Assembly: GCA_025361065.1 (NCBI GenBank) | Contig: JANYAY010000143.1 | Coordinates: 5,972 to 69,971 of the forward strand | Length of the DNA stretch: 64,000 bases | Source: Deltaproteobacteria bacterium | GTDB lineage: Bacteria > Desulfobacterota > Syntrophia > Syntrophales > Smithellaceae | Direction of reading: 5' to 3' | In this document: one piece after another, positions 1-64,000 of the stretch | How positions within the stretch are numbered: the first letter of the stretch is position 1 | Layout: the number at the start of each line of letters is the position of its first letter | The notes under the pieces: generated by a model | What the model was told of the DNA's origin: nothing | What the model saw: only the letters and a program-made list of their open reading frames with translations | The model's database searches: none | Program-made: the position numbers and the translations under genes

Positions 1-32
1 AACATCTTATCAAAACCAAAGGAGGATTCCCG

Positions 33-431
33 ATGAAACTGAAAACCCTGCTCACTGCGCAATGCTTCTATGCAATCCTGGGAATAGGCTACAATGTCCT
101 GAGCTTCCTGTCCGTATCGTCCGGGGGGCAGGCATTCTCGGCCACCGCTCCGCTGACGGGGGGCCTGACCATGTTGCTGTATGGACTGTGTCTGCTGCCA
201 GGCTTCCTGGGATATACCGGCGTCTACAGGGCACTGATGGGCTTGGCCATCTTGGTCTTCGGCTATGGCGGTATCATTAAACATCTGCTCAATTATCCCG
301 GCGGCCTCGATGCCTATTCCTCAATGACGGCCTACATCCTCGCCATAGGCATCAATGTCTTCGGCCTGGTGCTAAACGTGATCGCGGTATCGGGAAAGTT
401 TCGCAATCCGGGTTCCGCCGCTTCCCGATAA
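33..431 (+). CDS. small integral membrane protein, function unknown
   Basis: 132-aa ORF with AGGAGG 7 nt upstream of the ATG. The product is Gly/Leu-rich with about four hydrophobic helices. No family recognised. Confidence 0.55.
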   Translation: MKLKTLLTAQCFYAILGIGYNVLSFLSVSSGGQAFSATAPLTGGLTMLLYGLCLLPGFLGYTGVYRALMGLAILVFGYGGIIKHLLNYPGGLDAYSSMTAYILAIGINVFGLVLNVIAVSGKFRNPGSAASR

Positions 432-452
432 ACAATTATTGTCATGGCTGTT

Positions 453-480
453 CCCGGCGCCAGGCTAATCCACCGCCGGG
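453..480 (+). terminator. stem-loop downstream of the membrane-protein gene (weak terminator candidate)
   Basis: CCCGGCG (453-459) pairs with CGCCGGG (474-480) around a 14-nt loop. No clear U-tract follows. Confidence 0.3.
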
Positions 481-529
481 CAAATTAGAGGTAGAAACAA
501 GGTGATAGCAGATATCAGGGACAAAGCAC

Positions 530-952
530 ATGGAGTTAGAGATTAAGAGCGGCTGTTCCGGAGTAGACTGGAAGACAGTAGCGGAAACATTGAAACTTGT
601 TGGCATGGCATACTACGATTCTGACGTGCACAAAAGAGCATTTGAAGCCAGCCATACCTCAGTATTTGTCTATTTTGGCGACCAGTTGATCGGTTTTGGT
701 CGAGCAATTTCTGATGGTGTCTATCAGGCAGCCATCTATGATGTAGCCGTCATTCCTGAATTCCAGAAGAAGGGCATCGGAACTACAATAATAAAGAATA
801 TTCTGCACAGATTATCTCCCTGCAATGTCATTTTATATGCATCACCCGGGAAAGAAGAATTTTACCGGACACTCGGATTGCGGAAAATGCTGACGGGAAT
901 GGCACTTTTCAAAAAAGCGGAAGAGATGAAGGGAAAAGGATTCACGGAGTGA
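530..952 (+). CDS. GNAT-family N-acetyltransferase
   Basis: 140-aa ORF. The acetyl-CoA binding signature is readable in the translation (VIPEFQKKGIGTTIIKNI, i.e. Q/RxxGxG/A type). Confidence 0.8.
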   Translation: MELEIKSGCSGVDWKTVAETLKLVGMAYYDSDVHKRAFEASHTSVFVYFGDQLIGFGRAISDGVYQAAIYDVAVIPEFQKKGIGTTIIKNILHRLSPCNVILYASPGKEEFYRTLGLRKMLTGMALFKKAEEMKGKGFTE

Positions 953-1144
953 ATTGACCGACGGCAAGCGGCGAAGGAGATAATCTTCCCTGAGAATAAG
1001 TCCAGCCTCCGCCTTGTGAGAAAGCATGACTTCAAAGAGATCGGAAGACTTGAGAAAACAGGCAAGATGACCTATGGTGATTTTGCCGGAACCTGGCGGG
1101 ATGTTATTTTGGTGGAACGGCGCAGCACCGTGACAGGTCTATAA
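953..1144 (+). pseudogene. C-terminal remnant of a second GNAT acetyltransferase, in frame behind the TGA stop of the first
   Basis: My own translation of 953-1141 gives IDRRQAAKEIIFPENKSSLRLVRKHDFKEIGRLEKTGKMTYGDFAGTWRDVILVERR..., ending at TAA 1142-1144. This is the typical last third of a RimJ/PAT-type GNAT (N-x-x-S-x-x-L-x-x-K-x-G-F...D-x-x-L-x-E). It has no start codon or N-terminal half. Confidence 0.45.
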
Positions 1145-1198
1145 GCGAAATTACTTATAATGGAGAACAACAATAAAATTATAAAAGAGTGCTTAATT

Positions 1199-2833
1199 AT
1201 GAAAATGTTTCGATCCATCTCATTATTATTTTTCACCGCGCTTCTTGTTGCTGCCTGTAACAATGCGCCGACAACTGATAACGTTAAGAACCGCGAGGCT
1301 AAAGAGGCCGCTTATGGGGATATCATTGTCCACGGCGGTATTGGCGACGCGAGCAACCTGATTCCACTTCTGGCCTCCGACAAACCTTCCCATGACATTG
1401 CGGGTTTAATCTATAACGGACTTGTTAAATATGACAAAAACATGAATATTGTCGGTGATCTGGCCGAGTCCTGGGATATTTCCAAAAGCGGTTTGATAAT
1501 CACCTTCCATTTGCGCAAAGGCGTCTTGTGGCATGACGGCCGGCCTTTCACTGCCGCCGATGTCCTTTATACTTATCAGGTAACGACAGACCCCAAAACT
1601 CCCACGGCTTATGCCGGTGATTTTCTGAAAGTAAAGAAGGCCGAACTGCTTGATGATTACACCTTCCGGGTAACTTATGACAAACCTTTTGCCCCGGCGC
1701 TGATCAGCTGGGGTTCATCCATTCTGCCCAAACATCTTCTGGCCGGCGTTGATATTACCCGCAGCCCGCTCACCCGCCATCCCGTGGGCACCGGTCCCTA
1801 TAAATTCAAGGAATGGGTTGCCGGGCAGAAAATCGTCCTCGTGTCCAATCATGATTATTTTGAAGGCCGGCCTTATATCGACGGTTACATCACCCGCATT
1901 ATTCCCGATATGGCCACATTGTTTCTGGAACTGCGCAGCCAGGGAATTGACATTTCCGGATTATCTCCGCTGCAATTTACCAGGCAGACAGAAAGCAAAT
2001 TATTCCGGGATAATTTTAACAAGTACCGTTATCTGTCCTTTGCCTACACTTACCTGGGATATAATTTAAAAAACCCGCTTTTCACCGATAAAAGAGTAAG
2101 GCAGGCCATATCGTATGCAATCAATAAGGAAGAGATCATCAGCGGTGTCCTTTTAGGCCTCGGAAAACCGGCAACCGGGCCTTATAAACCGGGAACCTGG
2201 GCTTATAACAGCAATGTAAAAACTTACAATTTCCATCCGCAGAAGGCCAAAGAACTCCTTCGAGAGGCGGGGTGGAAGGATATCAACGGTGACGGTGTGC
2301 TGGAAAAAGACGGCAAGCCATTTGTTTTTGAACTCGTTACCAATCAGGGCAATGAAACACGGCAGAAATGCGCGGAAATAATTCAAAGACAACTGGCAGA
2401 CGTGGGCATCACGGTTAAAATCCGGATACTGGAATGGGCAGCTTTTGTTAATGATTTTATCACCAAAAGGCGTTTTGATGCCGTCATCATGGGCTGGACA
2501 ATCCCGCCTGATCCCGATGCTTACGATGTCTGGCATTCCAGCAAAACAGCGCCGGAAGAATTAAATTTCATCTCTTACAAAAACACCGAAGTGGATGAGA
2601 TGCTGGAGCGGGGCCGCAGTACTTTTGATCAGCAGGAAAGAAAAAAATATTACGATCGCTTTCAGGAAATAATCGCCGAGGATCAACCTTACACATTCCT
2701 TTACGTACCCGATGCTCTTATTATCATTAACAGCCGTTTTCGCGGAATTGAACCGGCGCCTATCGGGCTGGAATACAATTTCATCAAATGGTACGTACCT
2801 CGTGATGAACAAAAATTCGTGATGACACAATAA
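1199..2833 (+). CDS. ABC transporter substrate-binding lipoprotein, family 5 (peptide/nickel/opine type)
   Basis: Long ORF. The likely start is the internal ATG at 1199, giving MKMFRSISLLFFTALLVAAC (lipobox LVAAC). The full-length pattern is DppA/OppA-like (e.g. GTGPYKFKEW, PDPDAYD). Confidence 0.9.
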   Translation: MKMFRSISLLFFTALLVAACNNAPTTDNVKNREAKEAAYGDIIVHGGIGDASNLIPLLASDKPSHDIAGLIYNGLVKYDKNMNIVGDLAESWDISKSGLIITFHLRKGVLWHDGRPFTAADVLYTYQVTTDPKTPTAYAGDFLKVKKAELLDDYTFRVTYDKPFAPALISWGSSILPKHLLAGVDITRSPLTRHPVGTGPYKFKEWVAGQKIVLVSNHDYFEGRPYIDGYITRIIPDMATLFLELRSQGIDISGLSPLQFTRQTESKLFRDNFNKYRYLSFAYTYLGYNLKNPLFTDKRVRQAISYAINKEEIISGVLLGLGKPATGPYKPGTWAYNSNVKTYNFHPQKAKELLREAGWKDINGDGVLEKDGKPFVFELVTNQGNETRQKCAEIIQRQLADVGITVKIRILEWAAFVNDFITKRRFDAVIMGWTIPPDPDAYDVWHSSKTAPEELNFISYKNTEVDEMLERGRSTFDQQERKKYYDRFQEIIAEDQPYTFLYVPDALIIINSRFRGIEPAPIGLEYNFIKWYVPRDEQKFVMTQ

Positions 2834-2875
2834 CCGGCGAGATGATTTAGTTGTGTTCGTTTCGGCGGTTTTTTG
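2833..2875 (+). terminator. rho-independent terminator candidate after the binding-protein gene
   Basis: ACCGGCGA (2833-2840) pairs with TCGGCGGT (2862-2869) with one mismatch, followed by a T-run at 2869-2874. Confidence 0.45.
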
Positions 2876-3304
2876 ACAAAACACCGGTTTATTAATCATC
2901 GGCAAAAGTGCGTCTGGCTGACAGGATGTAAATTCAGGCGTCAGTTTTGCAATTCCCAACAGAGATCATCGGAAATTTTCCAGCGTGTATGCAACGCGTC
3001 GCCTTTACTGCTATCAAGGCAGTAGTTTCTGCTGGGACAAATTGTTCTAAGTCCGGATGCTTTTTCGGAAATATAGCAGCAAGTTCGTTCCGGATCTTGC
3101 CCCTGGGAATATGCCGGGCGCTGCCCATAATTGTTATTGCCTCTGTAGCCGGGAGATTTTTCCGCATGTTGGAACGGCCGTCTATGAGGATGGACATTTT
3201 TTTTGCAGTGACCTTTATGAAATTCAGATGGAAATTGCAAAAAGAGTGGCTTATAAAGAGAAATAATTAATAATTGCTGATTTTCGGGAAGAAGGACTAA
3301 TCTG

Positions 3305-4231
3305 ATGAGAGTCTTCATAACAGGTGGCACCGGTTTTGTCGGCACCAGTTTGACAAGAAAACTCGCTGATCAAGGCCACCAGGTGACAGTTCTTGACCGG
3401 ACTATAAAGGCTGCAGCAGAATTCCCTTCAACAGTCTCTTTTATAGAAGCTGACAGCACTTTCCGGGGTCCATGGCAGGAAAGAGCTGCGGGGCATGAAT
3501 TGTTTATCAATCTGGCCGGCGCCTCAATCTTCAGCCGCTGGAATGAAAAGACAAAGACAGCGATCCGCGAAAGCCGTATCTTGACGACTAATAATCTGGT
3601 TGAAGCAATATCCTGGAACAAAAATACAGACACTCGTCTTTTCAGCACATCAGCGGTTGGTTATTACGGCTTTCATGAAGACGAAGATCTGACGGAAGAA
3701 GTTCCTCCGGGGAATGACTTTCTTGCCTCCGTGGCAAGAGATTGGGAGGCTGCCGCCAACCAGGCCGGAACTTCTCAGGCAAAAGTTATTATCTGCCGCT
3801 TCGGGATCGTGCTGGGCCGGCGAGGTGGTGCGCTGCAGCAGATGCTTCCCCTCTATAAGGCCTGTATGGGTTCTCCCTTGGGCAGCGGCAGGCAATGGTT
3901 TTCCTGGATCCATGAGCAGGATCTTGTCAACATCTTTCTCTTCCTTATTGATCAGCAGGATATTGAGGGTCCCTTCAATTGCACTGCTCCGCAGCCGGTG
4001 CGCAACTCAGAGATGACCCGGGCTATAGGTGCAGCATTGGGTGTGCCCACATTACCATTGCGTGTTCCCGGTTTCCTGATGAAGCTTATTCTGGGAGAAT
4101 TCGGAACTATTCTCTTAGAGGGTCAAAAAGTAATTCCGGGGAGACTGGCAAAGCTGGGCTTTCCATTTGCATTCCCCACAATCCAATCAGCATTGCAAGA
4201 CCTTTTGAAAAGAAATTCAAAGGACAAATAA
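3305..4231 (+). CDS. TIGR01777/YfcH-like NAD-dependent epimerase family protein (SDR fold with DUF1731 tail)
   Basis: N-terminal Rossmann motif MRVFITGGTGFVGTSL. The length and C-terminal region are typical of the YfcH/SDR39U1 group. Confidence 0.8.
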   Translation: MRVFITGGTGFVGTSLTRKLADQGHQVTVLDRTIKAAAEFPSTVSFIEADSTFRGPWQERAAGHELFINLAGASIFSRWNEKTKTAIRESRILTTNNLVEAISWNKNTDTRLFSTSAVGYYGFHEDEDLTEEVPPGNDFLASVARDWEAAANQAGTSQAKVIICRFGIVLGRRGGALQQMLPLYKACMGSPLGSGRQWFSWIHEQDLVNIFLFLIDQQDIEGPFNCTAPQPVRNSEMTRAIGAALGVPTLPLRVPGFLMKLILGEFGTILLEGQKVIPGRLAKLGFPFAFPTIQSALQDLLKRNSKDK

Positions 4232-5178
4232 TGCAGCAGATACGCATCGGCATCAGCGCCTGTCTTCTTGGTCAGAATGTCCGCTACAACGGCGGGCATG
4301 CACTTGACCGCTTCCTGCGGGATACACTGGGCAAGTATGTCCAATATCTGCCTGTTTGCCCGGAGGTAGAATGCGGTTTTGGAGTTCCGCGGGAAACATT
4401 GCGCTTGATTGGTGATCCAAAACAGCCGCGCCTGGTGACAGGAAAATCAGGCGTCGACCATACGGACCGGATGGAGGCATGGGCCAGGAAGCGCGTGGGC
4501 GAGCTCCAGAACGAGAACCTCAGCGGGTTCATTTGCAAAAGCGACTCTCCTTCGAGTGGCATGGAGCGTGTGAAGGTTTACGATCACAACGGAGTCCCCC
4601 AAAAATCCGGCGTGGGCGTTTTCGCCCGCATCTTCATGGAACACTTCCCGCTGACACCTGTTGAAGAGGAAGGCCGTCTCCATGATCCGATTCTGCGGGA
4701 AAACTTCATTGACCGCATTTTCATTTACCGGCAATACCGTGAAGTAATGGAGGAGAAGAAACCCATTGCCGGCCTCGTTCGTTTTCACACCAGAAACAAA
4801 CTTATGCTAATGGCCCACAGCCCGAAGCATCTTCAGCAGATGGGACATCTTGTGGCTCATTCGGAAGAGCTGTCCATAAAGGAACTTCTTCAGCTCTACG
4901 AGAATCTGCTGATGGAAACGATGGCGTTGAAGCCCTCCACAGCGAAGCACACCAATGTCCTGCAACATGCCATGGGCTATTTCAAGAAAAACCTCTCCGC
5001 CGACGAAAAGCAGGAGCTTCTTGATGTTATTGATAAATACCACAGGGGGATTATTCCGCTGATTGTTCCGGTGACTTTTCTGAATCATTATGTAAGGAAA
5101 TATGATCAGCCCTATCTAAAAGAGCAGAGTTATCTCAATCCTCACCCGCTGGAACTCCAGCTGCGCAATCATGTTTGA
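4231..5178 (+). CDS. DUF523 (TudS-like) + DUF1722 fusion protein, YbgA family
   Basis: The start is reassigned to ATG 4231 (MQQIRIGISACLLGQNVRYNGG), overlapping the upstream TAA by 1 nt (TAATG). Motifs LPVCPEVECGFGVPRE and a C-terminal helical DUF1722-like half are present. Confidence 0.8.
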   Translation: MQQIRIGISACLLGQNVRYNGGHALDRFLRDTLGKYVQYLPVCPEVECGFGVPRETLRLIGDPKQPRLVTGKSGVDHTDRMEAWARKRVGELQNENLSGFICKSDSPSSGMERVKVYDHNGVPQKSGVGVFARIFMEHFPLTPVEEEGRLHDPILRENFIDRIFIYRQYREVMEEKKPIAGLVRFHTRNKLMLMAHSPKHLQQMGHLVAHSEELSIKELLQLYENLLMETMALKPSTAKHTNVLQHAMGYFKKNLSADEKQELLDVIDKYHRGIIPLIVPVTFLNHYVRKYDQPYLKEQSYLNPHPLELQLRNHV

Positions 5179-5232
5179 GCATTAACAGGCGGTTTTTCCA
5201 TTGAAATGATCCTCAATTTGTTGCGAATCATA

Positions 5233-5991
5233 TCAGACTTGCGGGTGGGCATAGAGGTCTATGCCTTCCTGGATAAGGTTCCGGACATTCGAGATTAATC
5301 CGTCCAAATTGTCTGCAGAATGTCTTTCCACGGATACAGTTTCGTGAATTACCAGCATGACGCGGCCAGGAAAAAGATCTAACGTTCCGGGCGGCAATAT
5401 ATGTCTGGTATCGATGATGGAAACCGGCAGCAGGGGTATACCCAGCTCACGGGAAAGTATGAAGGCCCCTTTCTTAAACTCGCGCAGGTTTCCGTCCCGA
5501 CTTCTCCTGCCCTCGGGGAGCATGATGAGGGAAATTCCGTTGACCAGAATTCTTTCAGCTTCTTTCAGCTTCTCACAGGCCTCCGTCCTGTCGTTCCGAT
5601 CGATGTAGATATTTCCACCCAGTTTGCCGGCCAGACCGAACAACGGGACATTACGCAGTTCTTTTTTCATGACCCAACGGGTATCGATACCCAGAAAACC
5701 CCATATTACAAAGATATCGAAGGCGCTTTGGTGATTTGCCACGACCACATAGGATTGCTTTTCGACAATATTCTCCCGACCGATGACTTTCACCTGCACA
5801 GGGGTTAGGAAACAGTTAAAACGGGCCCATCGTTTGCCCGCTATTCTGTTGGCTGCATCAGGACCGGAAAAGATCATGATGAAGATACCCAGAATTATGA
5901 AAAAAACGGTCGAGAGCACAAGCAATGGCAAATAGATCAACCACTTGTAGGGTTGGTAAAAAATATGGAGGAGTTTCTTTTTCATGCGCAT
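5233..5991 (-). CDS. plsC: 1-acyl-sn-glycerol-3-phosphate acyltransferase family protein
   Basis: Contains the H(X)4D acyltransferase motif (NHQSAFD), a PEGRRS block and an N-terminal TM helix. The start was moved to the internal Met (MRMKKKLL) to avoid overlapping the upstream gene. Confidence 0.85.
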   Translation of the reverse strand: MRMKKKLLHIFYQPYKWLIYLPLLVLSTVFFIILGIFIMIFSGPDAANRIAGKRWARFNCFLTPVQVKVIGRENIVEKQSYVVVANHQSAFDIFVIWGFLGIDTRWVMKKELRNVPLFGLAGKLGGNIYIDRNDRTEACEKLKEAERILVNGISLIMLPEGRRSRDGNLREFKKGAFILSRELGIPLLPVSIIDTRHILPPGTLDLFPGRVMLVIHETVSVERHSADNLDGLISNVRNLIQEGIDLYAHPQV

Positions 5992-6016
5992 CTGCGAGTC
6001 TAAGGTAAATAGATTC

Positions 6017-6424
6017 TTATGGCATAATCCATTTACCGATGAAAAATGTTGCCGCCGCGACAATTGATGTTAGCGTCGTGCCCCAGAGTATATCCACGAA
6101 TACTACCTTGACGGGCCAGTCTTTCATTGTTGCCAGGTTGGTCAGGTCGTAGGTCGCGTAGCAAAAAAAACCGAAGAGTGCTCCCATGATAAATGCCTGT
6201 TGCAGGGATTTTTTTTCCAGTGCGGGCAGGGTCGCAAAGATCAAGATACCCGCGATATAGAGAAGATAAAAAATCAGCGCGGCAACCCAGTTGACGTCCG
6301 GCCGGAGGAGATGTCCCAGGTTATGGCGATAGAAACTCTTGGCTATGACTCCGATCCAAAGCATATCAATCGCGAAGAATACGGGCAGAGCAAGAAGATA
6401 AAGATAGATAAGCCTCATAATCAA
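6017..6424 (-). CDS. DUF2177-like integral membrane protein
   Basis: 135-aa ORF with AGGAGG upstream and four TM helices. Motifs FAIDMLWIG and YATYDLTNLA match my recollection of DUF2177. Confidence 0.7.
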   Translation of the reverse strand: MIMRLIYLYLLALPVFFAIDMLWIGVIAKSFYRHNLGHLLRPDVNWVAALIFYLLYIAGILIFATLPALEKKSLQQAFIMGALFGFFCYATYDLTNLATMKDWPVKVVFVDILWGTTLTSIVAAATFFIGKWIMP

Positions 6425-6529
6425 TCCTCCTTTTTTTCATGCACCAACTTACATTTCCGCTTATTGTTTCGTCAACATAACAACATTATCAGCTCTTTTC
6501 ATGTCAAGCAATCAAACGGGTTATCCGGA

Positions 6530-7105
6530 CTACCTCGGTCTTTCCACCCAGCGCTGAGGGACTTTCCGCAGCTTTGACGTTTCGTAGCCCTGCACAATCA
6601 GCTCTGTGAAAAGTTTGGCGTAGTCCTCCTCCGCTATAGTGGGCGTGCGGGCCATGATCCATACATAGTCGCGTTTATTCCGGGCAATAATGGTCTGGGT
6701 GTAATCATCATTCAGATAAGTAATCAGATATTCCGCCTTCAAGGGCCAGATAAACTGCATCCGCCAAACGGCGTTACTGGTTTTGTCCAGGATGAAGCCC
6801 CGGGGCGTATAAGTTTTCAGAGGACCGTCAAAATTGTTTTTGCGGAAGGTGAATGTTACGGCAATTGTACCATCTTCATCAAGGCGGTAGGACTCCACGG
6901 CGTTATGCGCTCCCTTTTCGATCCACGTCGGGATACTGGCAATCACGTACCAGTTTCCCTGGAAACGCTGAATGTCAACCGATGCGACAGTCTTGAGCGG
7001 AGGCAGCTTCGTCATACAACATCCTGAAAGGTGGAACGTGCTCAGGATCAAAACAAAACTCACCGTTAAAATCATCTTTATGCTGTGCAAGTAGCTATTT
7101 TTCAT
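6530..7105 (-). CDS. blc: bacterial lipocalin (Blc-type outer-membrane lipoprotein)
   Basis: Lipobox LSGC. Lipocalin signature GNWYVIASIP, with WIMARTP near the C-terminus. Confidence 0.85.
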   Translation of the reverse strand: MKNSYLHSIKMILTVSFVLILSTFHLSGCCMTKLPPLKTVASVDIQRFQGNWYVIASIPTWIEKGAHNAVESYRLDEDGTIAVTFTFRKNNFDGPLKTYTPRGFILDKTSNAVWRMQFIWPLKAEYLITYLNDDYTQTIIARNKRDYVWIMARTPTIAEEDYAKLFTELIVQGYETSKLRKVPQRWVERPR

Positions 7106-7335
7106 AGCTTGCTGTCCAGATAGGAAGGTTGAAGTTTATTTGCCGGTTTAGTTTGTTTTATTCTGATTGTACTGCAATACTACAAGCATTGTTCTGTTAA
7201 TCCCAACCTCGAAAATATGGAGGTTGCTGAATTATCTCTTTTTTTACATATACCATCTTTTTTACGTAAACAACATCAATAATTAAGTTTTGCAACATGA
7301 AAAAAGTGCAACTAAAACCTGCTCCTCGCGGAGGA

Positions 7336-8657
7336 TCAACCCAATAGATTACTCCCTACTCTAGCTGGTGTTTTATCCTTTGTATTCATTCGTTTGATCA
7401 GGGTCTCCAGGTATCTGGACTTTACCTGGCGGCTCGCCATCGCTTGTTTAACGGGGGGCAGTTGGAGGATGACACCGAGAATAGCCGCCATGGCCCGATG
7501 ACTGAAGAAAGCCTGATTGTCGAAAATAAGATTTTGCAGTTTTCCCCTTTCAATGGCCATCACAACTGCCAGATGAACTGAATTCAACGGTGTTATGACC
7601 CTCGCGGAACGTGATTTTAAGGCAATCCGCTTTTTCGGACAGACGCCGGCACAAAGGCCGCAACCGAGGCATATTTCTCTGTGCAGCCGGGCTTTTTTGC
7701 TTTCGGGCTGCGGGGATTATTCGCGGAAACGAGGCTCAGGGCGGCAACGGGGCAGATGTTAACGCACTGGCCGCAACCCGTACAGCTTCCTTCCTGAATC
7801 TGGGGCAGGAAATTTGTCGTATGCACAGGATGCAGAAGGCCGAAACGCCTGGCTGCGATCATAGCCTCGCAGCAGCAGCCACAACAATTGCAGATGAAAT
7901 TGACCTTCTCGCGGACATTGGAACCGAACTGAACCAGTTTTTGATCATAGGCGACCTGGAGCAAATCCAGGCATTCCTCCGCACTAACCTGTCGGGCATG
8001 GCCGTGTTTGATCAGCGATCCCGCCGCCACGTTAAAGGTCATGCAGATCTCTTTTCGGGCGGCACAGTCACGGCCCAGATGCTGCATTTTATGGCGGCAG
8101 TAACAGATGCCGATGGCCCGGAAGGAAGCTGTTTTAATGACTTCCGTGGCCCGTTCATAATCGAAAACGGCAAGGCTGAATTCTTCGGTAAGGGATGGTT
8201 CGTGGATAAATACACGGCCCAAATGTGTTTCTCCCTCGGTAAAAAGAACCTTTATAAAGTCCTCTTCCACATTGAGATACTGATGGAAAAGTTCGCTGAG
8301 CATTTTCTGGTCAATGTCACTGCGGATCCTCATGAGAGAAAACTCAAAAAAACCGGCCATGGGAGGGGGAAGAACATAGGTTTGCTCCCCATCTTCCTCG
8401 ATATCAAGAAGAATTGTCCGGCCGGCCAGATCATCCAATGTTTTCTGAGCAGATGACAGCTTCATTTTCCAGATGCGCGCCGCATGACTTGCCGAAAATG
8501 GTTTTATGGGAAGGAGTGCTACCAGGGCGGCATCTTTTGGGGTGAAGAGGATATTCAGGATTTTATAGAGTGTGTCCGCCGGGGGCGCTCCCTGGGGAAA
8601 ACGATTCAGCCGGTCCACTAGAGCTGCAAAGCCCGTCTTAATCAGGTGATGGGTCAT
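7336..8657 (-). pseudogene. di-cluster 4Fe-4S protein interrupted by a frameshift in a homopolymer run
   Basis: The 346-aa ORF (7617-8657) carries the first CTGCGQCVNICP motif and a Cys-rich CNCCGCCCE block. The second ferredoxin motif (CLGCGLCAGVCP) is readable only in the frame of the downstream 83-aa ORF (7336-7587). The two frames overlap around the T6 run at 7693-7698. Confidence 0.7.
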
Positions 8658-8743
8658 GGCAACCTCGATTTTTCCAGTGTCCTGATTTATAAAACCTGAT
8701 CAATGAAGATATAATACCAATTCGCGCAAGCCGGCCGACATGA

Positions 8744-11700
8744 TCAACAACCTGCGGGGGGCACCTCTTGATCCATGGTCCGTTTCACGGCTTGGGCGAG
8801 ACCGTGAAGAGTAAATGGTTTCATGATAAATTCCCGAATACCAATTTTTTTTGATTCTTCTTCATTGATTCCTTCGCTGAATCCGGTGGTCAGAATGATC
8901 GGGAGCCCGGGACGTATCTTCAACATTTCCCTGGCCATATTGGTGCCCATCATGTGCGGCATGGTCATGTCCGTGATCACCAGGTCAAAGCGCTCCGGAT
9001 GCGCCCGGAATGCCTCCAGGGCATCGCGGCTGCGGAGATGGATGGTGACATCATAACCAAGGGAGCTGAGCATCTCCCTGCCCAGGGAGGCGATGGCCTC
9101 TTCGTCGTCAACGTATAGTATATGACCCTTTCCCTGGGGAAGAGATACCATTCCCGGTCCTGCCAGTTCCTCATCGGCGAGTATCAAGGGCAGAAAAATC
9201 GTGAAAACGGTTCCTTTTCCCGGTTCACTTTCCACGGTAATAATCCCGCCATGATCCTTCACGATACCATAGACGACGGACAATCCCAGTCCGGTACCCT
9301 CTCCCGACTTCTTGGTCGTAAAGAAAGGATCGAAAATTTTATCCTTGATGGCCGGATCGATTCCCTCTCCCGTATCGCTTACTACCAGCTGCAAATAGGC
9401 ACCTTCTTTCAGCTCGGGATCGTATGCCGGATTATCGGTTGAGAGAACCTGCCGGCTGATGTTTACCTCCAGGACGCCTTCCCTTTGCCTCATGGCGTGA
9501 ACGGCATTGGTACAAAGATTCATCAGTACCTGGTGTATCTGGGTGGCGTCGGCGAGAACAGTATCCTGCGCGCTCCGGTAATACTGACGGATCTCCACGG
9601 TAGTGGGAAGGGATGACCTCAGTAATTTCATAGCCTCTTTGACAATCGGGATTACGGACACCGGTTTCTTTTCCTGCTCCCGCTGGCGGCTGAAGGTGAG
9701 GATCTGTTTGACCAGATCCCGGGAGCGATCGCAGGCTTTGAGAATCTGTTCCAGATAGGGATGAATTTTTGCGTCCGTCGTTTTGAATTTTATCAGCTCG
9801 GCATAACCCATCATTGCCCCGAGGATGTTGTTAAAGTCATGCGCTATACCGCCGGCCAGGGTGCCGATGGCCTCCATTTTCTGGCCTTGACGGAGTTGGG
9901 CTTCCAGTCTGACTGCCTCTGTGACGTCTCTTTTCAGCGCAACGTAGCCCGTGAGTTTATCAACCGAGGTGAGCAGGGGACTGATGGTCGCATCCTCAAG
10001 AATGAGCTTGCCGTCCTTACGCCTGTTCGTTATGCGTCCGCTCCAGATTTTACCGCTCTTGATCGTATTCCAGAGATGCCCGTAAAATTCCGGTCCGTGA
10101 ACGCCGCTCTTCAGAAAGCTCGGAGTCTGTCCAATCGCTTCCCTCTGTGAGTATCCCGTGATTTTCTCAAAGGCGGGGTTCACATATTGAATTATCCCTT
10201 CCGGGTCAGTGATGATGATATCTTCCGCCACCTGCTCGATGGCAATACTCAAGCGCCTTAGTTCCTCTTCCGCTTTCACACGATCCGAGATATCGAAACT
10301 CACTCCGACCCCGTAACGTTTTCCGTCTAATTCAAAAGTCTGGGCCGTGGTGAATCTCGGGACTTCGGTGCCGTCCTCCTGCAGCGAGATATATTCAACG
10401 GAAGCCTGGTTATCCGTTAAGCCTTGTTCGAGAGACCTGCGCGCCCGCTCCCGATGTTCAGGGTGAATGTGACTCATATCCTCGAACAAGTTCCTGCCAA
10501 TCAACGTTTTCCCATAGGACTGCACCAGATTGCGATTACAACGGATATAACAGCCATTTTCGTCAAGCACATAAGCGTGTCCCGGGAGAGCCTCGAAAAG
10601 CGCTTCAAAAAATCGGCGTTCCAGGGTCAATGCTTTTTCCGCACGCTTGCGCTCGGTGATGTCCAGTACCGTGGCACATACCCCTGCCGACGGATCCGCA
10701 GGATCGAACGGGCTCAGGCTGAGAATCACGACTATCAGTGCGCCGTCTTTGCGCCGGAGGATGGCCTCTTTCACACCCAGGCCTTCTTGCTCCATCTGTT
10801 CGTACAATTCTTTTCCTACGCGGAGGAACTCCTCCTCATCCGGATAAAGGATGCGTGTTTGCATCCCCTCCATCTCCTCCTTGGAATATCCGGTTATCCG
10901 GCAAAGCGCCGTATTCACCTGGATGAACGTCCGGTCTTTCAGTAGGGCCACACCGGCCGGTGTGGCCGCAAGGAGGCTCTTCATAACTCCTTCTCTCTGC
11001 CGCAGCGCCACTTCCGCCAGCTTAAGCTCGCTGATGTCGGAGATGATCGATAGAACCTGGGGTTCCCCCCTTACCGGGATCACCCGCGAAGATATAAGGG
11101 CATCAAACCGGTAGCCACTGGCCGGCGAACATATTATGGTTTCGAACTGATCAATGCCTCTATCCCCGCAGCGCTTGAATTCACGCTGAAGGGTAGCGTA
11201 TTGATCAATGTCCATTACACCCAGCTCCAGAGGAGTCCTGCCCAGTACCTCGGGCAGACGAAGTCCGGTATACTCCAGGAATTTCTTGTTTACATCCACA
11301 TACTCACCAGTGAGTCTGCTCAATGCAATGATATTGGGGCTTTGATCGAACATCATCCTGTAGGCAGCCTCGCTCTCCTTCAATGTCTCCTCGGCATGCT
11401 TACGCTCGGTTATATCCAGCAGGACGCCATGAAAAAGAAGCCTTTCTTTTTCCCGCTGCGGCGTGGCCATCCCCTGGAACCACATTAATTCACCATCCGG
11501 CTTGACAAACCGCCCCTCATATTTCCATATCGTACTTGCGGTTACAGCTTCCTCGATGGAGTTCAAGAAGCTGTTGCGATCTTCCTGCAGGACCTGAGCC
11601 GTGAATGACGGGAAGAAGGTATCGAGATCAGTGGATAATCCGAAGATCTCCTCTGCTCTCTCACTCACATAGCTTACTCCGTAATCCCCTGCGTCCGAGG

Positions 11701-11770
11701 CATAAAACTGGTATATAACGCCCGGTATATTTGTCGCTATGGCCTGCAGGAGGAAATCCCTATCTTTCAT
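8744..11770 (-). CDS. multi-PAS hybrid sensor histidine kinase with C-terminal receiver domain
   Basis: 1008 aa. It has several PAS/PAC-like repeats, a HisKA H-box (IAHDFNNIL), HATPase N/G boxes (DTGEGI, GTGLGLS) and a REC domain (ILYVDDE...DLVITDMTMP). Confidence 0.9.
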   Translation of the reverse strand: MKDRDFLLQAIATNIPGVIYQFYASDAGDYGVSYVSERAEEIFGLSTDLDTFFPSFTAQVLQEDRNSFLNSIEEAVTASTIWKYEGRFVKPDGELMWFQGMATPQREKERLLFHGVLLDITERKHAEETLKESEAAYRMMFDQSPNIIALSRLTGEYVDVNKKFLEYTGLRLPEVLGRTPLELGVMDIDQYATLQREFKRCGDRGIDQFETIICSPASGYRFDALISSRVIPVRGEPQVLSIISDISELKLAEVALRQREGVMKSLLAATPAGVALLKDRTFIQVNTALCRITGYSKEEMEGMQTRILYPDEEEFLRVGKELYEQMEQEGLGVKEAILRRKDGALIVVILSLSPFDPADPSAGVCATVLDITERKRAEKALTLERRFFEALFEALPGHAYVLDENGCYIRCNRNLVQSYGKTLIGRNLFEDMSHIHPEHRERARRSLEQGLTDNQASVEYISLQEDGTEVPRFTTAQTFELDGKRYGVGVSFDISDRVKAEEELRRLSIAIEQVAEDIIITDPEGIIQYVNPAFEKITGYSQREAIGQTPSFLKSGVHGPEFYGHLWNTIKSGKIWSGRITNRRKDGKLILEDATISPLLTSVDKLTGYVALKRDVTEAVRLEAQLRQGQKMEAIGTLAGGIAHDFNNILGAMMGYAELIKFKTTDAKIHPYLEQILKACDRSRDLVKQILTFSRQREQEKKPVSVIPIVKEAMKLLRSSLPTTVEIRQYYRSAQDTVLADATQIHQVLMNLCTNAVHAMRQREGVLEVNISRQVLSTDNPAYDPELKEGAYLQLVVSDTGEGIDPAIKDKIFDPFFTTKKSGEGTGLGLSVVYGIVKDHGGIITVESEPGKGTVFTIFLPLILADEELAGPGMVSLPQGKGHILYVDDEEAIASLGREMLSSLGYDVTIHLRSRDALEAFRAHPERFDLVITDMTMPHMMGTNMAREMLKIRPGLPIILTTGFSEGINEEESKKIGIREFIMKPFTLHGLAQAVKRTMDQEVPPAGC

Positions 11771-12054
11771 ATCCGGATGCTCCTCGATGATCGATTTATA
11801 TGTCGGTGAATGAGTATGTAGAGAACGGATGCGGGGATAATGATGAAGAGAAGGCCTTTCGATATTGCTATATATTTCATCAAGACAGGATCATGTGCCA
11901 GCCGGCCAAGAATGGTATCGGAGAAGTATATCCATAGTCCACCGACTAATGCATAGATCCCTATGATCTTCAGTGCAGCGAATCTATCATGTTCCGGCGA
12001 TGCTGAGTTCATAGACCAACCTCCAATTGCCGCTTGGTTTCCCGGTAGCACCAA
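11767..12054 (-). CDS. two-TM membrane module, separate ORF overlapping the kinase start by ATGA
   Basis: 95-aa ORF. The hydrophobic pattern (GGLWIYFSDTIL...KGLLFIIIPASVLYILI) resembles the N-terminal membrane anchor usually fused to PAS kinases. Confidence 0.5.
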   Translation of the reverse strand: MVLPGNQAAIGGWSMNSASPEHDRFAALKIIGIYALVGGLWIYFSDTILGRLAHDPVLMKYIAISKGLLFIIIPASVLYILIHRHINRSSRSIRI

Positions 12055-12273
12055 AGCATTGCAACCTCATTACCGTTTGTAATGTCTCATAATATTCGGA
12101 ATCAGTCAATCATCGAGGGGAAAACTTTTTTTGTAAATACGCATGATCATATTCATTGCGATTTCCAGGGATAAAAAGGCGGCAGGAAGGAAGCGTCCGG
12201 AGTGTGTAACTGATAAGTTTTAGAAGTAGACGATGTTACCAATCAACTTAGCCTGTGCGCGAGTTGGCATAAT

Positions 12274-12843
12274 TCAGGCAAAACTATTTTCTAAAGCACT
12301 GACATCGACGGAACCCATGTCCTTAGCGGTGGACTTGAAGTGCTGAATACCGGCTGATATTTCTTTTACGTTGGCCGGAGAGGTAACAATGCGGGCCGTC
12401 ATGTTAGCTAGCTTTTCTATATCCTGCGACAGGTAATCAAAAAATCCGGCAATCATTGATTCCGTGATGCCGGCTAAATCAAGACTGCTGCGGTTATCGC
12501 CGGGCAGGTCAAAAGCAAAATCGGCAAGCAGCATGCGGTCTACCGCTTCAACAATGGAATAGGCAGAGGTATAAATCCGGTCGTAACTAAATTCGGCAAG
12601 CGGTCCCAGGCCGAAAAGCAATAAGATTTCCGTATTGATCCGCCCCGGAAACGGAATAATAATTTTTTCCCGAAATTCGCCGCTGATTCGTCCCTGTTTC
12701 ATTTCCCGGGAAATAAAACCATTGAGACGCCAATCAATGAATTCGCAAATTCCGCGCGGCGGTTTTTCATCGGAAAAAATACCGAGCGCAAGGCACTTAT
12801 GCCCTGGCAAATCAGGTGGTTCGGTCGAGAGGGTTACTTGCAT
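12274..12843 (-). CDS. protein resembling the N-terminal (macro-like) domain of M17 leucyl aminopeptidases; no catalytic domain
   Basis: 189 aa. The pattern IDWRLNGFIS...GEFREKIIIP...ILLLFGLGPLAEFSYDRI resembles Peptidase_M17_N. It overlaps the nusB 3' end by 32 nt. Confidence 0.45.
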   Translation of the reverse strand: MQVTLSTEPPDLPGHKCLALGIFSDEKPPRGICEFIDWRLNGFISREMKQGRISGEFREKIIIPFPGRINTEILLLFGLGPLAEFSYDRIYTSAYSIVEAVDRMLLADFAFDLPGDNRSSLDLAGITESMIAGFFDYLSQDIEKLANMTARIVTSPANVKEISAGIQHFKSTAKDMGSVDVSALENSFA

Positions 12844-13252
12844 GTTCCTTTTCTAATTTTAAATTAATGGCATCTAAAATGCCGTTAATAAAAGCTCCGG
12901 AATTTTCTGAACCGAAAGTTTTGCCCAGGTCAATTGCTTCATTCAATGTAACTTTGGGCGGAATATCCGGGCGGTAAAGAAATTCAAACACTGCTAAACG
13001 TAAAATACTGATATCCACTTTGGGCATCCGGCCGAGCGACCAGTTATCCGAGCAGCCGGCAATCAAAGAATCGAGTTCATCTCTGTGGCCCCAGGTACCT
13101 TCCACCAAAGACTCGGCAAATTCCTTCGCCTCTTTCGGGGCAACAAAATTACCCCAGAAAAGATCAAGTGCCTTCTGAACATCCAGATTTACAAAATTAA
13201 GACTGTAAAGAACCTGTAGCGCAACCTCGCGCGCCTTCCTCCGTCCGTGCAT
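12812..13252 (-). CDS. nusB: transcription antitermination factor NusB
   Basis: 146 aa with typical NusB sequence (RRKAREVALQVLY...DRMPKVDISILRLAVFE), in the conserved position after ribH. Confidence 0.9.
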   Translation of the reverse strand: MHGRRKAREVALQVLYSLNFVNLDVQKALDLFWGNFVAPKEAKEFAESLVEGTWGHRDELDSLIAGCSDNWSLGRMPKVDISILRLAVFEFLYRPDIPPKVTLNEAIDLGKTFGSENSGAFINGILDAINLKLEKEHASNPLDRTT

Positions 13253-13363
13253 TAAAACCTCAAACTTCTACAGCTGATACCTGGATCCTTCGGTTCGCTG
13301 CGCACCTCAGGATAATTCGACTAATAAATTTCAGTGCGCTACGCTTCTGAAACTTGAGTCTCA

Positions 13364-13840
13364 TTAAATTTTTTTGAACAAATCCACCATCTCTATTGCC
13401 GACATAGCTGCATCGGCTCCTTTGTTGCCTGATTTCGTCCCGGCACGTTCAATTGCCTGTTCGATAGTGTCTGTCGTCAATACACCAAAAACTACCGGAA
13501 TTTCTGCTTCCAGGCCAACGCTGGCAATGCCCTTGGATACTTCGGCGCTGATGTATTCGAAATGAGGAGTTGCCCCGCGAATAACGGCCCCCAAACAAAT
13601 AATCGCGTCAAAGCGGGCGCTTTTAGCCACTTTCTTTGCTGTCAGGGGTAACTCAAAGGCGCCGGGTACTTTATAAATCACGATATCTTTCTCGTCGGCG
13701 CCGGCTCGAATTAATGTATCGATGGCTCCTTCGATTAACCGGCCGCTGATAAAATCGTTGAAACGGCTGGCAACAATGCCAAACTTCATTCCCTTGGCAA
13801 CAATTTTCCCCTCTACTATTTTCGGCATGATATATACCAT
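13364..13840 (-). CDS. ribH: 6,7-dimethyl-8-ribityllumazine synthase
   Basis: 158 aa with conserved blocks [32 protein letters not shown] and GNKG. The start could instead be the second ATG (13828). Confidence 0.95.
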
Positions 13841-13990
13841 CCTTGTCTATTAAATTTTATACCAATTCGAAATCAAAGCGCTATCTTTGTTGGCGTCGTC
13901 ATCGGCTTCCTCAACGTATTATTAATACGCCTCGTCGCCTCCTCCTTGCCGCCGCGATATCATCTTCGATTTCAAAATGGTATTATTTAT

Positions 13991-14012
13991 GTGCAAAAAA
14001 TCTTTTTTGCAC
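13991..14012. other. perfect 22-bp palindrome immediately after the ribBA stop
   Basis: GTGCAAAAAATCTTTTTTGCAC reads identically on both strands. It is an A/T-rich stem in the ribBA-ribH spacer. Confidence 0.4.
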
Positions 14013-14015
14013 CGC

Positions 14016-15218
14016 CTATATTTCCTGAAGATGCCCCATTTTGTCCTGCTTTGTTTTCATATACCTGATATTGTTTTCATTAGGGGCTATCTCTATCGGA
14101 ACTCTCTCGGTCATCTCGATTCCGTAGCCTTCCAGCCCGACAATTTTCTTGGGGTTGTTCGTCATCAATCTTATTTTACGCACTCCCAGATCAACCAGAA
14201 TCTGGGCGCCGATGCCGTAATCCCGTAAATCCGGTTTAAATCCCAAGGCAAGATTGGCTTCCACCGTGTCATGTCCTTTTTCCTGGAGCGCATAGGCTTT
14301 AATTTTATTCACCAGACCGATTCCCCGGCCTTCCTGGCGCATATAAACGATTACGCCTTTGCCTTCTTTCCCCACCATAGACATTGCCCGGTGCAATTGA
14401 TCGCCGCAATCGCAGCGCTCGGACCCAAAAAGATCTCCGGTCAGGCATTCCGAATGCACGCGCACCAGCACTTCATCATCTTCAGTAATTTCTCCTTTAA
14501 CCAAAGCTATGTGCTGCCAGTCGTCGGCATCATTTTCATAAACGATAATTTTAAAATCACCGCCAAAACACGTCGGGATCGTCGCTTCCGCCATTCTACG
14601 GATAAGTGATTCATTCTGCATCCGGTAATCAATGAGATCGGCAATGGTGACAATTTTCAAGTTGTGGATGCCGGCAAATGTTTCCAAATCGGGCATCCGC
14701 GCCATTGTTCCATCGTCTTTCATGATCTCACAGATTACGCCCGAGGGAGTCAAACCGGCAATCCGGCATAAATCCACAGAACCTTCCGTTTGGCCGGTCC
14801 GCACCAGAACACCGCCTTTACGCGCAATGATTGGAAAAACATGTCCCGGGCTGACCAGGTCATCGGCCTTAGCTGCGCAATTAACCGCTGCCAGGATTGT
14901 TGTGGCACGGTCTGCGGCCGATATGCCGGTGGTAACGCCGTGGCGCGCTTCAATCGAAACGGTAAATGCCGTTTGAAAACGCGCCTGGTTGTCCTGAACC
15001 ATTGGCCGGAGATTAAGCCGACCGGCCAATTCCTCGTTAATAGTTAAGCAAATCAAACCGCGGCCATGACGCGCCATGAAATTGATTGCTTCCGGCATCA
15101 CAAACTGCGCCGCCATGCAGAGATCACCTTCATTTTCCCGATCTTCATCATCAACGAGAATGACCATTTTCCCGTTGCGGATATCATCAATTGCTTCCTG
15201 AATAGTGCTTATTGCCAT
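14016..15218 (-). CDS. ribBA: bifunctional 3,4-dihydroxy-2-butanone-4-phosphate synthase / GTP cyclohydrolase II
   Basis: RibB half ([11 protein letters not shown]) and RibA half ([15 protein letters not shown], zinc Cys triad). The start was moved to [10 protein letters not shown] (15218), which has a GGGAG-type RBS. Confidence 0.95.
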
Positions 15219-15328
15219 TTTTACATCCCACTCCCGATGTTGCCCTGTTAACATACTCAATCTTACTCTCCCGGCGGGAGAGTTTAGATGAGCGGGTTTA
15301 ACAAAATAACATCTATTTTAATTCATCT

Positions 15329-15964
15329 TTATTTCATGAAACCATATTTTGCCAGAAAATCATTGTCTATTCCAGGGGAAGGATGCAATAATTTTTCCAC
15401 ATACTTGCCCAAAACATCCGTTTCGATGTTTACCCACTCCGCCTCTTTTTTCGTCACCAAAGTAGTGTTGGTCGCCGTGTGCGGAATTATATTAACATAA
15501 AACCGGCCTTTTTCAAGCTTGTTCACAGTGAGGCTAATTCCGTCGATGGCCACAGATCCTTTTTCCACGATATAGCGCGACAGTTTTTCATCTATTTCCA
15601 CAGCCAGAATAATCGACCCCGATTTTTGCGTCCGTGAAAGAATTCTGCAGGCGGCATCCACATGCCCCAGAACAAAATGGCCGCCGACAAAACCGCCGAC
15701 ACGCAAAGACTTTTCCAAATTTACTTTATCGCCGGATTTCAAATTCTTCAGCGTTGTCTTGCTCAGAGTCTCTGCCGAAACATCGGCCTGGAAAGTATTT
15801 TGCGTTTTGGCCGTAACTGTGAGACAGGCGCCATTTACGGCAATGCTGTCACCGATGGCAACATCGGTCAAGATAATATCGCCTGCAATTTCCAGGACAG
15901 CATCGGCGCCTTTCATCGTCAGGCGCTTGATTTTACCCTGTCCTTCCACAATTCCGGTAAACAT
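15329..15964 (-). CDS. ribE: riboflavin synthase (alpha chain)
   Basis: The canonical N-terminus MFTGIVEG appears after start correction to 15964. It has two lumazine-binding repeats (GDSIAVNGACLTV / GSVAIDGISLTV). Confidence 0.9.
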   Translation of the reverse strand: MFTGIVEGQGKIKRLTMKGADAVLEIAGDIILTDVAIGDSIAVNGACLTVTAKTQNTFQADVSAETLSKTTLKNLKSGDKVNLEKSLRVGGFVGGHFVLGHVDAACRILSRTQKSGSIILAVEIDEKLSRYIVEKGSVAIDGISLTVNKLEKGRFYVNIIPHTATNTTLVTKKEAEWVNIETDVLGKYVEKLLHPSPGIDNDFLAKYGFMK

Positions 15965-16047
15965 AAAATTTCTCAACTTAAAAAATCAGCGGTGAAGCGC
16001 ATCCGACATGCGAGACTGTGTCGCAATAGCAGATAAAACCATCAACA

Positions 16048-16174
16048 CCGTCATGCCGGTGAAAACCGGCATCCAGAACTTACTGAAAATACTGGATTCC
16101 GTGTCGCGCTTCGCTTGCACGGAATGACAAACCGGTAATTATGACGCACTCTCTGCCGGGGGCCTTTTTACGAG
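16048..16174 (-). repeat. hairpin-rich intergenic repeat, copy 1 (same family as 22716-22836; one end degenerate)
   Basis: Read on the minus strand it begins CTCGTAAAAAG. It contains ATTCCGTG...CACGGAAT and TGCCGGTTTTCACCGGCA hairpins, in the same order as copy 2. Confidence 0.5.
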
Positions 16175-16184
16175 ATCGCCAAAG

Positions 16185-16646
16185 TTATTTTTTGTCCTTG
16201 CTCAACATATCTTTTAATTCCGCAATAAACTCACCAACATCGCGGAATTGCCGGTAAACAGACGCAAACCGGACATAGGCAACGCCATCGAGCGCCTTGA
16301 GTTGATTCATTACCTTTTCGCCGATAACAGTGGATGGAATCTCCTCTCCCTGAAATTCCTGACAGGCCTGTTCGACGTTTTCGATAATTTTTTCCATTGC
16401 ATCCATACTGATTGGACGCTTTTCACATGCTTTCATCACCCCGTTGCGTATTTTCAGACGATCAAATACTTCCCGGCGACCATCTTTTTTCACTACCATG
16501 GGCAGGATATCTTCAACAAATTCATATGTGGTAAAACGCTTGCCACAGGCCAGGCACTCCCGGCGGCGGCGGATAGCCTTGCCGTCTTTGCTGATCCGCG
16601 AATCGATAACCTTGTTTTCAGCATTAGCGCAAAATGGACATTTCAT
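16185..16646 (-). CDS. nrdR: transcriptional repressor NrdR
   Basis: N-terminal zinc ribbon MKCPFC...CLACGKRFTTYE followed by an ATP-cone. Confidence 0.95.
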   Translation of the reverse strand: MKCPFCANAENKVIDSRISKDGKAIRRRRECLACGKRFTTYEFVEDILPMVVKKDGRREVFDRLKIRNGVMKACEKRPISMDAMEKIIENVEQACQEFQGEEIPSTVIGEKVMNQLKALDGVAYVRFASVYRQFRDVGEFIAELKDMLSKDKK

Positions 16647-16770
16647 GACTTTGATCCCGGTAGAAACTTATCTTAAATGATCTTCTGGATCCCGAAAGGC
16701 TTTGCCTTCGGGATCAATTCCACTAACGCTCCAAATTTCGCTTCGCTCATTTTCAGCGAGTGTCATTGAT

Positions 16771-17274
16771 TTAGAGCTGCTTCACAATGATGTCGGCTTC
16801 TTTGAGCATGTCCGCCGCCAATTTGTCGGAATACCCATCACGAATAACGATGCGGACGATTCCCGCATTGATAATCATTTTAGCACAAATAACGCAAGGA
16901 TGATTGGTGCAATACAGAGTAGAGCCTTTAGTGATAACGCCGTGCAATGCCGCCTGAATAATAACGTTTTGCTCCGCATGCAGGCCCCGGCACAATTCAT
17001 GGCGCTCGCCGGAAGGAACATTAAGCTGCTCACGCAGGCATCCGATGTCCAGGCAGTGAGCCAGGGTGGAGGGTGCGCCGTTATATCCTGTGGCAAGAAT
17101 ACGGCGGTCACGTACCAGACCAGCGCCCACAGCGCGCCTGCGGCAGGTGCTGCGCCGGGAAACCAGTTCGATTATATCCAGAAAATATGTATCCCAATCG
17201 GGACGATGGTTAACCATTTCCGGTACAGTTTTTACCGCTGCTTTTTCCCCCGCCATATTTCCCCGCATTGCCAA
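16771..17274 (-). CDS. deoxycytidylate (dCMP) deaminase, ComEB type
   Basis: Contains the WDTYFLDI...RSTC block, the HAEQN zinc motif and PCVICAKMI. Confidence 0.85.
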
Positions 17275-17301
17275 TTCCGGGCTTTTCAGCCCAATGCTGC
17301 T

Positions 17302-18555
17302 CTACACTTTTTTTATTCTCTGTTGGTACAGGGGATACTGGTCGCAAAGTGTTTTCACTTTTGCCGCCACTTCCCGGATTCTCTTTTCATCGTTTATATT
17401 GGAAATAACATCGGCAATATAAGAAGCGATCAGTCGCATTTCGTTTTCCTTCATGCCGCGCGTCGTCACAGCGGGCGTGCCAATTCGAATCCCGCTGGTA
17501 ATCTGCGGCCCCTGCGTATCAAAGGGGATACCGTTTTTGTTTACTGTAATGGCGGCACGATCGAGTGCTTCCTGCGCTTCCTTGCCGTTTACCCCTTTGG
17601 CGGTCAAATCAACCAGCATCAGATGATTGTCCGTTCCCCCCGAAACAAGGCGGAAGCCCTGGTTTTTCAGTTCATCGGCCAGTGCCTGGGCATTTTTCAG
17701 AATTTGTTGCTGATACTGCTTAAATTCCGGTAACAGAGCTTCTTTAAAAGCGACGGCCTTAGCCGCGATAATGTGCATTAGCGGCCCGCCCTGCATGCCG
17801 GGAAAAACACGGCTGTTCAGAGTCTTGGCGAAAGCTTCTTTACACATAATCAATCCGCCCCGCGGGCCGCGTAAAGTCTTATGTGTTGTGGAAGTGACAT
17901 ATTCGCAAACCGGCACGGGAGTCGGATGAAGTCCCACGGCTACGAGTCCGGCGACATGGGCAATATCAGCCATGATGACGGCGCCAACTTCGTCGGCTAT
18001 CTTCCGGAAGCGCGTAAAATCGAGAGTCCGGGGATAGGCACTGGCTCCGACAATAATCATTTTCGGTTTATGCTCTTTGGCTAATTTTTCCATTTCAACA
18101 AAATCAATTGTTTCCGTATCTTTGTCTACACCGTATGGAATAATCTTATAATATTTGCCGGAAAAGTTGGCCGGGCTGCCGTGTGATAAATGGCCGCCAT
18201 GCGATAAATTCATGCCCAGAACAGTATCACCCGGCTGGAGTGCTGCAAAATAAACAGCCATATTCGCCTGAGATCCGGAGTGCGGCTGGACATTAACATT
18301 ATCGGCGCCGAAAAGCTGTTTACAGCGGTCGATGGCCAGATTCTCCACGATATCAACAAATTCACAACCGCCGTAATAGCGTTTTCCCGGATAACCTTCG
18401 GCATATTTATTGGTCATGATGCTGCCCTGGGCTTCCAGTACAGCTTCGCTGACAAAATTCTCGGATGCAATAAGCTCCAGTTTGCCTGCCTGTCTTTGCG
18501 TCTCCAGGTCTATGGCATGTTGCACTTCCGGATCAACTTTTTCTAAAAAAGACAT
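17302..18555 (-). CDS. glyA: serine hydroxymethyltransferase
   Basis: Highly conserved SHMT sequence ([21 protein letters not shown]). The start was moved to [11 protein letters not shown] (18555), which matches the usual N-terminus and has AGGAGG upstream. Confidence 0.95.
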
Positions 18556-18580
18556 GAGACCAAATTCCTCCTGCATTTCA

Positions 18581-18643
18581 TTAATCCCGCTCACGCGGGA
18601 CGAGCGTTAATTCTCGGCAGCCTGCTGCGAGGTGGGTGATTCG
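18581..18643. repeat. short structured repeat, copy A (pairs with 60136-60240)
   Basis: A 36-nt core, TTAATCCCGCTCACGCGGGACGAGCGTTAATTCTCG, is 34/36 identical to 60136-60171. A second 27-nt block is 23/27 identical to 60214-60240. Alignment done by eye. Confidence 0.6.
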
Positions 18644-19878
18644 TTAAATTTTTTAAATAGTAAAACCGCATTGACACCGCCGAAACCAAAAGTGCAGGAC
18701 ATGGCCGTGCGAATTTCTTTTTTGCGCGCATTATTGGCAACGTAGTCAAGATCGCATTCGGGATCGGGATGATCCAGATTGATCGTGGGTGGAATAATGC
18801 CTTCGGTCAATGCGAGAACCGAGAAGATGGCTTCCACACCGCCGGTTGCGCCCAGCATATGGCCGGTCATGGACTTGGTGGAGCTGATCATCAACTCCTG
18901 AGCATGCCCGCCAAAAACTGTTTTTACAGCCTGTGTTTCATACAGGTCATTGAGCGGTGTTGATGTTCCATGAGCGTTGATATAATCGATATCAGCCACA
19001 TTTAAACCTGCGTCTTTCACGGCAACGAGCATACCACGGGCGGCGCCTTCATGTCCGGGCGGGGGCGCCGCCATGTGAAATGCATCGGATGTGCAACCGT
19101 AACCGGCAAGTTCAGCATAAATACGCGCTCCTCTGTTGCGGGCAATAGATAGTTCTTCCAGAATAATAATGCCGCAGCCTTCGCCGATGACAAAACCGTC
19201 ACGTTCTTTATCAAAAGGCCTGCTGGCTTTTTGCGGTTCCGAGTTTTGTACCGATAACGCCCGCATCGAATTGAATCCGGCAACGGCAAGCGGTGTTATT
19301 GCCGCATCCGTCCCACCGGCGATCATGATATCGGCATCGCCATAGGCAATAGTTTTATAGGCATCGCCGATAGCCGATGTGCCGGCAGCACAAGCGGTAA
19401 CGGCGCAGTCGATCGGGCCCTTGGCGCCAAAGCGGATGGACACATGACCCGACGCCAAATTAGCCAGAATGCCCGGAACGGCGAAGGGAGAAATCTTCCT
19501 TGGTCCGGAAATCCGGAGAACTTCTTTTTCCCGTTCCATTGACGCTAATCCGCCAATGGCCGAGCCGATGATGACTCCGGCACGCGTTGCCACCCCCGGG
19601 GTGATAGTCAGGCCGGCGTCAACCATGGCCATTTCAGCCGCAGCCAAGGCATAAAGAATAAAGTCATCGTAGCGGCGGACTTCTTTTTTATCCACAAATT
19701 GCAGCGGATCAAAATTTTTCAATTCGGCGGCAATCTTGGTATTAAAGGAGGTGCTGTCGAATTTTGTAATTACACCTGCTCCGGATTTGCCCGCAATTGC
19801 ACCTTCCCAGGATTCCTGAGCGGAATTACCCAAGGGGGTTAATGCACCGAGACCCGTTACTACGACACGCCTTTTCAT
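18607..19878 (-). CDS. fabF: beta-ketoacyl-ACP synthase II
   Basis: MKRRVVVTGLG start. The active-site region around the Cys (AVTACAAG), the two His regions and the GFGGVN end are present. The roughly 12-aa tail ESPTSQQAAEN is encoded by the repeat. Confidence 0.95.
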   Translation of the reverse strand: MKRRVVVTGLGALTPLGNSAQESWEGAIAGKSGAGVITKFDSTSFNTKIAAELKNFDPLQFVDKKEVRRYDDFILYALAAAEMAMVDAGLTITPGVATRAGVIIGSAIGGLASMEREKEVLRISGPRKISPFAVPGILANLASGHVSIRFGAKGPIDCAVTACAAGTSAIGDAYKTIAYGDADIMIAGGTDAAITPLAVAGFNSMRALSVQNSEPQKASRPFDKERDGFVIGEGCGIIILEELSIARNRGARIYAELAGYGCTSDAFHMAAPPPGHEGAARGMLVAVKDAGLNVADIDYINAHGTSTPLNDLYETQAVKTVFGGHAQELMISSTKSMTGHMLGATGGVEAIFSVLALTEGIIPPTINLDHPDPECDLDYVANNARKKEIRTAMSCTFGFGGVNAVLLFKKFNESPTSQQAAEN

Positions 19879-19929
19879 TGGCTTAAACCCTGCTGACTTC
19901 ATAAAGAACTGAAAATATTGCCTGACAAA

Positions 19930-20166
19930 CTAATTAATGCCCTTGCCTTTGAGAAAATCAACAACGTCTTTAATAGTTCGAATCTTTTCGAGTTCCTCGT
20001 CGGCTATTTCCAGACCGAACACTTCTTCCATCTCCATGATCAGTTCAACCAGATCCAGCGAATCTGCTCCCAAATCATCAATAAAAGAAGCTTCCAGAAC
20101 ACATTCTTCACGGGTTACATCCAGTTGCTCCATAACAAGCTTAATGACTTTTTCTTCTAATGTCAT
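19930..20166 (-). CDS. acpP: acyl carrier protein
   Basis: 78 aa with the phosphopantetheine site [12 protein letters not shown]. Confidence 0.95.
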
Positions 20167-20257
20167 GTCCTATCCTCCTCAATTCGATTATTGCCTTGAA
20201 AATTGAATTATACGCTGCTCTTTTACCTTTTTTTAAAAAATAATTCCTTAGTTTTTT

Positions 20258-21199
20258 CTATGAAGCTAAAAATTCCAAAGTTCTATGCAGGGAAGCAGCA
20301 TCTTCAATACTGTATAGTTTGATATTTCTATTTATCCTTTTAATCAAACCGCAAAGTGTCCTTTTGGGTCCGATTTCAATAATTGTATCCACACCCAGCG
20401 CCGCCATTTTTTCCACTGACTGCCGCCATTTGACGGGAGAAACAATTTGGCTTAGCAAAAGCTCGCGGGCATTATCCTGAGTGTAAAAAATATCGGGATC
20501 ACAGTTCGGGATCACCGGAATACCAAAAGCCTGAAATTCGATATTATTGAGATTTTCGGCAAATTGACTTGCGGCGCCCTGCAATAAACTGCAATGGCAG
20601 GGAGCGCTAATCGGCAAAAGAACCGTTTTCATGGCGCCTTTTAGCTTTGCCTGAAGCATCACTTTTTCCACAGCGGTGGCGTGACCGGAGACGACAACCT
20701 GTTGCGGCGCATTGTAAATAACCACAGCAACCTGTTCTTGGTCATTGTCGAATTCTGCACATATTTTTTCCACGGCATCATCATCCATACCGAGAATTGC
20801 GCCCATCGCACCCATACCCGGCGGCAGAGCCTCCTGATGATAACGGGCGCGAGCCTGCACCAGAGGAAAAATATCGGCAAACTTGATGGCGCCGGCAGCG
20901 TAAAGAGCGCAATACTCACCAAGGCTGTGTCCGGCCAGAACTATCGGTGATAAAGAAGTTTTTTCTTTAAAAACACTATAAATTGCAATATTTAATGTTA
21001 AAACAGCAATTTGCGTGTTGACAGTTAAATTGAGGTCTTCCTGCGGCCCTTCCAAGCAGAGGCGGCGCATATCTACCTTAAGCAAAGAACTGGCACGATG
21101 AAAAACTTCCTGAACGCTAGCAAATTCGGCAAATAAAGAGCTTCCCATCCCCGTATGCTGTGTTCCCTGACCGGGAAATACTAGTGCTATTTTAGCCAT
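20258..21199 (-). CDS. fabD: malonyl-CoA:ACP transacylase
   Basis: Contains FPGQGTQ and the GHSLGEY nucleophile elbow. The start was moved to MAKIALVFPGQG. Confidence 0.95.
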   Translation of the reverse strand: MAKIALVFPGQGTQHTGMGSSLFAEFASVQEVFHRASSLLKVDMRRLCLEGPQEDLNLTVNTQIAVLTLNIAIYSVFKEKTSLSPIVLAGHSLGEYCALYAAGAIKFADIFPLVQARARYHQEALPPGMGAMGAILGMDDDAVEKICAEFDNDQEQVAVVIYNAPQQVVVSGHATAVEKVMLQAKLKGAMKTVLLPISAPCHCSLLQGAASQFAENLNNIEFQAFGIPVIPNCDPDIFYTQDNARELLLSQIVSPVKWRQSVEKMAALGVDTIIEIGPKRTLCGLIKRINRNIKLYSIEDAASLHRTLEFLAS

Positions 21200-21397
21200 C
21201 GCAGACCTCATCATCTATTATTAACTAAGTTGCACTTCTCAGATACTGATACGGCAAGGACAAGAAGGAGGTTGAAAAGACCAACCCGACAGTCGCCGAG
21301 AAACCTGCATGGACTTGCATCATGCTTATTGCCCACAGGTTGACGACGTCGATAACTTGAATCAACATAAAGTAGCGGGATTACGGGCGACTTCGTA

Positions 21398-21583
21398 TCA
21401 GGAGATTTTTTCAATCGGTGTAATTTCCCGGCCTTTATAGATGCCGCATTTGGGGCAAACGCGATGGGGAAGCTTCACTTCCTTGCATTGCGGGCATACT
21501 GATGACGCGGGTTGTTGTAAAAAATCATGCGCCCTTCTCTGGTTGCGGCGCGTTTTGGAATGTCTTTTTACCGGATTTGGCAT
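21398..21583 (-). CDS. rpmF: 50S ribosomal protein L32
   Basis: MPNPVKRHSKTRRNQRRAH with a CPQC...CPKC zinc ribbon. Confidence 0.95.
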   Translation of the reverse strand: MPNPVKRHSKTRRNQRRAHDFLQQPASSVCPQCKEVKLPHRVCPKCGIYKGREITPIEKIS

Positions 21584-21599
21584 AACTTATCCTCTTTTA

Positions 21600-22145
21600 T
21601 TAATTATTTTTTATTTTTATATTTTTTAATACAGCTAACCGCGGATCAACAAACTCCGAACGACAATTGCAGGAAGCCACATTCATGTTTGTGCCACATT
21701 GCGGGCATAAACCTTTACACTCTTCGGAACATAACGGTTTAATCGGAATCTGTAAAATAATCTGCTCACAGATGATCGGTGTAAGATCAATAAGATCACC
21801 TGAATAATAACTTATCTCCAACTCTTCAGCCTGAAGTTCCACATCTTCTTCCTTCTCCGGTTTCACGGGAACAAGTGTGTAAGAAAAATCACCTTCCACA
21901 AGAATGTTCGCATCTTCCAGGCAACGGCTGCACCCAATTCCCAGCCGGACGGAAATACCGCCCTGAATATAAATTGCGCTGGATGCTTTGGTTATCTTAC
22001 ACTGCACGTCAACTTTCCGTAAGATAAAATCATTCCGGTCAATATCCTGAAAGCATTCCTCAAGCCATTTGCCGTCTTCGGAAAAATTAAAATTCAGGCC
22101 TTCTTCAGGAATTGTAACCACATTAATTTTCAAAGAATTAGACAT
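21600..22145 (-). CDS. yceD: YceD/DUF177 family protein (large-subunit accumulation factor)
   Basis: 181 aa in the conserved position upstream of rpmF. C-terminal Cys cluster CKGLCPQCGTNMN...CNC. Confidence 0.85.
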   Translation of the reverse strand: MSNSLKINVVTIPEEGLNFNFSEDGKWLEECFQDIDRNDFILRKVDVQCKITKASSAIYIQGGISVRLGIGCSRCLEDANILVEGDFSYTLVPVKPEKEEDVELQAEELEISYYSGDLIDLTPIICEQIILQIPIKPLCSEECKGLCPQCGTNMNVASCNCRSEFVDPRLAVLKNIKIKNN

Positions 22146-22233
22146 TGAAACTTTGCTGCCCCTGCGAAATTACGCATATTGCGTTAAGCGCGGAAGTTAA
22201 TTATAAATCTTTGCCCTTGTCAAGCATAATTAT

Positions 22234-22680
22234 TCATTTGCCCCGGTTTTGATGGATGCCTTTTTTATTGAGGACATCAGTCAAAATCTGACGATCCGCC
22301 TTCTTTACATTGCGGTAATTGATAAGAATTTCTTTTGTTTCTTTATTATTATCCTCGTCACTTTTTTTAAAATGAAGGAAGAAATGCTTGTCTTGATTTT
22401 GGATAGACCATGATTCAATTGTCGAATAAGGTATTTCTTTATTGGCGAAATTTCCTACTCTAAACATTATATAATCTCCGCTCAGTATGATCATCGGAGT
22501 TCTGGCGACATAGATAGTCGCGATTACAAAGATGATGCCCAGGAGAAAAGCGACAATTCCCATAAGCCTTGTTTCTCCGGCTGATAAATATTGCATCCCG
22601 ACGATAAAGCAGCCAATGGCCAGACAAATAGCTATAACCGCTTGTCGCGGTCTTTCATATATTTTAATGTCCATGTTCAT
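22234..22680 (-). CDS. hypothetical membrane protein (two TM helices plus a soluble C-terminal domain)
   Basis: 148-aa ORF with plausible composition. No family recognised. Confidence 0.5.
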   Translation of the reverse strand: MNMDIKIYERPRQAVIAICLAIGCFIVGMQYLSAGETRLMGIVAFLLGIIFVIATIYVARTPMIILSGDYIMFRVGNFANKEIPYSTIESWSIQNQDKHFFLHFKKSDEDNNKETKEILINYRNVKKADRQILTDVLNKKGIHQNRGK

Positions 22681-22715
22681 ATTTTAACTGCCTCTTCTTA
22701 TTTAGTAATGACGAC

Positions 22716-22836
22716 CTCGTAAAAAGTGGAAAAAGCCCCAGAATCGTCATTCCGGCGAAAGCCGGAATCTAGATATATCAAAGACTTACAAAACGCTGGA
22801 CACCGGTTTTCACCGGTGCGACGGACTTTTTACGAG
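22716..22836 (+). mobile_element. MITE-like element with perfect 12-bp terminal inverted repeats, copy 2 of the hairpin-rich repeat family
   Basis: CTCGTAAAAAGT (22716-22727) and ACTTTTTACGAG (22825-22836) are exact reverse complements. Internal hairpins are ATTCCGGCGAAAGCCGGAAT and CACCGGTTTTCACCGGTG. It has no coding capacity. Confidence 0.55.
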
Positions 22837-22966
22837 TCCATCAGTAATAACTATTCAAACAATATTGCAAGGACTTTTTGACTTGTAATTTCCTGGCTTG
22901 AGGAAATGCGGCTTGACAAAAGGCAGCCGTCAATCCTATAAAGATTGCAAAAACAAGGTAAATATA

Positions 22967-24370
22967 ATGACTGAAAAAATACGGACGCGTTTTGCACCAT
23001 CCCCCACCGGCTTTCTTCATATCGGTGGTGCCAGAACGGCCCTTTTTAACTGGCTTTTTTCCCGCCACAACGGCGGTGAATTTGTGCTGCGGGTTGAAGA
23101 TACCGATCAGGTTCGCTCTACCGATGAATCAACAAAAGCAATTCTCGATGCCATGACCTGGCTTGGCCTGAACTGGGACGAAGGGCCGTATTTTCAGGCA
23201 CAACGTGTCGATCTACATCGGGAAATGGTGCAAAAATTAATTGCCGAAGGCAAAGCCTACTACTGCACCTGTACCGCGGAGGAATTAGAAGCAAACAGAA
23301 AACAGGCACTGGCTACCGGGAAAAAACCCAAATACAACGGTACCTGCCGCGACAAGAATTTAAAGAAATCGCCCGGCAGCGTCGTGCGCTTTCGCGGCGC
23401 CCAAGCCGGCGTGACTATTGTGGAAGACCTCATCAAAGGGAATATCACTTTCAATAATGATGAGTTGGACGATTTGATCATCGAACGCGGCGATGGGTAT
23501 CCTACCTACAATTTTGCCGTGGTCATCGACGACGCCCTGATGAATATCACGCATGTAATCCGCGGTGATGACCATGTCAACAACACCCCGCGCCAGATTT
23601 TGATGTATGAGGCTCTCGGTTTTGCTGTTCCTAAATTTGCTCATGTTCCGATGATCCTTGGTTCCGATAAAGCGCGCTTAAGCAAACGCCACGGGGCTAC
23701 CTCCGTTATGGCCTACAAAGAGATGGGCTTTCTGCCGGAAGCACTGGTCAATTATCTGGTACGTCTGAGCTGGTCGCATGGCGATCAGGAAATTTTTTCC
23801 CCGCAGGAACTGATAGATCTATTTACTCTGGACGCAGTCGGCAAATCACCGGCTGTTTTTAATCCCGAAAAATTACTCTGGCTGAACTCGCACTATATTA
23901 AGGAAGCAAATCCTGTGCGGTTAATGGAAGAAATGAAGCCCCTTTGGCCGGCAAATATCCAGACAGGCGATGCCGGATTCACTCAAAAAGTAATTGCCGA
24001 CTTGCAGCCACGGGTCAAAACACTGGTCGAGATGGCCACGATGGCGAACTTTTATTTTGCCGATCAGGTTCAATATGAAGAGCAGGCTGCTCAGAAGTTT
24101 TTGGTGACCGACATAACCGCCCATATGCAGGCGATGGTCGCAGCAATTCCCACGGTGCAGAATTTCAGCAAGGAGGGCATCGAAGAATTCCTCAAGGCGT
24201 TTACCCAGGAACACGACATCAAGTTTAAAGTGATCGCTCAGCCGCTCCGGGTAGCGCTGACCGGAAAAACAGTTAGCCCCGGCATTGATGAAGTGATGGT
24301 AACCCTTGGCAAGGAGCGCGTCTTAAAAAGAATCAATGCCGCGATTGCCTATATTGAAGCTAGCAAATGA
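22967..24370 (+). CDS. gltX: glutamyl-tRNA synthetase
   Basis: The start was corrected to [21 protein letters not shown] (HIGH motif). The KMSKS-type loop is LSKRHG. Confidence 0.95.
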
Positions 24371-24460
24371 TAAGTTCATACCATCGGCTTGTTGTTTTAA
24401 CGTAATTTCGTCTTGACTTTTGTAATAGAATTGAATAGATACTCTCGCCTTAATATTTAC

Positions 24461-24534
24461 TGGGGGATCGTCTAGCGGTAGGACTCAGGGCTCTGAACTC
24501 TGCTACCTAGGTTCGAATCCTGGTCCCCCAGCCA
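24461..24534 (+). tRNA. tRNA-Gln (anticodon CUG), CCA encoded
   Basis: Cloverleaf folded by hand. Acceptor TGGGGGA/TCCCCCA, D stem GTCT/GGAC, anticodon stem CAGGG/CTCTG with loop CTCTGAA, T arm CTAGG-TTCGAAT-CCTGG, discriminator G, then CCA. Confidence 0.9.
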
Positions 24535-24540
24535 TTGCAT

Positions 24541-24615
24541 GGTCCCATCGTCTAGTGGTTAGGACGCTGGCCTCTCACGCCGGAAACCGGGGTTCAACTC
24601 CCCGTGGGACTACCA
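24541..24615 (+). tRNA. tRNA-Glu (anticodon CUC), CCA encoded
   Basis: Cloverleaf folded by hand. Acceptor GGTCCCA/TGGGACT (G1-U72 wobble), D arm GTCT-AGTGGTTA-GGAC, anticodon stem CTGGC/GCCGG with loop CTCTCAC, T arm CGGGG-TTCAACT-CCCCG, discriminator A, then CCA. Confidence 0.9.
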
Positions 24616-24838
24616 AAATGAAATCATATATTTAGAGAATATATTCATTCTAAAATCGAATCACCTTTAATCAATCCCCTACACTATCCCCTACATATTG
24701 AACAAAAAAGGAAGGTTTTTGGATTTATAAAACGGACTGGGGGAGGGGCAATATACGGCAAATTCAATCGTAAAAGTATAAACGCCCTCTTAGGTGCGGC
24801 ATAATTTTTATAAATTGAAATCACCGGAGAAAACTACT

Positions 24839-24920
24839 GTTAAAAGTGGTCATTTTTCACTCAAAAAAGCTGCAAAACTGGTTAAAAATGGTCAAAAATG
24901 CAGTAAAAAGTTAACAAAAA
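24839..24920. other. helically phased A-tract array (predicted intrinsically bent DNA) containing a 14-bp direct repeat
   Basis: A-tracts start at 24842, 24863, 24874, 24884, 24894, 24905 and 24916 (spacings 21, 11, 10, 10, 11, 11). GTTAAAAGTGGTCA (24839-24852) and GTTAAAAATGGTCA (24881-24894) lie 42 bp apart. Confidence 0.55.
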
Positions 24921-25618
24921 GTACATAAGGAAGTTGATTGTGAATCGGCGTGCAATAATGACCTTCCTATAGGCAAAATCGGCATCCAAAATTGATCAAT
25001 GTGAATCATATTATCATTAATATTATTTATGCAATATCTTAGATAAGGTTGGGTCAGTTTTGGAAGCCGATAGTGGGTCAATTTTCAATGCCTATTGACA
25101 CAGAGGCAAAGATTTTAAAGTCAGGGGGGAGGGATACCCAGACATTAATAAAATCAAATAATTGTAATAAAACAGGCAAGAGTTAAAAATCATACCTTTT
25201 TTGCATCCGAGGCTTCAAATACAAAGCAATAGGCTGGATGATTGTGCCAGATCACTGAATACCGGAATACGGGTCGTAACATACATTGACTGATCGGAGA
25301 TTTTCCTGTCTTTCGACAGCTTCCTGAAAGCAGTAAAACTTCGTCCTTGAAAAAAATGCCCGCTTTTAATCGTTAATCAATAATGTCCTTTCTTCCATAA
25401 TTGTGATATACAGTAAGCAATGTTGACGGTTGGTGGAAAAGCGATGTATGGTCCGGCGTCTATTTGCCACGAAGCTGCAAGAGCGGAAACAATCGGAAGC
25501 ATAACCTTAAACTTGCATGCATCGTATTTCTTGCCCTACTTCGACTCAAAATAATCGAGTGACAATCAGAATAAGCAGAGAATTCAGGACCGCTGGCTTT
25601 TTTTCGAAAGGAGCAAAA

Positions 25619-26056
25619 ATGATATTACCGGAATATGTAACAGCGCAAGAGGTCGCAAGGGTTTGTTCGGAGATTGGGGTTGACGACTGGTCAAAACGTA
25701 CTGAAGCGGTCGTTTCTTCGCAAGAGGCCTCTACAATCCTCGCCATTGTAAATACTGAGGGTATGCCTATACCTCTCGATAATTTCCGCATGGGGTTGGA
25801 GGTGGAATTGGAGCACGGCACGAGATTTCAAGATGCCAATGTTACGAACAACCATCCCATCCTGACCGGCAAGATCGTTCTGGCCCATCTCAAGGAAACC
25901 ATGGACTACTACAGAAGAATCGATGTGGCCGAACTGGAAGGTGATCTTCTGAAAGCGGTTCTGTCCGGTAATGTAGATAAAATCACTTCCCAGTACAAAA
26001 AGCTTCTGGAAGCACAAAAGGCCTTAAATGAATCCGTTGCAGACCAGTTAAAATAG
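25619..26056 (+). CDS. hypothetical protein, DUF5661-like
   Basis: The start was moved to ATG 25619 (AAAGGAG upstream). The motif LEVELEHGT...KIVLAHLKETMDYY resembles my recollection of DUF5661 (ELEH...HL-x-E-x-x-x-YY). Confidence 0.5.
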   Translation: MILPEYVTAQEVARVCSEIGVDDWSKRTEAVVSSQEASTILAIVNTEGMPIPLDNFRMGLEVELEHGTRFQDANVTNNHPILTGKIVLAHLKETMDYYRRIDVAELEGDLLKAVLSGNVDKITSQYKKLLEAQKALNESVADQLK

Positions 26057-26120
26057 GGAGTGACTGACAGGAAGTACTTTTTCAACACCCGGCTTTCTAC
26101 GCCGGTACCTGGAGCTGGAC

Positions 26121-26573
26121 ATGAATGAAGAAAATGATTTGCCCGGGCAGTTACGCGAACTGCTTGAAGATCAAAGACTTGCCGTGATATCGACCAGAAC
26201 AGGCGATCAACCGTACAGCAATCTTATATGCTTTGTTGCCTCCAATGATCTGAGGTACATCCTGTTTGCCACAACCAGGGCCACGAGAAAGTATGCCAAC
26301 CTGATGAAGGAGTCGCAGATCGCACTCCTCGTGGACAACCGTTCGCATGGACTGGTGGATCCCTTTCGCGCGCTGGCCTTGACCGCACTGGGCAAAGCCG
26401 TGGAGTTGAAGGGCACTGAGTCGGCGCAGGCACTCGGTATATACATAGCGCGGCACCCGCACATGCAGGAGTTCGTCTCCTCACCGTCTACTGCACTGTT
26501 CCGTATGAACGTCGAAAAGTACATTCTGGTCCGCCGCTTCCAAGATGTGATGGAACTGCAGGTAACCCTATGA
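26121..26573 (+). CDS. pyridoxamine 5'-phosphate oxidase (PNPOx/split-barrel flavin) family protein
   Basis: 150 aa with a general-stress-protein-26-like pattern (LAVISTRTGDQPYSNLICF...IALLVDN). Its stop overlaps the next start (ATGA). Confidence 0.75.
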   Translation: MNEENDLPGQLRELLEDQRLAVISTRTGDQPYSNLICFVASNDLRYILFATTRATRKYANLMKESQIALLVDNRSHGLVDPFRALALTALGKAVELKGTESAQALGIYIARHPHMQEFVSSPSTALFRMNVEKYILVRRFQDVMELQVTL

Positions 26574-28741
26574 GCATGGCCATTGAATTCCAGGACGTAG
26601 GCGATGAACAGCGGGAGTTGGTCGGCGGCAAGGCGTTTTCCCTGTGTATAATGGCCAGAGAAGGTCTGCCCGTTCCTGCCGGCATCTGCATCACCACGGA
26701 GGCCTACATCCGCTACCTGGATGACACAGGTCTCCGGGTCAAGATTCTTCGGGAACTCAACCGCAAGCGGTTCGAGGACATGCGCTGGGAAGAAATGTGG
26801 GACACCTCCCTCAGAATCAGGAACATGTTCCTGAAAACGCCGATGCCCGCGAGCCTTTCCGTAAGTCTGAAACACGATCTCCCGGGGTTTGCAGATGGCA
26901 GAGCAATAGCCGTGCGCTCGTCTGCCCCGGGTGAGGACTCCTCGAAGGCCTCCTTTGCGGGTCTCCACGATTCATATCTCAACATCCATGGTATGGACGC
27001 GCTGCTAGAGCACATCCGGCTCGTCTGGGCATCCCTCTGGTCCGATGCGGCGCTGCTCTACAGGCGTGAACTGGGCCTCGATGTGGAGAGTAGCTCCATG
27101 GCGGTGGTGGTGCAGGAGATTGTACCCGGGAGTCGCTCGGGAGTTGTGTTCGGAATCAATCCCAACGACCCCGCCCAGTCGGTGGTTGAGGCGGTTTATG
27201 GGCTCAATGAGGGGCTGGTAGGCGGCCAGGTGGAACCGGATCGCTGGATTATCGAACGCGCCGGCGGCCGGATCGTGTCGCACCATTCTCCGTTGAGAGA
27301 CCGCTTTGTCTTGCTGGCAGAGGAGGGCGTGAAAACTGAGCCTCTCCCGCCGGACAAAATCCAGGCAGCCCCACTTGCTGATTGTGAGGTAAGGGATGTT
27401 CAGCGGATGGTGCTTCGCGGAGAGGCAATTTTCGGTGGACCGCAGGACATGGAGTGGACATATGACGGTGATAGGCTTTTCCTGCTACAGTCGCGGCCTA
27501 TCACCACTGTCGGCGAGACTTCAACCGACGATCAGCGCCCCTGGTACAAGAGCCTTCACCGGACTTTCGAAAACCTCAAAGAGCTGCGCAGCCGGATCGA
27601 GGAGGAACTTATTCCGCAGATGCTACGCGATGCCGATCGCCTTGCTGTCCGAAGCCTGGCTTCACTGAATGAGGCAGAGCTCGTCGGCGAGATCGAAGAG
27701 CGTGCCCTCATTTACAAAAAATGGCAGGACATCTACCGGGAGGAATTCATCCCGCTGGCCCACGGCATTCGTCTCTTCGGGATGGTATACAACGATGCCG
27801 TCAGGCCGAGCGATCCCTTCGAGTTCATGGACCTGCTCGGAGCAACCGCAATGGTGAGTCTGGAGCGGAACCGCGCACTCGAGGACTTGGCAAGTGCTGT
27901 GCGCAACGATGCCTCCCTCAGGGACGCACTTGGCCGTGGAGTCATTCCCGAATCCTTCAGCGAGCGGTTCGAAGTGTTTATTATGAGGTTCGGAGACCTG
28001 TTTGAATCGTTGCCGGGCGCCAACCGGTATGGTGAGAGATTGATCCCCTTTGTTCTGGAATTGGCCGGACGAAAACCTCTCGAGGAGCGCGGTACCGGGT
28101 CTGACGTGGACGATCGGCGAGAGGTCTTTCTGTCTCACTTCACCGGCAAGAAGCGACAGGAGGCAGAAGAGCAGCTCGACCTTGGACGCGCGAGCTACAG
28201 GCTTCGGGACAACGACAACATGTATATCGGGCGGGTAAAAGCCCAACTCGTAAAGGCGCTGGACGAGTTGGGGCGCCGGAAGGAACAGGGTGTTTTCGTG
28301 CCGCGACCCGTGGCATGGTCCGGGGATGTGGCATCCGTTATCGGGGAATTGACCCGTACACATTCCCCGCTTACCGCCGACGCCGAAGCCAATGGCTTTT
28401 CGACACGAGCCCGTCAGATTGTCGGACAACCGGCTGGACCGGGCCTGGCCACCGGAACCGCACGCATCGTTATGGACGCTGCGGACGCATTTCGGTTCAA
28501 GGCGGGTGAGGTTATGGTTTGTGACGCTGTCGATCCGACCATGACCTTTGTTGTTCCCCTCGCCGCGGCTATCGTCGAACGCAGGGGTGGCATGCTCATA
28601 CACGGTTCCATCATCGCCAGGGAATACGGTATCCCCTGCGTAACGGGAGTGCCCGACGCGACCAGCCGGATCCGGACAGGAGATACTCTCACCGTGGATG
28701 GGTATCTCGGCATCGTTATTATTGAAAGAGATGACTCATGA
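26570..28741 (+). CDS. PEP-utilising-enzyme family phosphotransferase: N-terminal PPDK_N ATP-grasp, central unknown region, C-terminal swivel phosphohistidine domain
   Basis: N-terminus VGGKAFSLCIMAREGLPVPAG and MEWTYDGDRLFLLQSRPIT. C-terminus GGMLIHGSIIAREYGIPCVTGV (catalytic His). There is no C-terminal PEP/pyruvate TIM-barrel region. Confidence 0.85.
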   Translation: MSMAIEFQDVGDEQRELVGGKAFSLCIMAREGLPVPAGICITTEAYIRYLDDTGLRVKILRELNRKRFEDMRWEEMWDTSLRIRNMFLKTPMPASLSVSLKHDLPGFADGRAIAVRSSAPGEDSSKASFAGLHDSYLNIHGMDALLEHIRLVWASLWSDAALLYRRELGLDVESSSMAVVVQEIVPGSRSGVVFGINPNDPAQSVVEAVYGLNEGLVGGQVEPDRWIIERAGGRIVSHHSPLRDRFVLLAEEGVKTEPLPPDKIQAAPLADCEVRDVQRMVLRGEAIFGGPQDMEWTYDGDRLFLLQSRPITTVGETSTDDQRPWYKSLHRTFENLKELRSRIEEELIPQMLRDADRLAVRSLASLNEAELVGEIEERALIYKKWQDIYREEFIPLAHGIRLFGMVYNDAVRPSDPFEFMDLLGATAMVSLERNRALEDLASAVRNDASLRDALGRGVIPESFSERFEVFIMRFGDLFESLPGANRYGERLIPFVLELAGRKPLEERGTGSDVDDRREVFLSHFTGKKRQEAEEQLDLGRASYRLRDNDNMYIGRVKAQLVKALDELGRRKEQGVFVPRPVAWSGDVASVIGELTRTHSPLTADAEANGFSTRARQIVGQPAGPGLATGTARIVMDAADAFRFKAGEVMVCDAVDPTMTFVVPLAAAIVERRGGMLIHGSIIAREYGIPCVTGVPDATSRIRTGDTLTVDGYLGIVIIERDDS

Positions 28742-28879
28742 GCCCGCAGATCCCGCACATGGCCGAGACGGTCCTGCCCCGCGCCCCTGGGTTGTTCCGC
28801 GCCTGGCGGCCGGAACGATTCTCTCCGTTTGGCTGCAACTTGTGCCGCGGTATGGAGGGAGATCGCCGGCAACTACCAC

Positions 28880-29092
28880 ATGGCCTCCGCCCACCTGCCG
28901 CGGTTGAGCGGAGATGCACTGCCCGGTACGGAGTTCGAGAAATATCCGGACACCACCCGGCTGAAGCTGGATCGCCTGGTGCCGATGATGAGCGAATCCC
29001 TTGGCCTGGGCAGCTTCAGCATTATCACCCGCAGAGGGTTTGGCTGCTACTCCTGTCACTTTGGTCCGAACGGACCTATGTTCGGGCATTGA
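28880..29092 (+). CDS. possible small protein (70 aa), very uncertain
   Basis: The frame stays open for about 117 codons after the phosphotransferase TGA. Only the last 60-70 codons look protein-like (ALPGTEFEKYPDTTRLKLDRLVPMMSESLGLGSFSIITRRGFGCYSCHFGPNGPMFGH). There is no good RBS. Confidence 0.2.
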   Translation: MASAHLPRLSGDALPGTEFEKYPDTTRLKLDRLVPMMSESLGLGSFSIITRRGFGCYSCHFGPNGPMFGH

Positions 29093-29295
29093 ACACAGCT
29101 GATATTTTTCCGGATACTGCTTTTGCTCTTCTCTGCTCGCTGTATTCTCTATACTGTTTCCCCTGGTAATGCAGTCGGGAGGTGTTTCTTTGAGATCAGT
29201 TCACGGCCTTATGCAATCGAAATTGATGAGTGGCGGGACAAAGACATCAACATCGCAGTAGCTGTTATTAAGGCAGGAAACGGAATGGTGATAAG

Positions 29296-30645
29296 ATGCA
29301 GGTCAACGGCCTACGTGTGAGAGCATTAAAAGACGTTGAGACAAAGAAGGGTCCCGTGGTGTACTGGATGAGCCGGGAGCAGCGCCTAAAGGACAACTGG
29401 GCTTTATTGCATGCTCAGGGGCTGGCCATGGAAAGAAAAGTTCCGCTTCTGGTCGTATTTTCCCTGGTTCCTCAATTTCTCGGTGCAGCGATGCGGCAGT
29501 ATGATTTCATGCTTAAGGGTCTTGCCGATGTTGAAGATGATTTAGCGAAATTGTCAATTCCATTTTATTTATTGGAGGGTCTGCCGGAAAAAACCATAGC
29601 AGATTTCTCATCAGTGGTGCATGCCTCTGCGCTGGTCAGTGATTTTGACCCTTTGCGAATGAAAAGGGAATGGAAAGAGAAGTTGACCTCGCAGGTACAT
29701 ATACCGTTTTATGAAGTGGATGCGCACAATATCGTGCCCTGCTGGATTGCATCTTCCAAACAGGAATACGGCGCGTATACACTGCGGCCCAAACTAAAGA
29801 GATTGCTCCCGCAATTCTTGACGGAGTATCCGAAGCTGGAACGGCATCCTTACAAAATCAAGAGGATTGATGAGCGAATCGATTGGCAGAAAGTCCGTAC
29901 CCGCTTGAAAATTGATCATTCAGTAGGTATCGATGATTCGCTGGACTCAGGAGAGGCTGCAGCAGCCAATATTTTAGGTCACTTCATAGCCAACAAGCTT
30001 AACGACTATAACCTGAAGCGCAATGATCCCTGCCTGGACGGCCAATCAAATCTATCCCCCTATTTGCATTTTGGTCAACTTGCGGCCCAAAGAGTGGCTT
30101 TGGAAGTGACAGGAGCCAAGGTCGATTGGCAATCGAAAGATGCCTTTCTGGAAGAACTCATTGTACGGCGCGAGCTCTCCGATAATTTTTGTTTTTACAA
30201 TGAGACATATGACCGCTTTGAGGGATTTCCGCACTGGGCTCAGGAGTCACTCAACGAGCACCGCAGCGATAAACGGGAATATACCTATACCGTTTCACAG
30301 TTTGAAGAGGCTAACACTCACGATCCTCTCTGGAATGCGGCACAAAGGGAAATGGTCTGTAAAGGCAAAATGCACGGATATATGAGAATGTATTGGTGCA
30401 AGAAAATACTGGAATGGACGGAATCTCCTGAAGAGGCACTTGAATCAGCAATTTACCTCAATGATAAATATGAATTGGATGGCAGGGATCCGAATGGATA
30501 TGCAGGGATGGCCTGGTCAATCGGCGGGGTGCATGACCGGGCCTGGTTTGATCGCAAGGTATTCGGAAAGGTTCGTTATATGAGTTACGGCGGGTGTCAG
30601 TCGAAGTTCGATGTCGATGAATACATCAAACAAAACAAAGTATAA
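29296..30645 (+). CDS. phr: class II CPD deoxyribodipyrimidine photolyase
   Basis: 449 aa. N-terminal VVYWMSREQRLKDNWALLHAQ and C-terminal FAD-binding region (YMRMYWCKKILEW, GGVHDRAW) are typical of class II enzymes. Confidence 0.9.
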   Translation: MQVNGLRVRALKDVETKKGPVVYWMSREQRLKDNWALLHAQGLAMERKVPLLVVFSLVPQFLGAAMRQYDFMLKGLADVEDDLAKLSIPFYLLEGLPEKTIADFSSVVHASALVSDFDPLRMKREWKEKLTSQVHIPFYEVDAHNIVPCWIASSKQEYGAYTLRPKLKRLLPQFLTEYPKLERHPYKIKRIDERIDWQKVRTRLKIDHSVGIDDSLDSGEAAAANILGHFIANKLNDYNLKRNDPCLDGQSNLSPYLHFGQLAAQRVALEVTGAKVDWQSKDAFLEELIVRRELSDNFCFYNETYDRFEGFPHWAQESLNEHRSDKREYTYTVSQFEEANTHDPLWNAAQREMVCKGKMHGYMRMYWCKKILEWTESPEEALESAIYLNDKYELDGRDPNGYAGMAWSIGGVHDRAWFDRKVFGKVRYMSYGGCQSKFDVDEYIKQNKV

Positions 30646-30665
30646 AAGTAAATGGGGGTGTAGGT

Positions 30666-31268
30666 ATGAGTAAAAAAGACAAGAAGATCATTCTAATAGC
30701 GCAGTGTCTGATCAATCCTTATTGTCGCGTACACATATTGGGGCAGAACTTCCCCTTAACCATTGAAGTAACAAACTACCTCCTGAGAAAGAACGTTGGC
30801 ATCATCCAGTATCCCTGTCCCGAGACGACTGCCATGGGCCTGATGCGCAATCCCCAGGGCCGCCAGCAATACGACAACATCTTCTTTCGCAACCACTGCA
30901 AGGAGTTGCTTCAGGTGCCCATGCTCATGGTCCGGGAATTCCTCCAGAACCGCTACCGCCTGTGCTGCTTCATCGGCCTGGAAAACAGCCCCACCTGCGG
31001 TATCCACTGGGGGCGACACAAGGTGAATCGATATGGCACAGAGTCGCCCAACCAGGATGAAGGATCTGAGAAAAACCCGAAAGACCCGGTTCTCCGGGGG
31101 ATCATGGCTGAGATCCTGGAGGAGGAATTGGCTAAAGAAGGAATCAAAACCCCATTTCTGGAACTGCCCGCCCTTTCTCCTGCCGACTCGGACAAGCGAC
31201 AACATTTCTGGAAGGATCTTGAGGATGCTCTTTATTTAAATCCCGAAGAAGAGCGGGTCGTTTCTTGA
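30666..31268 (+). CDS. DUF523/TudS-related protein (putative Fe-S desulfidase-like)
   Basis: 200 aa with three spaced Cys contexts, IAQCLINPYCRV, YPCPETTAMG and NSPTCGI, as in DUF523 proteins. This is the second DUF523 paralog in the window. Confidence 0.55.
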   Translation: MSKKDKKIILIAQCLINPYCRVHILGQNFPLTIEVTNYLLRKNVGIIQYPCPETTAMGLMRNPQGRQQYDNIFFRNHCKELLQVPMLMVREFLQNRYRLCCFIGLENSPTCGIHWGRHKVNRYGTESPNQDEGSEKNPKDPVLRGIMAEILEEELAKEGIKTPFLELPALSPADSDKRQHFWKDLEDALYLNPEEERVVS

Positions 31269-31320
31269 GATCCCTCTTCATGCTTTGACTTCGTAACGCG
31301 AGTAATCACACTTCCGGCAA

Positions 31321-31368
31321 ATCTCCTGAATGAGCACCTTTGCCGGGAACCTTTTTCCTTTGATCCCC
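31321..31368. terminator. bidirectional terminator candidate between convergent genes
   Basis: CCGGCAAA (31323-31330) pairs with TTTGCCGG (31348-31355), followed by the T-rich CCTTTTTCCTTT. Confidence 0.45.
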
Positions 31369-31384
31369 AGGGAAGACAGTATGT

Positions 31385-31639
31385 CTATTTCTTCTTCTTT
31401 GCCGGCGGCATAATCACCGCGTCGATGACATCAATGACGCCGCTGGAGGCCATGAAGGCGGTCTTGACGACAGTCGCCTTACCCACCATCACCTTTTCCT
31501 CTTTGACGATAATTTTTATGGATGCCCCCTGCATCGAAGCATAACGCATCGAAAAAAAGGCGTGCTGCATAGGCCTGCAGGAAAAGTGCCTCAAAATGCT
31601 TTCCTGACGGGCATGTCGTCCAGGAAGAGAGTTGATTGC
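31385..31639 (-). pseudogene. truncated fasciclin (FAS1) domain remnant
   Basis: The C-terminus KVMVGKATVVKTAFMASSGVIDVIDAVIMPP matches the FAS1 end motif (NGVIHVID-x-VL-x-P). The open frame is only about 84 codons, bounded upstream by TAA at 31640-31642. It has no signal peptide or N-terminal FAS1 half. Confidence 0.5.
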
Positions 31640-31731
31640 TTAAAAAAGGACTGCCGCCAAAAAAACCTACATATCATGCTTAACCCCTTCGTCGCCTCTG
31701 CTTTTCGATGAAAAACGATGAAAAATACACC

Positions 31732-31760
31732 TTGACACGAGAAAACACTACTTCTATACT
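31732..31760 (+). promoter_or_regulatory. sigma-70-type promoter candidate P1 upstream of the five-gene operon
   Basis: TTGACA (31732-31737), a 17-nt spacer, then TATACT (31755-31760). Confidence 0.35.
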
Positions 31761-31827
31761 CAGAACCGTCAGAAGCAATGTTTTATCAAATACCGTTCGG
31801 GATTGATGTCTTTTGATCAATCGGTTA

Positions 31828-31856
31828 TTGACACCTACAGAGTATGACACTATATC
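31828..31856 (+). promoter_or_regulatory. sigma-70-type promoter candidate P2 upstream of the five-gene operon
   Basis: TTGACA (31828-31833), a 17-nt spacer, then TATATC (31851-31856), about 60 nt before the ATG at 31916. Confidence 0.35.
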
Positions 31857-31915
31857 AAATACTATTGTTACGGATTATTAACTGGTAATATAACCATCAG
31901 GTTCCCAATTATCCA

Positions 31916-32644
31916 ATGAAATCCGAACACAGCCTATTCAGCCAGATAAGGTCATCTTTTGAAAAAACGCCTGAACGGTCAAACGGGGGCCGCCCTTTCG
32001 TCACGCTGAGTTATGCCCAGAGCATTGACGGGTCCATCGCATATCGACCGGGCAGGCCGCTGGCCTTGAGCGGCAGAGATTCCCTTCTTTTAACACATCA
32101 TTTGCGATCTATCCACGAAAGTATTCTCGTCGGTATAGGCACTATTCTGGCCGATGATCCCTACCTGACAGTCCGGCACATCAATGCAAAGAGCCCTCAA
32201 CCCGTCATCGTGGATGGGCGGCTCCGCTTCCCCCTCAATGCCCGCGCCCTGAAGCATAACCATCAAGCGCCATGGATTGCCACAAGCGAGAAGTCAGATG
32301 TGGAACGTGAGCAGACGTTAATTAATTCCGGTGCCAAGGTAATGCGGATTCCGTCCACGCCGGACGGGCTGATTGATTTAACCGTTCTGCTGAAACGGCT
32401 GCTGGAGATGAATATTACGAGCCTTATGGTAGAGGGGGGCGCTGAAATCATAACCAGTTTCCTCAAACTCCGCCTGGTTGATCAACTGGTTCTGACCATC
32501 AGCCCCGTTTACATCGGCGGCATGCATGCCATATGGCCCCTGCAGCTTGACCTCGCCAATCCGCCCGTTCTTGAAAACATATCATGGAAGACGTACGGAT
32601 CAGACCTTGTCCTCCGGGCCGACTTGGCCTGGAAAAATTCATGA
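31916..32644 (+). CDS. RibD C-terminal-domain (DHFR-fold) reductase, stand-alone
   Basis: RPFVTLSYAQSIDGSIA, ILVGIGTILADDPYLTVR and LMVEGGAEI are typical RibD_C blocks. There is no deaminase domain. Confidence 0.85.
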   Translation: MKSEHSLFSQIRSSFEKTPERSNGGRPFVTLSYAQSIDGSIAYRPGRPLALSGRDSLLLTHHLRSIHESILVGIGTILADDPYLTVRHINAKSPQPVIVDGRLRFPLNARALKHNHQAPWIATSEKSDVEREQTLINSGAKVMRIPSTPDGLIDLTVLLKRLLEMNITSLMVEGGAEIITSFLKLRLVDQLVLTISPVYIGGMHAIWPLQLDLANPPVLENISWKTYGSDLVLRADLAWKNS

Positions 32645-33675
32645 AACGGACCGCTTTATATTTTACGGGTCCCGGCCGCGTGGAAATCCGGGAGGAAACG
32701 CTGCCTGACCTGCCGTCCGGCAAGGTCCTGGTTGAGACGAGGCACTCGGCTATCAGCACCGGCACCGAGCTTCTTATATACCGCGGCCTGTGCCCTCCGG
32801 ATTTACCCGTTGATGCAACAATTCCCGGCCTCCAGGGATCATTTGCCTATCCCGTGAAATACGGGTATGCGACCGTAGGGCAAGTCATTGCTGCGGGAAA
32901 GGCTGCGACCGGCGGATGGGAAGGCAGGATGGTCTTTTCATATCATCCTCATGAAAGCCATTTTATTGCCGACCCCGCTGAACTGATTCCTCTTCCTGCG
33001 GAAATGGCCCTCGAAGAGGCCCTGTTTCTCCCCAATCAGGAAACGGCAATTAATTTCGTGATGGACGGCCGACCCCTGATCGGCGAACAGGTTGTCGTTT
33101 TTGGCCAGGGGATTGTCGGCTTGCTGACGACTTCCCTCCTCTCTCTTTATCCTCTGAAGCAATTATTGACCGTCGACAAGTATCCCCTGCGCCGGAAATT
33201 ATCCATAATGGCCGGAGCGCATGAAGCTTTCGATCCCTCGGGAGAGGACTTTCCCGTCAGCATCATGAAACGGCTTGAATCGCCGGGAGTTCATGCGGGA
33301 GCGGATCTGGCCTTCGAGGTATCGGGCTCCCCCGATGCACTCCAGCAGGCCATCGCTGTCACGGGCTTCAGCGGCAGGATCGTCATCGGATCCTGGTATG
33401 GCCTGAAGGATGTTCATCTCAACCTAGGGGGATCGTTCCACCGCAGCCGCATTCGGCTGATCAGCAGTCAGGTCAGCAGTATCGACCAGGAATTCCTCGG
33501 CCGGTGGACAAAATCCAGACGCCTGGCGTTTGCCGCGGTGCTTCTCGAAAAGGTGAAGCCTCTGCGCTTCGTGACCCACCGTTTCCCTTTCCACTCGGCG
33601 GCAGATGCCTATGCCTGCCTGGACAAAAACCCGGATGAATGCGTTCAGGCATTGCTCAACTACGGCGGACCTTAA
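32641..33675 (+). CDS. medium-chain (zinc-type) dehydrogenase/reductase family protein, BchC-like subgroup
   Basis: The start at 32641 overlaps the upstream stop (ATGA). Motifs HSAISTGTE, Rossmann VVVFGQGIVGLL and GSWYG...LGGSFHRSRIRLISSQV are present. Confidence 0.8.
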   Translation: MKRTALYFTGPGRVEIREETLPDLPSGKVLVETRHSAISTGTELLIYRGLCPPDLPVDATIPGLQGSFAYPVKYGYATVGQVIAAGKAATGGWEGRMVFSYHPHESHFIADPAELIPLPAEMALEEALFLPNQETAINFVMDGRPLIGEQVVVFGQGIVGLLTTSLLSLYPLKQLLTVDKYPLRRKLSIMAGAHEAFDPSGEDFPVSIMKRLESPGVHAGADLAFEVSGSPDALQQAIAVTGFSGRIVIGSWYGLKDVHLNLGGSFHRSRIRLISSQVSSIDQEFLGRWTKSRRLAFAAVLLEKVKPLRFVTHRFPFHSAADAYACLDKNPDECVQALLNYGGP

Positions 33676-33737
33676 AGGCCGGCGCACACGAACACCCGCC
33701 TATGTCGCGGGCCAGCGAAAATGAAAGGACGAACAAG

Positions 33738-34118
33738 ATGTACACAGTGGCAGTGAAGCGGCAATTTATTGCAAGGCACTATCTGATCGGCGGTAACTGG
33801 GGGAGCGAAAATCAGGAGCATTCTCATTTTTACCGCCTGGAAGTCAGTCTGGAAGGGCCTCAGCTGGATGAGCACGGCTATCTGATTGACATCACCGCGA
33901 TCAATGGTCTTCTGGATGGTATCGTGATTCGTCTCCACGACCGCGTTCTCAATGATATCCAGGAACTTGCCGGCTTGAATCCCAGCATCGAGCATCTGGC
34001 CGGATTATGCTGCCAATGGGTGCATGATGGCCTGCCTAATCCGCCGATAGACGCGATCTGCGTCAAGATCTTCGAAAATGAAGATGCCTGGGCATCCGTT
34101 CGTCGCCTGATCAAATGA
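33738..34118 (+). CDS. 6-pyruvoyl-tetrahydropterin synthase/QueD (COG0720) family protein lacking the catalytic Cys
   Basis: 126 aa from ATG 33738. The Zn-ligand histidines are present (ARH..., EHSH). A hand alignment to the QueD motif CxxxHGH places Glu where the Cys is expected. An LND block (RVLNDI) is present. Confidence 0.75.
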   Translation: MYTVAVKRQFIARHYLIGGNWGSENQEHSHFYRLEVSLEGPQLDEHGYLIDITAINGLLDGIVIRLHDRVLNDIQELAGLNPSIEHLAGLCCQWVHDGLPNPPIDAICVKIFENEDAWASVRRLIK

Positions 34119-35224
34119 AGATTGCTTTGATGATTTATGGGGCTCTCGACCGGGTGTCGGGAGGCTATCTCTACGACCGCATGATGGTGGAACATCTGGA
34201 GCGTATGGGTCATCAGGTGGAAATCGTCACCTTGCCTGGAAAGCCTTATGCGCTCAACTTCACAGACAATTTCTCCAGCAGTGCATTGCGGACCCTGCAG
34301 GAAAGCCGGCCCGATATTCTGCTGCAGGACGAGCTGTGTCATCCCTCTCTTTTCCTTTTAAACGGAAAACTTAAAAAAATCCTGAGATGCCCCATCATCT
34401 CAATCGTGCATCATCTGAGAAGTTCAGAGGCACGTCCGGCCTGGCAGAATGTCTTTTATCAGAGGGTGGAAAAGAAGTATCTCCGTGCCCTGGATGGCTG
34501 CATTTTCAACAGCGAAACAACCCGCGCCGTCATTCTTCATCTTCTCGGCGAAGAACGCCCTTGCGTTGTGGCTTATCCAGGAGGAGACCATATCGCCTCC
34601 GACATTTCCAACGGCAGGATCCTGGAGCGCAGCCTTAAACCGGGACCCCTGAAGCTCCTTTTCATCGGGAACGTCATCGCGCGCAAGGGTCTCCATATCT
34701 TGATCAGCGCTCTGGGCAGCCTCATGGACCAGCATTGGCAGCTGACTGTTGCGGGTAGTCTTTCTGCTGACAGCCGCTATGCCGCGAGTGTTAAACGCCT
34801 GATTGAGGGCACAGGCCTTCAGGAGCGGGTGGTGTTTAAGGGAACGGTCGATCACGAAACCTTGACGGGACTGCTGGAAAATCATCACTGCCTGGCCGTT
34901 CCGTCCTTTTATGAGGGATTTGGCATCGTCTATCTTGAAGCCATGGCCTTTGGACTGCCGGTCATCGCCTCGACAGCGGGAGCCGTTCCCGAGGTCGTGG
35001 CGGACGGCCATGAAGGGTTTCTTGTCCCTCCCGGAGAGGTGGCGGCGCTGGCCAACCGCATCAGCATACTTGCCGGTGATCGCGATCGTCTCGCCGCAAT
35101 GGGACTGGCGGCACGAAATCGTTACGTGAAGCATCCTTCCTGGGCGGATGGCGCGGTGAGTATCCATAACTTTTTTCACAGGATCGGCGGCACGGCTATG
35201 TCGTCAGAGTTCCGAAAAGGATAG
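34115..35224 (+). CDS. GT4-family (Glycos_transf_1) glycosyltransferase
   Basis: The start overlaps the upstream stop (ATGA). C-terminal EGFGIVYLEAMAFGLPVIAS and EGFLVPPG (E-X7-E type) motifs are present. Confidence 0.9.
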   Translation: MKIALMIYGALDRVSGGYLYDRMMVEHLERMGHQVEIVTLPGKPYALNFTDNFSSSALRTLQESRPDILLQDELCHPSLFLLNGKLKKILRCPIISIVHHLRSSEARPAWQNVFYQRVEKKYLRALDGCIFNSETTRAVILHLLGEERPCVVAYPGGDHIASDISNGRILERSLKPGPLKLLFIGNVIARKGLHILISALGSLMDQHWQLTVAGSLSADSRYAASVKRLIEGTGLQERVVFKGTVDHETLTGLLENHHCLAVPSFYEGFGIVYLEAMAFGLPVIASTAGAVPEVVADGHEGFLVPPGEVAALANRISILAGDRDRLAAMGLAARNRYVKHPSWADGAVSIHNFFHRIGGTAMSSEFRKG

Positions 35225-35231
35225 ATCATCC

Positions 35232-36164
35232 ATGCCTCCATCCAACTATATAAATTTTCAACGCTTTTTGGCAGCCAAAAAAAGTGTGGATGATAGTTCT
35301 ATCAACCGGCATGTGCTGCACCACCTGGCGAAAGAGCTTGCGAATCGTTCATATCCGGGGCAACTGCAGGTCGTGGAGGTCGGCGCCGGCATCGGCACCA
35401 TGCTGGAGCGATTGACGGGCTGGCAGATTCTGCCGGATGTCTGTTATCAAGCCATTGACCTGGACCCCGCCAACATAAAAGAGGCCAGACGCCTTCTCCC
35501 CGTCTGGAGCAGCGCAATGGGCCTCGAAATGACCGAAACGCCGGACGGCGGCGAATTGTTCGCGAAAGACGGCTCACGTCATATTGCGGTTAGTTTCGCC
35601 GCCATGGACATTTATGACTGGATAGCCGGGCAAGGAGAAAATAAAACATTCGATCTTCTGATCGCCCATGCCTTCATGGATCTGGTGGATGCCTCCCGCG
35701 CTCTCACGGCAATGCGGTCCGTGGTGAAAAAGGACGGCCTTCTTTATCTGACGGCCAATTTTGACGGGATCACCATTCTTGAGCCGCCCCTCGATCCCGC
35801 ACTGGACCGGCATATCCTGTCCCTTTATCATGACAGCATGGATAAGCGTCTGGTCAACGGCCGGCTTTCGGGCGACAGCAAAACCGGCCGCCATCTTTTT
35901 TCCCGCTTGTCTGAACAGGGCATCGGGCTGCTCGCGGCCGGCAGTTCCGACTGGGTCGTTTTTCCCGCAGCAGGTCGGTATCCAGGCGATGAGGCTTATT
36001 TCCTCCAGTATATCATCAGCCTGATCGAAACCACCCTGAAGGGCCATGCGTCCCTGGAAGCTGGATCGTTTCGGCGATGGATTTCCGAACGTCGCTCCCA
36101 GATTGAACAGGGTAAAGTTGTCCTGATCGTCCATCAGTTGGATTTCCTCGGTTTCGTTTCTTAG
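35232..36164 (+). CDS. class I SAM-dependent methyltransferase
   Basis: Motif I VVEVGAGIGTMLERL. It starts 8 nt after the glycosyltransferase stop. Confidence 0.75.
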   Translation: MPPSNYINFQRFLAAKKSVDDSSINRHVLHHLAKELANRSYPGQLQVVEVGAGIGTMLERLTGWQILPDVCYQAIDLDPANIKEARRLLPVWSSAMGLEMTETPDGGELFAKDGSRHIAVSFAAMDIYDWIAGQGENKTFDLLIAHAFMDLVDASRALTAMRSVVKKDGLLYLTANFDGITILEPPLDPALDRHILSLYHDSMDKRLVNGRLSGDSKTGRHLFSRLSEQGIGLLAAGSSDWVVFPAAGRYPGDEAYFLQYIISLIETTLKGHASLEAGSFRRWISERRSQIEQGKVVLIVHQLDFLGFVS

Positions 36165-36866
36165 AGATAGGTAGATTCCTGGTGAAAAAGCCGGAGAGGG
36201 TGTGCGCGCAAATGCCCTGCCCGTAAAAAAGACTGCGGGTTGAAAATCCGCGATTAGCAGGACATAGGCTGATCAGCATGTCAGCTCATCCTCTCCTGGG
36301 TTAGGCCTACCAATAAACGTCCATTTAATTTCGTTCAAAAAGATATTTTTATCGGGTCAGCCAAGTCTGGAAATCATCATTATAACAATTAAATCAATAA
36401 GCTCTGATCATTAAAAAATATCTTAAAAAAGATTGACACTGAATCCAAATAGGTTACATTGGAAACAAATGCTCAAGCAGCTATTGCCATGACAATGGGA
36501 TGTCAATCATTAAATATCCCATTATTCCACAATTAGATTATTTTTTGCCGCAGCAATTTATATGATGGGAAGATTTATTGAGGCATTATCTCCAGCAGTC
36601 ACTGAATGCAGGGGAAGATCATCTAAAGCCGGAGCAGTACTTTATTGTCCAGCGCTTATATTTCCAGGATGCACAGACTTAAAAAAGAGTTGGCCGACAA
36701 AATACTGCAGGATCATCCCAATATTACACATTTGCCGGATAAGCTGGGAAAAACGGCTTAGTGCAGAGAGCAGATAACGCGAATGACCGGAGGAATTTTA
36801 TCATTGAGTTCTCCGCAAAGGGCCGGGCTATTCCTTTATAACGAAAATTAGATTCGGGCTGGTCGG

Positions 36867-38612
36867 ATGGCTAAAAAAACTACATATGCGGCACTGGAAG
36901 AGAGAGTCCGGATCCTGGCAGACGAAAACAGGGCTCTTGTGTCAGCGGGTGAACATCAGCGAAAACAACTGGAGGAGTGTATAAGATTCGAAAAGGACCT
37001 CCGGGAGAAAATCTGGAAGGAACTGGAACAGGTTCTGGAATTTGAGAAACTTCTCTCCGAGATTTCCGCAACCTTCACGAATATCCCTGCCAAGGAGGTG
37101 GATCGGGAAATCAAGGACATACTCCGGCGTGTTGCAGGCATGTTTGGACTCGAACGTGGTTCCGTCATGCAATATTCTAATGATCTCGGACAGATTTGTG
37201 CGACACACTCGTGGGCGAGAGAGGGGCTTCCGGAGTTTTTTGACCTCTCTGAAGACGGCACTTTTATTACGAATCAACATTTTCCCTGGGTTACTAAAAG
37301 GATGTCCCATCAGGAAATCGTGTTTTTTTCGGACGTTGCTGAATTGCCCAGGGAGGCCAAAAAAGACAAACAGACGTTTCAAAAGTTGGGGGTGAAATCC
37401 GGAATATCCATACCCTACTTTGTTGAAGGTTCCTTCTTGTTTACCGTCACATTCGGATCTACCCGCTCAGGAAGCTCCTGGCCGGAGGACTTGATTCATC
37501 GGCTTAGACGCCTCGGAGAGATCCTGTTGAATGCCCTTCTGCGGAAGAATGCAGACGAGGAAATCCAGAAGGCCTTTTCCGAGATCCGGGAGTTGAAGGA
37601 TCGCCTGCAGGAGGAGAACATCCTTCTCCTGAAAGAGATCAAGACCATCAGGAAGCATCCTGAAATCATCGGAGAGAGCGATGCGATGAAAAAGGTCCTC
37701 GCCAGAGCAGAGCAGGTGGCGAAAGCCCAGACGACCGTGCTCATCCTGGGTGAGACCGGCACGGGTAAGGAACTGGTCGCGCGGGCCATTCATGGTTTCA
37801 GTGCACGGAAGAACCGTCCTATGGTTACTGTAAACTGCGCCGCTCTGCCTGCTACCCTGGTGGAGGCCGAGTTGTTCGGTCGGGAAAAGGGGGCCTACAC
37901 TGGTGCCCTTTCCAAGCAGGTCGGGCGCTTTGAAATCGCCGATGGGTCAACCATTTTTCTCGACGAAATCGGCGAATTGCCCATGGAGATCCAGGTCAAA
38001 CTGCTTCGTGTCCTGGAGAGAGGGGAGTTCGAGAGGTTGGGAAGTTCGAAGACTTTGAGAGTTAATGTGCGGGTGATCACTGCGACCAATCGAGACCTGC
38101 AAAAGGCGATTGAGGAAGGCAGATTCAGGGAAGACCTCTATTATCGTTTGAATGTCTTTCCCATCCAGATACCTCCTTTGAGAGAACATACGAACGACAT
38201 CCTTCCTCTCACATGGTCCTTTATCAAGGAGTTCAGCCATGCCATGGGCAAACCGATAGACTCGATACCGAAGGGCGGTCTCGACGCAATGCTTTGCTAC
38301 CCCTGGCCCGGCAATATCAGGGAACTTCGGAATCTTATAGAGCGGGCGATGATCGAGAGCAGGGGCAAAACCCTTATTGTGAAATTGCCGGCGCGTCACA
38401 GTACCAGGATATCTCACGCCCTAACCATGGAAGAATTAGAATGCGAACATATCAAAGACATATTGAAGAAAACCAATTGGCGAATCAGGGGCGCAAACGG
38501 CGCGGCGGAGATCCTGGGGCTCAACCCCAGCACCCTGTATGCCCGAATGAAGAAGCTTGGTGTCGAACGCCCCCGGGCACATCCATATCCTGACGAACCA
38601 TCCAAATATTGA
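36867..38612 (+). CDS. sigma-54-dependent transcriptional activator (coiled-coil + GAF sensor, AAA+ domain, Fis-type HTH)
   Basis: Walker A GETGTGKE, the GAFTGA variant GAYTGA, an ESELFGHE-like region and the C-terminal HTH AAEILGLNPSTLYARMKKLG. There is no receiver domain. Confidence 0.9.
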   Translation: MAKKTTYAALEERVRILADENRALVSAGEHQRKQLEECIRFEKDLREKIWKELEQVLEFEKLLSEISATFTNIPAKEVDREIKDILRRVAGMFGLERGSVMQYSNDLGQICATHSWAREGLPEFFDLSEDGTFITNQHFPWVTKRMSHQEIVFFSDVAELPREAKKDKQTFQKLGVKSGISIPYFVEGSFLFTVTFGSTRSGSSWPEDLIHRLRRLGEILLNALLRKNADEEIQKAFSEIRELKDRLQEENILLLKEIKTIRKHPEIIGESDAMKKVLARAEQVAKAQTTVLILGETGTGKELVARAIHGFSARKNRPMVTVNCAALPATLVEAELFGREKGAYTGALSKQVGRFEIADGSTIFLDEIGELPMEIQVKLLRVLERGEFERLGSSKTLRVNVRVITATNRDLQKAIEEGRFREDLYYRLNVFPIQIPPLREHTNDILPLTWSFIKEFSHAMGKPIDSIPKGGLDAMLCYPWPGNIRELRNLIERAMIESRGKTLIVKLPARHSTRISHALTMEELECEHIKDILKKTNWRIRGANGAAEILGLNPSTLYARMKKLGVERPRAHPYPDEPSKY

Positions 38613-38710
38613 CTCCCAAATTGCCTGCCTTCGCGTCAACCATAAGCGACTCCATTAAATAAACGTTAAAAGTACAGCTAGATACACAATCTGTGATCTA
38701 TTCCAGGCAC

Positions 38711-38726
38711 TGGCATGAACTTCGCA
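38711..38726 (+). promoter_or_regulatory. sigma-54 (-24/-12) promoter
   Basis: TGGCATGAACTTCGCA compared with consensus TGGCACG-N4-TTGCW. GG and GC are at the correct 10-nt offset, with two mismatches. It lies about 40 nt upstream of the ABM start and just downstream of the activator gene. Confidence 0.6.
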
Positions 38727-38766
38727 GTTCACAAGAAGCGAACAGTTGCAGGGGAGGGGGTGCGGA

Positions 38767-39150
38767 ATGATCATTTCAGCCGTCAGGATCGCGGCGGGGC
38801 CCAAGACGAGAGACGAAATGCTGGCGATTTTGTTTTCAGTGAAAGGGCCGACCGAAAGCGAACCGGCGTGCATCAGTTGCCGCATCTACACGGAACCTCG
38901 AAACGATAAGAACATTACCTATGAAGAGGTGTGGCAGGATGAAGCCGGCCTCTGCCGGCATCTCCGCTCGCCTCATTACCGCAAAGTACTTGCTGCAATG
39001 GACCTCTCCAGCGAGCCTCCGGAAGTTAAATTCAGCACGGTTTTGAGGACTGAGGGAATGGAGGTTATACAAAGGGTCCTGGGTAAAGCGGATCCTGTAG
39101 CGATGAGTTGGACGAAAGCGGCAGCCTCGCGGTCCGATCGCGAAGAATAA
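38767..39150 (+). CDS. ABM/Dabb-fold (antibiotic-biosynthesis-monooxygenase-like) protein
   Basis: 127 aa from ATG 38767 (GGAGG upstream). The pattern CISCRIYTEPRNDKNITYEEVWQDEAGLCRHLRSPHY fits ABM domains. Confidence 0.55.
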   Translation: MIISAVRIAAGPKTRDEMLAILFSVKGPTESEPACISCRIYTEPRNDKNITYEEVWQDEAGLCRHLRSPHYRKVLAAMDLSSEPPEVKFSTVLRTEGMEVIQRVLGKADPVAMSWTKAAASRSDREE

Positions 39151-39196
39151 GATTCTGATCGGGGTAATTACCCCGAAAAACAAGGAGGAAACGGAA

Positions 39197-40642
39197 ATGA
39201 CATATCCTAGCGTTTACCCCACGGGGGCGACCATCTACAATCCTGACAAGTGTTGGAATGGCTATACTATCTATCAGGCAAGGGAACTGGGGGCTCTGCT
39301 TATCGACATGAACGGAAGCGAGGTGAAGTTGTGGAAGGGACTTCATGGTTTTCCCAACCAGATCCTGCCGGGCGGCTACGTTATGGGTCACACGGGGCTC
39401 AGGCCCACTGCCTTTTCTTCGCAGGACCAGACCGACCTCGTGCAGGTGGATTTCGATGGAAAGATTGTGTGGAAGTTCGACAGATGGGAATTCATTGAGG
39501 ACCCGGGCGAGGAGCCCCAATGGATGGCCCGTCAACACCACGATTTCCAACGCCAGGGAAACCCGGTCGGTTATTACGTGCCGGGCATGGACCCCTGTGT
39601 AGATCACGGCAATACCTGGATTCTCTCTCACAAGAACGTCATCAAAAAGGAGATTTCCGAAAAGCCGCTTCTCGACGATGTCTTCCTGGAGGTGAACTGG
39701 GAGGGCGATGTGGTCTGGGAGTGGTCGTGCAGCGATCATTTCGAGGAGCTGGATTTCAGCGAGGAGGCCAGAAACATCCTGGCCCGCAACCCCAACATAG
39801 TGTCCTCCGGCGGTGGTGTGGGGGACTGGATGCACATCAACTGCATGTCACTGCTGGGGCCGAACCGGTGGTACGACGGAGGGGATCAGCGCTTCCACCC
39901 CGACAACATCATCTGGGACGCCCGCGAGAGCAACATCCTGGCTATTACCAGCAAGAAGACCGGCAAGATCGTCTGGAAGGTTGGTCCGGACTATAATGCC
40001 AGCAAGGCCCTGAAGAAGCTCGGCTGGATCATCGGACAGCATCACACCCACATGATCCCCAGGGGACTCCCGGGGGAGGGGAACATCCTGGTTTACGACA
40101 ACGGCGGATGGGCGGGTTACGGCGCGCCCAACCCCGGTGCCCCCATGGGCATCAAGAACGCGCTGAGGGACTATTCGCGGGTGCTGGAATTCGATCCGGT
40201 CACGCTGGAGATTGTCTGGCAACATACGCCCAAGGAGGCAGGGCTGCTCCACCCCACGGACAGCAACCGCTATTACAGTCCTTTCATCAGCTCCGCCCAG
40301 CGGCTGCCGAACGGCAACACCCTGATCACGGAAGGCTCCGGCGGCCGGATCATCGAAGTTACGCCCGAACACGAGCTGGTTTGGGAATACATCACTCCCT
40401 ATTGGGGCTCCATGCTGCACATGAATATGATTTATCGGGCCTACCGTGTGCCTTATGAGTGGGTGCCCCAGTTGGAGCGGCCCGAACAAACCCCCATCCG
40501 GCCGATCGATGTGACCACCTTCCGCGTGCCCGGCGCTGCGGCGCCCGGTCACAGGCAGGTCACCGAAGTTGAAGGGGTTCGGCCGTACCAGGGCGATGCG
40601 GCCTTGTGCGTCCAAGTCGATGTGGAAACCGAAAGAAAGTAA
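39197..40642 (+). CDS. aryl-sulfate sulfotransferase (ASST) family beta-propeller protein, no signal peptide
   Basis: 481 aa with a strong RBS (AAGGAGGA). The N-terminus TGATIYNPDKCWNGYTIYQ...LIDMNGSEVKLW and later blocks (HHDFQRQGNP, LPNGNTLITEGSGGRIIEV) match my recollection of the ASST/Arylsulfotran_2 family. Confidence 0.55.
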   Translation: MTYPSVYPTGATIYNPDKCWNGYTIYQARELGALLIDMNGSEVKLWKGLHGFPNQILPGGYVMGHTGLRPTAFSSQDQTDLVQVDFDGKIVWKFDRWEFIEDPGEEPQWMARQHHDFQRQGNPVGYYVPGMDPCVDHGNTWILSHKNVIKKEISEKPLLDDVFLEVNWEGDVVWEWSCSDHFEELDFSEEARNILARNPNIVSSGGGVGDWMHINCMSLLGPNRWYDGGDQRFHPDNIIWDARESNILAITSKKTGKIVWKVGPDYNASKALKKLGWIIGQHHTHMIPRGLPGEGNILVYDNGGWAGYGAPNPGAPMGIKNALRDYSRVLEFDPVTLEIVWQHTPKEAGLLHPTDSNRYYSPFISSAQRLPNGNTLITEGSGGRIIEVTPEHELVWEYITPYWGSMLHMNMIYRAYRVPYEWVPQLERPEQTPIRPIDVTTFRVPGAAAPGHRQVTEVEGVRPYQGDAALCVQVDVETERK

Positions 40643-40675
40643 AAGAACAACCAAAACAATAAGGAGAATAAAGCG

Positions 40676-41737
40676 ATGAGACATTTTTCCAGGTACCTTT
40701 TTATCTTGACACTGAGTGCGGCCATAATCTTTTCCGGCGCGGTCGCCGGATGGTCTGCGGAAAAGTTCGAGCTTAAACTTGCATGCGAGTATATGGACAG
40801 GCACCCCACATCCGTCAATGCGTTTATCCCCTGGACCAAGAAAATGGGAGAACTAAGCCAGGGAAGGCTCCAGATCCAGTTCTACAACCCCAACTCCCTG
40901 TGCCCGAATAATCAAAACTATGCCAGCACCGTGGCCGGGGCCGTGGACATCGGGGCCGGCGGAACAATCTATAATGTAGGCAAGTTCAATCTCGCGGAAA
41001 TCACCGAGCTGCCTTTTCTTTTCAACGGGTCAGAGTCCGCCAGCCTTACCATGTGGGAACTCTACAATCGCTTTCCGGAGTGGCGCAATGAGTACAAGGA
41101 AGTGAAGATGCTCTGGCAATGGGCCAGCGCCCTGTTCCAGCTGCATACGGTGAAAAAGCCGGTCCGCACCCTGGAGGATCTCAAGGGCCTCAAGATCATT
41201 ACGTGGAGCGCGTCCGGCAGCAACCTGATCCGGATGCTCGGCGCAAACGCGGTCGAAGGGAAACCAACGGACACCTATCTGGCGCTGGAGCGGGGCATGG
41301 CGGACGGCGTTCTGTGTCCTCTTGCACCTTTGCGTTCTTACAAGATCTCGGATGCAGCCAAGTACCATACCATCGTCAACCTGAATGCCAGTGGTTTCTG
41401 GGCCGGAATGAACCAGGCCAAGTGGAACAGCCTGCCGCCGGACCTCCAGAAGCTCATCAGCGATAGTACCGGGGTAAAGATGGCTCAACTGGCCGGCAAG
41501 ACTCTGGACGAGGCTGCCATCCAGGATTCGCAGTTCTTGAAGAAACAGAAGCACGAATTCTTCGTGCTGAGCCCTGCCGAGCAGGAGAAATGGCGTGTGA
41601 AGCTCCAGCCTGTCACCGAAGAATGGCTCAAGAAGATGGAAAAGAAAGGGTACAAGAACGTCAGAGAGATCTATAAAACGACGGTCAGCCTGAGCAAACA
41701 ATACAATCAAAAAACCAAAGGCGGTTATGCGGAGTAA
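40676..41737 (+). CDS. TRAP transporter substrate-binding protein (DctP family)
   Basis: A signal peptide followed by a DctP-like sequence (ELPFLF, GLKIITW, ALERGMADG). Confidence 0.85.
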   Translation: MRHFSRYLFILTLSAAIIFSGAVAGWSAEKFELKLACEYMDRHPTSVNAFIPWTKKMGELSQGRLQIQFYNPNSLCPNNQNYASTVAGAVDIGAGGTIYNVGKFNLAEITELPFLFNGSESASLTMWELYNRFPEWRNEYKEVKMLWQWASALFQLHTVKKPVRTLEDLKGLKIITWSASGSNLIRMLGANAVEGKPTDTYLALERGMADGVLCPLAPLRSYKISDAAKYHTIVNLNASGFWAGMNQAKWNSLPPDLQKLISDSTGVKMAQLAGKTLDEAAIQDSQFLKKQKHEFFVLSPAEQEKWRVKLQPVTEEWLKKMEKKGYKNVREIYKTTVSLSKQYNQKTKGGYAE

Positions 41738-41860
41738 ATGAACAACATTATCCCTGTCCGGGTTTCATCCCCACTTGGGAGAGCCCGGCAGGAAGGGGAA
41801 AACCGCCCCGACGCAAAGCGATAGAAGTGCCCGCAACGGGCCAAGAAGGAGAAGTTCACT

Positions 41861-43762
41861 ATGACTTCAGGATTTTTCGACTCGGCAGCGGCTGTTCTGG
41901 AAAAGGGAGTAAGGCCGGCCTCCAGATTCTTCAATTACATTGCCTGTGCAGTCCTCTGCATCATGCCCATCCCGGTGCTTGTGGATATCTTCCTCCGGTA
42001 TACATTTTCCTATTCCATCCCGGGGGGAATCGAGCTTCAGGAATTCCTGATGCTGATCCTCGTGTTCTTCGGGTTCGCCGCTGTAGAACGGGAGGGAGGC
42101 GGGCATATCCAGATTGACCTGGTGGTCGGGAAGCTCAAAGGCCGGGCAAAGAATGCCGTCGAGAGCTTCATCTACAGTATTTCCTTTCTGATCATGATCC
42201 TCATCTCCTCCCAACTCGTGAGCCAGGGCATCAAGAAGTTCCAGAACAGTGAAGTGAGCAGATCCCTGGAGCTCCCGGTAGCGGTGTTCTTTTTCCTGGC
42301 TGCCCTGACAGTCTTTCTGCTGGCCCTGGTCCTGCTCGTGAAACTCCTGCAGTCCCTCGGCCGCACAGCGCAGCAGGGCGGATGGGGATGGTCCATTGGG
42401 GCAGTACTGATGGCCTGTGCCCTGATCTTCGGGCCCATGGCGGGGTTTATACCCGGGGGGCTGAGCTCCTCTACCTGCGGGATCCTGGGCATGTTCTTTC
42501 TCTTTGCCCTCCTCTTTCTGGGGGTGCCCATCGGGTTCGGCATGGCCATCACGGGTTTCGTGGGCATGATTGTGCTCAACAAGTCTCTCCCCCCCTCCCT
42601 GGCCATGCTGGGTATAGGGCCTTATGATACCGGGGCCAGCTATATGCTCACCGTTGTGCCCATGTTCATCCTCATGGGCGAGCTGGCCTTTCACTCCGGG
42701 ATCAGCGGCGATCTCTTTGAGGCGGCCAGCAAGTGGTTCGGCCGTATGCGGGGCGGAATTGCCATGTCCGCGGTGGCAGGGTGCGCCGGTTTTGCCGCGA
42801 TCTGCGGCGACAGTCTGGCCACAGCCGTCACCATGGGGTCAATCTCCATCCCGGAGATGAAGAAGAAAAATTACGATATGGCGCTGGCTACCGGATCCCT
42901 GGCTGCCGGGGGTACGTTGGGCATCCTCATCCCGCCGAGCGTAGGATTTATATTTTATGCCATTGTGACGGAGGAATCCATCGGCAAGCTTTTTGTGGCC
43001 GGCATCATTCCCGGCATCCTGCTGGCCATCCTCTTTATCCTCTACATCGCCGTCATCACCCGGCTCAGGCCCCAGTTGGCGCCCCAGGGGGAACCCTGCA
43101 CATTCCGGGAGAAGCTCATTGGCCTCAAAGGGGTCCTGGGCATGCTGACGCTCTTCATCGTGGTTCTGGGCGGAATTATGACCGGACTATTCACTGCCAT
43201 TGAGGGGGGCGCTGTGGGAGCAATCGGGGCCTTTGTCTTCGCACTCGCTAAACGCCGCCTGCCCTTCGCCACGCTGGTCGCCGCCCTCAAGAGCACTCTC
43301 ACTATCACCTGCAAGCTGCTCATGATCCTCATGGGCGTGGGCATCCTGGGATACTTCCTGGCAGGCACCCGGCTTCCCTTTTTTCTGGCCGATCAAATCA
43401 GCGGGATGGGGGTAAGCCGTTACGTCGTCTTTGCCTTTGTCATTATCTTCTTCCTCATCCTGGGGTGTCTGCTGAACGTCATCCCCATGATTCTGCTGGT
43501 GTTGCCCACCATTTTCCCCATGATCACGGCCCTGGGTTTTGATCCGATCTGGTTCGGCGTGATATGCGTTGTCATGATGGAGGCGGGCCAGATCACACCG
43601 CCCATCGGCGTGAACGTCTTTGCCATCTCCACCGCGTCCGGGGTTCCCATGTACACGGTCTTCCGGGGAATTTTCCCATTTTTCCTGTGTATGATGCTCC
43701 TGGTTGTGCTTCTGGTCATTTTCCCCGGACTGGCCACGTGGCTGCCCAGTGTGATGTTCTGA
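41861..43762 (+). CDS. TRAP transporter fused small/large permease (DctQ-DctM)
   Basis: 633 aa and polytopic. The N-terminal roughly 170 aa are DctQ-like and the remainder is DctM-like (ATAVTMGSISIPEMKK, PPIGVNVF). Confidence 0.9.
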   Translation: MTSGFFDSAAAVLEKGVRPASRFFNYIACAVLCIMPIPVLVDIFLRYTFSYSIPGGIELQEFLMLILVFFGFAAVEREGGGHIQIDLVVGKLKGRAKNAVESFIYSISFLIMILISSQLVSQGIKKFQNSEVSRSLELPVAVFFFLAALTVFLLALVLLVKLLQSLGRTAQQGGWGWSIGAVLMACALIFGPMAGFIPGGLSSSTCGILGMFFLFALLFLGVPIGFGMAITGFVGMIVLNKSLPPSLAMLGIGPYDTGASYMLTVVPMFILMGELAFHSGISGDLFEAASKWFGRMRGGIAMSAVAGCAGFAAICGDSLATAVTMGSISIPEMKKKNYDMALATGSLAAGGTLGILIPPSVGFIFYAIVTEESIGKLFVAGIIPGILLAILFILYIAVITRLRPQLAPQGEPCTFREKLIGLKGVLGMLTLFIVVLGGIMTGLFTAIEGGAVGAIGAFVFALAKRRLPFATLVAALKSTLTITCKLLMILMGVGILGYFLAGTRLPFFLADQISGMGVSRYVVFAFVIIFFLILGCLLNVIPMILLVLPTIFPMITALGFDPIWFGVICVVMMEAGQITPPIGVNVFAISTASGVPMYTVFRGIFPFFLCMMLLVVLLVIFPGLATWLPSVMF

Positions 43763-43847
43763 TGGCCCCTCAGGCGGGAGAGGAAATATTGTGTGGGGAA
43801 GGCTGCCCTTCTCAAAGACCGGGTTTTGAACTGTACATCAGGGGGAT

Positions 43848-45236
43848 ATGACAATGAAGGAATTTGATGTGGTTGTCATCGGTGGAGGTCCCGGCGGATA
43901 TGTGGCCGCGGTCAGGGCAAGTCAACTGGGGCTGAAAGTGGCGCTGGTCGAAAAGGAACACTTAGGTGGTGTTTGCCTGAACTGGGGTTGCATTCCCACC
44001 AAGTCCCTGCTGCAGAACGCAGAGGTGATCCATCTTCTGTCCAAGGGCAAAACCTTTGGTTTCCAGTTCGATAATCTCTCTGTGGATTATGCCGAGGCCC
44101 AGCGCCGCAGCCGCAGTGTGGTGAGTCGTCAGACCAGGAGAGTCGGCATCCTCTTGAAGAACCATGGTATTGCCGTCCATGAGGGCTTGGGCAGGCTCAG
44201 GAGCGCCCGGGAGGTGGTGATTGAACCCTCCGGTGAGATGCTGCAGGCCGGGAATATCATCCTGGCCACCGGGGCGAAACCTCGCCCTATGCCGGGAATC
44301 CCCTTTGACGGCGAGCGGGTGATCAATTTCCGGCAAGCCCTGGAACTGACGGAAGTGCCGCAGGATATTTTGATCGTGGGCGCAGGTCCGATCGGCATGG
44401 AGTTCGCAACGCTCTGGAGTCGCTACGGGGCCAAAGTGACCGTGGTGGAGATGATGCCCCATGCCCTGCCCCTGGAGGATGAAGAGATCTCCGCCGAAGC
44501 CGAGAAGCAGTTCAAACGGGCGGGAATCAGGATCATGACGGGCGCCCGGGTGGAAGGCATCGTCCATCGGGGAGAAGCCCTGGATGTGACAGTGGTGACA
44601 GGGGAGAAAAACGAGATCCTTCCGGCGCAGAAAGTCCTGTCCGCCATCGGCTTTGCTCCCTCGACCGAAGACCTGGGACTCGAGACGGCAGGAGTCAAGA
44701 CCTTTCGCGGGCGTATCGAGATCGATGACCGGATGTCTACGTCGATCCCCGGCATTTACGCCATCGGAGACGTGACGGGGAAACTGGGATTGGCCCACAC
44801 GGCCTCGGCCCAGGCGATGATTGCCGCAGAGGCGATTGCCGGGCGTAAAACAGAAACCTTGTCTTACGTGAACATTCCGCGCTGCACCTATGCCTATCCG
44901 GAGATGGCTTCGGTGGGGCTCACCGAAAGGCAGGCCCGGGAGCAGGGTCATGACGTGATCACGGCCAAGTGCCCCTTTGCCGCCAACGGCAAGGCCGTCG
45001 CCATGGATGAGAATTTCGGCTTTGTCAAGATTGTGGCCCAGGTCGGGAATATGAGGATCCTGGGGGTGCACCTGATCGGCGCGCATGTGACGGAAATGAT
45101 TGCCGGGCCGGCATGCCTGATCGGGATGGGGGCAACGGCCGAACAATTGGGTCTCACCGTCCATCCCCACCCCTCACTGAGTGAGGCCCTCATGGAGGCG
45201 GCGCATGCGCTCATGGGTCGCGCGATTCATATATGA
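43848..45236 (+). CDS. lpdA: dihydrolipoyl dehydrogenase (E3)
   Basis: GGGPGGY FAD motif, redox-active disulfide GGVCLNWGCIPTK and the C-terminal HPHPSLSE His-Glu motif. Confidence 0.9.
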   Translation: MTMKEFDVVVIGGGPGGYVAAVRASQLGLKVALVEKEHLGGVCLNWGCIPTKSLLQNAEVIHLLSKGKTFGFQFDNLSVDYAEAQRRSRSVVSRQTRRVGILLKNHGIAVHEGLGRLRSAREVVIEPSGEMLQAGNIILATGAKPRPMPGIPFDGERVINFRQALELTEVPQDILIVGAGPIGMEFATLWSRYGAKVTVVEMMPHALPLEDEEISAEAEKQFKRAGIRIMTGARVEGIVHRGEALDVTVVTGEKNEILPAQKVLSAIGFAPSTEDLGLETAGVKTFRGRIEIDDRMSTSIPGIYAIGDVTGKLGLAHTASAQAMIAAEAIAGRKTETLSYVNIPRCTYAYPEMASVGLTERQAREQGHDVITAKCPFAANGKAVAMDENFGFVKIVAQVGNMRILGVHLIGAHVTEMIAGPACLIGMGATAEQLGLTVHPHPSLSEALMEAAHALMGRAIHI

Positions 45237-45297
45237 TACAGTGACCCGCGTTTCAGAGTAGATGCTAAAATCAAATCAGGAATAAGGAGATGTTGTC

Positions 45298-46146
45298 ATG
45301 AGCAACACCGTCTATACAGCCACAGGTTGCAGTCGCTGCAAAATCGCCAAGAACTTCATGGATGAGCGGGGAATTGCCTACCAGGACTTCAACATCAAGG
45401 CTGACGGGAAGGAAGCCTTCGGGCAGTTTTACAGGACCAACCGAAGCGCCGTCTATCGTGGCAAGGAGGGGATTGAGTTCCCGGTATTCACCGATGGGAC
45501 GATCGTCCGCCAGGGCGTGGGCGTGGTCATCGCATTTCTCCATGCAGGTACGAGGCTGGACGGTTTTATCGGGCGGAGCGAACTTTCCCATGGCTGGATG
45601 GATGGGATCCATGTTTCCGAAGGCGACCCCGCGTTGACCGATGCTCTGGTGATGGTGTTGGGCTATATCAAGAGGCAGGGGATGAATCTGCAGCTTGATA
45701 CGGACGGAAGGAATCCGCAGGTGCTCGAGAGGCTGCTGGCGGAGAAGTTGGGAGACCGTGTGCAAATGGAGGTCAAGGGGCCATTGAACGTTTATGGAAG
45801 GATGCCGGGCCGGGAGATGGAACCGGCCGAAGTGAAGAAGACGATCGAGATTGTAACCCGATTCCCGGAGTACCAATTCCGGACAACCGTTGGCCCTGTT
45901 GTCCGGACGAAAGAAGAACCGCAGGAAATCGGTTACCTCACGCCCGATGAAGTTGCCCAAACAGCCAGGCTCATTCAGGAGTCGACCGGGAGCTACAAGC
46001 AGCCCTATGTGCTACGGATCTTCGAAACGGAGGGCGCTGCCGATGAAAGTCTGAGGTCCAGCGGGAAATTGACCTCCGCAGACCTGTTGGGGCACCGGTC
46101 CGCGGCCAGGAAATTCCAGGTGCAAACAGAGATCGAAAAGGTCTAG
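45298..46146 (+). CDS. fusion of a glutaredoxin/NrdH-like CxxC domain with a radical-SAM-activase-like core that lacks the CX3CX2C cluster motif
   Basis: N-terminus YTATGCSRCKIAKNFMDERGIAYQDFNI (the only two Cys in the protein). The remainder resembles NrdG/PflA-type activases (HVSEGDP in place of SGGEP, LQLDTDGRNP, QMEVKGPL). Confidence 0.55.
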   Translation: MSNTVYTATGCSRCKIAKNFMDERGIAYQDFNIKADGKEAFGQFYRTNRSAVYRGKEGIEFPVFTDGTIVRQGVGVVIAFLHAGTRLDGFIGRSELSHGWMDGIHVSEGDPALTDALVMVLGYIKRQGMNLQLDTDGRNPQVLERLLAEKLGDRVQMEVKGPLNVYGRMPGREMEPAEVKKTIEIVTRFPEYQFRTTVGPVVRTKEEPQEIGYLTPDEVAQTARLIQESTGSYKQPYVLRIFETEGAADESLRSSGKLTSADLLGHRSAARKFQVQTEIEKV

Positions 46147-46182
46147 GCGAAGGACAAGAATAATTTATCAAGGAGAATCGAG

Positions 46183-46581
46183 ATGTCCAAAGCAAATCCC
46201 ACCGACCGACTGTATTCCAAAGATCATGAGTGGATCAAAGACAATGGCGACGGTACATCTGTCGTCGGCATTACCGATTACGCACAGGAAATGCTGACGG
46301 ATATCGTGTTTGTGGAACTGCCCCCGATCGGCCAGATTGTTGGACAGGATGGGCCGCTGGCCGTAGTCGAATCCGTTAAATCCGTATCCGATGTTTACGC
46401 GCCGGTAAGCGGCGAAGTCATCGACGTCAACAAAACGTTGGAAGAAACGCCGGAGCTAATCAATCAGGACGCCTTCGGCGAGGGCTGGATTGCCAGGTTG
46501 AAATTGGGAAATGCCGCCGAAGTGAAATCACTTCTCAATGCTGCCGATTATGATGCTCTGATCAAAGAGGAAAAACACTAA
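46183..46581 (+). CDS. gcvH: glycine cleavage system H protein (lipoyl carrier)
   Basis: 132 aa. YSKDHEWI and the lipoyl-lysine motif VVESVKSVSDVYAPVSGEV are present. Confidence 0.9.
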   Translation: MSKANPTDRLYSKDHEWIKDNGDGTSVVGITDYAQEMLTDIVFVELPPIGQIVGQDGPLAVVESVKSVSDVYAPVSGEVIDVNKTLEETPELINQDAFGEGWIARLKLGNAAEVKSLLNAADYDALIKEEKH

Positions 46582-46582
46582 C

Positions 46583-46690
46583 GTGGATTATTGTCCCCAC
46601 AAGTCTGACGATATTGCTCAAATACAGGCGGCAAGAGGCATAGGAAGCGTCGAAGAATTGTTTGCCCATATCCCGAAAAATTGCGTTTAA
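46583..46690 (+). pseudogene. gcvPA: 5' stub of gcvPA (glycine dehydrogenase subunit 1), truncated after about 33 codons
   Basis: My translation from GTG 46583 gives VDYCPHKSDDIAQIQAARGIGSVEELFAHIPKNCV then a stop. This matches the conserved GcvPA N-terminus (Y-x-PH...DI...G-x-x-S-x-EELF-x-x-IP). It starts 1 nt after the gcvH stop, and similarity then ends. Confidence 0.6.
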
Positions 46691-46942
46691 AACAAATAAC
46701 CGATTGCTTTTCTGGATACTTATTATCCAACTGGATACAAATTGCTGCATACACCCTAGCCATTTTTAATGAAAAGAATCCAAGCAAAAAACGGAAAATT
46801 GCTATATATGCTTTGATATCTTATTCTTATGTTGCTTTTGTCTTTTAGGTGTAATTCTTGCTTATTATTCATGGAAATACACTGATAAAGTGGAGTTTAA
46901 AGATTTAAAACACATTTGCAGAATTAAGGCAGGAGGTGGAAT

Positions 46943-47410
46943 ATGAAGAAAGTTGCCTACTCGGTTCTTATCCTCATCATGGCCATGTTTCTCATAAACC
47001 CATTGTCCAGTGAAGCAAGAGGAGGACATTGGGGAGGCGGTCATGGTGGAGGTTGGTGGGCGCCCTGGGCGGTAATAGGAGGGGCAGCTGTCCTGGCGTC
47101 TTATTATTCACCTTATTATGCACCTCCACAGGTGGTGATCCGCGAACAGCCTCCGGTTTATGTTCAACCTGATCCGCCGGTACCTCCATTATCGACTGGA
47201 CGGATCTTTGTCTATCCCCGGCAGGGCCAGAACGAAGAGCTACAGGCCAAGGATCGTTACGAATGCCATAACTGGGGTGTAAGCCAGACAAATTACGACC
47301 CGACTCAGCCTCCCAGTGGGACGCCGGAAGCCCAGTTGAACCAAATGCGGACTGACTATCAACGGGCGATGGGCGCTTGTCTTGACGGTCGCGGGTACAC
47401 CATGAAGTAG
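46943..47410 (+). CDS. secreted Gly/Trp/Pro-rich protein, function unknown
   Basis: A signal peptide, then ARGGHWGGGHGGGWWAPW, a hydrophobic stretch, a Pro-rich linker and a C-terminal Cys pair. GGAGGTGG RBS. Confidence 0.6.
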   Translation: MKKVAYSVLILIMAMFLINPLSSEARGGHWGGGHGGGWWAPWAVIGGAAVLASYYSPYYAPPQVVIREQPPVYVQPDPPVPPLSTGRIFVYPRQGQNEELQAKDRYECHNWGVSQTNYDPTQPPSGTPEAQLNQMRTDYQRAMGACLDGRGYTMK

Positions 47411-47419
47411 CCACCGCAA

Positions 47420-47743
47420 TCATGCCCGGCCTTCGGCCGTCAGGGCATCGTGCAGCTCATCAGGATGGCAACGGCATCGGAATTCCCGACGGCTGGCATC
47501 GTTGCGTGCTTTGCTGTAAGGCAATCCTTCAGCCATGCGGTTGCGTTCGTGCAACTTATGTAACAGCACAAATCCCCTTTCCTTCTCTTCAATGGCATCG
47601 TCAATCCAGACCTCACCCCCGGGAAAGAATTGATAAACATGGTCATGGCCGCCGGCCGTGAAGTCGATGTCGAAAGCGCTGCGCACCAACCGGCCAAACC
47701 TTTTTGAATGCCGTTTTCGGGGAAAAACAATAGGGAAATTCAT
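47420..47743 (-). CDS. hypothetical protein (107 aa)
   Basis: This is the internal part of the 254-aa track ORF. ATG 47743 is preceded by GGAGAGGAG, and the upstream part of the track ORF overlaps the hydrolase gene. It contains an HKLHE motif. No family recognised. Confidence 0.45.
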   Translation of the reverse strand: MNFPIVFPRKRHSKRFGRLVRSAFDIDFTAGGHDHVYQFFPGGEVWIDDAIEEKERGFVLLHKLHERNRMAEGLPYSKARNDASRREFRCRCHPDELHDALTAEGRA

Positions 47744-47858
47744 CAGGCGGCTCCTCTCCGTAATGGATGTGTCCGCCCATGCGGTATCAGGTTGGGCTGA
47801 AGAATAATTTCCGCAGAGCACCTCTTGCTGTTTGGAAACAAAACAAATGATTTTAATA

Positions 47859-49151
47859 TTACCACAGCTCCTTATCCAGAATTTCAATGAACCTGGAGTA
47901 AGCCTTCCGGTCGCCCAGAATCGTGTCATGAGTGCAGTCAAAGCCGAATGTTTTAATCGCGCTATCGACCGCCCGCGCATCCAGGGCTTTTTCCCGGGAG
48001 AGTTTGTCATTTTTTCCATAAAAAATATAATGGTCAATCGTCGGGGACAACTTTTCTGCCATGGTGGTTTTGATAAAAGCGCTTTGGGTTCCCAGATCAA
48101 CCCAAATGGGGATGCTTTTATGCGTGATGATCTGCGAGAGATCGGCGGCTCCAAATCCACCCCAGGGGGTGGCGAACGACACAAAAAGTTTTATAAAATT
48201 ATTTTGTTTGTCCGAAGCATACCGGGTTAAAAAGGCTCGTGTTGTTAATCCGCCGACGCTGTGGGCAACTATAGCCATTTTCGAAAAGCCGTATTTTTTA
48301 TGGAGTTCCTGTAACTCATCGTTGAGCAGGGCTGCGGCAAGAGGAAGACGAATGCCCGACGGATAGTAAAAGAACCAGGGTTGATAACGGCTTCGGTCCA
48401 GACGCATGTAAAAATATATCCAGTTCTGCGGGCTGCCTTCTGCGCCGTGCACAAAAAGAATGGGGATTTTCCGGGGAGAATACTCTTCTGTGAGATAAAT
48501 GTGCGCGCCGAATGCTTTCATAAATGAGGATGGATTCCAATAGCCTGTCTGCGCGTTTTCCGGTGAAAAATATTCATGATAGATTTTTAATACCTGGCCG
48601 TTATGCGTCACCTGTTTGATGATTCCCTGATCCTTCTTAAACATCAAATCATCAGGGAGTGTCATTTTCCGGCCGTTGTCCCTGGCGGTCCGGATGACGA
48701 CGCCGGTGATAAGTTCGTTTTCGTGGATGGATATTTCTCCGGCGGCAGAAGGTGACCCGTAGGCGCCGGAAATTTCGTCATTTTCATAAATCCCGTTATG
48801 ATTGTAGTCCGTGATTGTGTAAATGTTGTAGCGTCCCTGGGACAGGTAGAGCATAAAAGCACCCTGGCCGTTGACGACTGCATATTCACCGAATGCCTTA
48901 TTGCCGTCCGCCGGACGATAGGTGATGATGAGAGTGGAAGCATTGACTTTATCAGTACTGATGATCCTGCCTTTAATAATGGCGGAATTATATGCCGGCA
49001 CATCGTTTTTTTCAGTCTGTTGAACCGGCCTTACCAGTATGTCATCCTTCTCGGGAATGCTCAGATAGCGGCAACTCACCATCCCGGAAAGTATGATGAC
49101 GGCTAAGGCGGATAACCCGACAAATCGGCAATAGTTCGATAGCCTGTTCAT
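47859..49151 (-). CDS. alpha/beta-hydrolase (lipase/esterase-like) lipoprotein with an N-terminal beta-sandwich region
   Basis: Signal/lipobox GMVSC. The nucleophile elbow is AHSVGG (GxSxG) within ILFVHG...IVAHSVGGL. Confidence 0.75.
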   Translation of the reverse strand: MNRLSNYCRFVGLSALAVIILSGMVSCRYLSIPEKDDILVRPVQQTEKNDVPAYNSAIIKGRIISTDKVNASTLIITYRPADGNKAFGEYAVVNGQGAFMLYLSQGRYNIYTITDYNHNGIYENDEISGAYGSPSAAGEISIHENELITGVVIRTARDNGRKMTLPDDLMFKKDQGIIKQVTHNGQVLKIYHEYFSPENAQTGYWNPSSFMKAFGAHIYLTEEYSPRKIPILFVHGAEGSPQNWIYFYMRLDRSRYQPWFFYYPSGIRLPLAAALLNDELQELHKKYGFSKMAIVAHSVGGLTTRAFLTRYASDKQNNFIKLFVSFATPWGGFGAADLSQIITHKSIPIWVDLGTQSAFIKTTMAEKLSPTIDHYIFYGKNDKLSREKALDARAVDSAIKTFGFDCTHDTILGDRKAYSRFIEILDKELW

Positions 49152-50269
49152 TTATTCTTTATTTCGCTCTCCAGATATTCAACAATCTTTTGATGGTTAT
49201 TTTCTCTGCCCAGATCAAGGGCTGTTTTCCCTTCGACGTTTTTAAAGTTCAATCCTGCTCCATTTTCCACAAGAAAAAAAGCTATTTTATCCGCTCCGTA
49301 TTGTGCCGCCAGCATCAGCGGTGTAAATCTATGCTGATCCTGGATATTGAGGTTAGCTTTCTTTTTAACAAGGATGGAAACAATATCAGACATTTTTTTA
49401 TGGACTGCCAGATGCAGAGCCGTTTGCCCCTGATTGTTTGCAGTGTTCATGTTCTGTGGTTTTGTCAGTAAAAAAGAAGCCACTGATGTGTAACCGCTCT
49501 GGATACTTTTCATCAAAGGCGTGTCGCCGCCGGCATCCTGCGCCGAGACCTCCGCTCCTCTGGCGATTAAAAGCCGGGTATTGGTTTCATCGCCTTTTCC
49601 CGCGGCCAAATGCAGCGGTGTCTTAAGGTCGTGATCTTTAATATTCACCCTGGCGTTATGATTGATCAGCAACGTAGCAAAGTCATAGAGCCGGTAGTCA
49701 ATCGCCATGTGCAGCGCCGTTTCTCCGGAACCGTTTTGGCTGTCGATCCCTTTCCCTGTTGCCAACAGCAGCGGAATACTATCCCAGCTGTTGTTGTAAA
49801 TTGCCCACATCAGAGCCGTGTAACCATATTTATCCTGTCTAACCGGGTCAGCGCCGGTCTGCAGCAATAACTCTACAATGCCCGGGTGGCGCTCATTGAC
49901 TGCAATCATTAAGGGCGTGAGGCCATCTGTGTCCGAATTATTGATATTGACCTTTTTGATAATGAAATACTCAGCCAGGCCTTCATGTCCGTATTGTATG
50001 GCGTACATTAAACCTGTCCACTGATAGGAATCGGTCATGGTGACGTCGATTACTTTTTTTTCCACCAGACGCATAATGTTGACGGTATCGCCTTTTCTGG
50101 CCGCGTCGAAGAAATAGACTTCCGGTGCGGCATACGCTGCTGCAACCTGATTGTGTTGCAGAATTTGTGGTGATGGACAGGCGCACAGGGAAATGACCAT
50201 GATCAATAACAATATTTTAATGTTTGAACCATGCATTTGAGATGAACTCCTGGCAAGGGATGCGTTCAC
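49148..50269 (-). CDS. ankyrin-repeat lipoprotein
   Basis: Lipobox SLCAC followed by about nine ANK repeats (e.g. GLTPLMIAVNERHPGIVELLLQTGADP). Its stop overlaps the hydrolase start (ATGA). Confidence 0.9.
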   Translation of the reverse strand: MNASLARSSSQMHGSNIKILLLIMVISLCACPSPQILQHNQVAAAYAAPEVYFFDAARKGDTVNIMRLVEKKVIDVTMTDSYQWTGLMYAIQYGHEGLAEYFIIKKVNINNSDTDGLTPLMIAVNERHPGIVELLLQTGADPVRQDKYGYTALMWAIYNNSWDSIPLLLATGKGIDSQNGSGETALHMAIDYRLYDFATLLINHNARVNIKDHDLKTPLHLAAGKGDETNTRLLIARGAEVSAQDAGGDTPLMKSIQSGYTSVASFLLTKPQNMNTANNQGQTALHLAVHKKMSDIVSILVKKKANLNIQDQHRFTPLMLAAQYGADKIAFFLVENGAGLNFKNVEGKTALDLGRENNHQKIVEYLESEIKNK

Positions 50270-50641
50270 TGAAAAAGATATAGTACTTTTATCACGACCT
50301 GTTGGTTAATTCAACTGTCTTGGAGTGTCCGGATCAGGGACACCCGCTTCCATCTCAAGTGGATGATACTGTTCCTGATTGCCGGGTTTATCGGTAAGTT
50401 CGGCCGGATAACCGCCGAAGCCATCATAGCTGAAGAATATACCGGGGGCTGACTATATTCAGTCATAACGCATTGTGAGAAAAGGCGTGCGGCAGAGGTC
50501 TGCCTGAATTGGGATCAAATAGTCCTTATTGACGACTGAGCTGATCAAAAAGTGAGTAGATTCCTCCAAAGAAAGGATATCTCCATGTACCTTTAATGCG
50601 GTCATTGATACAGCAGCCCACATCCTGTGGCGAATATTTTA

Positions 50642-50670
50642 TTGACATAAAAGGCCGCGCTTCTTATACT
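50642..50670 (+). promoter_or_regulatory. sigma-70-type promoter candidate for the CocE/NonD gene
   Basis: TTGACA (50642-50647), a 17-nt spacer, then TATACT (50665-50670). Confidence 0.4.
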
Positions 50671-50729
50671 GCCACGCATAAAAAGCAAGTTCTTATCCAA
50701 TAGCAAAATTCTTCCCCGGAGGTTGATTC

Positions 50730-52517
50730 ATGAAATCCCGTACTGTAAGGATCGTCCTCGTCATCATTCTAGTGCTGATCCTTGGCGTTAGCCTTGGCCT
50801 GTATAATAAATGGAACATTGTTGCCTGGTACCTGGGGCTTCCAGCCCCTCAGTATTCAGTAAAAGTGCTCCATGATGTAAAAGTCCCGATGCGCGACGGC
50901 GTAAAACTTTCGGCTGATATCTACAGGCCGTCTGCGGAGGGTAAATATCCGGTGATTTTATTGCGGACCATGTACGGCAAGGGCAATGCCAATCATAAAT
51001 ATGCCTTTACCGGCAGCGTATTCGCGTCCCAGGGCTTTATCTTCGTTGTGCAGGACGTTCGCGGCAAGTTTGATTCCGCAGGCGATTTTTATCCCTACAT
51101 TTATGAAGCCGCGGACGGGTTCGACACCATCGAATGGGCGGGTACCCGGGAATGGAGTACCGGCAAGGTGGGCACCTACGGCTTTTCCTACTGGGGTTCC
51201 ACGCAATGGCTTGCGGCCCCCATGGGCAGCAAATACCTCAAGGCCATGGTGCCCGTCGTCACCAGCCAGGATGTTTACCAGCGCTGGATATACAATGGTA
51301 TTTTCCGGATCAATGATGTGCTGGTGTGGCATTATGAGAACGCCCCGAAACGCGCACAAAGCGCCAAGGGTGTGGATTGGGACACCGCCGTCCGAAAACT
51401 CCCGCTCCTAAAGGCCGATGATGCTCTGGGGGTCGATATCCCCGCGTACAATGACTGGATCCGTCATCCTCAGCCCGGACCATATTGGGACAGGATAAGG
51501 GTGGACAATAAAGTGGCGAAGATTACGGCCCCGGCGCTCATCATCGACGGCTGGTACGATTACTATCTGAACCTCGCCCTTGGCGACTACAACCGCATGA
51601 TAAAAAACGGCGGGAGCGCGGAAGCGCGGCGCAGCATGCTCCTTGTGGGGCCGTGGACGCATGCCTCGACATCAAAATTCAGTGACGCCGACTTCGGCAA
51701 AGAAGCTTCTTTTTTAAAAAAGTTCCGGATGATATTGCTGTGGTTCAATTACTGGCTCAAGGGGGAGCAAAACGGTATCCTCTCCGAGGGTCCGGTTAAA
51801 ATTTTCACCATGGGCGCCAATACCTGGAAAACAGTCGGGGAATGGCCCCTGAAAAACACCCGTTATACGGCCTACTATCTTCACAGCGAAGGGAATGCCA
51901 ACACCGTGCGCGGCAATGGCATACTCTCCGCGGTTAAACCGGCAACGGAGAAACCCGATTCCTTTTTAAGCGACCCGGAAAACCCGGTGCCCTCCGTCGG
52001 CGGCACCTCCATTTTCGGGAACGCCAAGGCCGGCCCGGTAGACCAGCAGACCGTGGAATCACGCGACGATGTGCTCGTATATACCTCGGCGCCGCTTACG
52101 GAAGATCTTGAGGTTACGGGGCCTGTTAAGCTTGTATTCTATGCTGCTTCATCGGCAAGGGACACCGATTTCGCAGCCAAGCTGGCTGATGTCGATCCTG
52201 CAGGAAAATCGATTAACATCCAGGCGGGGGTCATTCGCGCCCGTTATCGCGATTCCCTGGAGCGTCCTTCGCTCTTGGAAAAAGGGAAAATATACCGAAT
52301 GGAGATCGAGATCGGAAATACCAGCAATCTCTTTAAAAAAGGCCATCGTATCCGTCTGCAGCTTGCCGGCTCCAATTTTCCGGAATACGGCCGCAACCTG
52401 AACACCGGAGCGGACAACGGCACCACTGCGGAAATGGTAAAATCCCGGCAGCTTGTCTACCATGACCGCGATAACCCGTCCCAGCTCATCCTTCCGGTGA
52501 TACCGAAAGGAAATTGA
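50730..52517 (+). CDS. CocE/NonD family (S15 X-Pro dipeptidyl-peptidase-like) hydrolase with N-terminal membrane anchor
   Basis: 595 aa. The PVILLRTMYGK and GTYGFSYWG nucleophile region and a C-terminal jelly-roll-like region (HRIRLQLAGSNFP) are present. Confidence 0.85.
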   Translation: MKSRTVRIVLVIILVLILGVSLGLYNKWNIVAWYLGLPAPQYSVKVLHDVKVPMRDGVKLSADIYRPSAEGKYPVILLRTMYGKGNANHKYAFTGSVFASQGFIFVVQDVRGKFDSAGDFYPYIYEAADGFDTIEWAGTREWSTGKVGTYGFSYWGSTQWLAAPMGSKYLKAMVPVVTSQDVYQRWIYNGIFRINDVLVWHYENAPKRAQSAKGVDWDTAVRKLPLLKADDALGVDIPAYNDWIRHPQPGPYWDRIRVDNKVAKITAPALIIDGWYDYYLNLALGDYNRMIKNGGSAEARRSMLLVGPWTHASTSKFSDADFGKEASFLKKFRMILLWFNYWLKGEQNGILSEGPVKIFTMGANTWKTVGEWPLKNTRYTAYYLHSEGNANTVRGNGILSAVKPATEKPDSFLSDPENPVPSVGGTSIFGNAKAGPVDQQTVESRDDVLVYTSAPLTEDLEVTGPVKLVFYAASSARDTDFAAKLADVDPAGKSINIQAGVIRARYRDSLERPSLLEKGKIYRMEIEIGNTSNLFKKGHRIRLQLAGSNFPEYGRNLNTGADNGTTAEMVKSRQLVYHDRDNPSQLILPVIPKGN

Positions 52518-52546
52518 CGGCTGATGCATTGAGCACAAAATGGATG

Positions 52547-52954
52547 TCATTTCTGCCATTCAAAATAATCTAACATCTCCGGGGGGATTTGTTTTTTGTC
52601 CACTTCAAATAATTCAATGAGAATATCATCCGGCGCGGGAACCATAATATACCGCCAGAATCCGGCATCGGTGATGTCTTTGGAAAAGATAATCCCGCCG
52701 AGTTTCATTTTCGCAACGACGCCTTGAATATCATCCGTCTGGATTCCAAAATGATGGATACTGCCGCGTCCGGAGAGCCTGGGCGGCTGATCATAAAAAT
52801 GGATTCGACCCCTGCCTATTTTCATAAATACGTTTCTGGCCCCGGCGAAATCCATATCCAGAATAACTTTGCCGTTAAAATAGTCTTCATAAAATTTAAT
52901 GCTGCAATTAAGGTCGGCGGCAAATATATGTACATGATGCAGATGATTTTCCAT
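52547..52954 (-). CDS. VOC (glyoxalase/bleomycin-resistance/dioxygenase) family protein
   Basis: 135 aa with the paired beta-alpha-beta-beta-beta pattern (LHHVHIFAADL... IHHFGIQTDD). Confidence 0.75.
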   Translation of the reverse strand: MENHLHHVHIFAADLNCSIKFYEDYFNGKVILDMDFAGARNVFMKIGRGRIHFYDQPPRLSGRGSIHHFGIQTDDIQGVVAKMKLGGIIFSKDITDAGFWRYIMVPAPDDILIELFEVDKKQIPPEMLDYFEWQK

Positions 52955-53239
52955 AGCCTTCTCCTCACTGTTTATTAAGGTCGATCATTCTAAACTAGAA
53001 ATAAACATTACTACTTTCCCGCCTCCCGGGTGAATTCAACTTGCATGTGCGCCATTCTCGTCATATCGGAAGGTCTCATCAGGTATCCCATAGTTAAGGC
53101 AGTTGCGTGAGTATTAAGTTTTTTAAAGTTGAAAGCAACTTCTTTTTCTGCGGCCTTTATAATTCGTTTATTTGGAGAAACATTAATCCGACAAATTATC
53201 GGTATTTGTCAGCTTCTAAAATTTTCCGGTTTAATTTTC

Positions 53240-53267
53240 TTGACATGGAATTTATTTTCCCTATAAT
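53240..53267 (+). promoter_or_regulatory. near-consensus sigma-70 promoter for the ABC operon
   Basis: TTGACA (53240-53245), a 16-nt spacer, then TATAAT (53262-53267), about 90 nt upstream of livM. Confidence 0.5.
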
Positions 53268-53358
53268 CACAAAATCGAAAAAGCGGCATCTGTTTCAAGC
53301 AAACCTTTCTCCAAAGTAATAGAACAAAAAATATTTCTACCGGGATGAGGTTTTCGTT

Positions 53359-54429
53359 ATGGACATGAAACGCGATTACTATGAAGATGTTCAACTATTC
53401 GAAAGCAATGTTGTTCTCTTCTGGTCGGCGGCGCTCCTGTTGCTTCTTATTGCTATCCCCTTCTTTGCTCCCAAGTACTACATCTTTCTAATGAACGTTG
53501 TCATCGTTCACGTCATCCTGGCTGTCGGCTTGAATATTCTGGTCGGTTACACGGGACAGATATCTCTGGGACATGCCGGTTTCTTTGCCATTGGCGCCTA
53601 CGGCACAGCCCTCCTGATGATGAAGCTGCAGATGCCGTTCATACCTGCCATCCTGCTGGCCGGATTCATTGCCGCATTCTTCGGATTCATTCTCGGGTTG
53701 CCTGCGCTGCGTCTTGAGGGGCCATATCTGGCTGTGGCTTCCCTGGGCTTCGGCATGGCCATTATGCATGTGATCGGGCACTGGCAATTCTTCGGAGGGC
53801 GAACCGGTATTCAGGTTCCGCCTCTGGACATCGGAGTGTCGCAATGGGGGCTCGGCTTTATCCTCAAGGAGGACTGGCAGAAATATTATCTGATTTTGGC
53901 GGTTGCGGTGATCATGATCATCGCTGCCCGCAACATTATGAAGACCAGGGTAGGCAGGTCTTTCGTTGCCATACGCGACAGTGACATTGCCGCGGAAGTC
54001 ATCGGCATCAATCTTACGATTTATAAGACGCTGGCCTTTGCCATCAGTGCTTTCTATGCAGGAATTGCGGGCGGCCTGTTCGGTTTTGTGCTGGGATTTT
54101 TCGATCCATTTACCTTCAACATGATGCTTTCCATTATTTTTCTGGTAATGGTCGTGGTTGGCGGGCTCGGTTCCGTTGCGGGACCGATAATGGGCGCAGC
54201 GCTCATTACCTATTTGCAGTATAGCCTGCTCAAAAATGTTGCCGAGATACCCGTAATCGGTAAATTCATGCTGACAGTTTCCAGCAAGTGGTTTACGGTT
54301 GTAGGTCTCGAAAACATCAACGGCATTGTTTTGGGTCTCATCATGATCAGTATTGTAATCTTTGAGCCTCTGGGCATGTACGGCATCTGGATCCGCATTA
54401 AAAAATACTGGATGACCTGGCCATTCTAA
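53359..54429 (+). CDS. livM: branched-chain-amino-acid-type ABC transporter permease (LivM family)
   Basis: 356 aa and polytopic, with the LivM-like block GQISLGHAGFFAIGAY. Confidence 0.9.
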   Translation: MDMKRDYYEDVQLFESNVVLFWSAALLLLLIAIPFFAPKYYIFLMNVVIVHVILAVGLNILVGYTGQISLGHAGFFAIGAYGTALLMMKLQMPFIPAILLAGFIAAFFGFILGLPALRLEGPYLAVASLGFGMAIMHVIGHWQFFGGRTGIQVPPLDIGVSQWGLGFILKEDWQKYYLILAVAVIMIIAARNIMKTRVGRSFVAIRDSDIAAEVIGINLTIYKTLAFAISAFYAGIAGGLFGFVLGFFDPFTFNMMLSIIFLVMVVVGGLGSVAGPIMGAALITYLQYSLLKNVAEIPVIGKFMLTVSSKWFTVVGLENINGIVLGLIMISIVIFEPLGMYGIWIRIKKYWMTWPF

Positions 54430-54521
54430 TAAACACAGACGCGCCCGTGGTTCAGGGCTGCAGTCCAGCAGGATTTGCAGAGCTTTCGCAATACCGGGAT
54501 AACGACAACTAGGGGGAACAG

Positions 54522-55394
54522 ATGATCGGACAACTTATCGTTGAAGGCTTGGCCATAGGGGCGTGTTACGGATTATTCGGGATTGCCGTGGTCATCATCT
54601 ACAAAACTTCGGAAGTTGTTAATTTTGCCCAGGGCGAAATGGCCATGCTGTCGACGTTCGTAGCCTTTCACATCCTCAACTATTATCACTATCCCTTCTG
54701 GCTGGCTTTTATCATCACCATGGTGTTTGCCATTATTCTCGGTGTCCTGATTGAATTCCTGTTTTTGCGACCGGCCAAACATCCCAGTCTCCTCGGGCTC
54801 ATCGTCATTACCCTGGGCGCCGAGATGCTGCTGATGGGCCTGGCAGGATGGAAATGGGGGCCGGAACAGAATGAGTTCGTTGTTCCCATGTCCTACCAGG
54901 TGACTCACGAACCCATCTCGGGCATAATCATCACCGACTGGTCCATTGCCGTATTTGTCACCTCTGCCGTTGTCATGACCCTGCTGTTCCTTTTCTTCAA
55001 ATATACCAAGCTGGGAATCGCCATGCGCGCCACCCAGCAGAATCAGCATGCCGCCAAAATCATGGGCATCCGCGTCGAACGCGTATTTTCCATTGCCTGG
55101 GGATTCAGTTCCATGATCGGCACCATTGCGGCAATGTTTTTCGCGTCGCGATCGACCCTCGATCCGGGGTTCATGCTGGAGCCGTTTCTCCGGGCGTTTG
55201 CTGCGGCCGTGCTGGGCGGGTTGATGAGCATTCCGGGTGTGTTTATCGGAGGGGAACTGCTGGGACTGATCGAAAATTTCTTCGGTTATGTCTGGCCGGA
55301 GTGGAAACCAATCGTGGCTTTTGTCGTTATCATTCTCGTGTTGTGTATTCGTCCGAGCGGCCTGTTTGCCAAACACTATGTGAAGAAAGTGTAG
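54522..55394 (+). CDS. livH: branched-chain-amino-acid-type ABC transporter permease (LivH family)
   Basis: 290 aa and polytopic, with VVNFAQGEMAML typical of LivH. Confidence 0.9.
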   Translation: MIGQLIVEGLAIGACYGLFGIAVVIIYKTSEVVNFAQGEMAMLSTFVAFHILNYYHYPFWLAFIITMVFAIILGVLIEFLFLRPAKHPSLLGLIVITLGAEMLLMGLAGWKWGPEQNEFVVPMSYQVTHEPISGIIITDWSIAVFVTSAVVMTLLFLFFKYTKLGIAMRATQQNQHAAKIMGIRVERVFSIAWGFSSMIGTIAAMFFASRSTLDPGFMLEPFLRAFAAAVLGGLMSIPGVFIGGELLGLIENFFGYVWPEWKPIVAFVVIILVLCIRPSGLFAKHYVKKV

Positions 55395-55396
55395 TC

Positions 55397-55891
55397 ATGC
55401 TATTGTTGATGATGAGGGGATCTAAATTCCTTTTTCAATTTATCCGGGGCAGCATTGCCGTAGCAATCATCCTTTGCTGTCTGGGCTTTTATGATGAAGG
55501 CCGTTGTGCGGAGCCTTCCGTGAAGGTCGCAGTTTTGCAGGAAGAACAGGCGATTTTTGCAGCAGCTAAAGTGTATCTCGATGCGGAAGTCCGAAGGGAT
55601 CTGCCCACGGTTTACGCCTGCCTGGCGCCGTCTTCGGTTTATTGCGCCACCCATAACTATGAGGCCTTTCTGGCCGAGGCCAATGCCTCTCCGGTGAGGA
55701 TCGTGGGATATAAAATAATCCGGATTGCCCACATCAGGGACAATGAAGACCTTAAAAGCTTTCCCAAGGTAGAGAAGTTTGCCCATGTCGAAGTCGATAT
55801 CGTCGTTTTTTACAAGGACACGAAGGAAAAGGGCGATATCAATTTCGGGTTTACGTTCGTCAAGGAAATGGGCAAGTGGTATAAAGGCTGA
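55397..55891 (+). CDS. hypothetical exported protein embedded in the ABC operon
   Basis: The start was moved to ATG 55397, 3 nt after the livH stop. It has an N-terminal hydrophobic segment. No family recognised. Confidence 0.45.
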   Translation: MLLLMMRGSKFLFQFIRGSIAVAIILCCLGFYDEGRCAEPSVKVAVLQEEQAIFAAAKVYLDAEVRRDLPTVYACLAPSSVYCATHNYEAFLAEANASPVRIVGYKIIRIAHIRDNEDLKSFPKVEKFAHVEVDIVVFYKDTKEKGDINFGFTFVKEMGKWYKG

Positions 55892-55925
55892 TATCAGTTA
55901 AAAAAAGCAAAAGGAGAGAGAGATT

Positions 55926-57119
55926 ATGAAGAAGCAAAGCTTAAGCGTTTTATCTTTCATTATTGCCATGTCGTTTTTCATTTTAACAACGTCAGTCAAT
56001 GCTGCGCCGGGATTTGATGACAAAGAAATCCGGATTGCCGCCTGGGGTCCCCAGACAGGCCCTGCGGCCGCCTGGGGGAATGTGGCGCGTGGCCCCAATG
56101 TCATGGCGGCGATTATTAATGAAGAAGGTGGTATTAACGGACGGAAGTTGAAACATTTTGTTCGCGACGACCAGTACAATCCCGCCCAGACGAAGGTCGT
56201 AGTGAAGGAGCTGGTGGAACAGCAGGGTATCTTCGCCTTTGTCTGCGGAACGTCTGCCGCCGGTGGCATGGCGGTAAAAGATTATTTGAAGGAAAACAAG
56301 GTAATCTGGGTCGGACCGGCCACGTCGGTAAATGAATACGTATTTCCCGTTAACCCCTATCTGTTCACCATTATGCCCCTTTACGAAGACGAGGCGAGTA
56401 TTCTGACAAAATATGTTGTTGAGAAACTCAAGATGAAAAAGATTGCGGTATTCTATCAGAATGATGCTTACGGGAAAAACGGCCTGGAGGGAGTCCGACA
56501 GCGTTTAAAGCACTACAAGATGACCGCTGTGGCGGAGATCCCTGTCGAGCCCACTGAGCAGGATCTCGGATCGCAAATGCAGAAATTCAAAAGTGCCGGC
56601 GCCGAAGCAGTCCTGATGTGGGTTGCTCCCAAAACAGCGGTTATTGCCCTGAAAACCAGTAAAGCCATGGGATATTCACCCCAGTGGCTTTCTTCCGATA
56701 CGCTGAGTGATTATGACCTGATGTTCAAAATATCCGGTGGCTTGTGGGAAGGCGTAATTACCGGTGCTTTCACTCTCCCCCCCGATTCGGATAATCCGAC
56801 TATGGTTAAGTACCGGGAGGCAGCGAAGAAATACACACCGGCTGAACGATGGGGTGTGTTCTATCACGCCGGTATCATGTTCACTGAGCCTCTTATTTAT
56901 GCCCTGAAGAAGGTCGGCAAGAATCTGAGCACAGAGGCTTGTCTGAAAGAGCTTAATAAAATTAAAGATTTTCAGGGAACCGGTGGGAAAATTACCTGGA
57001 CGCCGACTCGTCATCAGGGGACGGACTCCATCATGATCATGAAATGCGGTCCAAATGCGACCTACGTACCGCTTCAGGGTTGGACAGCCAATGAACTGGC
57101 CACGTGGAAGAAGAAGTAA
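55926..57119 (+). CDS. ABC substrate-binding protein, Leu/Ile/Val-binding (type I PBP) family, paralog 1
   Basis: A signal peptide followed by GFDDKEIRIAAWGPQTGPAAAWG, and the C-terminus NELATWKKK. Confidence 0.9.
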   Translation: MKKQSLSVLSFIIAMSFFILTTSVNAAPGFDDKEIRIAAWGPQTGPAAAWGNVARGPNVMAAIINEEGGINGRKLKHFVRDDQYNPAQTKVVVKELVEQQGIFAFVCGTSAAGGMAVKDYLKENKVIWVGPATSVNEYVFPVNPYLFTIMPLYEDEASILTKYVVEKLKMKKIAVFYQNDAYGKNGLEGVRQRLKHYKMTAVAEIPVEPTEQDLGSQMQKFKSAGAEAVLMWVAPKTAVIALKTSKAMGYSPQWLSSDTLSDYDLMFKISGGLWEGVITGAFTLPPDSDNPTMVKYREAAKKYTPAERWGVFYHAGIMFTEPLIYALKKVGKNLSTEACLKELNKIKDFQGTGGKITWTPTRHQGTDSIMIMKCGPNATYVPLQGWTANELATWKKK

Positions 57120-57255
57120 TCGACTGGAAGTGGGCTGGCGTCCCTGGATGTCGAAGGCATGAGGGAACGCCGGTTCGAAATTCATGGAGAATGACCGGCC
57201 GGAAAATGGCCGGGGCAAGATGACTGCTCGAAAGAAAAACATGCATGGAGGAGTT

Positions 57256-58449
57256 ATGAAATTGAATCGATGGATGGGGTTCATCACCATTTCCTTACTG
57301 AGTCTCATTGTTTTTACAATGCCGGCAGTGGCGGCTAAGGGATTTGATGACAAAGAAATCCGCATCGGTCAGTTCGGACCACTTACGGGACCGGCCGCAC
57401 CCTGGGGTGCAGTTCTGCGGGGCAGTGCTCTTGCCTTTCAGCTGGTTAACGACAGTGGCGGGATTCATGGAAGGAAAATCAAATATCTCATGCGGGATGA
57501 TCAATATAATCCCGCGCAAACCGTGACAGTCGTCAAGGAGCTTGTGGAAAAACAGGATATTTTCGCCCTTGTCGGCGGTGTCGCCGGTGCGGGCAGTGTC
57601 GCTGCGAAAGAATATATTTCCCAGAACAAAATTATCTGGGTCGGGCCGACAGCATCGTCACGGGAACTCGTTTTCCCTCTTGATCCGTCCTTGTTTCTCC
57701 TGACGCCCCTGTATGAGGATGAGGCGAGCATTGTAACTAAATATCTGGTCGAGACCCTGAAAGTCAAAAAGATCGGACTTCTGTATCAAAATGATTCTTA
57801 TGGCAACGCCGGTTTGACCGGAGTCAAACAACGTCTCGCCAAGCACAAGATGGAGCTTGTTGCGGAAATACCGGTTGAACCAACGGAGCGGGATCTGGCT
57901 TCTCATATTATGAAGATGAAGAATGCACAACCGGAAGCCGTCATCCTCTGGGTGGCGCCGACAACAGCGGTTATTAGTCTGAAAACGGCAGCCACCATGG
58001 GTTTCAAGCCCCAGTGGGCGGCCGGGAATCCCCTTGCCGATTATCCCATGATGTACAAGATTTCCGGGGGCCTCTGGGAAGGGGTGATCAATACGGCGAT
58101 CGTCGAACCGCCGGACTCGACCCTGCCTCTGGTCGTAAAATACAAGGAAGCGGCCAAGAAATACATGCCGGAAGAGCGGTGGGGTCTTTTTTTCATGGCC
58201 GGTTTACTTGTGGCAGATCCGCTTGTTGAAGCCTTCCGGAGGGTCGGGAAAAAGCTGAGTACCGAAGCGGTTGTTAAAGAACTCAATTCAATGAAGAATT
58301 ACAAAACGATAGGTCCCTCCATCACCTGGAACAAGAATCTGCATCAGGGGGTGGATTCCGCCATGATCTGGAAATGCGGCCCCAATGGAAGCACGATTGT
58401 TCTGCAGGACTGGACGTCTAATGAACTGGCTACGTGGAAGAAGAAGTAG
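57256..58449 (+). CDS. ABC substrate-binding protein, Leu/Ile/Val-binding family, paralog 2 (tandem duplicate)
   Basis: The start was moved to ATG 57256 (GGAGGAG RBS). It is collinear with paralog 1 (GFDDKEIRIGQFGPLTGPAAPWG ... NELATWKKK). Confidence 0.9.
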   Translation: MKLNRWMGFITISLLSLIVFTMPAVAAKGFDDKEIRIGQFGPLTGPAAPWGAVLRGSALAFQLVNDSGGIHGRKIKYLMRDDQYNPAQTVTVVKELVEKQDIFALVGGVAGAGSVAAKEYISQNKIIWVGPTASSRELVFPLDPSLFLLTPLYEDEASIVTKYLVETLKVKKIGLLYQNDSYGNAGLTGVKQRLAKHKMELVAEIPVEPTERDLASHIMKMKNAQPEAVILWVAPTTAVISLKTAATMGFKPQWAAGNPLADYPMMYKISGGLWEGVINTAIVEPPDSTLPLVVKYKEAAKKYMPEERWGLFFMAGLLVADPLVEAFRRVGKKLSTEAVVKELNSMKNYKTIGPSITWNKNLHQGVDSAMIWKCGPNGSTIVLQDWTSNELATWKKK

Positions 58450-58581
58450 TCCCGGACGTTTTGGGTGTCAGAGTGGGCGGTATTGAACACAATGAGGGGG
58501 TAGTAGCACATTTCCCCCTTAACGTGGGACCTTTCGCGAAGATCAACATACGCAAACGAAACGAAGGGAAATGCGATTACG

Positions 58582-59364
58582 ATGGACCATTTCAGGGTTG
58601 AAAATCTGAGTATCAGTTTTGGCGGCCTCAAAGCGGTCAGTAACGTGAGTTTTAACGTCGAGAAGAACTCGATCTTTTCGATTATCGGTCCCAACGGTTC
58701 GGGTAAGACGACGATCTTCAACCTGATCAGCTGTATCTACAAAGCGGATCAGGGGAGAGTGATTCTGGACGGTGAAGACATGTTCGGTCATTATCCGGAC
58801 TGGGTGGCCAGGAAAGGAATCGCCCGCACTTTTCAGAATATCGAGCTCTTTTCCAATGCGACCGTCATGGACAACTTGATGCTGGGGCGCCATATCCATA
58901 TGAAGACGGGCATATTTTCCGGTGCCTTCATGTGGGGCCGGCGGTCCCGGGCCGCCCAGGAAGAAATCCGGCATCGGGAGATCGTTGAGGGAATCATCGA
59001 CTTTCTCGATCTGCAGTTGGTGCGGGACCAATTCGTTGCCAATCTGCCTTATGGAAAGCGGAAACTCGTCGAACTCGGACGGGCTCTGGCGCTCGAACCC
59101 AAGGTTCTTCTGCTGGACGAACCGTCTGCGGGAATGAATACCGAAGAAAAAGAAGATCTTAACATCTGGGTAAAGGACATTCGGGAAGATTATAAGGTGA
59201 CCATCCTTCTTATCGAGCACGACATGAACATGATCATGGGGATATCCGACCGGGTCTTTGCCATCAATCATGGGGAAAAAATTACCGAGGGCATCCCGCA
59301 GGAGGTGCAGAGTCATCCTGAGGTGATCAAGGCATATCTTGGGGAGGAGGTCGTCCATGCTTAA
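58582..59364 (+). CDS. livG: ABC transporter ATP-binding protein (LivG family)
   Basis: Walker A GPNGSGKTT, signature LPYGKRK and Walker B LLLDEP. Confidence 0.9.
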   Translation: MDHFRVENLSISFGGLKAVSNVSFNVEKNSIFSIIGPNGSGKTTIFNLISCIYKADQGRVILDGEDMFGHYPDWVARKGIARTFQNIELFSNATVMDNLMLGRHIHMKTGIFSGAFMWGRRSRAAQEEIRHREIVEGIIDFLDLQLVRDQFVANLPYGKRKLVELGRALALEPKVLLLDEPSAGMNTEEKEDLNIWVKDIREDYKVTILLIEHDMNMIMGISDRVFAINHGEKITEGIPQEVQSHPEVIKAYLGEEVVHA

Positions 59365-60139
59365 AGTCAAGAACATCGAAACCTGGTATGACCTGATCCG
59401 GGCTCTCCATGGCATTTCCTTTGAGGTCAAGCAGGGGGATATCATTGCTCTGCTCGGTTCCAACGGCGCCGGGAAAACAACGACCTTAAAGACGATTATG
59501 CGCCTGCTCTATGACCTCAAGGAGGAGCAGCCGGAAAAAGGGACGATTGAATTTCTGGGCCAGCGTATCGACCGCAAGGACACGGACCATATCGTCCGCA
59601 TGGGCATCAGCTACGTCCCGGAAGGCCGGGAAGTGTTTCCCGAGTTGACGGTGATGGAAAATCTTCTCATGGGCGCCTACACACGGCGGGACTCAAAAGG
59701 TATTAAGGATGACATAGAGAAAGTTTTCAATTATTTCCCCATCTTAAGACAAAGAACAGCGCAGGAGGCCGGCTATATGAGTGGCGGTGAGCAGCAGATG
59801 CTGGCCATTGGCCGGGCTCTGATGAGCCGTCCTAAACTCTTGATGCTCGATGAGCCTTCTTTAGGACTTTCTCCGCTCCTGACTAAAGAGATCTTCACCA
59901 TCATCCGGGACATCAACCAGAAGGACGGTGTGACGATCCTTCTGGTGGAACAGAATGTTAATATGGCCCTCAAATATGCGAATTTTGCATTCCTGATGGA
60001 AAACGGCCGAATTGTCCGGGCGGACAAACCGGAAGTGTTGCGGGAAGATCCCGATGTTAAGGAGTTCTACCTCGGTATCGCCACGGAAATATCGGTCAAG
60101 GGTTACAAAAGGTATCGGCGGAAGGTCCGGTTCCGTTAA
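59357..60139 (+). CDS. livF: ABC transporter ATP-binding protein (LivF family)
   Basis: The start at 59357 (MLKVKNIE) overlaps livG by 8 nt. Walker A GSNGAGKTT, signature MSGGEQQM and Walker B LMLDEP. Confidence 0.9.
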   Translation: MLKVKNIETWYDLIRALHGISFEVKQGDIIALLGSNGAGKTTTLKTIMRLLYDLKEEQPEKGTIEFLGQRIDRKDTDHIVRMGISYVPEGREVFPELTVMENLLMGAYTRRDSKGIKDDIEKVFNYFPILRQRTAQEAGYMSGGEQQMLAIGRALMSRPKLLMLDEPSLGLSPLLTKEIFTIIRDINQKDGVTILLVEQNVNMALKYANFAFLMENGRIVRADKPEVLREDPDVKEFYLGIATEISVKGYKRYRRKVRFR

Positions 60140-60240
60140 TCCCGCTGCCGCGGGACGAGCGTTAATTCTCGTGAGCGAACTCGTGATATAATGACGTTCA
60201 TTTCATACCTCGACAGCTTGCTGCGAGGTGGTTGATTCAG
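60136..60240. repeat. short structured repeat, copy B (expanded version of 18581-18643)
   Basis: The same 36-nt core (60136-60171) and 27-nt distal block (60214-60240) as copy A, separated by an extra 42 nt (60172-60213). The extra segment begins with a partial duplication of the second hairpin and contains TATAAT. Confidence 0.6.
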
Positions 60241-60245
60241 GGGAG

Positions 60246-62057
60246 ATGATGATGTCAATTGATACATTGCCAAAGGCTTTTTTGGACAGGGCTCAGAGAG
60301 ACCCCCATCGTGTTGCCATGAGGTGGAAGCATCTGGGTATCTGGAGAGATATCACCTGGGAGCAATACCTGGAAAATACAAAGCGGGTATCTCTGGGGCT
60401 TTATGCATTGGGGGTTAAGCGGGGAGATCATGTTGCCATCATCGGGGAGAACAAGCCGGAGTGGCTTTATTGCGCCTTCGGGGCCATGTGCTCGGGCGCG
60501 ATCTATGTTGGAATCTACACAACAAATCCGGCCAAAGAGTGTGAATACGTCGTTGGTCATTCAGAATCCGTAGTTTATCTGTGCGAAGATGAGGAACAAC
60601 TCGACAAGGCGCTGGAATTCAAGGGAAAAACGCCGAATTTAAGAAAGATGATTGTCTGGGATATGGAGGGTTTGCGGCATTACCAGGATCCCATGCTGAT
60701 GAGCTTTGATGATCTCCTGGAACTCGGCAGAAAAACGGCTGAAGAAAATCCCGGGCTTTTTGTTGATCTGATTAATCAGACCAAACCGGAAGATGTCGCC
60801 GGTATTATTTACACGTCAGGAACGACGGGTATGCCTAAGGGGGCGATGTTGACCCACGAGGGTTATCTCTGGATGGGGCAGAAGGTCTGCGAGGTCGCGA
60901 AGGTCACAGAAGCCGACGAAACAATATCCTTCCTGCCGCTCAATCATATCTTTGAGCAGATCTTCGATTTTCTCGTGCATATAGTTGTGGGACATGTTGT
61001 TAATTTCACAGAGAATACCGATACGGTAATGTCCGATATGATCGATGTTTCTCCGACTGTTTTTCATGCCGTACCGAGAATATGGGAGAAGTATTATTCG
61101 GGAATCATCATCCGCATCGACGACGCTACCTGGCTGAAGCGGCAGGCGTATCACCTGGCGGTGAAGATCGGTACGGTTTACAATGATCTGATCCTCGCCA
61201 GGAAGAAGCCGCCCCTCTCTCTGGTGATCGCTTATAAGCTCGCCTATTCCATCGTCTTCTGGAAACTCAAGAAACGTCTTGGTTTTGACAGGATGCGTCT
61301 CGGTATTTCCGGGGCGGCGCCCATCTCCCATAATATCCTCAAGTTTTTCCAAAGCATGGGTATTCCCATCCGTGAAGGCTACGGGTTGACGGAAACAACC
61401 GGAGCCACCCATATGTCGGACATAGAAAACTTCAAACTCGGAACCGTGGGCAAGGCACTTCCGGAAACAGAAGTTAAAATTGCCGCAGACGGTGAAATCC
61501 TCGTCAAACACAAGGCGATTATCAAGGGTTATTACAAAGATGAGGAGACGACCCGGGAAGTCATTATTGATGGGTGGCTGTATACGGGCGATGTGGGGGA
61601 GATTGACGATGAGGGATACCTCAAAATCACCGATCGTAAAAAAGATTTGATCATTACGGCCGGCGGTAAAAACATCGCGCCCCAATACATTGAAAATCTC
61701 TTGAAGTTTTCCCCTTACGTCAACGATGCGGTTGTCATCGGAGATCGGCGGAAATATGTTACCGCACTGATTGTCATTGATGAAGATAACGTTGTAAAGT
61801 ATGCTCAGGATCGAAAAGTTCAATATACGACTTTTGCGTCGATGACGAAAACCGAAGAAGTGATTGAGTTAATCCAGCAGGAAATCAATAAAGTGAATGC
61901 GCAGGTGGCGCGTGTTGAGAACATAAGGAAATTCAGAATACTGGATAAAAAACTCTATACCGAGGACGGCGAAGTGACTCCGACAATGAAAGTGAAGCGC
62001 AAGGCCATTAATGCGCAGTTTGGCGACGTCATTGAGGAGATGTACAGAAACGATTAA
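60246..62057 (+). CDS. AMP-dependent synthetase/ligase (long-chain/aromatic acyl-CoA ligase type)
   Basis: AMP-binding motif IIYTSGTTGMPKGAMLTH, GYGLTET and GDVGEIDDEGYLKITDRKKD. The start is ambiguous among three consecutive ATGs (60246-60254). Confidence 0.85.
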   Translation: MMMSIDTLPKAFLDRAQRDPHRVAMRWKHLGIWRDITWEQYLENTKRVSLGLYALGVKRGDHVAIIGENKPEWLYCAFGAMCSGAIYVGIYTTNPAKECEYVVGHSESVVYLCEDEEQLDKALEFKGKTPNLRKMIVWDMEGLRHYQDPMLMSFDDLLELGRKTAEENPGLFVDLINQTKPEDVAGIIYTSGTTGMPKGAMLTHEGYLWMGQKVCEVAKVTEADETISFLPLNHIFEQIFDFLVHIVVGHVVNFTENTDTVMSDMIDVSPTVFHAVPRIWEKYYSGIIIRIDDATWLKRQAYHLAVKIGTVYNDLILARKKPPLSLVIAYKLAYSIVFWKLKKRLGFDRMRLGISGAAPISHNILKFFQSMGIPIREGYGLTETTGATHMSDIENFKLGTVGKALPETEVKIAADGEILVKHKAIIKGYYKDEETTREVIIDGWLYTGDVGEIDDEGYLKITDRKKDLIITAGGKNIAPQYIENLLKFSPYVNDAVVIGDRRKYVTALIVIDEDNVVKYAQDRKVQYTTFASMTKTEEVIELIQQEINKVNAQVARVENIRKFRILDKKLYTEDGEVTPTMKVKRKAINAQFGDVIEEMYRND

Positions 62058-62229
62058 TATATATTAAAATTCCCGCTCTTTGGGAAAAAAGTAATTGACA
62101 TACAAGAGGGATTTTTCTATATTTCCCCAGTCAGAAAGCAATATCTCATCAAATCCAATTAGCAAATTATCAGGATCAAAAATTTTCCGTCCCTCATTAC
62201 AGGGACGTCTATTAAAAAAGGAGGACGCT

Positions 62230-63426
62230 ATGAAATATCCAGAAGTTGCGTTTGAACCGTTTTTCAGTTGGGTTAACAGGCCCCGGATCATGTACTCACC
62301 GGGTTTGCGCAGTGAAGTGGGCTTTGAGATGGCCCAGTTGGGGGGAACAAAGGTAGTCATCTACACCGACAAGGGCTTGGTTGGGGCCGGGGTGGCCCAG
62401 ATGGTTATCGACGCGGTCCGGAATTCGGAACTGGAGCTCGTTGGGGTTTTCGACTCGATTCTCCAGGATGCCCGGATCGACATTATTAACGACGGTGCCC
62501 GGTTTTACCGGGAGAACGGTGCCGACTGCCTGATCGCCCTGGGTGGCGGGAGCGTCATGGATACGGCGAAGGCGGTGAATATTCTGATTGGCGGCGGGGA
62601 AGATGACTTTACTCCTTTAGCCGCGCAGGCCGCTCTCTGGGACGGGGCAAAGCAGCTGCCGCCCCACATTGCCTTTCCGACGACCGCGGGAACGGGTTGC
62701 GAGATTACGAACGCCATGGTTGTTCTGGATGTCGATGCGCACGCTAAGCTCTCAGTCACTCATCCGTACTGCAACTCCGACATCGCCATGCTGGACCCGG
62801 AACTTATGGTCAAACTGCCCGCGAAGATCACAGCCTTCACCGGGATGGACGCCTTGACCCATGCCGTTGAGGGGACAACCTCGACCTCCGCCCAGCCGAT
62901 CAGCGACGCCCTGTGCCTGCATGCCATCCGTCTGATTTTCAAATATCTCCCTCTGGCTGTCAAAGAACCGGAAAACATCGATGCCCGGGGACATATGCTG
63001 CTGGCCAGCTGCATCGCCGGGATGGGATTTGTCAACAGCCTGACAGGCGCCGTCCATGCCCTGGCCCATGCCCTGGGCGGGAAGTACGGCATTCCGCACG
63101 GTCTGGCCAATGCGATCCTGCTGCCCCACGTAATGGATTTTAATGTTTCGGAACGACCTGAGCGGTTCATGATGATTGCCGACGCCATGGGAATCCCTGT
63201 GGACGGGAAAGATCCCGAGGCCGCAGGACGGCTGGCAGTGCAGGCGGTAAAAGACCTTCTCAAAGAGGTCGGCCTCACCCAGACCTTGAAGGACTTTGGC
63301 GTTCCGGCAGACAGGGAGGCTTTGAAACCACTGGTGGAACTGGCAGCGGGTGACGGTCAGATCAGCTATAATCCTCGTTATTGTGAGGAAGAGGATATCC
63401 TGAACTTGTATCTTAACGCTTTATAA
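62230..63426 (+). CDS. iron-containing (group III) alcohol dehydrogenase
   Basis: The start was moved to ATG 62230 (AAAGGAGGA RBS). GGGSVMDTAKA and the His cluster (HALAHALGGKYGIPHG) are present. Confidence 0.9.
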   Translation: MKYPEVAFEPFFSWVNRPRIMYSPGLRSEVGFEMAQLGGTKVVIYTDKGLVGAGVAQMVIDAVRNSELELVGVFDSILQDARIDIINDGARFYRENGADCLIALGGGSVMDTAKAVNILIGGGEDDFTPLAAQAALWDGAKQLPPHIAFPTTAGTGCEITNAMVVLDVDAHAKLSVTHPYCNSDIAMLDPELMVKLPAKITAFTGMDALTHAVEGTTSTSAQPISDALCLHAIRLIFKYLPLAVKEPENIDARGHMLLASCIAGMGFVNSLTGAVHALAHALGGKYGIPHGLANAILLPHVMDFNVSERPERFMMIADAMGIPVDGKDPEAAGRLAVQAVKDLLKEVGLTQTLKDFGVPADREALKPLVELAAGDGQISYNPRYCEEEDILNLYLNAL

Positions 63427-63452
63427 AACATTAAAAAAGGGAGGAAAACATC

Positions 63453-63872
63453 ATGGAATTCTGGAAAGACGAAGCGGAACCGATCAAGGCATTTTTGGCG
63501 CTATTCGCGGCATCAGCCGCCGACCCCGAACTGTTCGAAGGCTTGAAAAAGGTCAATCAGCTCATCTGGTTCGACTATACCGAAAGCGGTCCCAATTGCT
63601 CCTTCTATGTTGATGCCCGGGGGGGGGAACTGAAATTCGGGGCGGGAAAACCGGCCGATCCGCCGGATCTGACTATGAGTCTTTCCGCTGATGATGCCCA
63701 TCGTTCCTGGTCCGACAAGCTCAATCCCGTCATGGCTATCACCCGCAAGAAGATCCGGGTGAAGGGTTCGGCGACGGGGCTGCTCAAACTTGCCCCCAAG
63801 CTCAAGAAGGTCGCCGCCATCTATCTGAAGGTACTCAAAGATCTGGGATGGGAAGATAAGATCATCAAATAA
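63453..63872 (+). CDS. SCP2 sterol-carrier-like domain protein
   Basis: 139 aa with a GGGAGGA RBS. The pattern DLTMSLSADDAHRSWSDKLNPVMAITRKKIRVKGSATGLLKL is typical of the SCP2 fold. Confidence 0.7.
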   Translation: MEFWKDEAEPIKAFLALFAASAADPELFEGLKKVNQLIWFDYTESGPNCSFYVDARGGELKFGAGKPADPPDLTMSLSADDAHRSWSDKLNPVMAITRKKIRVKGSATGLLKLAPKLKKVAAIYLKVLKDLGWEDKIIK

Positions 63873-63899
63873 CAGATGTCGGGTATGAAGACAGGGCGA

Positions 63900-63941
63900 A
63901 AGGCAAAAGGCTGAAGGTTGCGATGTTTGGCCTTTTGCCTT
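63900..63941 (+). terminator. 12-bp stem-loop after the operon (terminator candidate without a U-tract)
   Basis: AAGGCAAAAGGC (63900-63911) pairs with GCCTTTTGCCTT (63930-63941) around an 18-nt loop. Confidence 0.35.
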
Positions 63942-64000
63942 GGCGCCGGGAAAGTATGGAGAGAAACGAACCGGATGCACACGGCATCCGGATGATCTGA

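Follow-up and report, generated by a model that had tools for sequence, protein, structure and literature searches.

A five-gene cassette shared by hundreds of bacterial species as the candidate core of a pathway from a riboflavin-type GTP intermediate to a glycosylated, methylated product

The window analysed here, a 64,000-nucleotide stretch of a deltaproteobacterial contig, contains five tightly packed genes at positions 31916-36164. The features on which the analysis draws are listed below.

31732..31760, + strand: sigma-70-like promoter candidate, TTGACA-17-TATACT, a consensus match only, ~155 nt upstream of the first gene
31916..32644, + strand: RibD_C-type pyrimidine (ribosylamino to ribitylamino) reductase, 242 aa (PF01872, TIGR00227)
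32641..33675, + strand: MDR-superfamily dehydrogenase of the polyol-dehydrogenase branch, 344 aa (ADH_zinc_N), the start overlapping the reductase stop (ATGA)
33738..34118, + strand: PTPS-like T-fold protein, 126 aa (PF01242), a distinct COG0720 subfamily with the motif GG[DN]WGxENxxH[SA]H
34115..35224, + strand: GT4 glycosyltransferase of the GT-B fold, 369 aa (Glycos_transf_1), the start overlapping the PTPS stop (ATGA)
35232..36164, + strand: class I SAM-dependent methyltransferase, 310 aa, of a cassette-specific family (Methyltransf_11, AlphaFold fold)
14016..15260, - strand: ribBA (DHBP synthase / GTP cyclohydrolase II), probably supplying the first intermediate in trans

The five open reading frames are present, co-directional and in the listed order, at the coordinates given in the initial annotation of this DNA, and the domain assignments made there hold in Pfam and TIGRFAM searches. 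The spacings along the set are -4, 62, -4 and 7 nt. The ATGA overlaps (32641-32644 and 34115-34118), the 62-nt gap ahead of the PTPS-like gene (33676-33737), which contains a Shine-Dalgarno-like AAAGGA site, and the 7-nt spacer ATCATCC ahead of the methyltransferase gene (35225-35231) are all as originally described, and the view of the genes as a single operon-like unit is borne out. Longer frames are available for the MDR (from 32584) and PTPS-like (from 33639) genes; the shorter starts are preferred because the orthologues begin there (MYTVAV...). The promoter candidate matches 11 of 12 consensus positions and is the best site within 31000-37000; no sigma-54 -24/-12 site was found, nor any Rfam riboswitch in the leader. 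All family-invariant residues are retained in each of the five proteins.

The arrangement recurs far beyond chance. Among 82 loci from other species, surveyed with the PTPS-like protein as seed and counted over assessable loci, the same strand and order are kept by the GT4 glycosyltransferase in 67/72, making it the most tightly linked partner, by the MDR dehydrogenase in 64/75, by the RibD_C reductase in 60/73 and by the methyltransferase, which follows the GT4 gene, in 43/66. Of 61 assessable loci from other species, 35 have all four partners around the PTPS-like gene and 47 have three of them, always co-directionally. The closest relatives of the window have exactly the same five genes between unrelated flanks. 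Similar neighbourhoods in other phyla, as mentioned in the initial annotation, do exist and are widespread: they occur in at least 591 species genomes, mainly among Anaerolineae/Caldilineae (Chloroflexota) and Thermodesulfobacteriota, with Methylobacter and a few archaeal MAGs in addition. The five genes are the core of a cassette found in hundreds of bacterial species, and the earlier proviso that they might not co-occur elsewhere clearly fails. The combination corresponds to no canonical gene set for folate, queuosine, riboflavin or BH4, in agreement with the earlier claim of novelty, and the pathway is not described in any paper or curated family within reach of our search.

These conservation data already contradict a chance neighbourhood of housekeeping genes, in which a riboflavin reductase and a QueD would happen to adjoin an exopolysaccharide glycosyltransferase and its methyltransferase. 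Such an assembly could appeal to the generic nature of the GT4 and methyltransferase families and to a rib operon in the window that is devoid of ribD; given the two ATGA overlaps, synteny that persists across phyla despite changing flanks, and the poor fit of the PTPS-like protein to QueD (see below), it is barely credible.

The RibD_C protein matches PF01872 (5.6e-41) and exceeds the TIGR00227 cutoff (154.8 bits, cutoff 150.15), while falling under that of the archaeal reductase model TIGR01508 (120.7 bits). Its PDB matches are RibD/RibG and the archaeal and fungal 2,5-diamino-6-ribosylamino-pyrimidinone 5'-phosphate reductases. The protein has no deaminase domain, and a deaminase is absent from all cassettes examined. 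RibD_C orthologues are either fused to, or encoded downstream of, GTP cyclohydrolase II (GCH II), the gene for which heads the cassette in 47/71 loci; 24 of 41 GCH II ORFs are fusions with RibD_C, and one archaeal MAG encodes a GCH II-MDR fusion. The cassette GCH II keeps the catalytic Tyr in 39/41 cases and the zinc motifs in all. A cassette-borne GCH II, often fused to RibD_C, implies that the pathway branches at the first riboflavin-type pyrimidine intermediate. Most likely, then, the starting compound is the GCH II product, and dihydroneopterin triphosphate, the entry substrate originally proposed, is probably not used. In the window, tblastn confirms the RibA half of ribBA as the only GTP cyclohydrolase. 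The ribBA ORF spans 14016-15260 from a TTG start (previously 14016-15218), and its GCH II domain (14028-14603) is 52% identical to the GCH II that cassettes of other phyla encode; that ribBA feeds the cassette here is suggested by the make-up of cassettes in other genomes. The rib operon, ribH-ribBA-ribE, is separate from the cassette, and because it lacks ribD, the RibD_C gene might also serve riboflavin synthesis.

The MDR protein matches ADH_zinc_N (34.3 bits), and its best NCBIfam match is bchC (74 bits, far under the cutoff of 291); it contains the BchC-like motif SAISTGTE. Its profile lies nearest to polyol and polyol-phosphate dehydrogenases, the nearest solved structures being RspB, butanediol dehydrogenase, an alcohol dehydrogenase, threonine dehydrogenase, ketose reductase, galactitol-1-P 5-dehydrogenase and sorbitol/xylitol dehydrogenases. 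The family has an invariant Rossmann motif, GxGxxG, and no conserved Cys at the usual catalytic-zinc position.

The PTPS-like protein matches PF01242 (78.8 bits) and reaches only 39.2 bits against the QueD model TIGR03367 (cutoff 89.25). CxxxHGH is absent from it, as are the motifs that mark PTPS classes I to IV. Queuosine families are found neither in the Pfam-annotated loci nor among the families that recur as neighbours, and the protein is not an ordinary QueD, the identity that would have spoken against the initial annotation. The GG[DN]WGxENxxH[SA]H motif is found in 53 of 54 orthologues. The invariant residues are H14, H28, H30, E24 and E113; alignment to PH0634 and 2oba identifies the three histidines as zinc ligands, and E24 occupies the position of the QueD cysteine. 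The protein keeps the pterin/pyrimidine-anchoring Glu along with the His triad. Its best PDB match is SCO6650 (3d7j, 5e-15). According to a review, some archaeal PTPS-III enzymes may take the monophosphate substrate (PMC5041015).

The glycosyltransferase, a member of the retaining family GT4, matches Glycos_transf_1 (124 bits) and Glyco_trans_1_4 (120 bits) and contains the EX7E motif (EGFGIVYLE). By profile it is nearest to enzymes that use phosphorylated small acceptors, the top matches being sucrose-phosphate synthase Tll1590 (128.6 bits), HepE, MshA (100 bits), PimB', BshA and GlgM; tetrahydrobiopterin glucosyltransferase scores 70 bits, and the protein is no closer to known pteridine glycosyltransferases than to sucrose-phosphate synthase or MshA. 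The methyltransferase, with homologues in >6500 clusters, weakly matches five generic Pfam domains, of which only Methyltransf_11 reaches its cutoff (22.7 bits, cutoff 21.2). Its SAM motif, E49-G51-A52-G53-G55 and D76, is retained, and the AlphaFold model (pLDDT 90) predicts a class I fold resembling small-molecule methyltransferases, with no clear N- versus O-specificity. A HAD phosphatase is encoded downstream of the methyltransferase in two loci.

These assignments bear on the pathway initially envisaged, in which GCH I would produce dihydroneopterin triphosphate for the PTPS-like enzyme, RibD_C and the MDR would reduce the ring and side chain, and GT4 and the methyltransferase would decorate a soluble pterin. 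The PTPS fold with its intact zinc site speaks for such a route, as do the membership of tetrahydrobiopterin glucosyltransferase in GT4 and the existence of pterin glycosides with methylated sugars, such as that carried by cyanopterin. The latter compound is named as a pterin glycoside in the literature (PMC13259868). We nevertheless regard this route as unlikely: the cyclohydrolase fused to RibD_C is GCH II and not GCH I; the signature motifs of classes I to III, which use H2NTP, are missing; and neither FolE nor FolE2 is found in the Pfam-annotated loci or upstream of split cassettes, where a GCH I replacing the missing front half would have supported the pterin reading. The membrane machinery described next would also go unexplained.

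In Chloroflexota, Methylobacter and other lineages, the cassette lies beside the gene of a dedicated CDP-alcohol phosphatidyltransferase and genes for a flippase-like protein, for small membrane proteins and for an ABC-2 exporter. With the transferase as seed, the full cassette adjoins it in 4/4 long contigs, and the same transferase family accompanies the cassette in Methylobacter, a delta-proteobacterial MAG and a distant locus. Linkage of the transferase/flippase-like pair to the cassette extends over several phyla and varies in orientation, and one fusion of the two was found. The transferase (~400 aa) forms a separate family with weak NCBIfam matches to PgsA, AIPS and PIPS, well under the cutoffs. 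Chloroflexota cassettes additionally include several extra methyltransferases and a DrrA/NodI-type ABC exporter. The 64-kb window contains no CDP-alcohol transferase, flippase-like gene or cassette GCH II. Because the cassette is co-transcribed with this membrane machinery in Chloroflexota and several further lineages, the product is probably phospholipid-linked or exported to the envelope, and not a free cofactor, a link that the initial annotation did not foresee. To our knowledge, no lipid with a GTP-derived head group has been described.

Two other products could be considered in this context. One is a toxoflavin-like soluble pyrimidine or azapteridine, a toxin or signal exported by the ABC-2 system, with the phosphatidyltransferase and flippase-like genes as mere neighbours. 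In toxoflavin synthesis, too, GCH II and a RibD homologue carry out the opening steps and a class I methyltransferase the last, and the extra methyltransferases and exporter of Chloroflexota would fit; the tie of the transferase/flippase-like pair to the cassette in several phyla and in all four transferase-seeded contigs, and a distribution that is very wide and commonly vertical in Anaerolineae, unlike that of a typical toxin cluster, render this improbable. The other is an aminopentanetetrol (APT) head group, for which ribitylamine 5-phosphate would be freed from the reduced pyrimidine, joined to CDP-diacylglycerol and N-methylated. Indeed, 1-amino-1-deoxyribitol belongs to the aminopentanetetrols, APT lipids with N- and O-methylation are on record (PMC6423904; PMC11346949), the papers found on APT do not appear, from their titles and abstracts, to treat how it is made, with no biosynthesis genes named in those consulted, and the cassette is accompanied by a CDP-alcohol transferase and as many as four methyltransferases. 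We consider this highly improbable, given that PTPS and GT4, the best-conserved pair, would be left without a function, as would the MDR, that GTP is a costly source of aminopentitol, and that APT lipids are considered a hallmark of Aquificae and Methanomicrobiales (PMC6423904), in contrast to the lineages in which the cassette prevails.

Our main reading, to which we assign a probability of about 0.5, is that the five genes encode the soluble core enzymes of an uncharacterised pathway of wide distribution, leading from the first riboflavin-type GTP intermediate to a glycosylated, methylated product. GCH II, here the RibA of ribBA and in most other lineages the cassette copy, would make 2,5-diamino-6-ribosylamino-4(3H)-pyrimidinone 5'-phosphate, and RibD_C would reduce the ribosyl to a ribityl group with no prior deamination, in the archaeal/fungal order; the evidence supports these two steps together with the cassette architecture. 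For the following steps, as for the lipid link, we infer a plausible course. The polyol-type MDR would re-oxidise a secondary hydroxyl of the ribityl chain, by the logic of aldose reductase and sorbitol dehydrogenase; if this is the 2' hydroxyl, the ketone would close onto the 5-amino group, yielding a 7,8-dihydroneopterin-3'-phosphate-like pterin. The PTPS-like enzyme, which has a zinc site and carries Glu24 where a cysteine is usual, could then remodel the polyol-phosphate side chain, after which GT4 would add a sugar and the methyltransferase a methyl group. The gene unit, its novelty and its recurrence thus survive from the initial annotation, the entry substrate does not, and a decorated pterin, formed in our preferred model by reduction followed by oxidation to a dihydropterin, is still plausible as conjecture.

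Some features weigh against this reading: the MDR lacks the usual catalytic-zinc cysteine, the rib operon here is without ribD, and a cassette GCH II, CDP-alcohol transferase and flippase-like gene are absent from the 64 kb of the window. Reduction followed by re-oxidation is also a roundabout route to a pterin, since an Amadori isomerase would be enough; the pathway may therefore require the ribityl form as such. A possible, if less favoured, product is accordingly a ribitylaminopyrimidine with no pterin ring, in which the MDR and PTPS-like enzymes would modify the ribityl-phosphate chain, for example by C3'/C4' oxidation and then phosphate elimination or cleavage. By analogy with inositol-1-phosphate in the PI/PIM and mycothiol systems, the pyrimidine-polyol(-phosphate) would be the acceptor for GT4 and, where present, for phosphatidyl transfer. 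This would account for the retention of the reductase, for the HAD phosphatase in two loci and for the weak PgsA, AIPS and PIPS matches of the transferase, CDP-alcohol transferases commonly taking polyol phosphates. The proximity of GT4 to sucrose-phosphate synthase and MshA, users of phosphorylated acceptors, would also fit, although this likeness lies mostly in the donor-binding half. On the other hand, T-folds of the zinc-containing PTPS type classically have as substrate a pterin whose imine serves as electron sink, and no such natural product is known.

Several known systems resemble parts of the cassette. The archaeal/fungal-order riboflavin pathway (GTP cyclohydrolase, reductase, deaminase) similarly proceeds from GCH II to a stand-alone RibD_C, whereas the cassette has no deaminase, lumazine synthase or riboflavin synthase, and its MDR, PTPS-like, GT4 and methyltransferase proteins are foreign to riboflavin synthesis. 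Precedents for GCH II supplying pathways besides riboflavin are toxoflavin synthesis (ToxB GCH II, ToxE RibD, ToxA methyltransferase), whose last step is likewise a methylation, and the folate bypass of Chlamydia (GCH II and TrpF), which yields a dihydroneopterin phosphate. Both are devoid of MDR, PTPS-like and GT4 enzymes, and the Chlamydia bypass employs an Amadori isomerase in place of the proposed reductase/dehydrogenase pair.

SCO6650 of Streptomyces coelicolor (PTPS-IV), the closest solved relative of the PTPS-like protein, similarly has no catalytic cysteine and no assigned function. PTPS-IV has the FGPAQ signature and one His of the HxH pair (LHGAT segment), as opposed to WGxEN and all three zinc histidines in the cassette family, and its reported neighbour is FolE2 (PMC5445326) instead of GCH II/RibD_C. 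Like the cassette, the cyanobacterial and Chlorobium pteridine glycoside pathways (GCH I, PTPS, sepiapterin reductase, BGluT/PGT) start from GTP and employ a PTPS-family enzyme together with a GT-B glycosyltransferase that modifies a small molecule; cyanopterin, in addition, bears a methylated sugar. They are entered via GCH I and not via GCH II and RibD_C, and contain a short-chain sepiapterin reductase where the cassette has the MDR; the PTPS-II motif CxxxxxHGH is missing from the PTPS-like protein, the cassette GT4 is, by the scores above (70 vs 128 bits), not a BGluT orthologue, and the cassette is linked to membrane machinery. The PI/PIM and mycothiol systems, in which a soluble module makes a polyol phosphate and a CDP-alcohol transferase is encoded together with a GT4 enzyme, offer the parallel for this linkage, and MshA, PimA and PimB' are among the GT4 profile matches. 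The cassette-linked CDP-alcohol transferase differs in lying outside the PgsA, PIPS and AIPS cutoffs, and the polyol would stem from GTP instead of glucose 6-phosphate.

The five genes of the cassette lie on the forward strand of the window and, together with the elements around them, are arranged as follows:

29296-31268, + strand, class II photolyase (TIGR00591, 641 bits) and TudS-related desulfidase-like gene, adjoining the operon upstream
31732-31760, sigma-70-like site TTGACA-17-TATACT, a strong match ahead of the operon
31916-32644, + strand, RibD_C reductase
32641-33675, + strand, MDR dehydrogenase
33738-34118, + strand, PTPS-like protein
34115-35224, + strand, GT4 glycosyltransferase
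35232-36164, + strand, methyltransferase
36867-38612, + strand, GAF-domain sigma-54 activator, after the operon

The positions and common strand proposed for the five open reading frames in the initial annotation are borne out, Pfam and NCBIfam agree with its domain assignments, and its shorter starts match the N-termini of the orthologues, longer ORFs being open from 32584 and 33639. Two of the junctions are ATGA overlaps; the other two are a 62-nt gap, which includes an AAAGGA ribosome-binding-like site, and a 7-nt spacer. Neither a sigma-54 promoter nor a known riboswitch was found ahead of the operon; the Rfam scan of the whole window yielded only two tRNAs (24461-24612), located in a stretch of low G+C (~0.43-0.44 at 20-26 kb, rising to 0.54-0.57 at 26-30 kb within 20001-30000). 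The G+C content is 55% in the operon vs 50% in the window. Because no window protein has lost any residue that its family keeps invariant, the operon looks functional. None of the five proteins reaches the cutoff of an equivalog (function-specific) model, and only the domain-level TIGR00227 cutoff is reached.

A search with the PTPS-like protein identified close relatives in the hundreds, and the first two contexts, from Methylobacter and a Promineifilaceae bacterium, encode GTP cyclohydrolase II (GCH II), RibD_C, MDR, PTPS and GT4, in that order. A survey seeded with this one protein, with one genome per species, found a relative in at least 591 species; the scope of the locus analysis was 80 + 8 loci, with crude ORF calls. 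The best 80 of the at least 591 come chiefly from Chloroflexota (Anaerolineae, Caldilineae, Dehalococcoidia) and Thermodesulfobacteriota (Syntrophaceae, Desulfomonile, Desulfobaccales), along with Methylobacter, one member of Phycisphaeraceae and one archaeal MAG. Isolates with the cassette include Thermoflexus hugenholtzii JAD2, Desulfomonile tiedjei and Methylobacter. Within 6 kb of the PTPS gene in the assessable loci, tblastn with the window proteins as queries detected GT4 in 67/72, MDR in 64/75, RibD_C in 60/73, GCH II in 47/71 and the methyltransferase in 43/66, on the PTPS strand and in a constant order throughout, except for one locus with an inverted methyltransferase. Co-occurrence in other genomes, the test to which the initial annotation had tied its candidate pathway, is thus observed: all four window partners are found together in 35/61 loci and three of them in 47/61. 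Given this recurrence, we consider a chance neighbourhood of housekeeping genes to be an extremely improbable explanation.

Judged by its nearest relatives alone, the window probably comes from a Syntrophaceae-like organism. The two relatives closest to it, with 94% and 66% PTPS identity, possess the identical five-gene set in unrelated flanks, and neither the photolyase, the TudS-like gene nor the sigma-54 activator is conserved next to it in these relatives; hence the conserved unit is the cassette rather than the neighbourhood. GCH II is usually missing from the cassette in Thermodesulfobacteriota-type loci, as it is in the window, and in a very distant member, MDR-PTPS-GT4 alone remain, so that these three genes are the minimal core. 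Sigma-54 activators also adjoin the PTPS-like gene at two other loci (L069, 7647-9857, and L090, 13040-14491), which may be a coincidence in genomes rich in such regulators. In the relative with 94% PTPS identity (L091), the methyltransferase is represented by two short ORF calls (7358-8291 and 8656-9789) followed by a DDE transposase, and the gene may be disrupted. Two Thermodesulfobacteriota loci (L065, 10153-10866, and L071) encode, after the methyltransferase, a HAD-family phosphatase that could be a pathway phosphatase. In the window itself, an arylsulfotransferase-like gene (39197-40642) is located 3 kb downstream of the cassette.

The gene content of the orthologous cassettes points to the entry into the pathway. 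GCH II precedes RibD_C in 47/71 of them, and the two are fused in 24 of the 41 GCH II-containing ORFs. The HSEC and CDCG zinc motifs are present in all 41, and the Tyr of the (R/K)AY motif, which in RibA is required for deformylation, is retained in 39, so the cassette GCH II should yield the normal product, 2,5-diamino-6-ribosylamino-4(3H)-pyrimidinone 5'-phosphate. The RibD_C protein scores 141 bits against PF01872 (cutoff 24.1) and 154.8 bits against TIGR00227 (cutoff 150.15), and falls below the equivalog cutoffs of TIGR01508 (120.7 vs 186) and TIGR00326; among solved structures, it is related to RibD/RibG and to the diaminopyrimidine reductases of archaea and fungi. No cassette encodes a deaminase domain. 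Given the retention of the GCH II motifs, the RibD_C score above the domain cutoff and the lack of a deaminase, the first two steps, GCH II followed by RibD_C reduction, are well supported, and the 2-amino-4-oxo pyrimidine that is recognised by T-fold enzymes stays in the intermediate. The genomic coupling in other cassettes supports the prediction that RibD_C acts on the GCH II product; this coupling is not seen in the window, where ribBA is 17 kb away from RibD_C. The initial annotation had pointed to ribBA as the nearest GTP cyclohydrolase, and this was the right lead; its RibA half is the only GCH II in the window. The gene belongs to a riboflavin region that extends over 12812-18594 on the reverse strand and includes the riboflavin operon:

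12812-13252, - strand, nusB
13364-13840, - strand, ribH
14016-15260, - strand, ribBA
15329-15976, - strand, ribE
16185-16646, - strand, nrdR

This operon lacks ribD, and the 64 kb hold no RibD_C gene other than that of the cassette, which may therefore have an additional, housekeeping role. The deaminase-like gene at 16771-17274, beside the operon, resembles ComEB/dCMP deaminase and is not a RibD deaminase. On the archaeal MAG contig (L047, 6117-8075), GCH II is fused directly to MDR, with methyltransferase, PTPS and GT4 around it and no RibD_C at the locus; the contig also carries a methanogen-type thymidylate synthase, and one methyltransferase homologue bears the label Methanothrix.

The PTPS-like protein, judged by its sequence, is a member of the COG0720/Pfam PTPS fold family (PF01242, 78.8 bits vs a cutoff of 22.4), with invariant H14, H28 and H30 that correspond in the alignment to zinc-binding His residues of PH0634 and of 2oba, a Pseudomonas QueD-type structure. 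Glu113 presumably occupies the position of the ring-anchoring Glu of QueD. The family motif GG[DN]WGxENxxH[SA]H is present in 53/54 orthologues, and in the window segment S-E-N-Q-E-H-S-H, Glu24 occupies the position of the QueD Cys and Ser replaces Gly. The signatures of the described classes are CxxxHGH for PTPS-I/QueD, CxxxxxHGH for PTPS-II and ExxHGH for PTPS-III (PMC5041015), and FGPAQ for PTPS-IV, the SCO6650 type (PMC5445326). None of these classes accommodates the protein: it lacks the PTPS-I motif; PTPS-II, of the BH4 pathway, fails for want of a Cys upstream of the His pair; PTPS-III, of the folate bypass, fails on Asn25 at -3, Glu at -4 and Ser/Ala for Gly; and PTPS-IV fails because the aligned segment is WGSEN, despite SCO6650, an uncharacterised protein, being the nearest solved structure. 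The possibility of an ordinary QueD, raised in the initial annotation as the outcome that would undo its proposal, is dispelled by the missing motif, a TIGR03367 score of 39.2 bits vs a cutoff of 89.25, and the lack of queC, queE, queF or other queuosine genes in the Pfam-annotated loci. Instead, the families that recur as neighbours across 82 loci are GT4, MDR, GCH II, RibD_C, the methyltransferase, a CDP-OH transferase and a flippase-like protein. The family may correspond to PTPS-V, the function of which is described as unclear (PMC5041015). Tandem and multidomain relatives consist of repeated PTPS domains and nothing else; these include haptophyte proteins of ~855 aa (P0366 and P0392, from Emiliania huxleyi and Gephyrocapsa oceanica) and a 421-aa protein (P0370), the cluster of which includes one from the cyanobacterium Trichormus azollae, all with two or three domains of the same subfamily.

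By profile, the solved structures nearest to the MDR dehydrogenase, polyol dehydrogenases among them, are RspB, butanediol dehydrogenase, threonine dehydrogenase, an alcohol dehydrogenase, ketose reductase, galactitol-1-phosphate 5-dehydrogenase and the sorbitol/xylitol dehydrogenases. Its Rossmann GxGxxG motif is present throughout the family as GQGIVG, and H104 and E134 are likewise conserved, with SAISTGTE in place of the usual N-terminal Cys of the catalytic zinc site (Cys-His-Glu). Identity with BchC, the bacteriochlorophyllide dehydrogenase, was rejected (TIGR01202, 74 bits vs 291.25). GT4 enzymes are retaining glycosyltransferases, and the cassette member (Glycos_transf_1, 124 bits vs 26.4) contains the EX7E motif as EGFGIVYLE. 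Its best profile matches are sucrose-phosphate synthase (128.6 bits), MshA (100), PimB' (91) and BshA (86), with HepE and GlgM also near; a pteridine glycosyltransferase (BGluT/PGT) was rejected, the tetrahydrobiopterin glucosyltransferase BGluT scoring 70.5 bits, below other GT4 enzymes. The methyltransferase belongs to a very large, cassette-associated family with an invariant SAM motif, EVGAGIG. Its AlphaFold model (pLDDT 90) matches many methyltransferases in the PDB with a Foldseek probability of 1.0, indicating a class I SAM-dependent enzyme; these matches are generic small-molecule enzymes of mixed O-, N-, C- and S- types.

From these assignments we propose a composite mechanism in which GCH II would produce 2,5-diamino-6-ribosylamino-4(3H)-pyrimidinone 5'-phosphate and RibD_C would reduce the aldosylamine to the alditylamine. 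The MDR enzyme, following the logic of polyol pathways, would then re-oxidise a secondary carbon; at C2', this would generate a 1-amino-1-deoxy-ketose, the same as the Amadori product of GTP cyclohydrolase I (GCH I), and the ketose would close onto the 5-amino group, giving a pterin similar to 7,8-dihydroneopterin 3'-phosphate. A zinc PTPS-type enzyme would naturally act on a pterin of this kind, and some archaeal PTPS-III enzymes may take the monophosphate (PMC5041015). Glycosylation by GT4 and methylation would come next. We assign this scheme a probability of about 0.5. Its ring closure is far less secure than the general architecture, in which the pathway is non-canonical, is entered through GCH II and leads to a product bearing both a sugar and a methyl group. 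In the chief rival scheme, which we regard as doubtful, the ring stays open and a ribitylaminopyrimidine phosphate is the acceptor, much as inositol phosphate is when PI/PIM and mycothiol are made. The dihydroneopterin-triphosphate route of the initial annotation appears unlikely; where the cassette is split, only unrelated housekeeping genes were found in the place of the GCH II-RibD_C-MDR half, and no GCH I.

Clustering of the flanking ORFs of the 82 loci connects the cassette to membrane functions. Two families recur, a CDP-alcohol phosphatidyltransferase of ~400 aa and an LPG_synthase_TM flippase-like protein of ~340 aa, often with a 110-aa membrane protein beside them, lying immediately upstream in the orientation of the cassette or downstream of it in convergent orientation; no conserved family other than the recurrent ones was seen in the 82 loci. 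At least 20 other loci, spread over several phyla, encode a dedicated PF01066 enzyme with the cassette; the 64-kb window includes neither a CDP-alcohol transferase nor the other membrane genes. At two loci (L019 and L021), the membrane genes remain with PTPS-GT4-MT even with the front half of the cassette located apart. A search seeded with the transferase recovered the complete arrangement in 4/4 long contigs: ABC-2 transporter, transferase, flippase-like protein, small TM protein, (UbiE-like methyltransferase), GCH II, RibD_C, MDR, (CMAS-like methyltransferase), PTPS, GT4, (FkbM methyltransferase) and methyltransferase. The transferase and flippase-like domains are also fused in one protein, and the pair is found near the cassette in Methylobacter, in a delta-proteobacterial MAG and, with a sulfatase-superfamily protein, at a distant locus. 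In Methylobacter (L001, 11537-20378), the cassette and the pair are separated by sulfatase-superfamily and FGE-sulfatase genes, and a sulfatase-superfamily protein is encoded within the distant cassette (L090, 6520-8145).

We tentatively suggest that a GTP-derived pterin- or pyrimidine-polyol, formed from intermediates of the riboflavin pathway, is the polar head group that the cassette makes for a hitherto unknown class of membrane phospholipids or for an envelope conjugate. After glycosylation and methylation, the dedicated transferase would couple the polyol to CDP-diacylglycerol, and flipping or export would follow; in many lineages, phosphatidyl transfer, flipping and export would complete the pathway. 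A toxoflavin-like soluble metabolite, to be set against these membrane genes, seems quite unlikely. We also set aside synthesis of an aminopentanetetrol head group, a very unlikely option, because it would leave PTPS, GT4 and MDR without a role and because the known taxonomic range of aminopentanetetrol lipids does not match that of the cassette. If the head-group reading is correct, the conjugate would be abundant in Anaerolineae and Caldilineae and would also occur in Methylobacter and in the syntrophs and sulfate reducers of the Thermodesulfobacteriota. Chloroflexota dominate many anaerobic digesters and sediments, and in this phylum the dedicated transferase, flippase-like and exporter genes suggest a lipid head group or an envelope decoration of nucleotide origin.

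We rate the cassette as a GTP-derived pteridine/pyrimidine pathway. Few areas of metabolism are mapped as well as that of GTP-derived pteridines and flavins; the cassette is present in the genomes of at least 591 species and represented in metagenomes by thousands of protein clusters, and no product, curated family or paper was found for it. Neither NCBIfam (June 2026) nor Pfam includes a specific family for the five proteins or the linked membrane proteins, the searchable literature nowhere describes the gene combination and holds nothing relevant on PTPS-V, SCO6650/6655 or GCH II with a CDP-alcohol transferase, and a 2026 review of bacterial pterins does not mention a GCH II route. The cassette provides a functional context for an unassigned COG0720 subfamily. 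Its outline resembles that of the pteridine glycoside pathways, but its proteins fail the tests for PTPS-I to IV, QueD, BchC and pteridine glycosyltransferase. With the archaeal and fungal order of riboflavin biosynthesis, it shares the first two steps, and it sets a new branch point straight after GCH II.

Follow-up and report, generated by a model that had tools for sequence, protein, structure and literature searches.

A glutaredoxin domain joined to a cluster-less activase-type barrel in a conserved gene module with an ASST-like sulfuryl transferase

Protein X, a 282-residue protein encoded on the forward strand at 45298..46146 of a 64,000-nucleotide stretch of deltaproteobacterial DNA (the window), joins a glutaredoxin-like domain to a body that derives from NrdG2-type glycyl-radical-enzyme activases and lacks their cluster motif. 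Together with its partners, protein X constitutes a real, conserved and uncharacterized module of sulfate-reducing bacteria, the architecture of which is solid and the mechanism of which is hypothetical. As a whole, the data are best explained if protein X is a dedicated thiol–disulfide redox adaptor for which a disused activase has supplied the scaffold, a reading to which we give about an even chance. The initial annotation of this DNA had called the fusion an architecture not recognizable from described families, and this still holds, given that no curated or characterized family was found for it: no NCBIfam or Pfam model above its cut-off covers the fusion, and a full-text literature search found no paper describing the architecture or the module.

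Domain architecture of protein X

45298..45549, forward strand: protein X residues 1–84, NrdH/glutaredoxin-like domain (Pfam, NCBIfam, Foldseek)
45550..46146, forward strand: protein X residues 85–282, linker and partial (beta/alpha) barrel of NrdG2-type activase origin (NCBIfam, AlphaFold2, Foldseek, alignment)

The open reading frame was retained as first called, with an AAGGAG ribosome-binding site 8 nt 5' of the ATG; an antisense frame that overlaps the gene (45271..45960) was unsupported. An NrdH/glutaredoxin fold had been read into residues 1–80, and both profile and structure agree: Pfam Glutaredoxin (PF00462) matches residues 4–37 with 25.3 bits (gathering score, 22.9), and Foldseek comparison of the N terminus with the PDB returned NrdH (4hs1 and 1h75; TMt about 0.68). 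The thioredoxin fold, the N-terminal CxxC (C11-S-R13-C14, nt 45328–45339) and a cis-proline (P62) in the same domain are what is expected of a glutaredoxin or NrdH. C11 and C14 are the sole cysteines of the protein; together with P62 they are invariant in the family, in which the motif takes the form C11-x-R13-C14 (CxRC), and the residues conserved to at least 95% (53 species) lie mostly inside this domain. Protein X shares with NrdH-redoxins and YruB-type proteins a thioredoxin fold of about 80 residues with an N-terminal CxxC and a cis-proline, but differs from them in the fused 200-residue barrel, in the invariant arginine of the CxxC and in scoring below every NCBIfam cut-off. Equivalog membership is accordingly not met for NrdH (TIGR02194), YruB (TIGR02196) or Grx3, with 28–32 bits against cut-offs of 86–90. 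We further infer that protein X probably receives its electrons from a lipoyl protein and not from thioredoxin reductase alone. One locus (L013) carries a premature stop at codon 24. Selenocysteine was rejected as the cause of 261-residue, N-terminally truncated homologues, given that no in-frame TGA was found at the C11 or C14 codons across 64 loci.

The body of the protein had been aligned by eye with NrdG/PflA-type activases from about residue 95. Profile comparison supports this reading, as residues 97–212 match positions 59–177 of the 193-position NCBIfam profile of NrdG2 activase (TIGR02495; E = 3.3e-19, 69 bits), and PflA is the top Foldseek match. Protein X does not qualify as a member of TIGR02495 (the curated cut-off is 131.15 bits, and P0201, a canonical relative, reaches 166), and its match leaves out the profile positions with the cluster motif. 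Pfam PF04055 did not match protein X at E ≤ 1, and is precomputed on some homologues. The AlphaFold2 model (pLDDT 90.4, pTM 0.86) is that of a partial (beta/alpha)6 TIM barrel (pLDDT 90; Foldseek probability 1.00), and its matches in the PDB comprise PflA (8fo0), the PFL-AE domain (3can; TMt 0.71), NifB, BioB, LIAS, viperin and HemN. The relation to radical-SAM proteins is thus significant by both sequence and fold, and the outcome that would have refuted the initial annotation—a C-terminal region unrelated to that superfamily—did not occur.

Alignment with the nearest canonical proteins recovered each of the motifs named from the letters alone, including the C-terminal half-barrel (canonical/protein X: ISGGEPT/HVSEGDPA, KLDTNGSNP/QLDTDGRNP, DYVAMDVKAP/DRVQMEVKGP and FPDYEFRTT/FPEYQFRTT). 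Homology between protein X and the NrdG2 (TIGR02495) and PflA activases begins at the GW..G..SGGEP strand and runs through to the C terminus, with the motifs LDTxGxN, D-x-V-x-M-D/E-V-K-x-P and FP-D/E-Y-x-F-R-TT in common. In contrast to these enzymes, protein X lacks beta1 and the CX3CX2C loop, has S107-E-G-D-P111 at the position of GGE(P) and has no glycyl radical enzyme as partner; the N-terminal 55–60 residues of the activases are replaced by the glutaredoxin domain. The absence of CX3CX2C from a protein with only two cysteines was correctly noted at the outset and extends to the family, as neither CX3CX2C nor GGEP was found in any of 120 homologues; every one of the 29 canonical relatives with 230 or more residues has CX3CX2C, and the nearest canonical NrdG2 relatives keep both motifs. 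Since the loss is family-wide, protein X cannot be a canonical radical SAM enzyme, in agreement with the initial annotation.

The barrel might still bind SAM or another adenosyl compound (PAP(S) or APS) for a non-radical reaction or for regulation, with CxRC as a redox switch. Subfamily 1 of protein X keeps the equivalents of the SAM ribose and carboxylate contacts (DTxGxN and D/E-x-K; as DTDGRN and M-E/D-V-K, homologous to the SAM-contacting strands of canonical relatives), and a small-molecule ligand is for this reason not excluded. However, GGE is lost in all members, D-x-K and FRTT are degenerate in subfamily 2 despite the same gene context, and only ten barrel residues are conserved to at least 95% (W100, G103, G137, N139, L143, E218, A223, R267, R271 and V275), so that we regard adenosyl binding as very unlikely.

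Conserved gene neighbourhood

39197..40642, forward strand: cytoplasmic ASST-type sulfuryl transferase, 481 residues (Pfam PF05935, E = 9e-20), in the same operon as protein X
43848..45236, forward strand: dihydrolipoyl dehydrogenase (Lpd), redox-active C43/C48, GGVCLNWGCIPTK (TIGR01350, 541 bits; cut-off, 409)
46183..46581, forward strand: glycine-cleavage H protein (GcvH), lipoyl-lysine K66 at nt 46378–46380 (PF01597, E = 1.8e-45; NF002270, 168 bits)

A scan of one genome per species yielded 64 protein X loci, distributed over Desulfobacterota, Bacillota, SAR324, Chloroflexota and Woeseiaceae. Linkage was counted in the 49 loci, among those fetched, that have at least 3 kb of flank on both sides; these span Desulfobacterota, Desulfosporosinus, Desulfotomaculum, Moorella and SAR324. 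In 43 of the 49 (88%), the protein X gene has an ASST-like gene no more than 5 kb away, and pairwise distances in protein X are correlated with those in the neighbouring ASST (Mantel r = 0.47, reached by 0 of 2,000 permutations). The initial annotation had placed protein X between Lpd and a lipoyl protein, an assignment upheld by the TIGR01350 and NF002270 matches; it had missed the near-constant ASST-like partner. GcvH and Lpd are frequent and not universal neighbours, found within 5 kb in 19 and 14 loci, respectively, and one or the other in 25 of 49.

The order gcvH–X–ASST–lpd recurs in seven Bacillota loci, and a second subfamily (X', 33–35% identical) occurs as ASST–X'–GcvH–Pyr_redox (L075) and X'–ASST–TctBCA (L077). 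Lipoylation genes can be part of the module: Desulforamulus aquiferis encodes ASST, a TrxR-like protein, GcvH, X, Lpd, a LipB-like protein and LipA in sequence (LipA and LipB are listed for the L032 module). At L039, a TrxR–Trx fusion is encoded directly upstream of protein X. Two Lpd lineages and two GcvH lineages have been recruited into these modules, and the lipoyl-lysine is conserved in 26 of 26 of their GcvH proteins. Beyond these genes, conservation of the neighbourhood is limited to regulators and to importers of anions (TRAP, TctABC, permease, MFS); an organic-anion importer is frequently present, as is Lpd or a TrxR-like flavoprotein. Cultured carriers are Desulforamulus aeronauticus, Desulfosporosinus fructosivorans, D. 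nitroreducens and Moorella sulfitireducens.

Exceptions occur on both sides: no ASST gene was found within 10 kb of the protein X gene in L017, L029, L039 or L076, and in Desulforamulus reducens MI-1 an ASST-like gene with the tail stands without a protein X gene beside it. No true ASST–X fusion was found among the long frames checked; an apparent one in L055 is a frameshifted assembly in which the C-terminal third of the ASST is nonsense, and those in L003, L020 and L027 are read-through by the ORF caller. A link to TauE/SafE sulfite exporters was likewise rejected, as TauE adjoins X' in L076, but a BLAST search of the other loci for TauE homologues was negative, which leaves a hint from one locus.

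Gene context also bears on a further possibility, which the best HMM match (NrdG2) and the NrdH-like N terminus could suggest: as a degenerate fusion of NrdG and NrdH, protein X might have remained in the service of anaerobic ribonucleotide reductase or of some other glycyl radical enzyme. No glycyl radical enzyme is present among the neighbour clusters found in at least five protein X loci, NrdD as the expected partner included; the conserved partner is ASST-like instead and, without a cluster, protein X cannot generate a radical. We therefore reject a function in class III ribonucleotide reduction on gene context, which effectively refutes it, and the fusion reading in general retains next to no standing.

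The partner enzyme

The physiological role of arylsulfotransferases (ASTs) in bacteria is poorly understood (PMC13426309). A search of the partner sequence against the PDB gave no match at E ≤ 1, and profile–profile and fold comparisons were needed to bring out the relation. When aligned with Escherichia coli ASST by hhalign (probability 88%, E = 2.8e-6), H213, N215, R243 and H283 of the partner correspond to His356, Asn358, Arg374 and His436 in the list of ASST active-site residues (PMC13426309), and all four are invariant in the family; His252 and Thr501 have no unambiguous counterpart in the alignment. The partner therefore has the catalytic sulfo-histidine and sulfuryl-binding residues expected of a PF05935 enzyme. 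The top Foldseek match and closest solved structure is the sulfotransferase Cpz4 of caprazamycin biosynthesis (9kf6, E = 5e-15; also 9kf4), which is of similar length (453 versus 481 residues) but only 18% identical in sequence, and for which no redox partners are given in the review PMC13426309.

The N terminus of the partner (MTYPSVYPTGATIY) has no signal-peptide features and, in contrast to E. coli ASST, the partner gives no Pfam match to Arylsulfotran_N (Ig-like N-domain), so that it lacks what is expected of a periplasmic ASST; as judged from its sequence, the enzyme is cytoplasmic. It has cysteines at C19, C178 and C471, of which Cys471 (nt 40607–40609) lies on an acidic C-terminal tail modelled with low confidence (residues 467–481, pLDDT < 50, which could be explained by the shallow alignment of sequences at least 71% identical). 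Cys471 is invariant in the 57 sequences from the loci and in 120 database sequences.

A dedicated oxidoreductase beside an ASST gene has a precedent in the assT–dsbL–dsbI cluster of E. coli CFT073, in which the oxidoreductases are also of the thioredoxin fold (PMC13426309). That system is periplasmic, oxidizing and devoted to disulfide formation, whereas the present module is predicted to be cytoplasmic and is linked to NAD(P)H reductases. Protein X could be the cytoplasmic mirror of DsbL/DsbI, that is, a redox chaperone or maintenance factor that keeps C19, C178 and C471 reduced or aids folding, with no role in each catalytic cycle and with an ordinary sulfotransferase as partner. The E. coli cluster is itself a point in favour, as is the existence of tail-bearing ASST-like genes that stand alone. 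We nevertheless think this explanation unlikely: a dedicated flavoprotein that draws on NADH and a lipoyl carrier, at times along with LipA and LipB, would be a heavy outlay for maintenance, and the neighbourhood contains no conserved gene for a pathway of sulfuryl acceptors.

Proposed relay and chemistry

If protein X is instead a redox adaptor in the catalytic cycle, electrons would flow from NAD(P)H through Lpd and the dihydrolipoyl arm of GcvH to C11/C14 of protein X and from there to Cys471 of the ASST-like enzyme, with TrxR in place of Lpd and GcvH in some genomes. An Lpd with its CxxxxC and a lipoylatable carrier beside the adaptor, as such a relay requires, are both present here, although only 25 of the 49 loci have Lpd or GcvH near protein X. 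Reduction of a CxxC adaptor by a lipoyl protein has a precedent in the Lpd–DlaT–AhpD–AhpC system of Mycobacterium tuberculosis. The proposed logic is the same (NADH to Lpd, lipoyl protein, CxxC adaptor and thiol-dependent enzyme), but AhpD is all-helical, and here the carrier would be GcvH and not an E2, and the terminal enzyme an ASST-type propeller and not a peroxiredoxin. The C-terminal cysteine tail of class I ribonucleotide reductase is reduced by NrdH and glutaredoxins, and for NrdH the target is a cysteine pair on the tail of its partner enzyme. Every electron-transfer step in the relay is inferred from gene linkage, with no experimental evidence. Lpd or GcvH is found at about half of the loci, some protein X genes lack an ASST and D. 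reducens has an ASST without protein X, all of which count against the relay.

Just as the barrel of true activases closes around the C-terminal glycyl loop of the enzyme that they activate, that of protein X may be a docking module for the cysteine-bearing ASST tail, with R13, K18, R49, R54, R267 and R271, which are conserved around CxRC, binding an acidic or sulfonated tail; the interdomain geometry was not inspected. The barrel could alternatively dock the lipoyl-lysine arm of GcvH, much as lipoyl synthase binds octanoyl-GcvH, which would make protein X a GcvH-specific dithiol–disulfide exchanger. In that case, the sulfuryl group would be accepted by the dihydrolipoyl arm itself or by CxRC working on free substrate; electrons would flow as before, but protein X would dock to a different partner and sulfite would be released at a different site. 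LIAS and LipA are among the Foldseek matches of protein X, GcvH is its neighbour in 19 of 49 loci, and LipA and LipB belong to the L032 module. However, the sequence kin of protein X are NrdG2/PflA activases and not LipA, GcvH is missing from the surroundings of protein X in half of the loci (whereas ASST is found in 88%), and the invariant cysteine of the ASST tail would be left unexplained; we judge docking of GcvH unlikely.

With docking of the ASST tail as the preferred reading, the most likely chemistry, which we infer by analogy with PAPS reductase and thioredoxin, is the release of sulfite. In PAPS reductase, a thiosulfonate on the cysteine of the C-terminal tail is resolved by thioredoxin. 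The module would similarly combine an invariant tail cysteine, a thioredoxin-fold reductant and a proposed passage from S-sulfocysteine to sulfite, but the fold of the partner is unrelated to that of PAPS/APS reductase (CysH), and the sulfuryl group would come from a sulfate ester by way of sulfo-histidine and not from a sulfonucleotide; no biochemical data back this scheme. In the first step, an imported sulfate ester (donor unidentified) would sulfurylate His283 of the partner; the sulfuryl group would then pass to Cys471 as S-sulfocysteine, from which CxRC of protein X would release sulfite. Overall, the proposed reaction reads R-O-SO3(-) + NADH + H(+) -> R-OH + HSO3(-) + NAD(+). That the ASST-like enzyme, protein X, lipoyl-GcvH and Lpd together form an ATP-independent, NADH-driven sulfate-ester reductase that converts aryl or alkyl sulfates to sulfite through sulfo-His and S-sulfo-Cys is a tentative suggestion, possible and on balance doubtful.

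Protein X is a natural case of a radical-SAM scaffold that, without its cluster and SAM motifs, is under selection across several phyla and joined to a different redox centre, and as such bears on the reuse of enzyme-specific docking modules. The module also connects ASST-type sulfotransferases with a dithiol relay that draws on NAD(P)H, and from this connection the hypothesis of reductive desulfation to sulfite arises. If this were true, sulfite-respiring bacteria would obtain sulfite without spending ATP on sulfate activation (dsr genes were not surveyed in the hosts), ester sulfate would enter dissimilatory sulfur metabolism bypassing ATP sulfurylase and APS reductase, and sulfate and sulfite reducers would have an unrecognized route by which to respire ester sulfate, of which sediments and soils contain a large pool. 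This would also be the first physiological role for the ASTs of anaerobes, and protein X the first glycyl-radical activase scaffold turned into a thiol-redox docking module.

Other genes in and around the operon

36867..38612, forward strand: sigma-54 enhancer-binding activator with GAF sensor (Pfam Sigma54_activat, E = 1e-72; GAF; HTH_8)
38711..38726, forward strand: sigma-54 -24/-12 promoter element, TGGCATgaactTCGCA, with two mismatches to consensus
38767..39150, forward strand: small ABM-like protein, 127 residues, first gene of the operon (read from sequence)
40676..41737, forward strand: TRAP transporter solute-binding protein, DctP (Pfam DctP, E = 3.5e-40)
41861..43762, forward strand: TRAP transporter fused DctQ–DctM permease (Pfam DctQ, DctM)
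46583..46690, forward strand: 35-codon remnant, VDYCPHKSDDIAQIQAARGIGSVEELFAHIPKNCV*, which reads like a gcvPA N terminus

The activator probably regulates the operon, and an orthologue occupies the same position in L002 and L007. Matches to the sigma-54 consensus number 2 against 10.5 expected and are not significant alone; the promoter element was accepted only because its position is conserved in three orthologous spacers (L002, L006 and L007), where TGGCAY-N5-TTCGCA is kept at the same place and the spacers have otherwise diverged. The ABM-like gene is confined to the closest relatives, and its L002 orthologue is a PF03992 ABM protein. Downstream of gcvH, the 35-codon remnant bears an unscored resemblance to GcvPA N termini and would mark gcvH of the window as taken over from a gcvH–gcvP operon; the same remnant is present in L006.

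Domain architecture and origin of the fusion protein

The ORF at 45298-46146 (+), which starts 8 nt 3′ of an AAGGAG ribosome-binding site, encodes a protein of 282 aa (hereafter, the fusion protein). Its only Pfam match is Glutaredoxin (residues 4–37, 25.3 bits, above the gathering score), and Foldseek searches of the PDB paired the N-terminus with NrdH (4hs1 and 1h75), in agreement with the glutaredoxin-like domain proposed in the initial annotation. The activase-like body recognized there by eye was also recovered: residues 97–212 match positions 59–177 of the 193-position NCBIfam profile of the NrdG2 anaerobic RNR activase (TIGR02495; E = 3.3e-19), at a score (69 bits) under the cut-off of 131 bits, and the unmatched portion of the profile is the N-terminal segment that bears the cluster motif. 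The AlphaFold2 model, with 29 homologues as input, was confident (pLDDT 90.4, pTM 0.86), and Foldseek matched the body to PflA (8fo0), a PFL-AE domain (3can, TMt 0.71), NifB, BioB, LIAS, viperin and HemN.

A profile search with the fusion protein against 1.84 billion representatives returned 2914 proteins at E ≤ 0.001. Among the matches listed with at least 230 aa, 50 proteins have an N-terminal CxxC and no CX3CX2C, and 29 of ~250 aa carry GCNFxCxxCHN (CX3CX2C) and GGE; one of the latter is a true NrdG2, given its 166 bits against TIGR02495. Aligned with these canonical relatives, the fusion protein is collinear from GW..G..S(G/E)G(E/D)P through the C-terminus, which upholds every activase motif previously read by eye, and the glutaredoxin domain with its linker, together ~95 residues, takes the place of the canonical N-terminal 55–60 residues. 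C11 and C14 are the sole cysteines, as originally noted; the CxRC that they form is present in 112 of 120 close homologues (the other eight are N-terminally truncated calls), and neither CX3CX2C nor GGEP occurs in any of the 120. Given the collinearity with NrdG2 and the absence of these motifs, the protein is an activase derivative that lacks the cluster, and the earlier view that it cannot be a canonical radical SAM enzyme holds. It combines two known kinds of protein, the scaffold of an activase and a redoxin with the thioredoxin fold, with NrdG2 activases and NrdH-like redoxins the closest to it in sequence. We found no NCBIfam or Pfam model covering the architecture and, in full-text literature searches, no published description of the architecture or its gene module; database names are "hypothetical", "glutaredoxin" and "PFL-activating enzyme/glutaredoxin".

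Gene neighbourhood

The fusion gene sits within a single co-directional block, which includes a regulator gene and a promoter element:

36867-38612 (+), sigma-54 activator with GAF domain
38711-38726 (+), sigma-54 type -24/-12 element, TGGCATgaactTCGCA, upstream of the operon
38767-39150 (+), small ABM-like ORF of 127 aa, first operon gene
39197-40642 (+), ASST-like gene
Between the ASST-like gene and Lpd, co-directional, TRAP genes DctP and DctQM
Between the TRAP genes and the fusion gene, co-directional, Lpd
45298-46146 (+), fusion gene, between Lpd and GcvH
Directly after the fusion gene, co-directional, GcvH

The 127-aa ORF has no NCBIfam match, has an orthologue called as an ABM (antibiotic biosynthesis monooxygenase-like) domain, and is confined to the closest relatives (L002, L006 and L007), three orthologous loci in which the position of the -24/-12 element is also kept within a diverged spacer. 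Right after the gcvH stop, a 35-codon ORF (VDYCPHKSDDIAQIQAARGIGSVEELFAHIPKNCV*; 46583-46690, +; also in L006 at about 7920-8030) reads like the N-terminus of GcvPA (glycine dehydrogenase subunit), then broken off, with an AT-rich spacer beyond it. Such a stub suggests that the window gcvH was captured from a gcvH–gcvP operon; together with a GcvH type that differs from that of the Bacillota modules, it would imply independent capture of an H-protein. The operon (~38000-46600) has a higher GC content than its flanks (0.53–0.585 versus 0.47–0.50), a difference that lateral acquisition of the module could explain.

When one genome per species was scanned, 64 fusion-gene loci were located in Desulfobacterota, Bacillota (isolates of Desulfosporosinus, Desulforamulus and Desulfotomaculum), SAR324, Chloroflexota and Woeseiaceae. 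In the subset of loci used for neighbour counts (49, all with at least 3 kb on either side), an ASST-like gene lies within 5 kb of the fusion gene in 43, GcvH in 19, Lpd in 14 and either of the latter two in 25; all three partners occur together in eight. Beyond these three, the genes that recur nearby all encode organic-anion importers (TRAP, TctABC, permease, MFS) or regulators (GntR, IclR, Crp, LysR, sigma-54 EBP). The gene context rules out a residual RNR role, the last of the rival explanations. Seven Bacillota loci have the order gcvH–fusion–ASST–lpd, and Moorella sulfitireducens has Crp / fusion–ASST–DctP–DctQM. A second subfamily is only 33–35% identical and more degenerate in its barrel motifs, and keeps the same gene company (ASST–fusion–GcvH–Pyr_redox in L075; fusion–ASST–TctBCA in L077). 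In Desulforamulus aquiferis (L032, 5539-13881), the gene for a classical cytoplasmic ASST with an Ig-like N-domain precedes, in this order, TrxR-like, GcvH, fusion, Lpd, LipB-like and LipA genes, the ASST and Lpd genes both being frameshift-split in the assembly; in another locus (L039), a TrxR–Trx fusion lies directly upstream of the fusion gene. The lipoyl lysine is kept in all 26 module GcvH proteins. Pairwise distances of the fusion protein and its adjacent ASST correlate (Mantel r = 0.47, reached by 0 of 2000 permutations).

The ASST-like partner

The ASST-like protein is much more conserved than the fusion protein (mean distance 0.30 versus 0.53). More than 6500 relatives were found in the database, and the best 120 all measure ~480 aa, with identities of 71% or more. 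Profile comparison with the E. coli CFT073 ASST (probability 88%, E = 2.8e-6) paired H213, N215, R243 and H283, invariant across the family, with His356, Asn358, Arg374 and the sulfurylated His436 (active-site list from PMC13426309). The AF2 model (pLDDT 75.6, pTM 0.82) best matched the Streptomyces sulfotransferase Cpz4 (9kf6, E = 5e-15), and the protein shows neither signal-peptide features nor an Ig-like N-domain. The acidic C-terminal tail (pLDDT <50) is variable except for Cys471 (nt 40607-40609), which is invariant in the 57 locus and 120 database sequences of this cytoplasmic clade and whose sequence context tracks the subfamily of the fusion protein: AALCV with subfamily 1, the window type, and GSG[VI]CV with subfamily 2. 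NCBI and UniRef list several clade members (P0273, P0305, P0325, P0330, P0333 and P0344) under the name "thioredoxin", which looks like propagated misannotation.

Proposed mechanism

With the domain architecture, cluster loss, conserved gene module, retained sulfuryl-transfer residues, invariant tail cysteine and lipoylatable GcvH established, we infer an electron path that would run from NAD(P)H through Lpd (or TrxR) to dihydrolipoyl-GcvH, then to C11/C14 of the fusion protein and on to C471 of the ASST-like enzyme. His283 would be sulfurylated by a sulfate ester and would pass the sulfuryl group to Cys471, giving S-sulfocysteine, from which the CxRC would free sulfite, turning into a disulfide to be re-reduced via GcvH and Lpd. 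This route from sulfate ester to sulfite is the chemistry that we consider most likely, inferred from the analogous PAPS reductase–thioredoxin pair; that pair and the M. tuberculosis Lpd–DlaT–AhpD–AhpC relay are the closest analogues in logic. If it is borne out, the function of the system as a whole would be new. The module occurs mainly in sulfate-/sulfite-reducing lineages, which fits sulfite release without proving it.

Activase barrels grip the C-terminal glycyl loop of their partner enzyme, which by analogy makes the barrel of the fusion protein an obvious candidate for docking the C471 tail. Residues conserved at ≥95% concentrate in the glutaredoxin domain; the basic ones (R13 inside the CxRC, K18, R49 and R54, with R267 and R271 in the C-terminal helix) would suit a binding site for an acidic or sulfonated peptide. 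The foremost rival has the barrel dock the lipoyl arm of GcvH instead. SAM-contact-like motifs are still present in subfamily 1, a weakness of the proposal, and retained nucleotide binding ranks third among the rivals.

Against the proposal also counts the absence of Lpd or GcvH from about half of the loci, as does Desulforamulus reducens MI-1, where a lone tail-bearing ASST-like gene (L072, CP000612.1 3503145-3520590) has a Crp regulator, a Na_H_antiporter-family permease and an amino-acid permease as neighbours and no fusion gene, GcvH or Lpd within 8 kb; the genome holds a second copy (P0359). A few fusion genes also lack a nearby ASST, a weakness of the proposed module: in L076 (8001-9842), a subfamily 2 gene without ASST nearby has a divergent TctBAC transporter operon on one side and, on the other, the gene for a permease of the TauE/SafE family (sulfite-exporter-like). 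The second-ranked rival is that the fusion protein is a redox maintenance factor.

Genes beyond the module

A gene at 46943-47410 (+) encodes a predicted secreted protein of 155 aa with a Gly/His/Trp-rich stretch (RGGHWGGGHGGGWWAPW), a Pro-rich middle and no Pfam match. Two adjacent minus-strand genes, at 49148-50269 (-) and 47859-49151 (-), both encode hydrophobic N-termini; one product has repeats that appear ankyrin-like by eye (TPLMIAV..., TALHMAI..., TPLHLAAGKGD), and the other, of 430 aa, has an AHSVGG motif resembling an alpha/beta-hydrolase nucleophile elbow.
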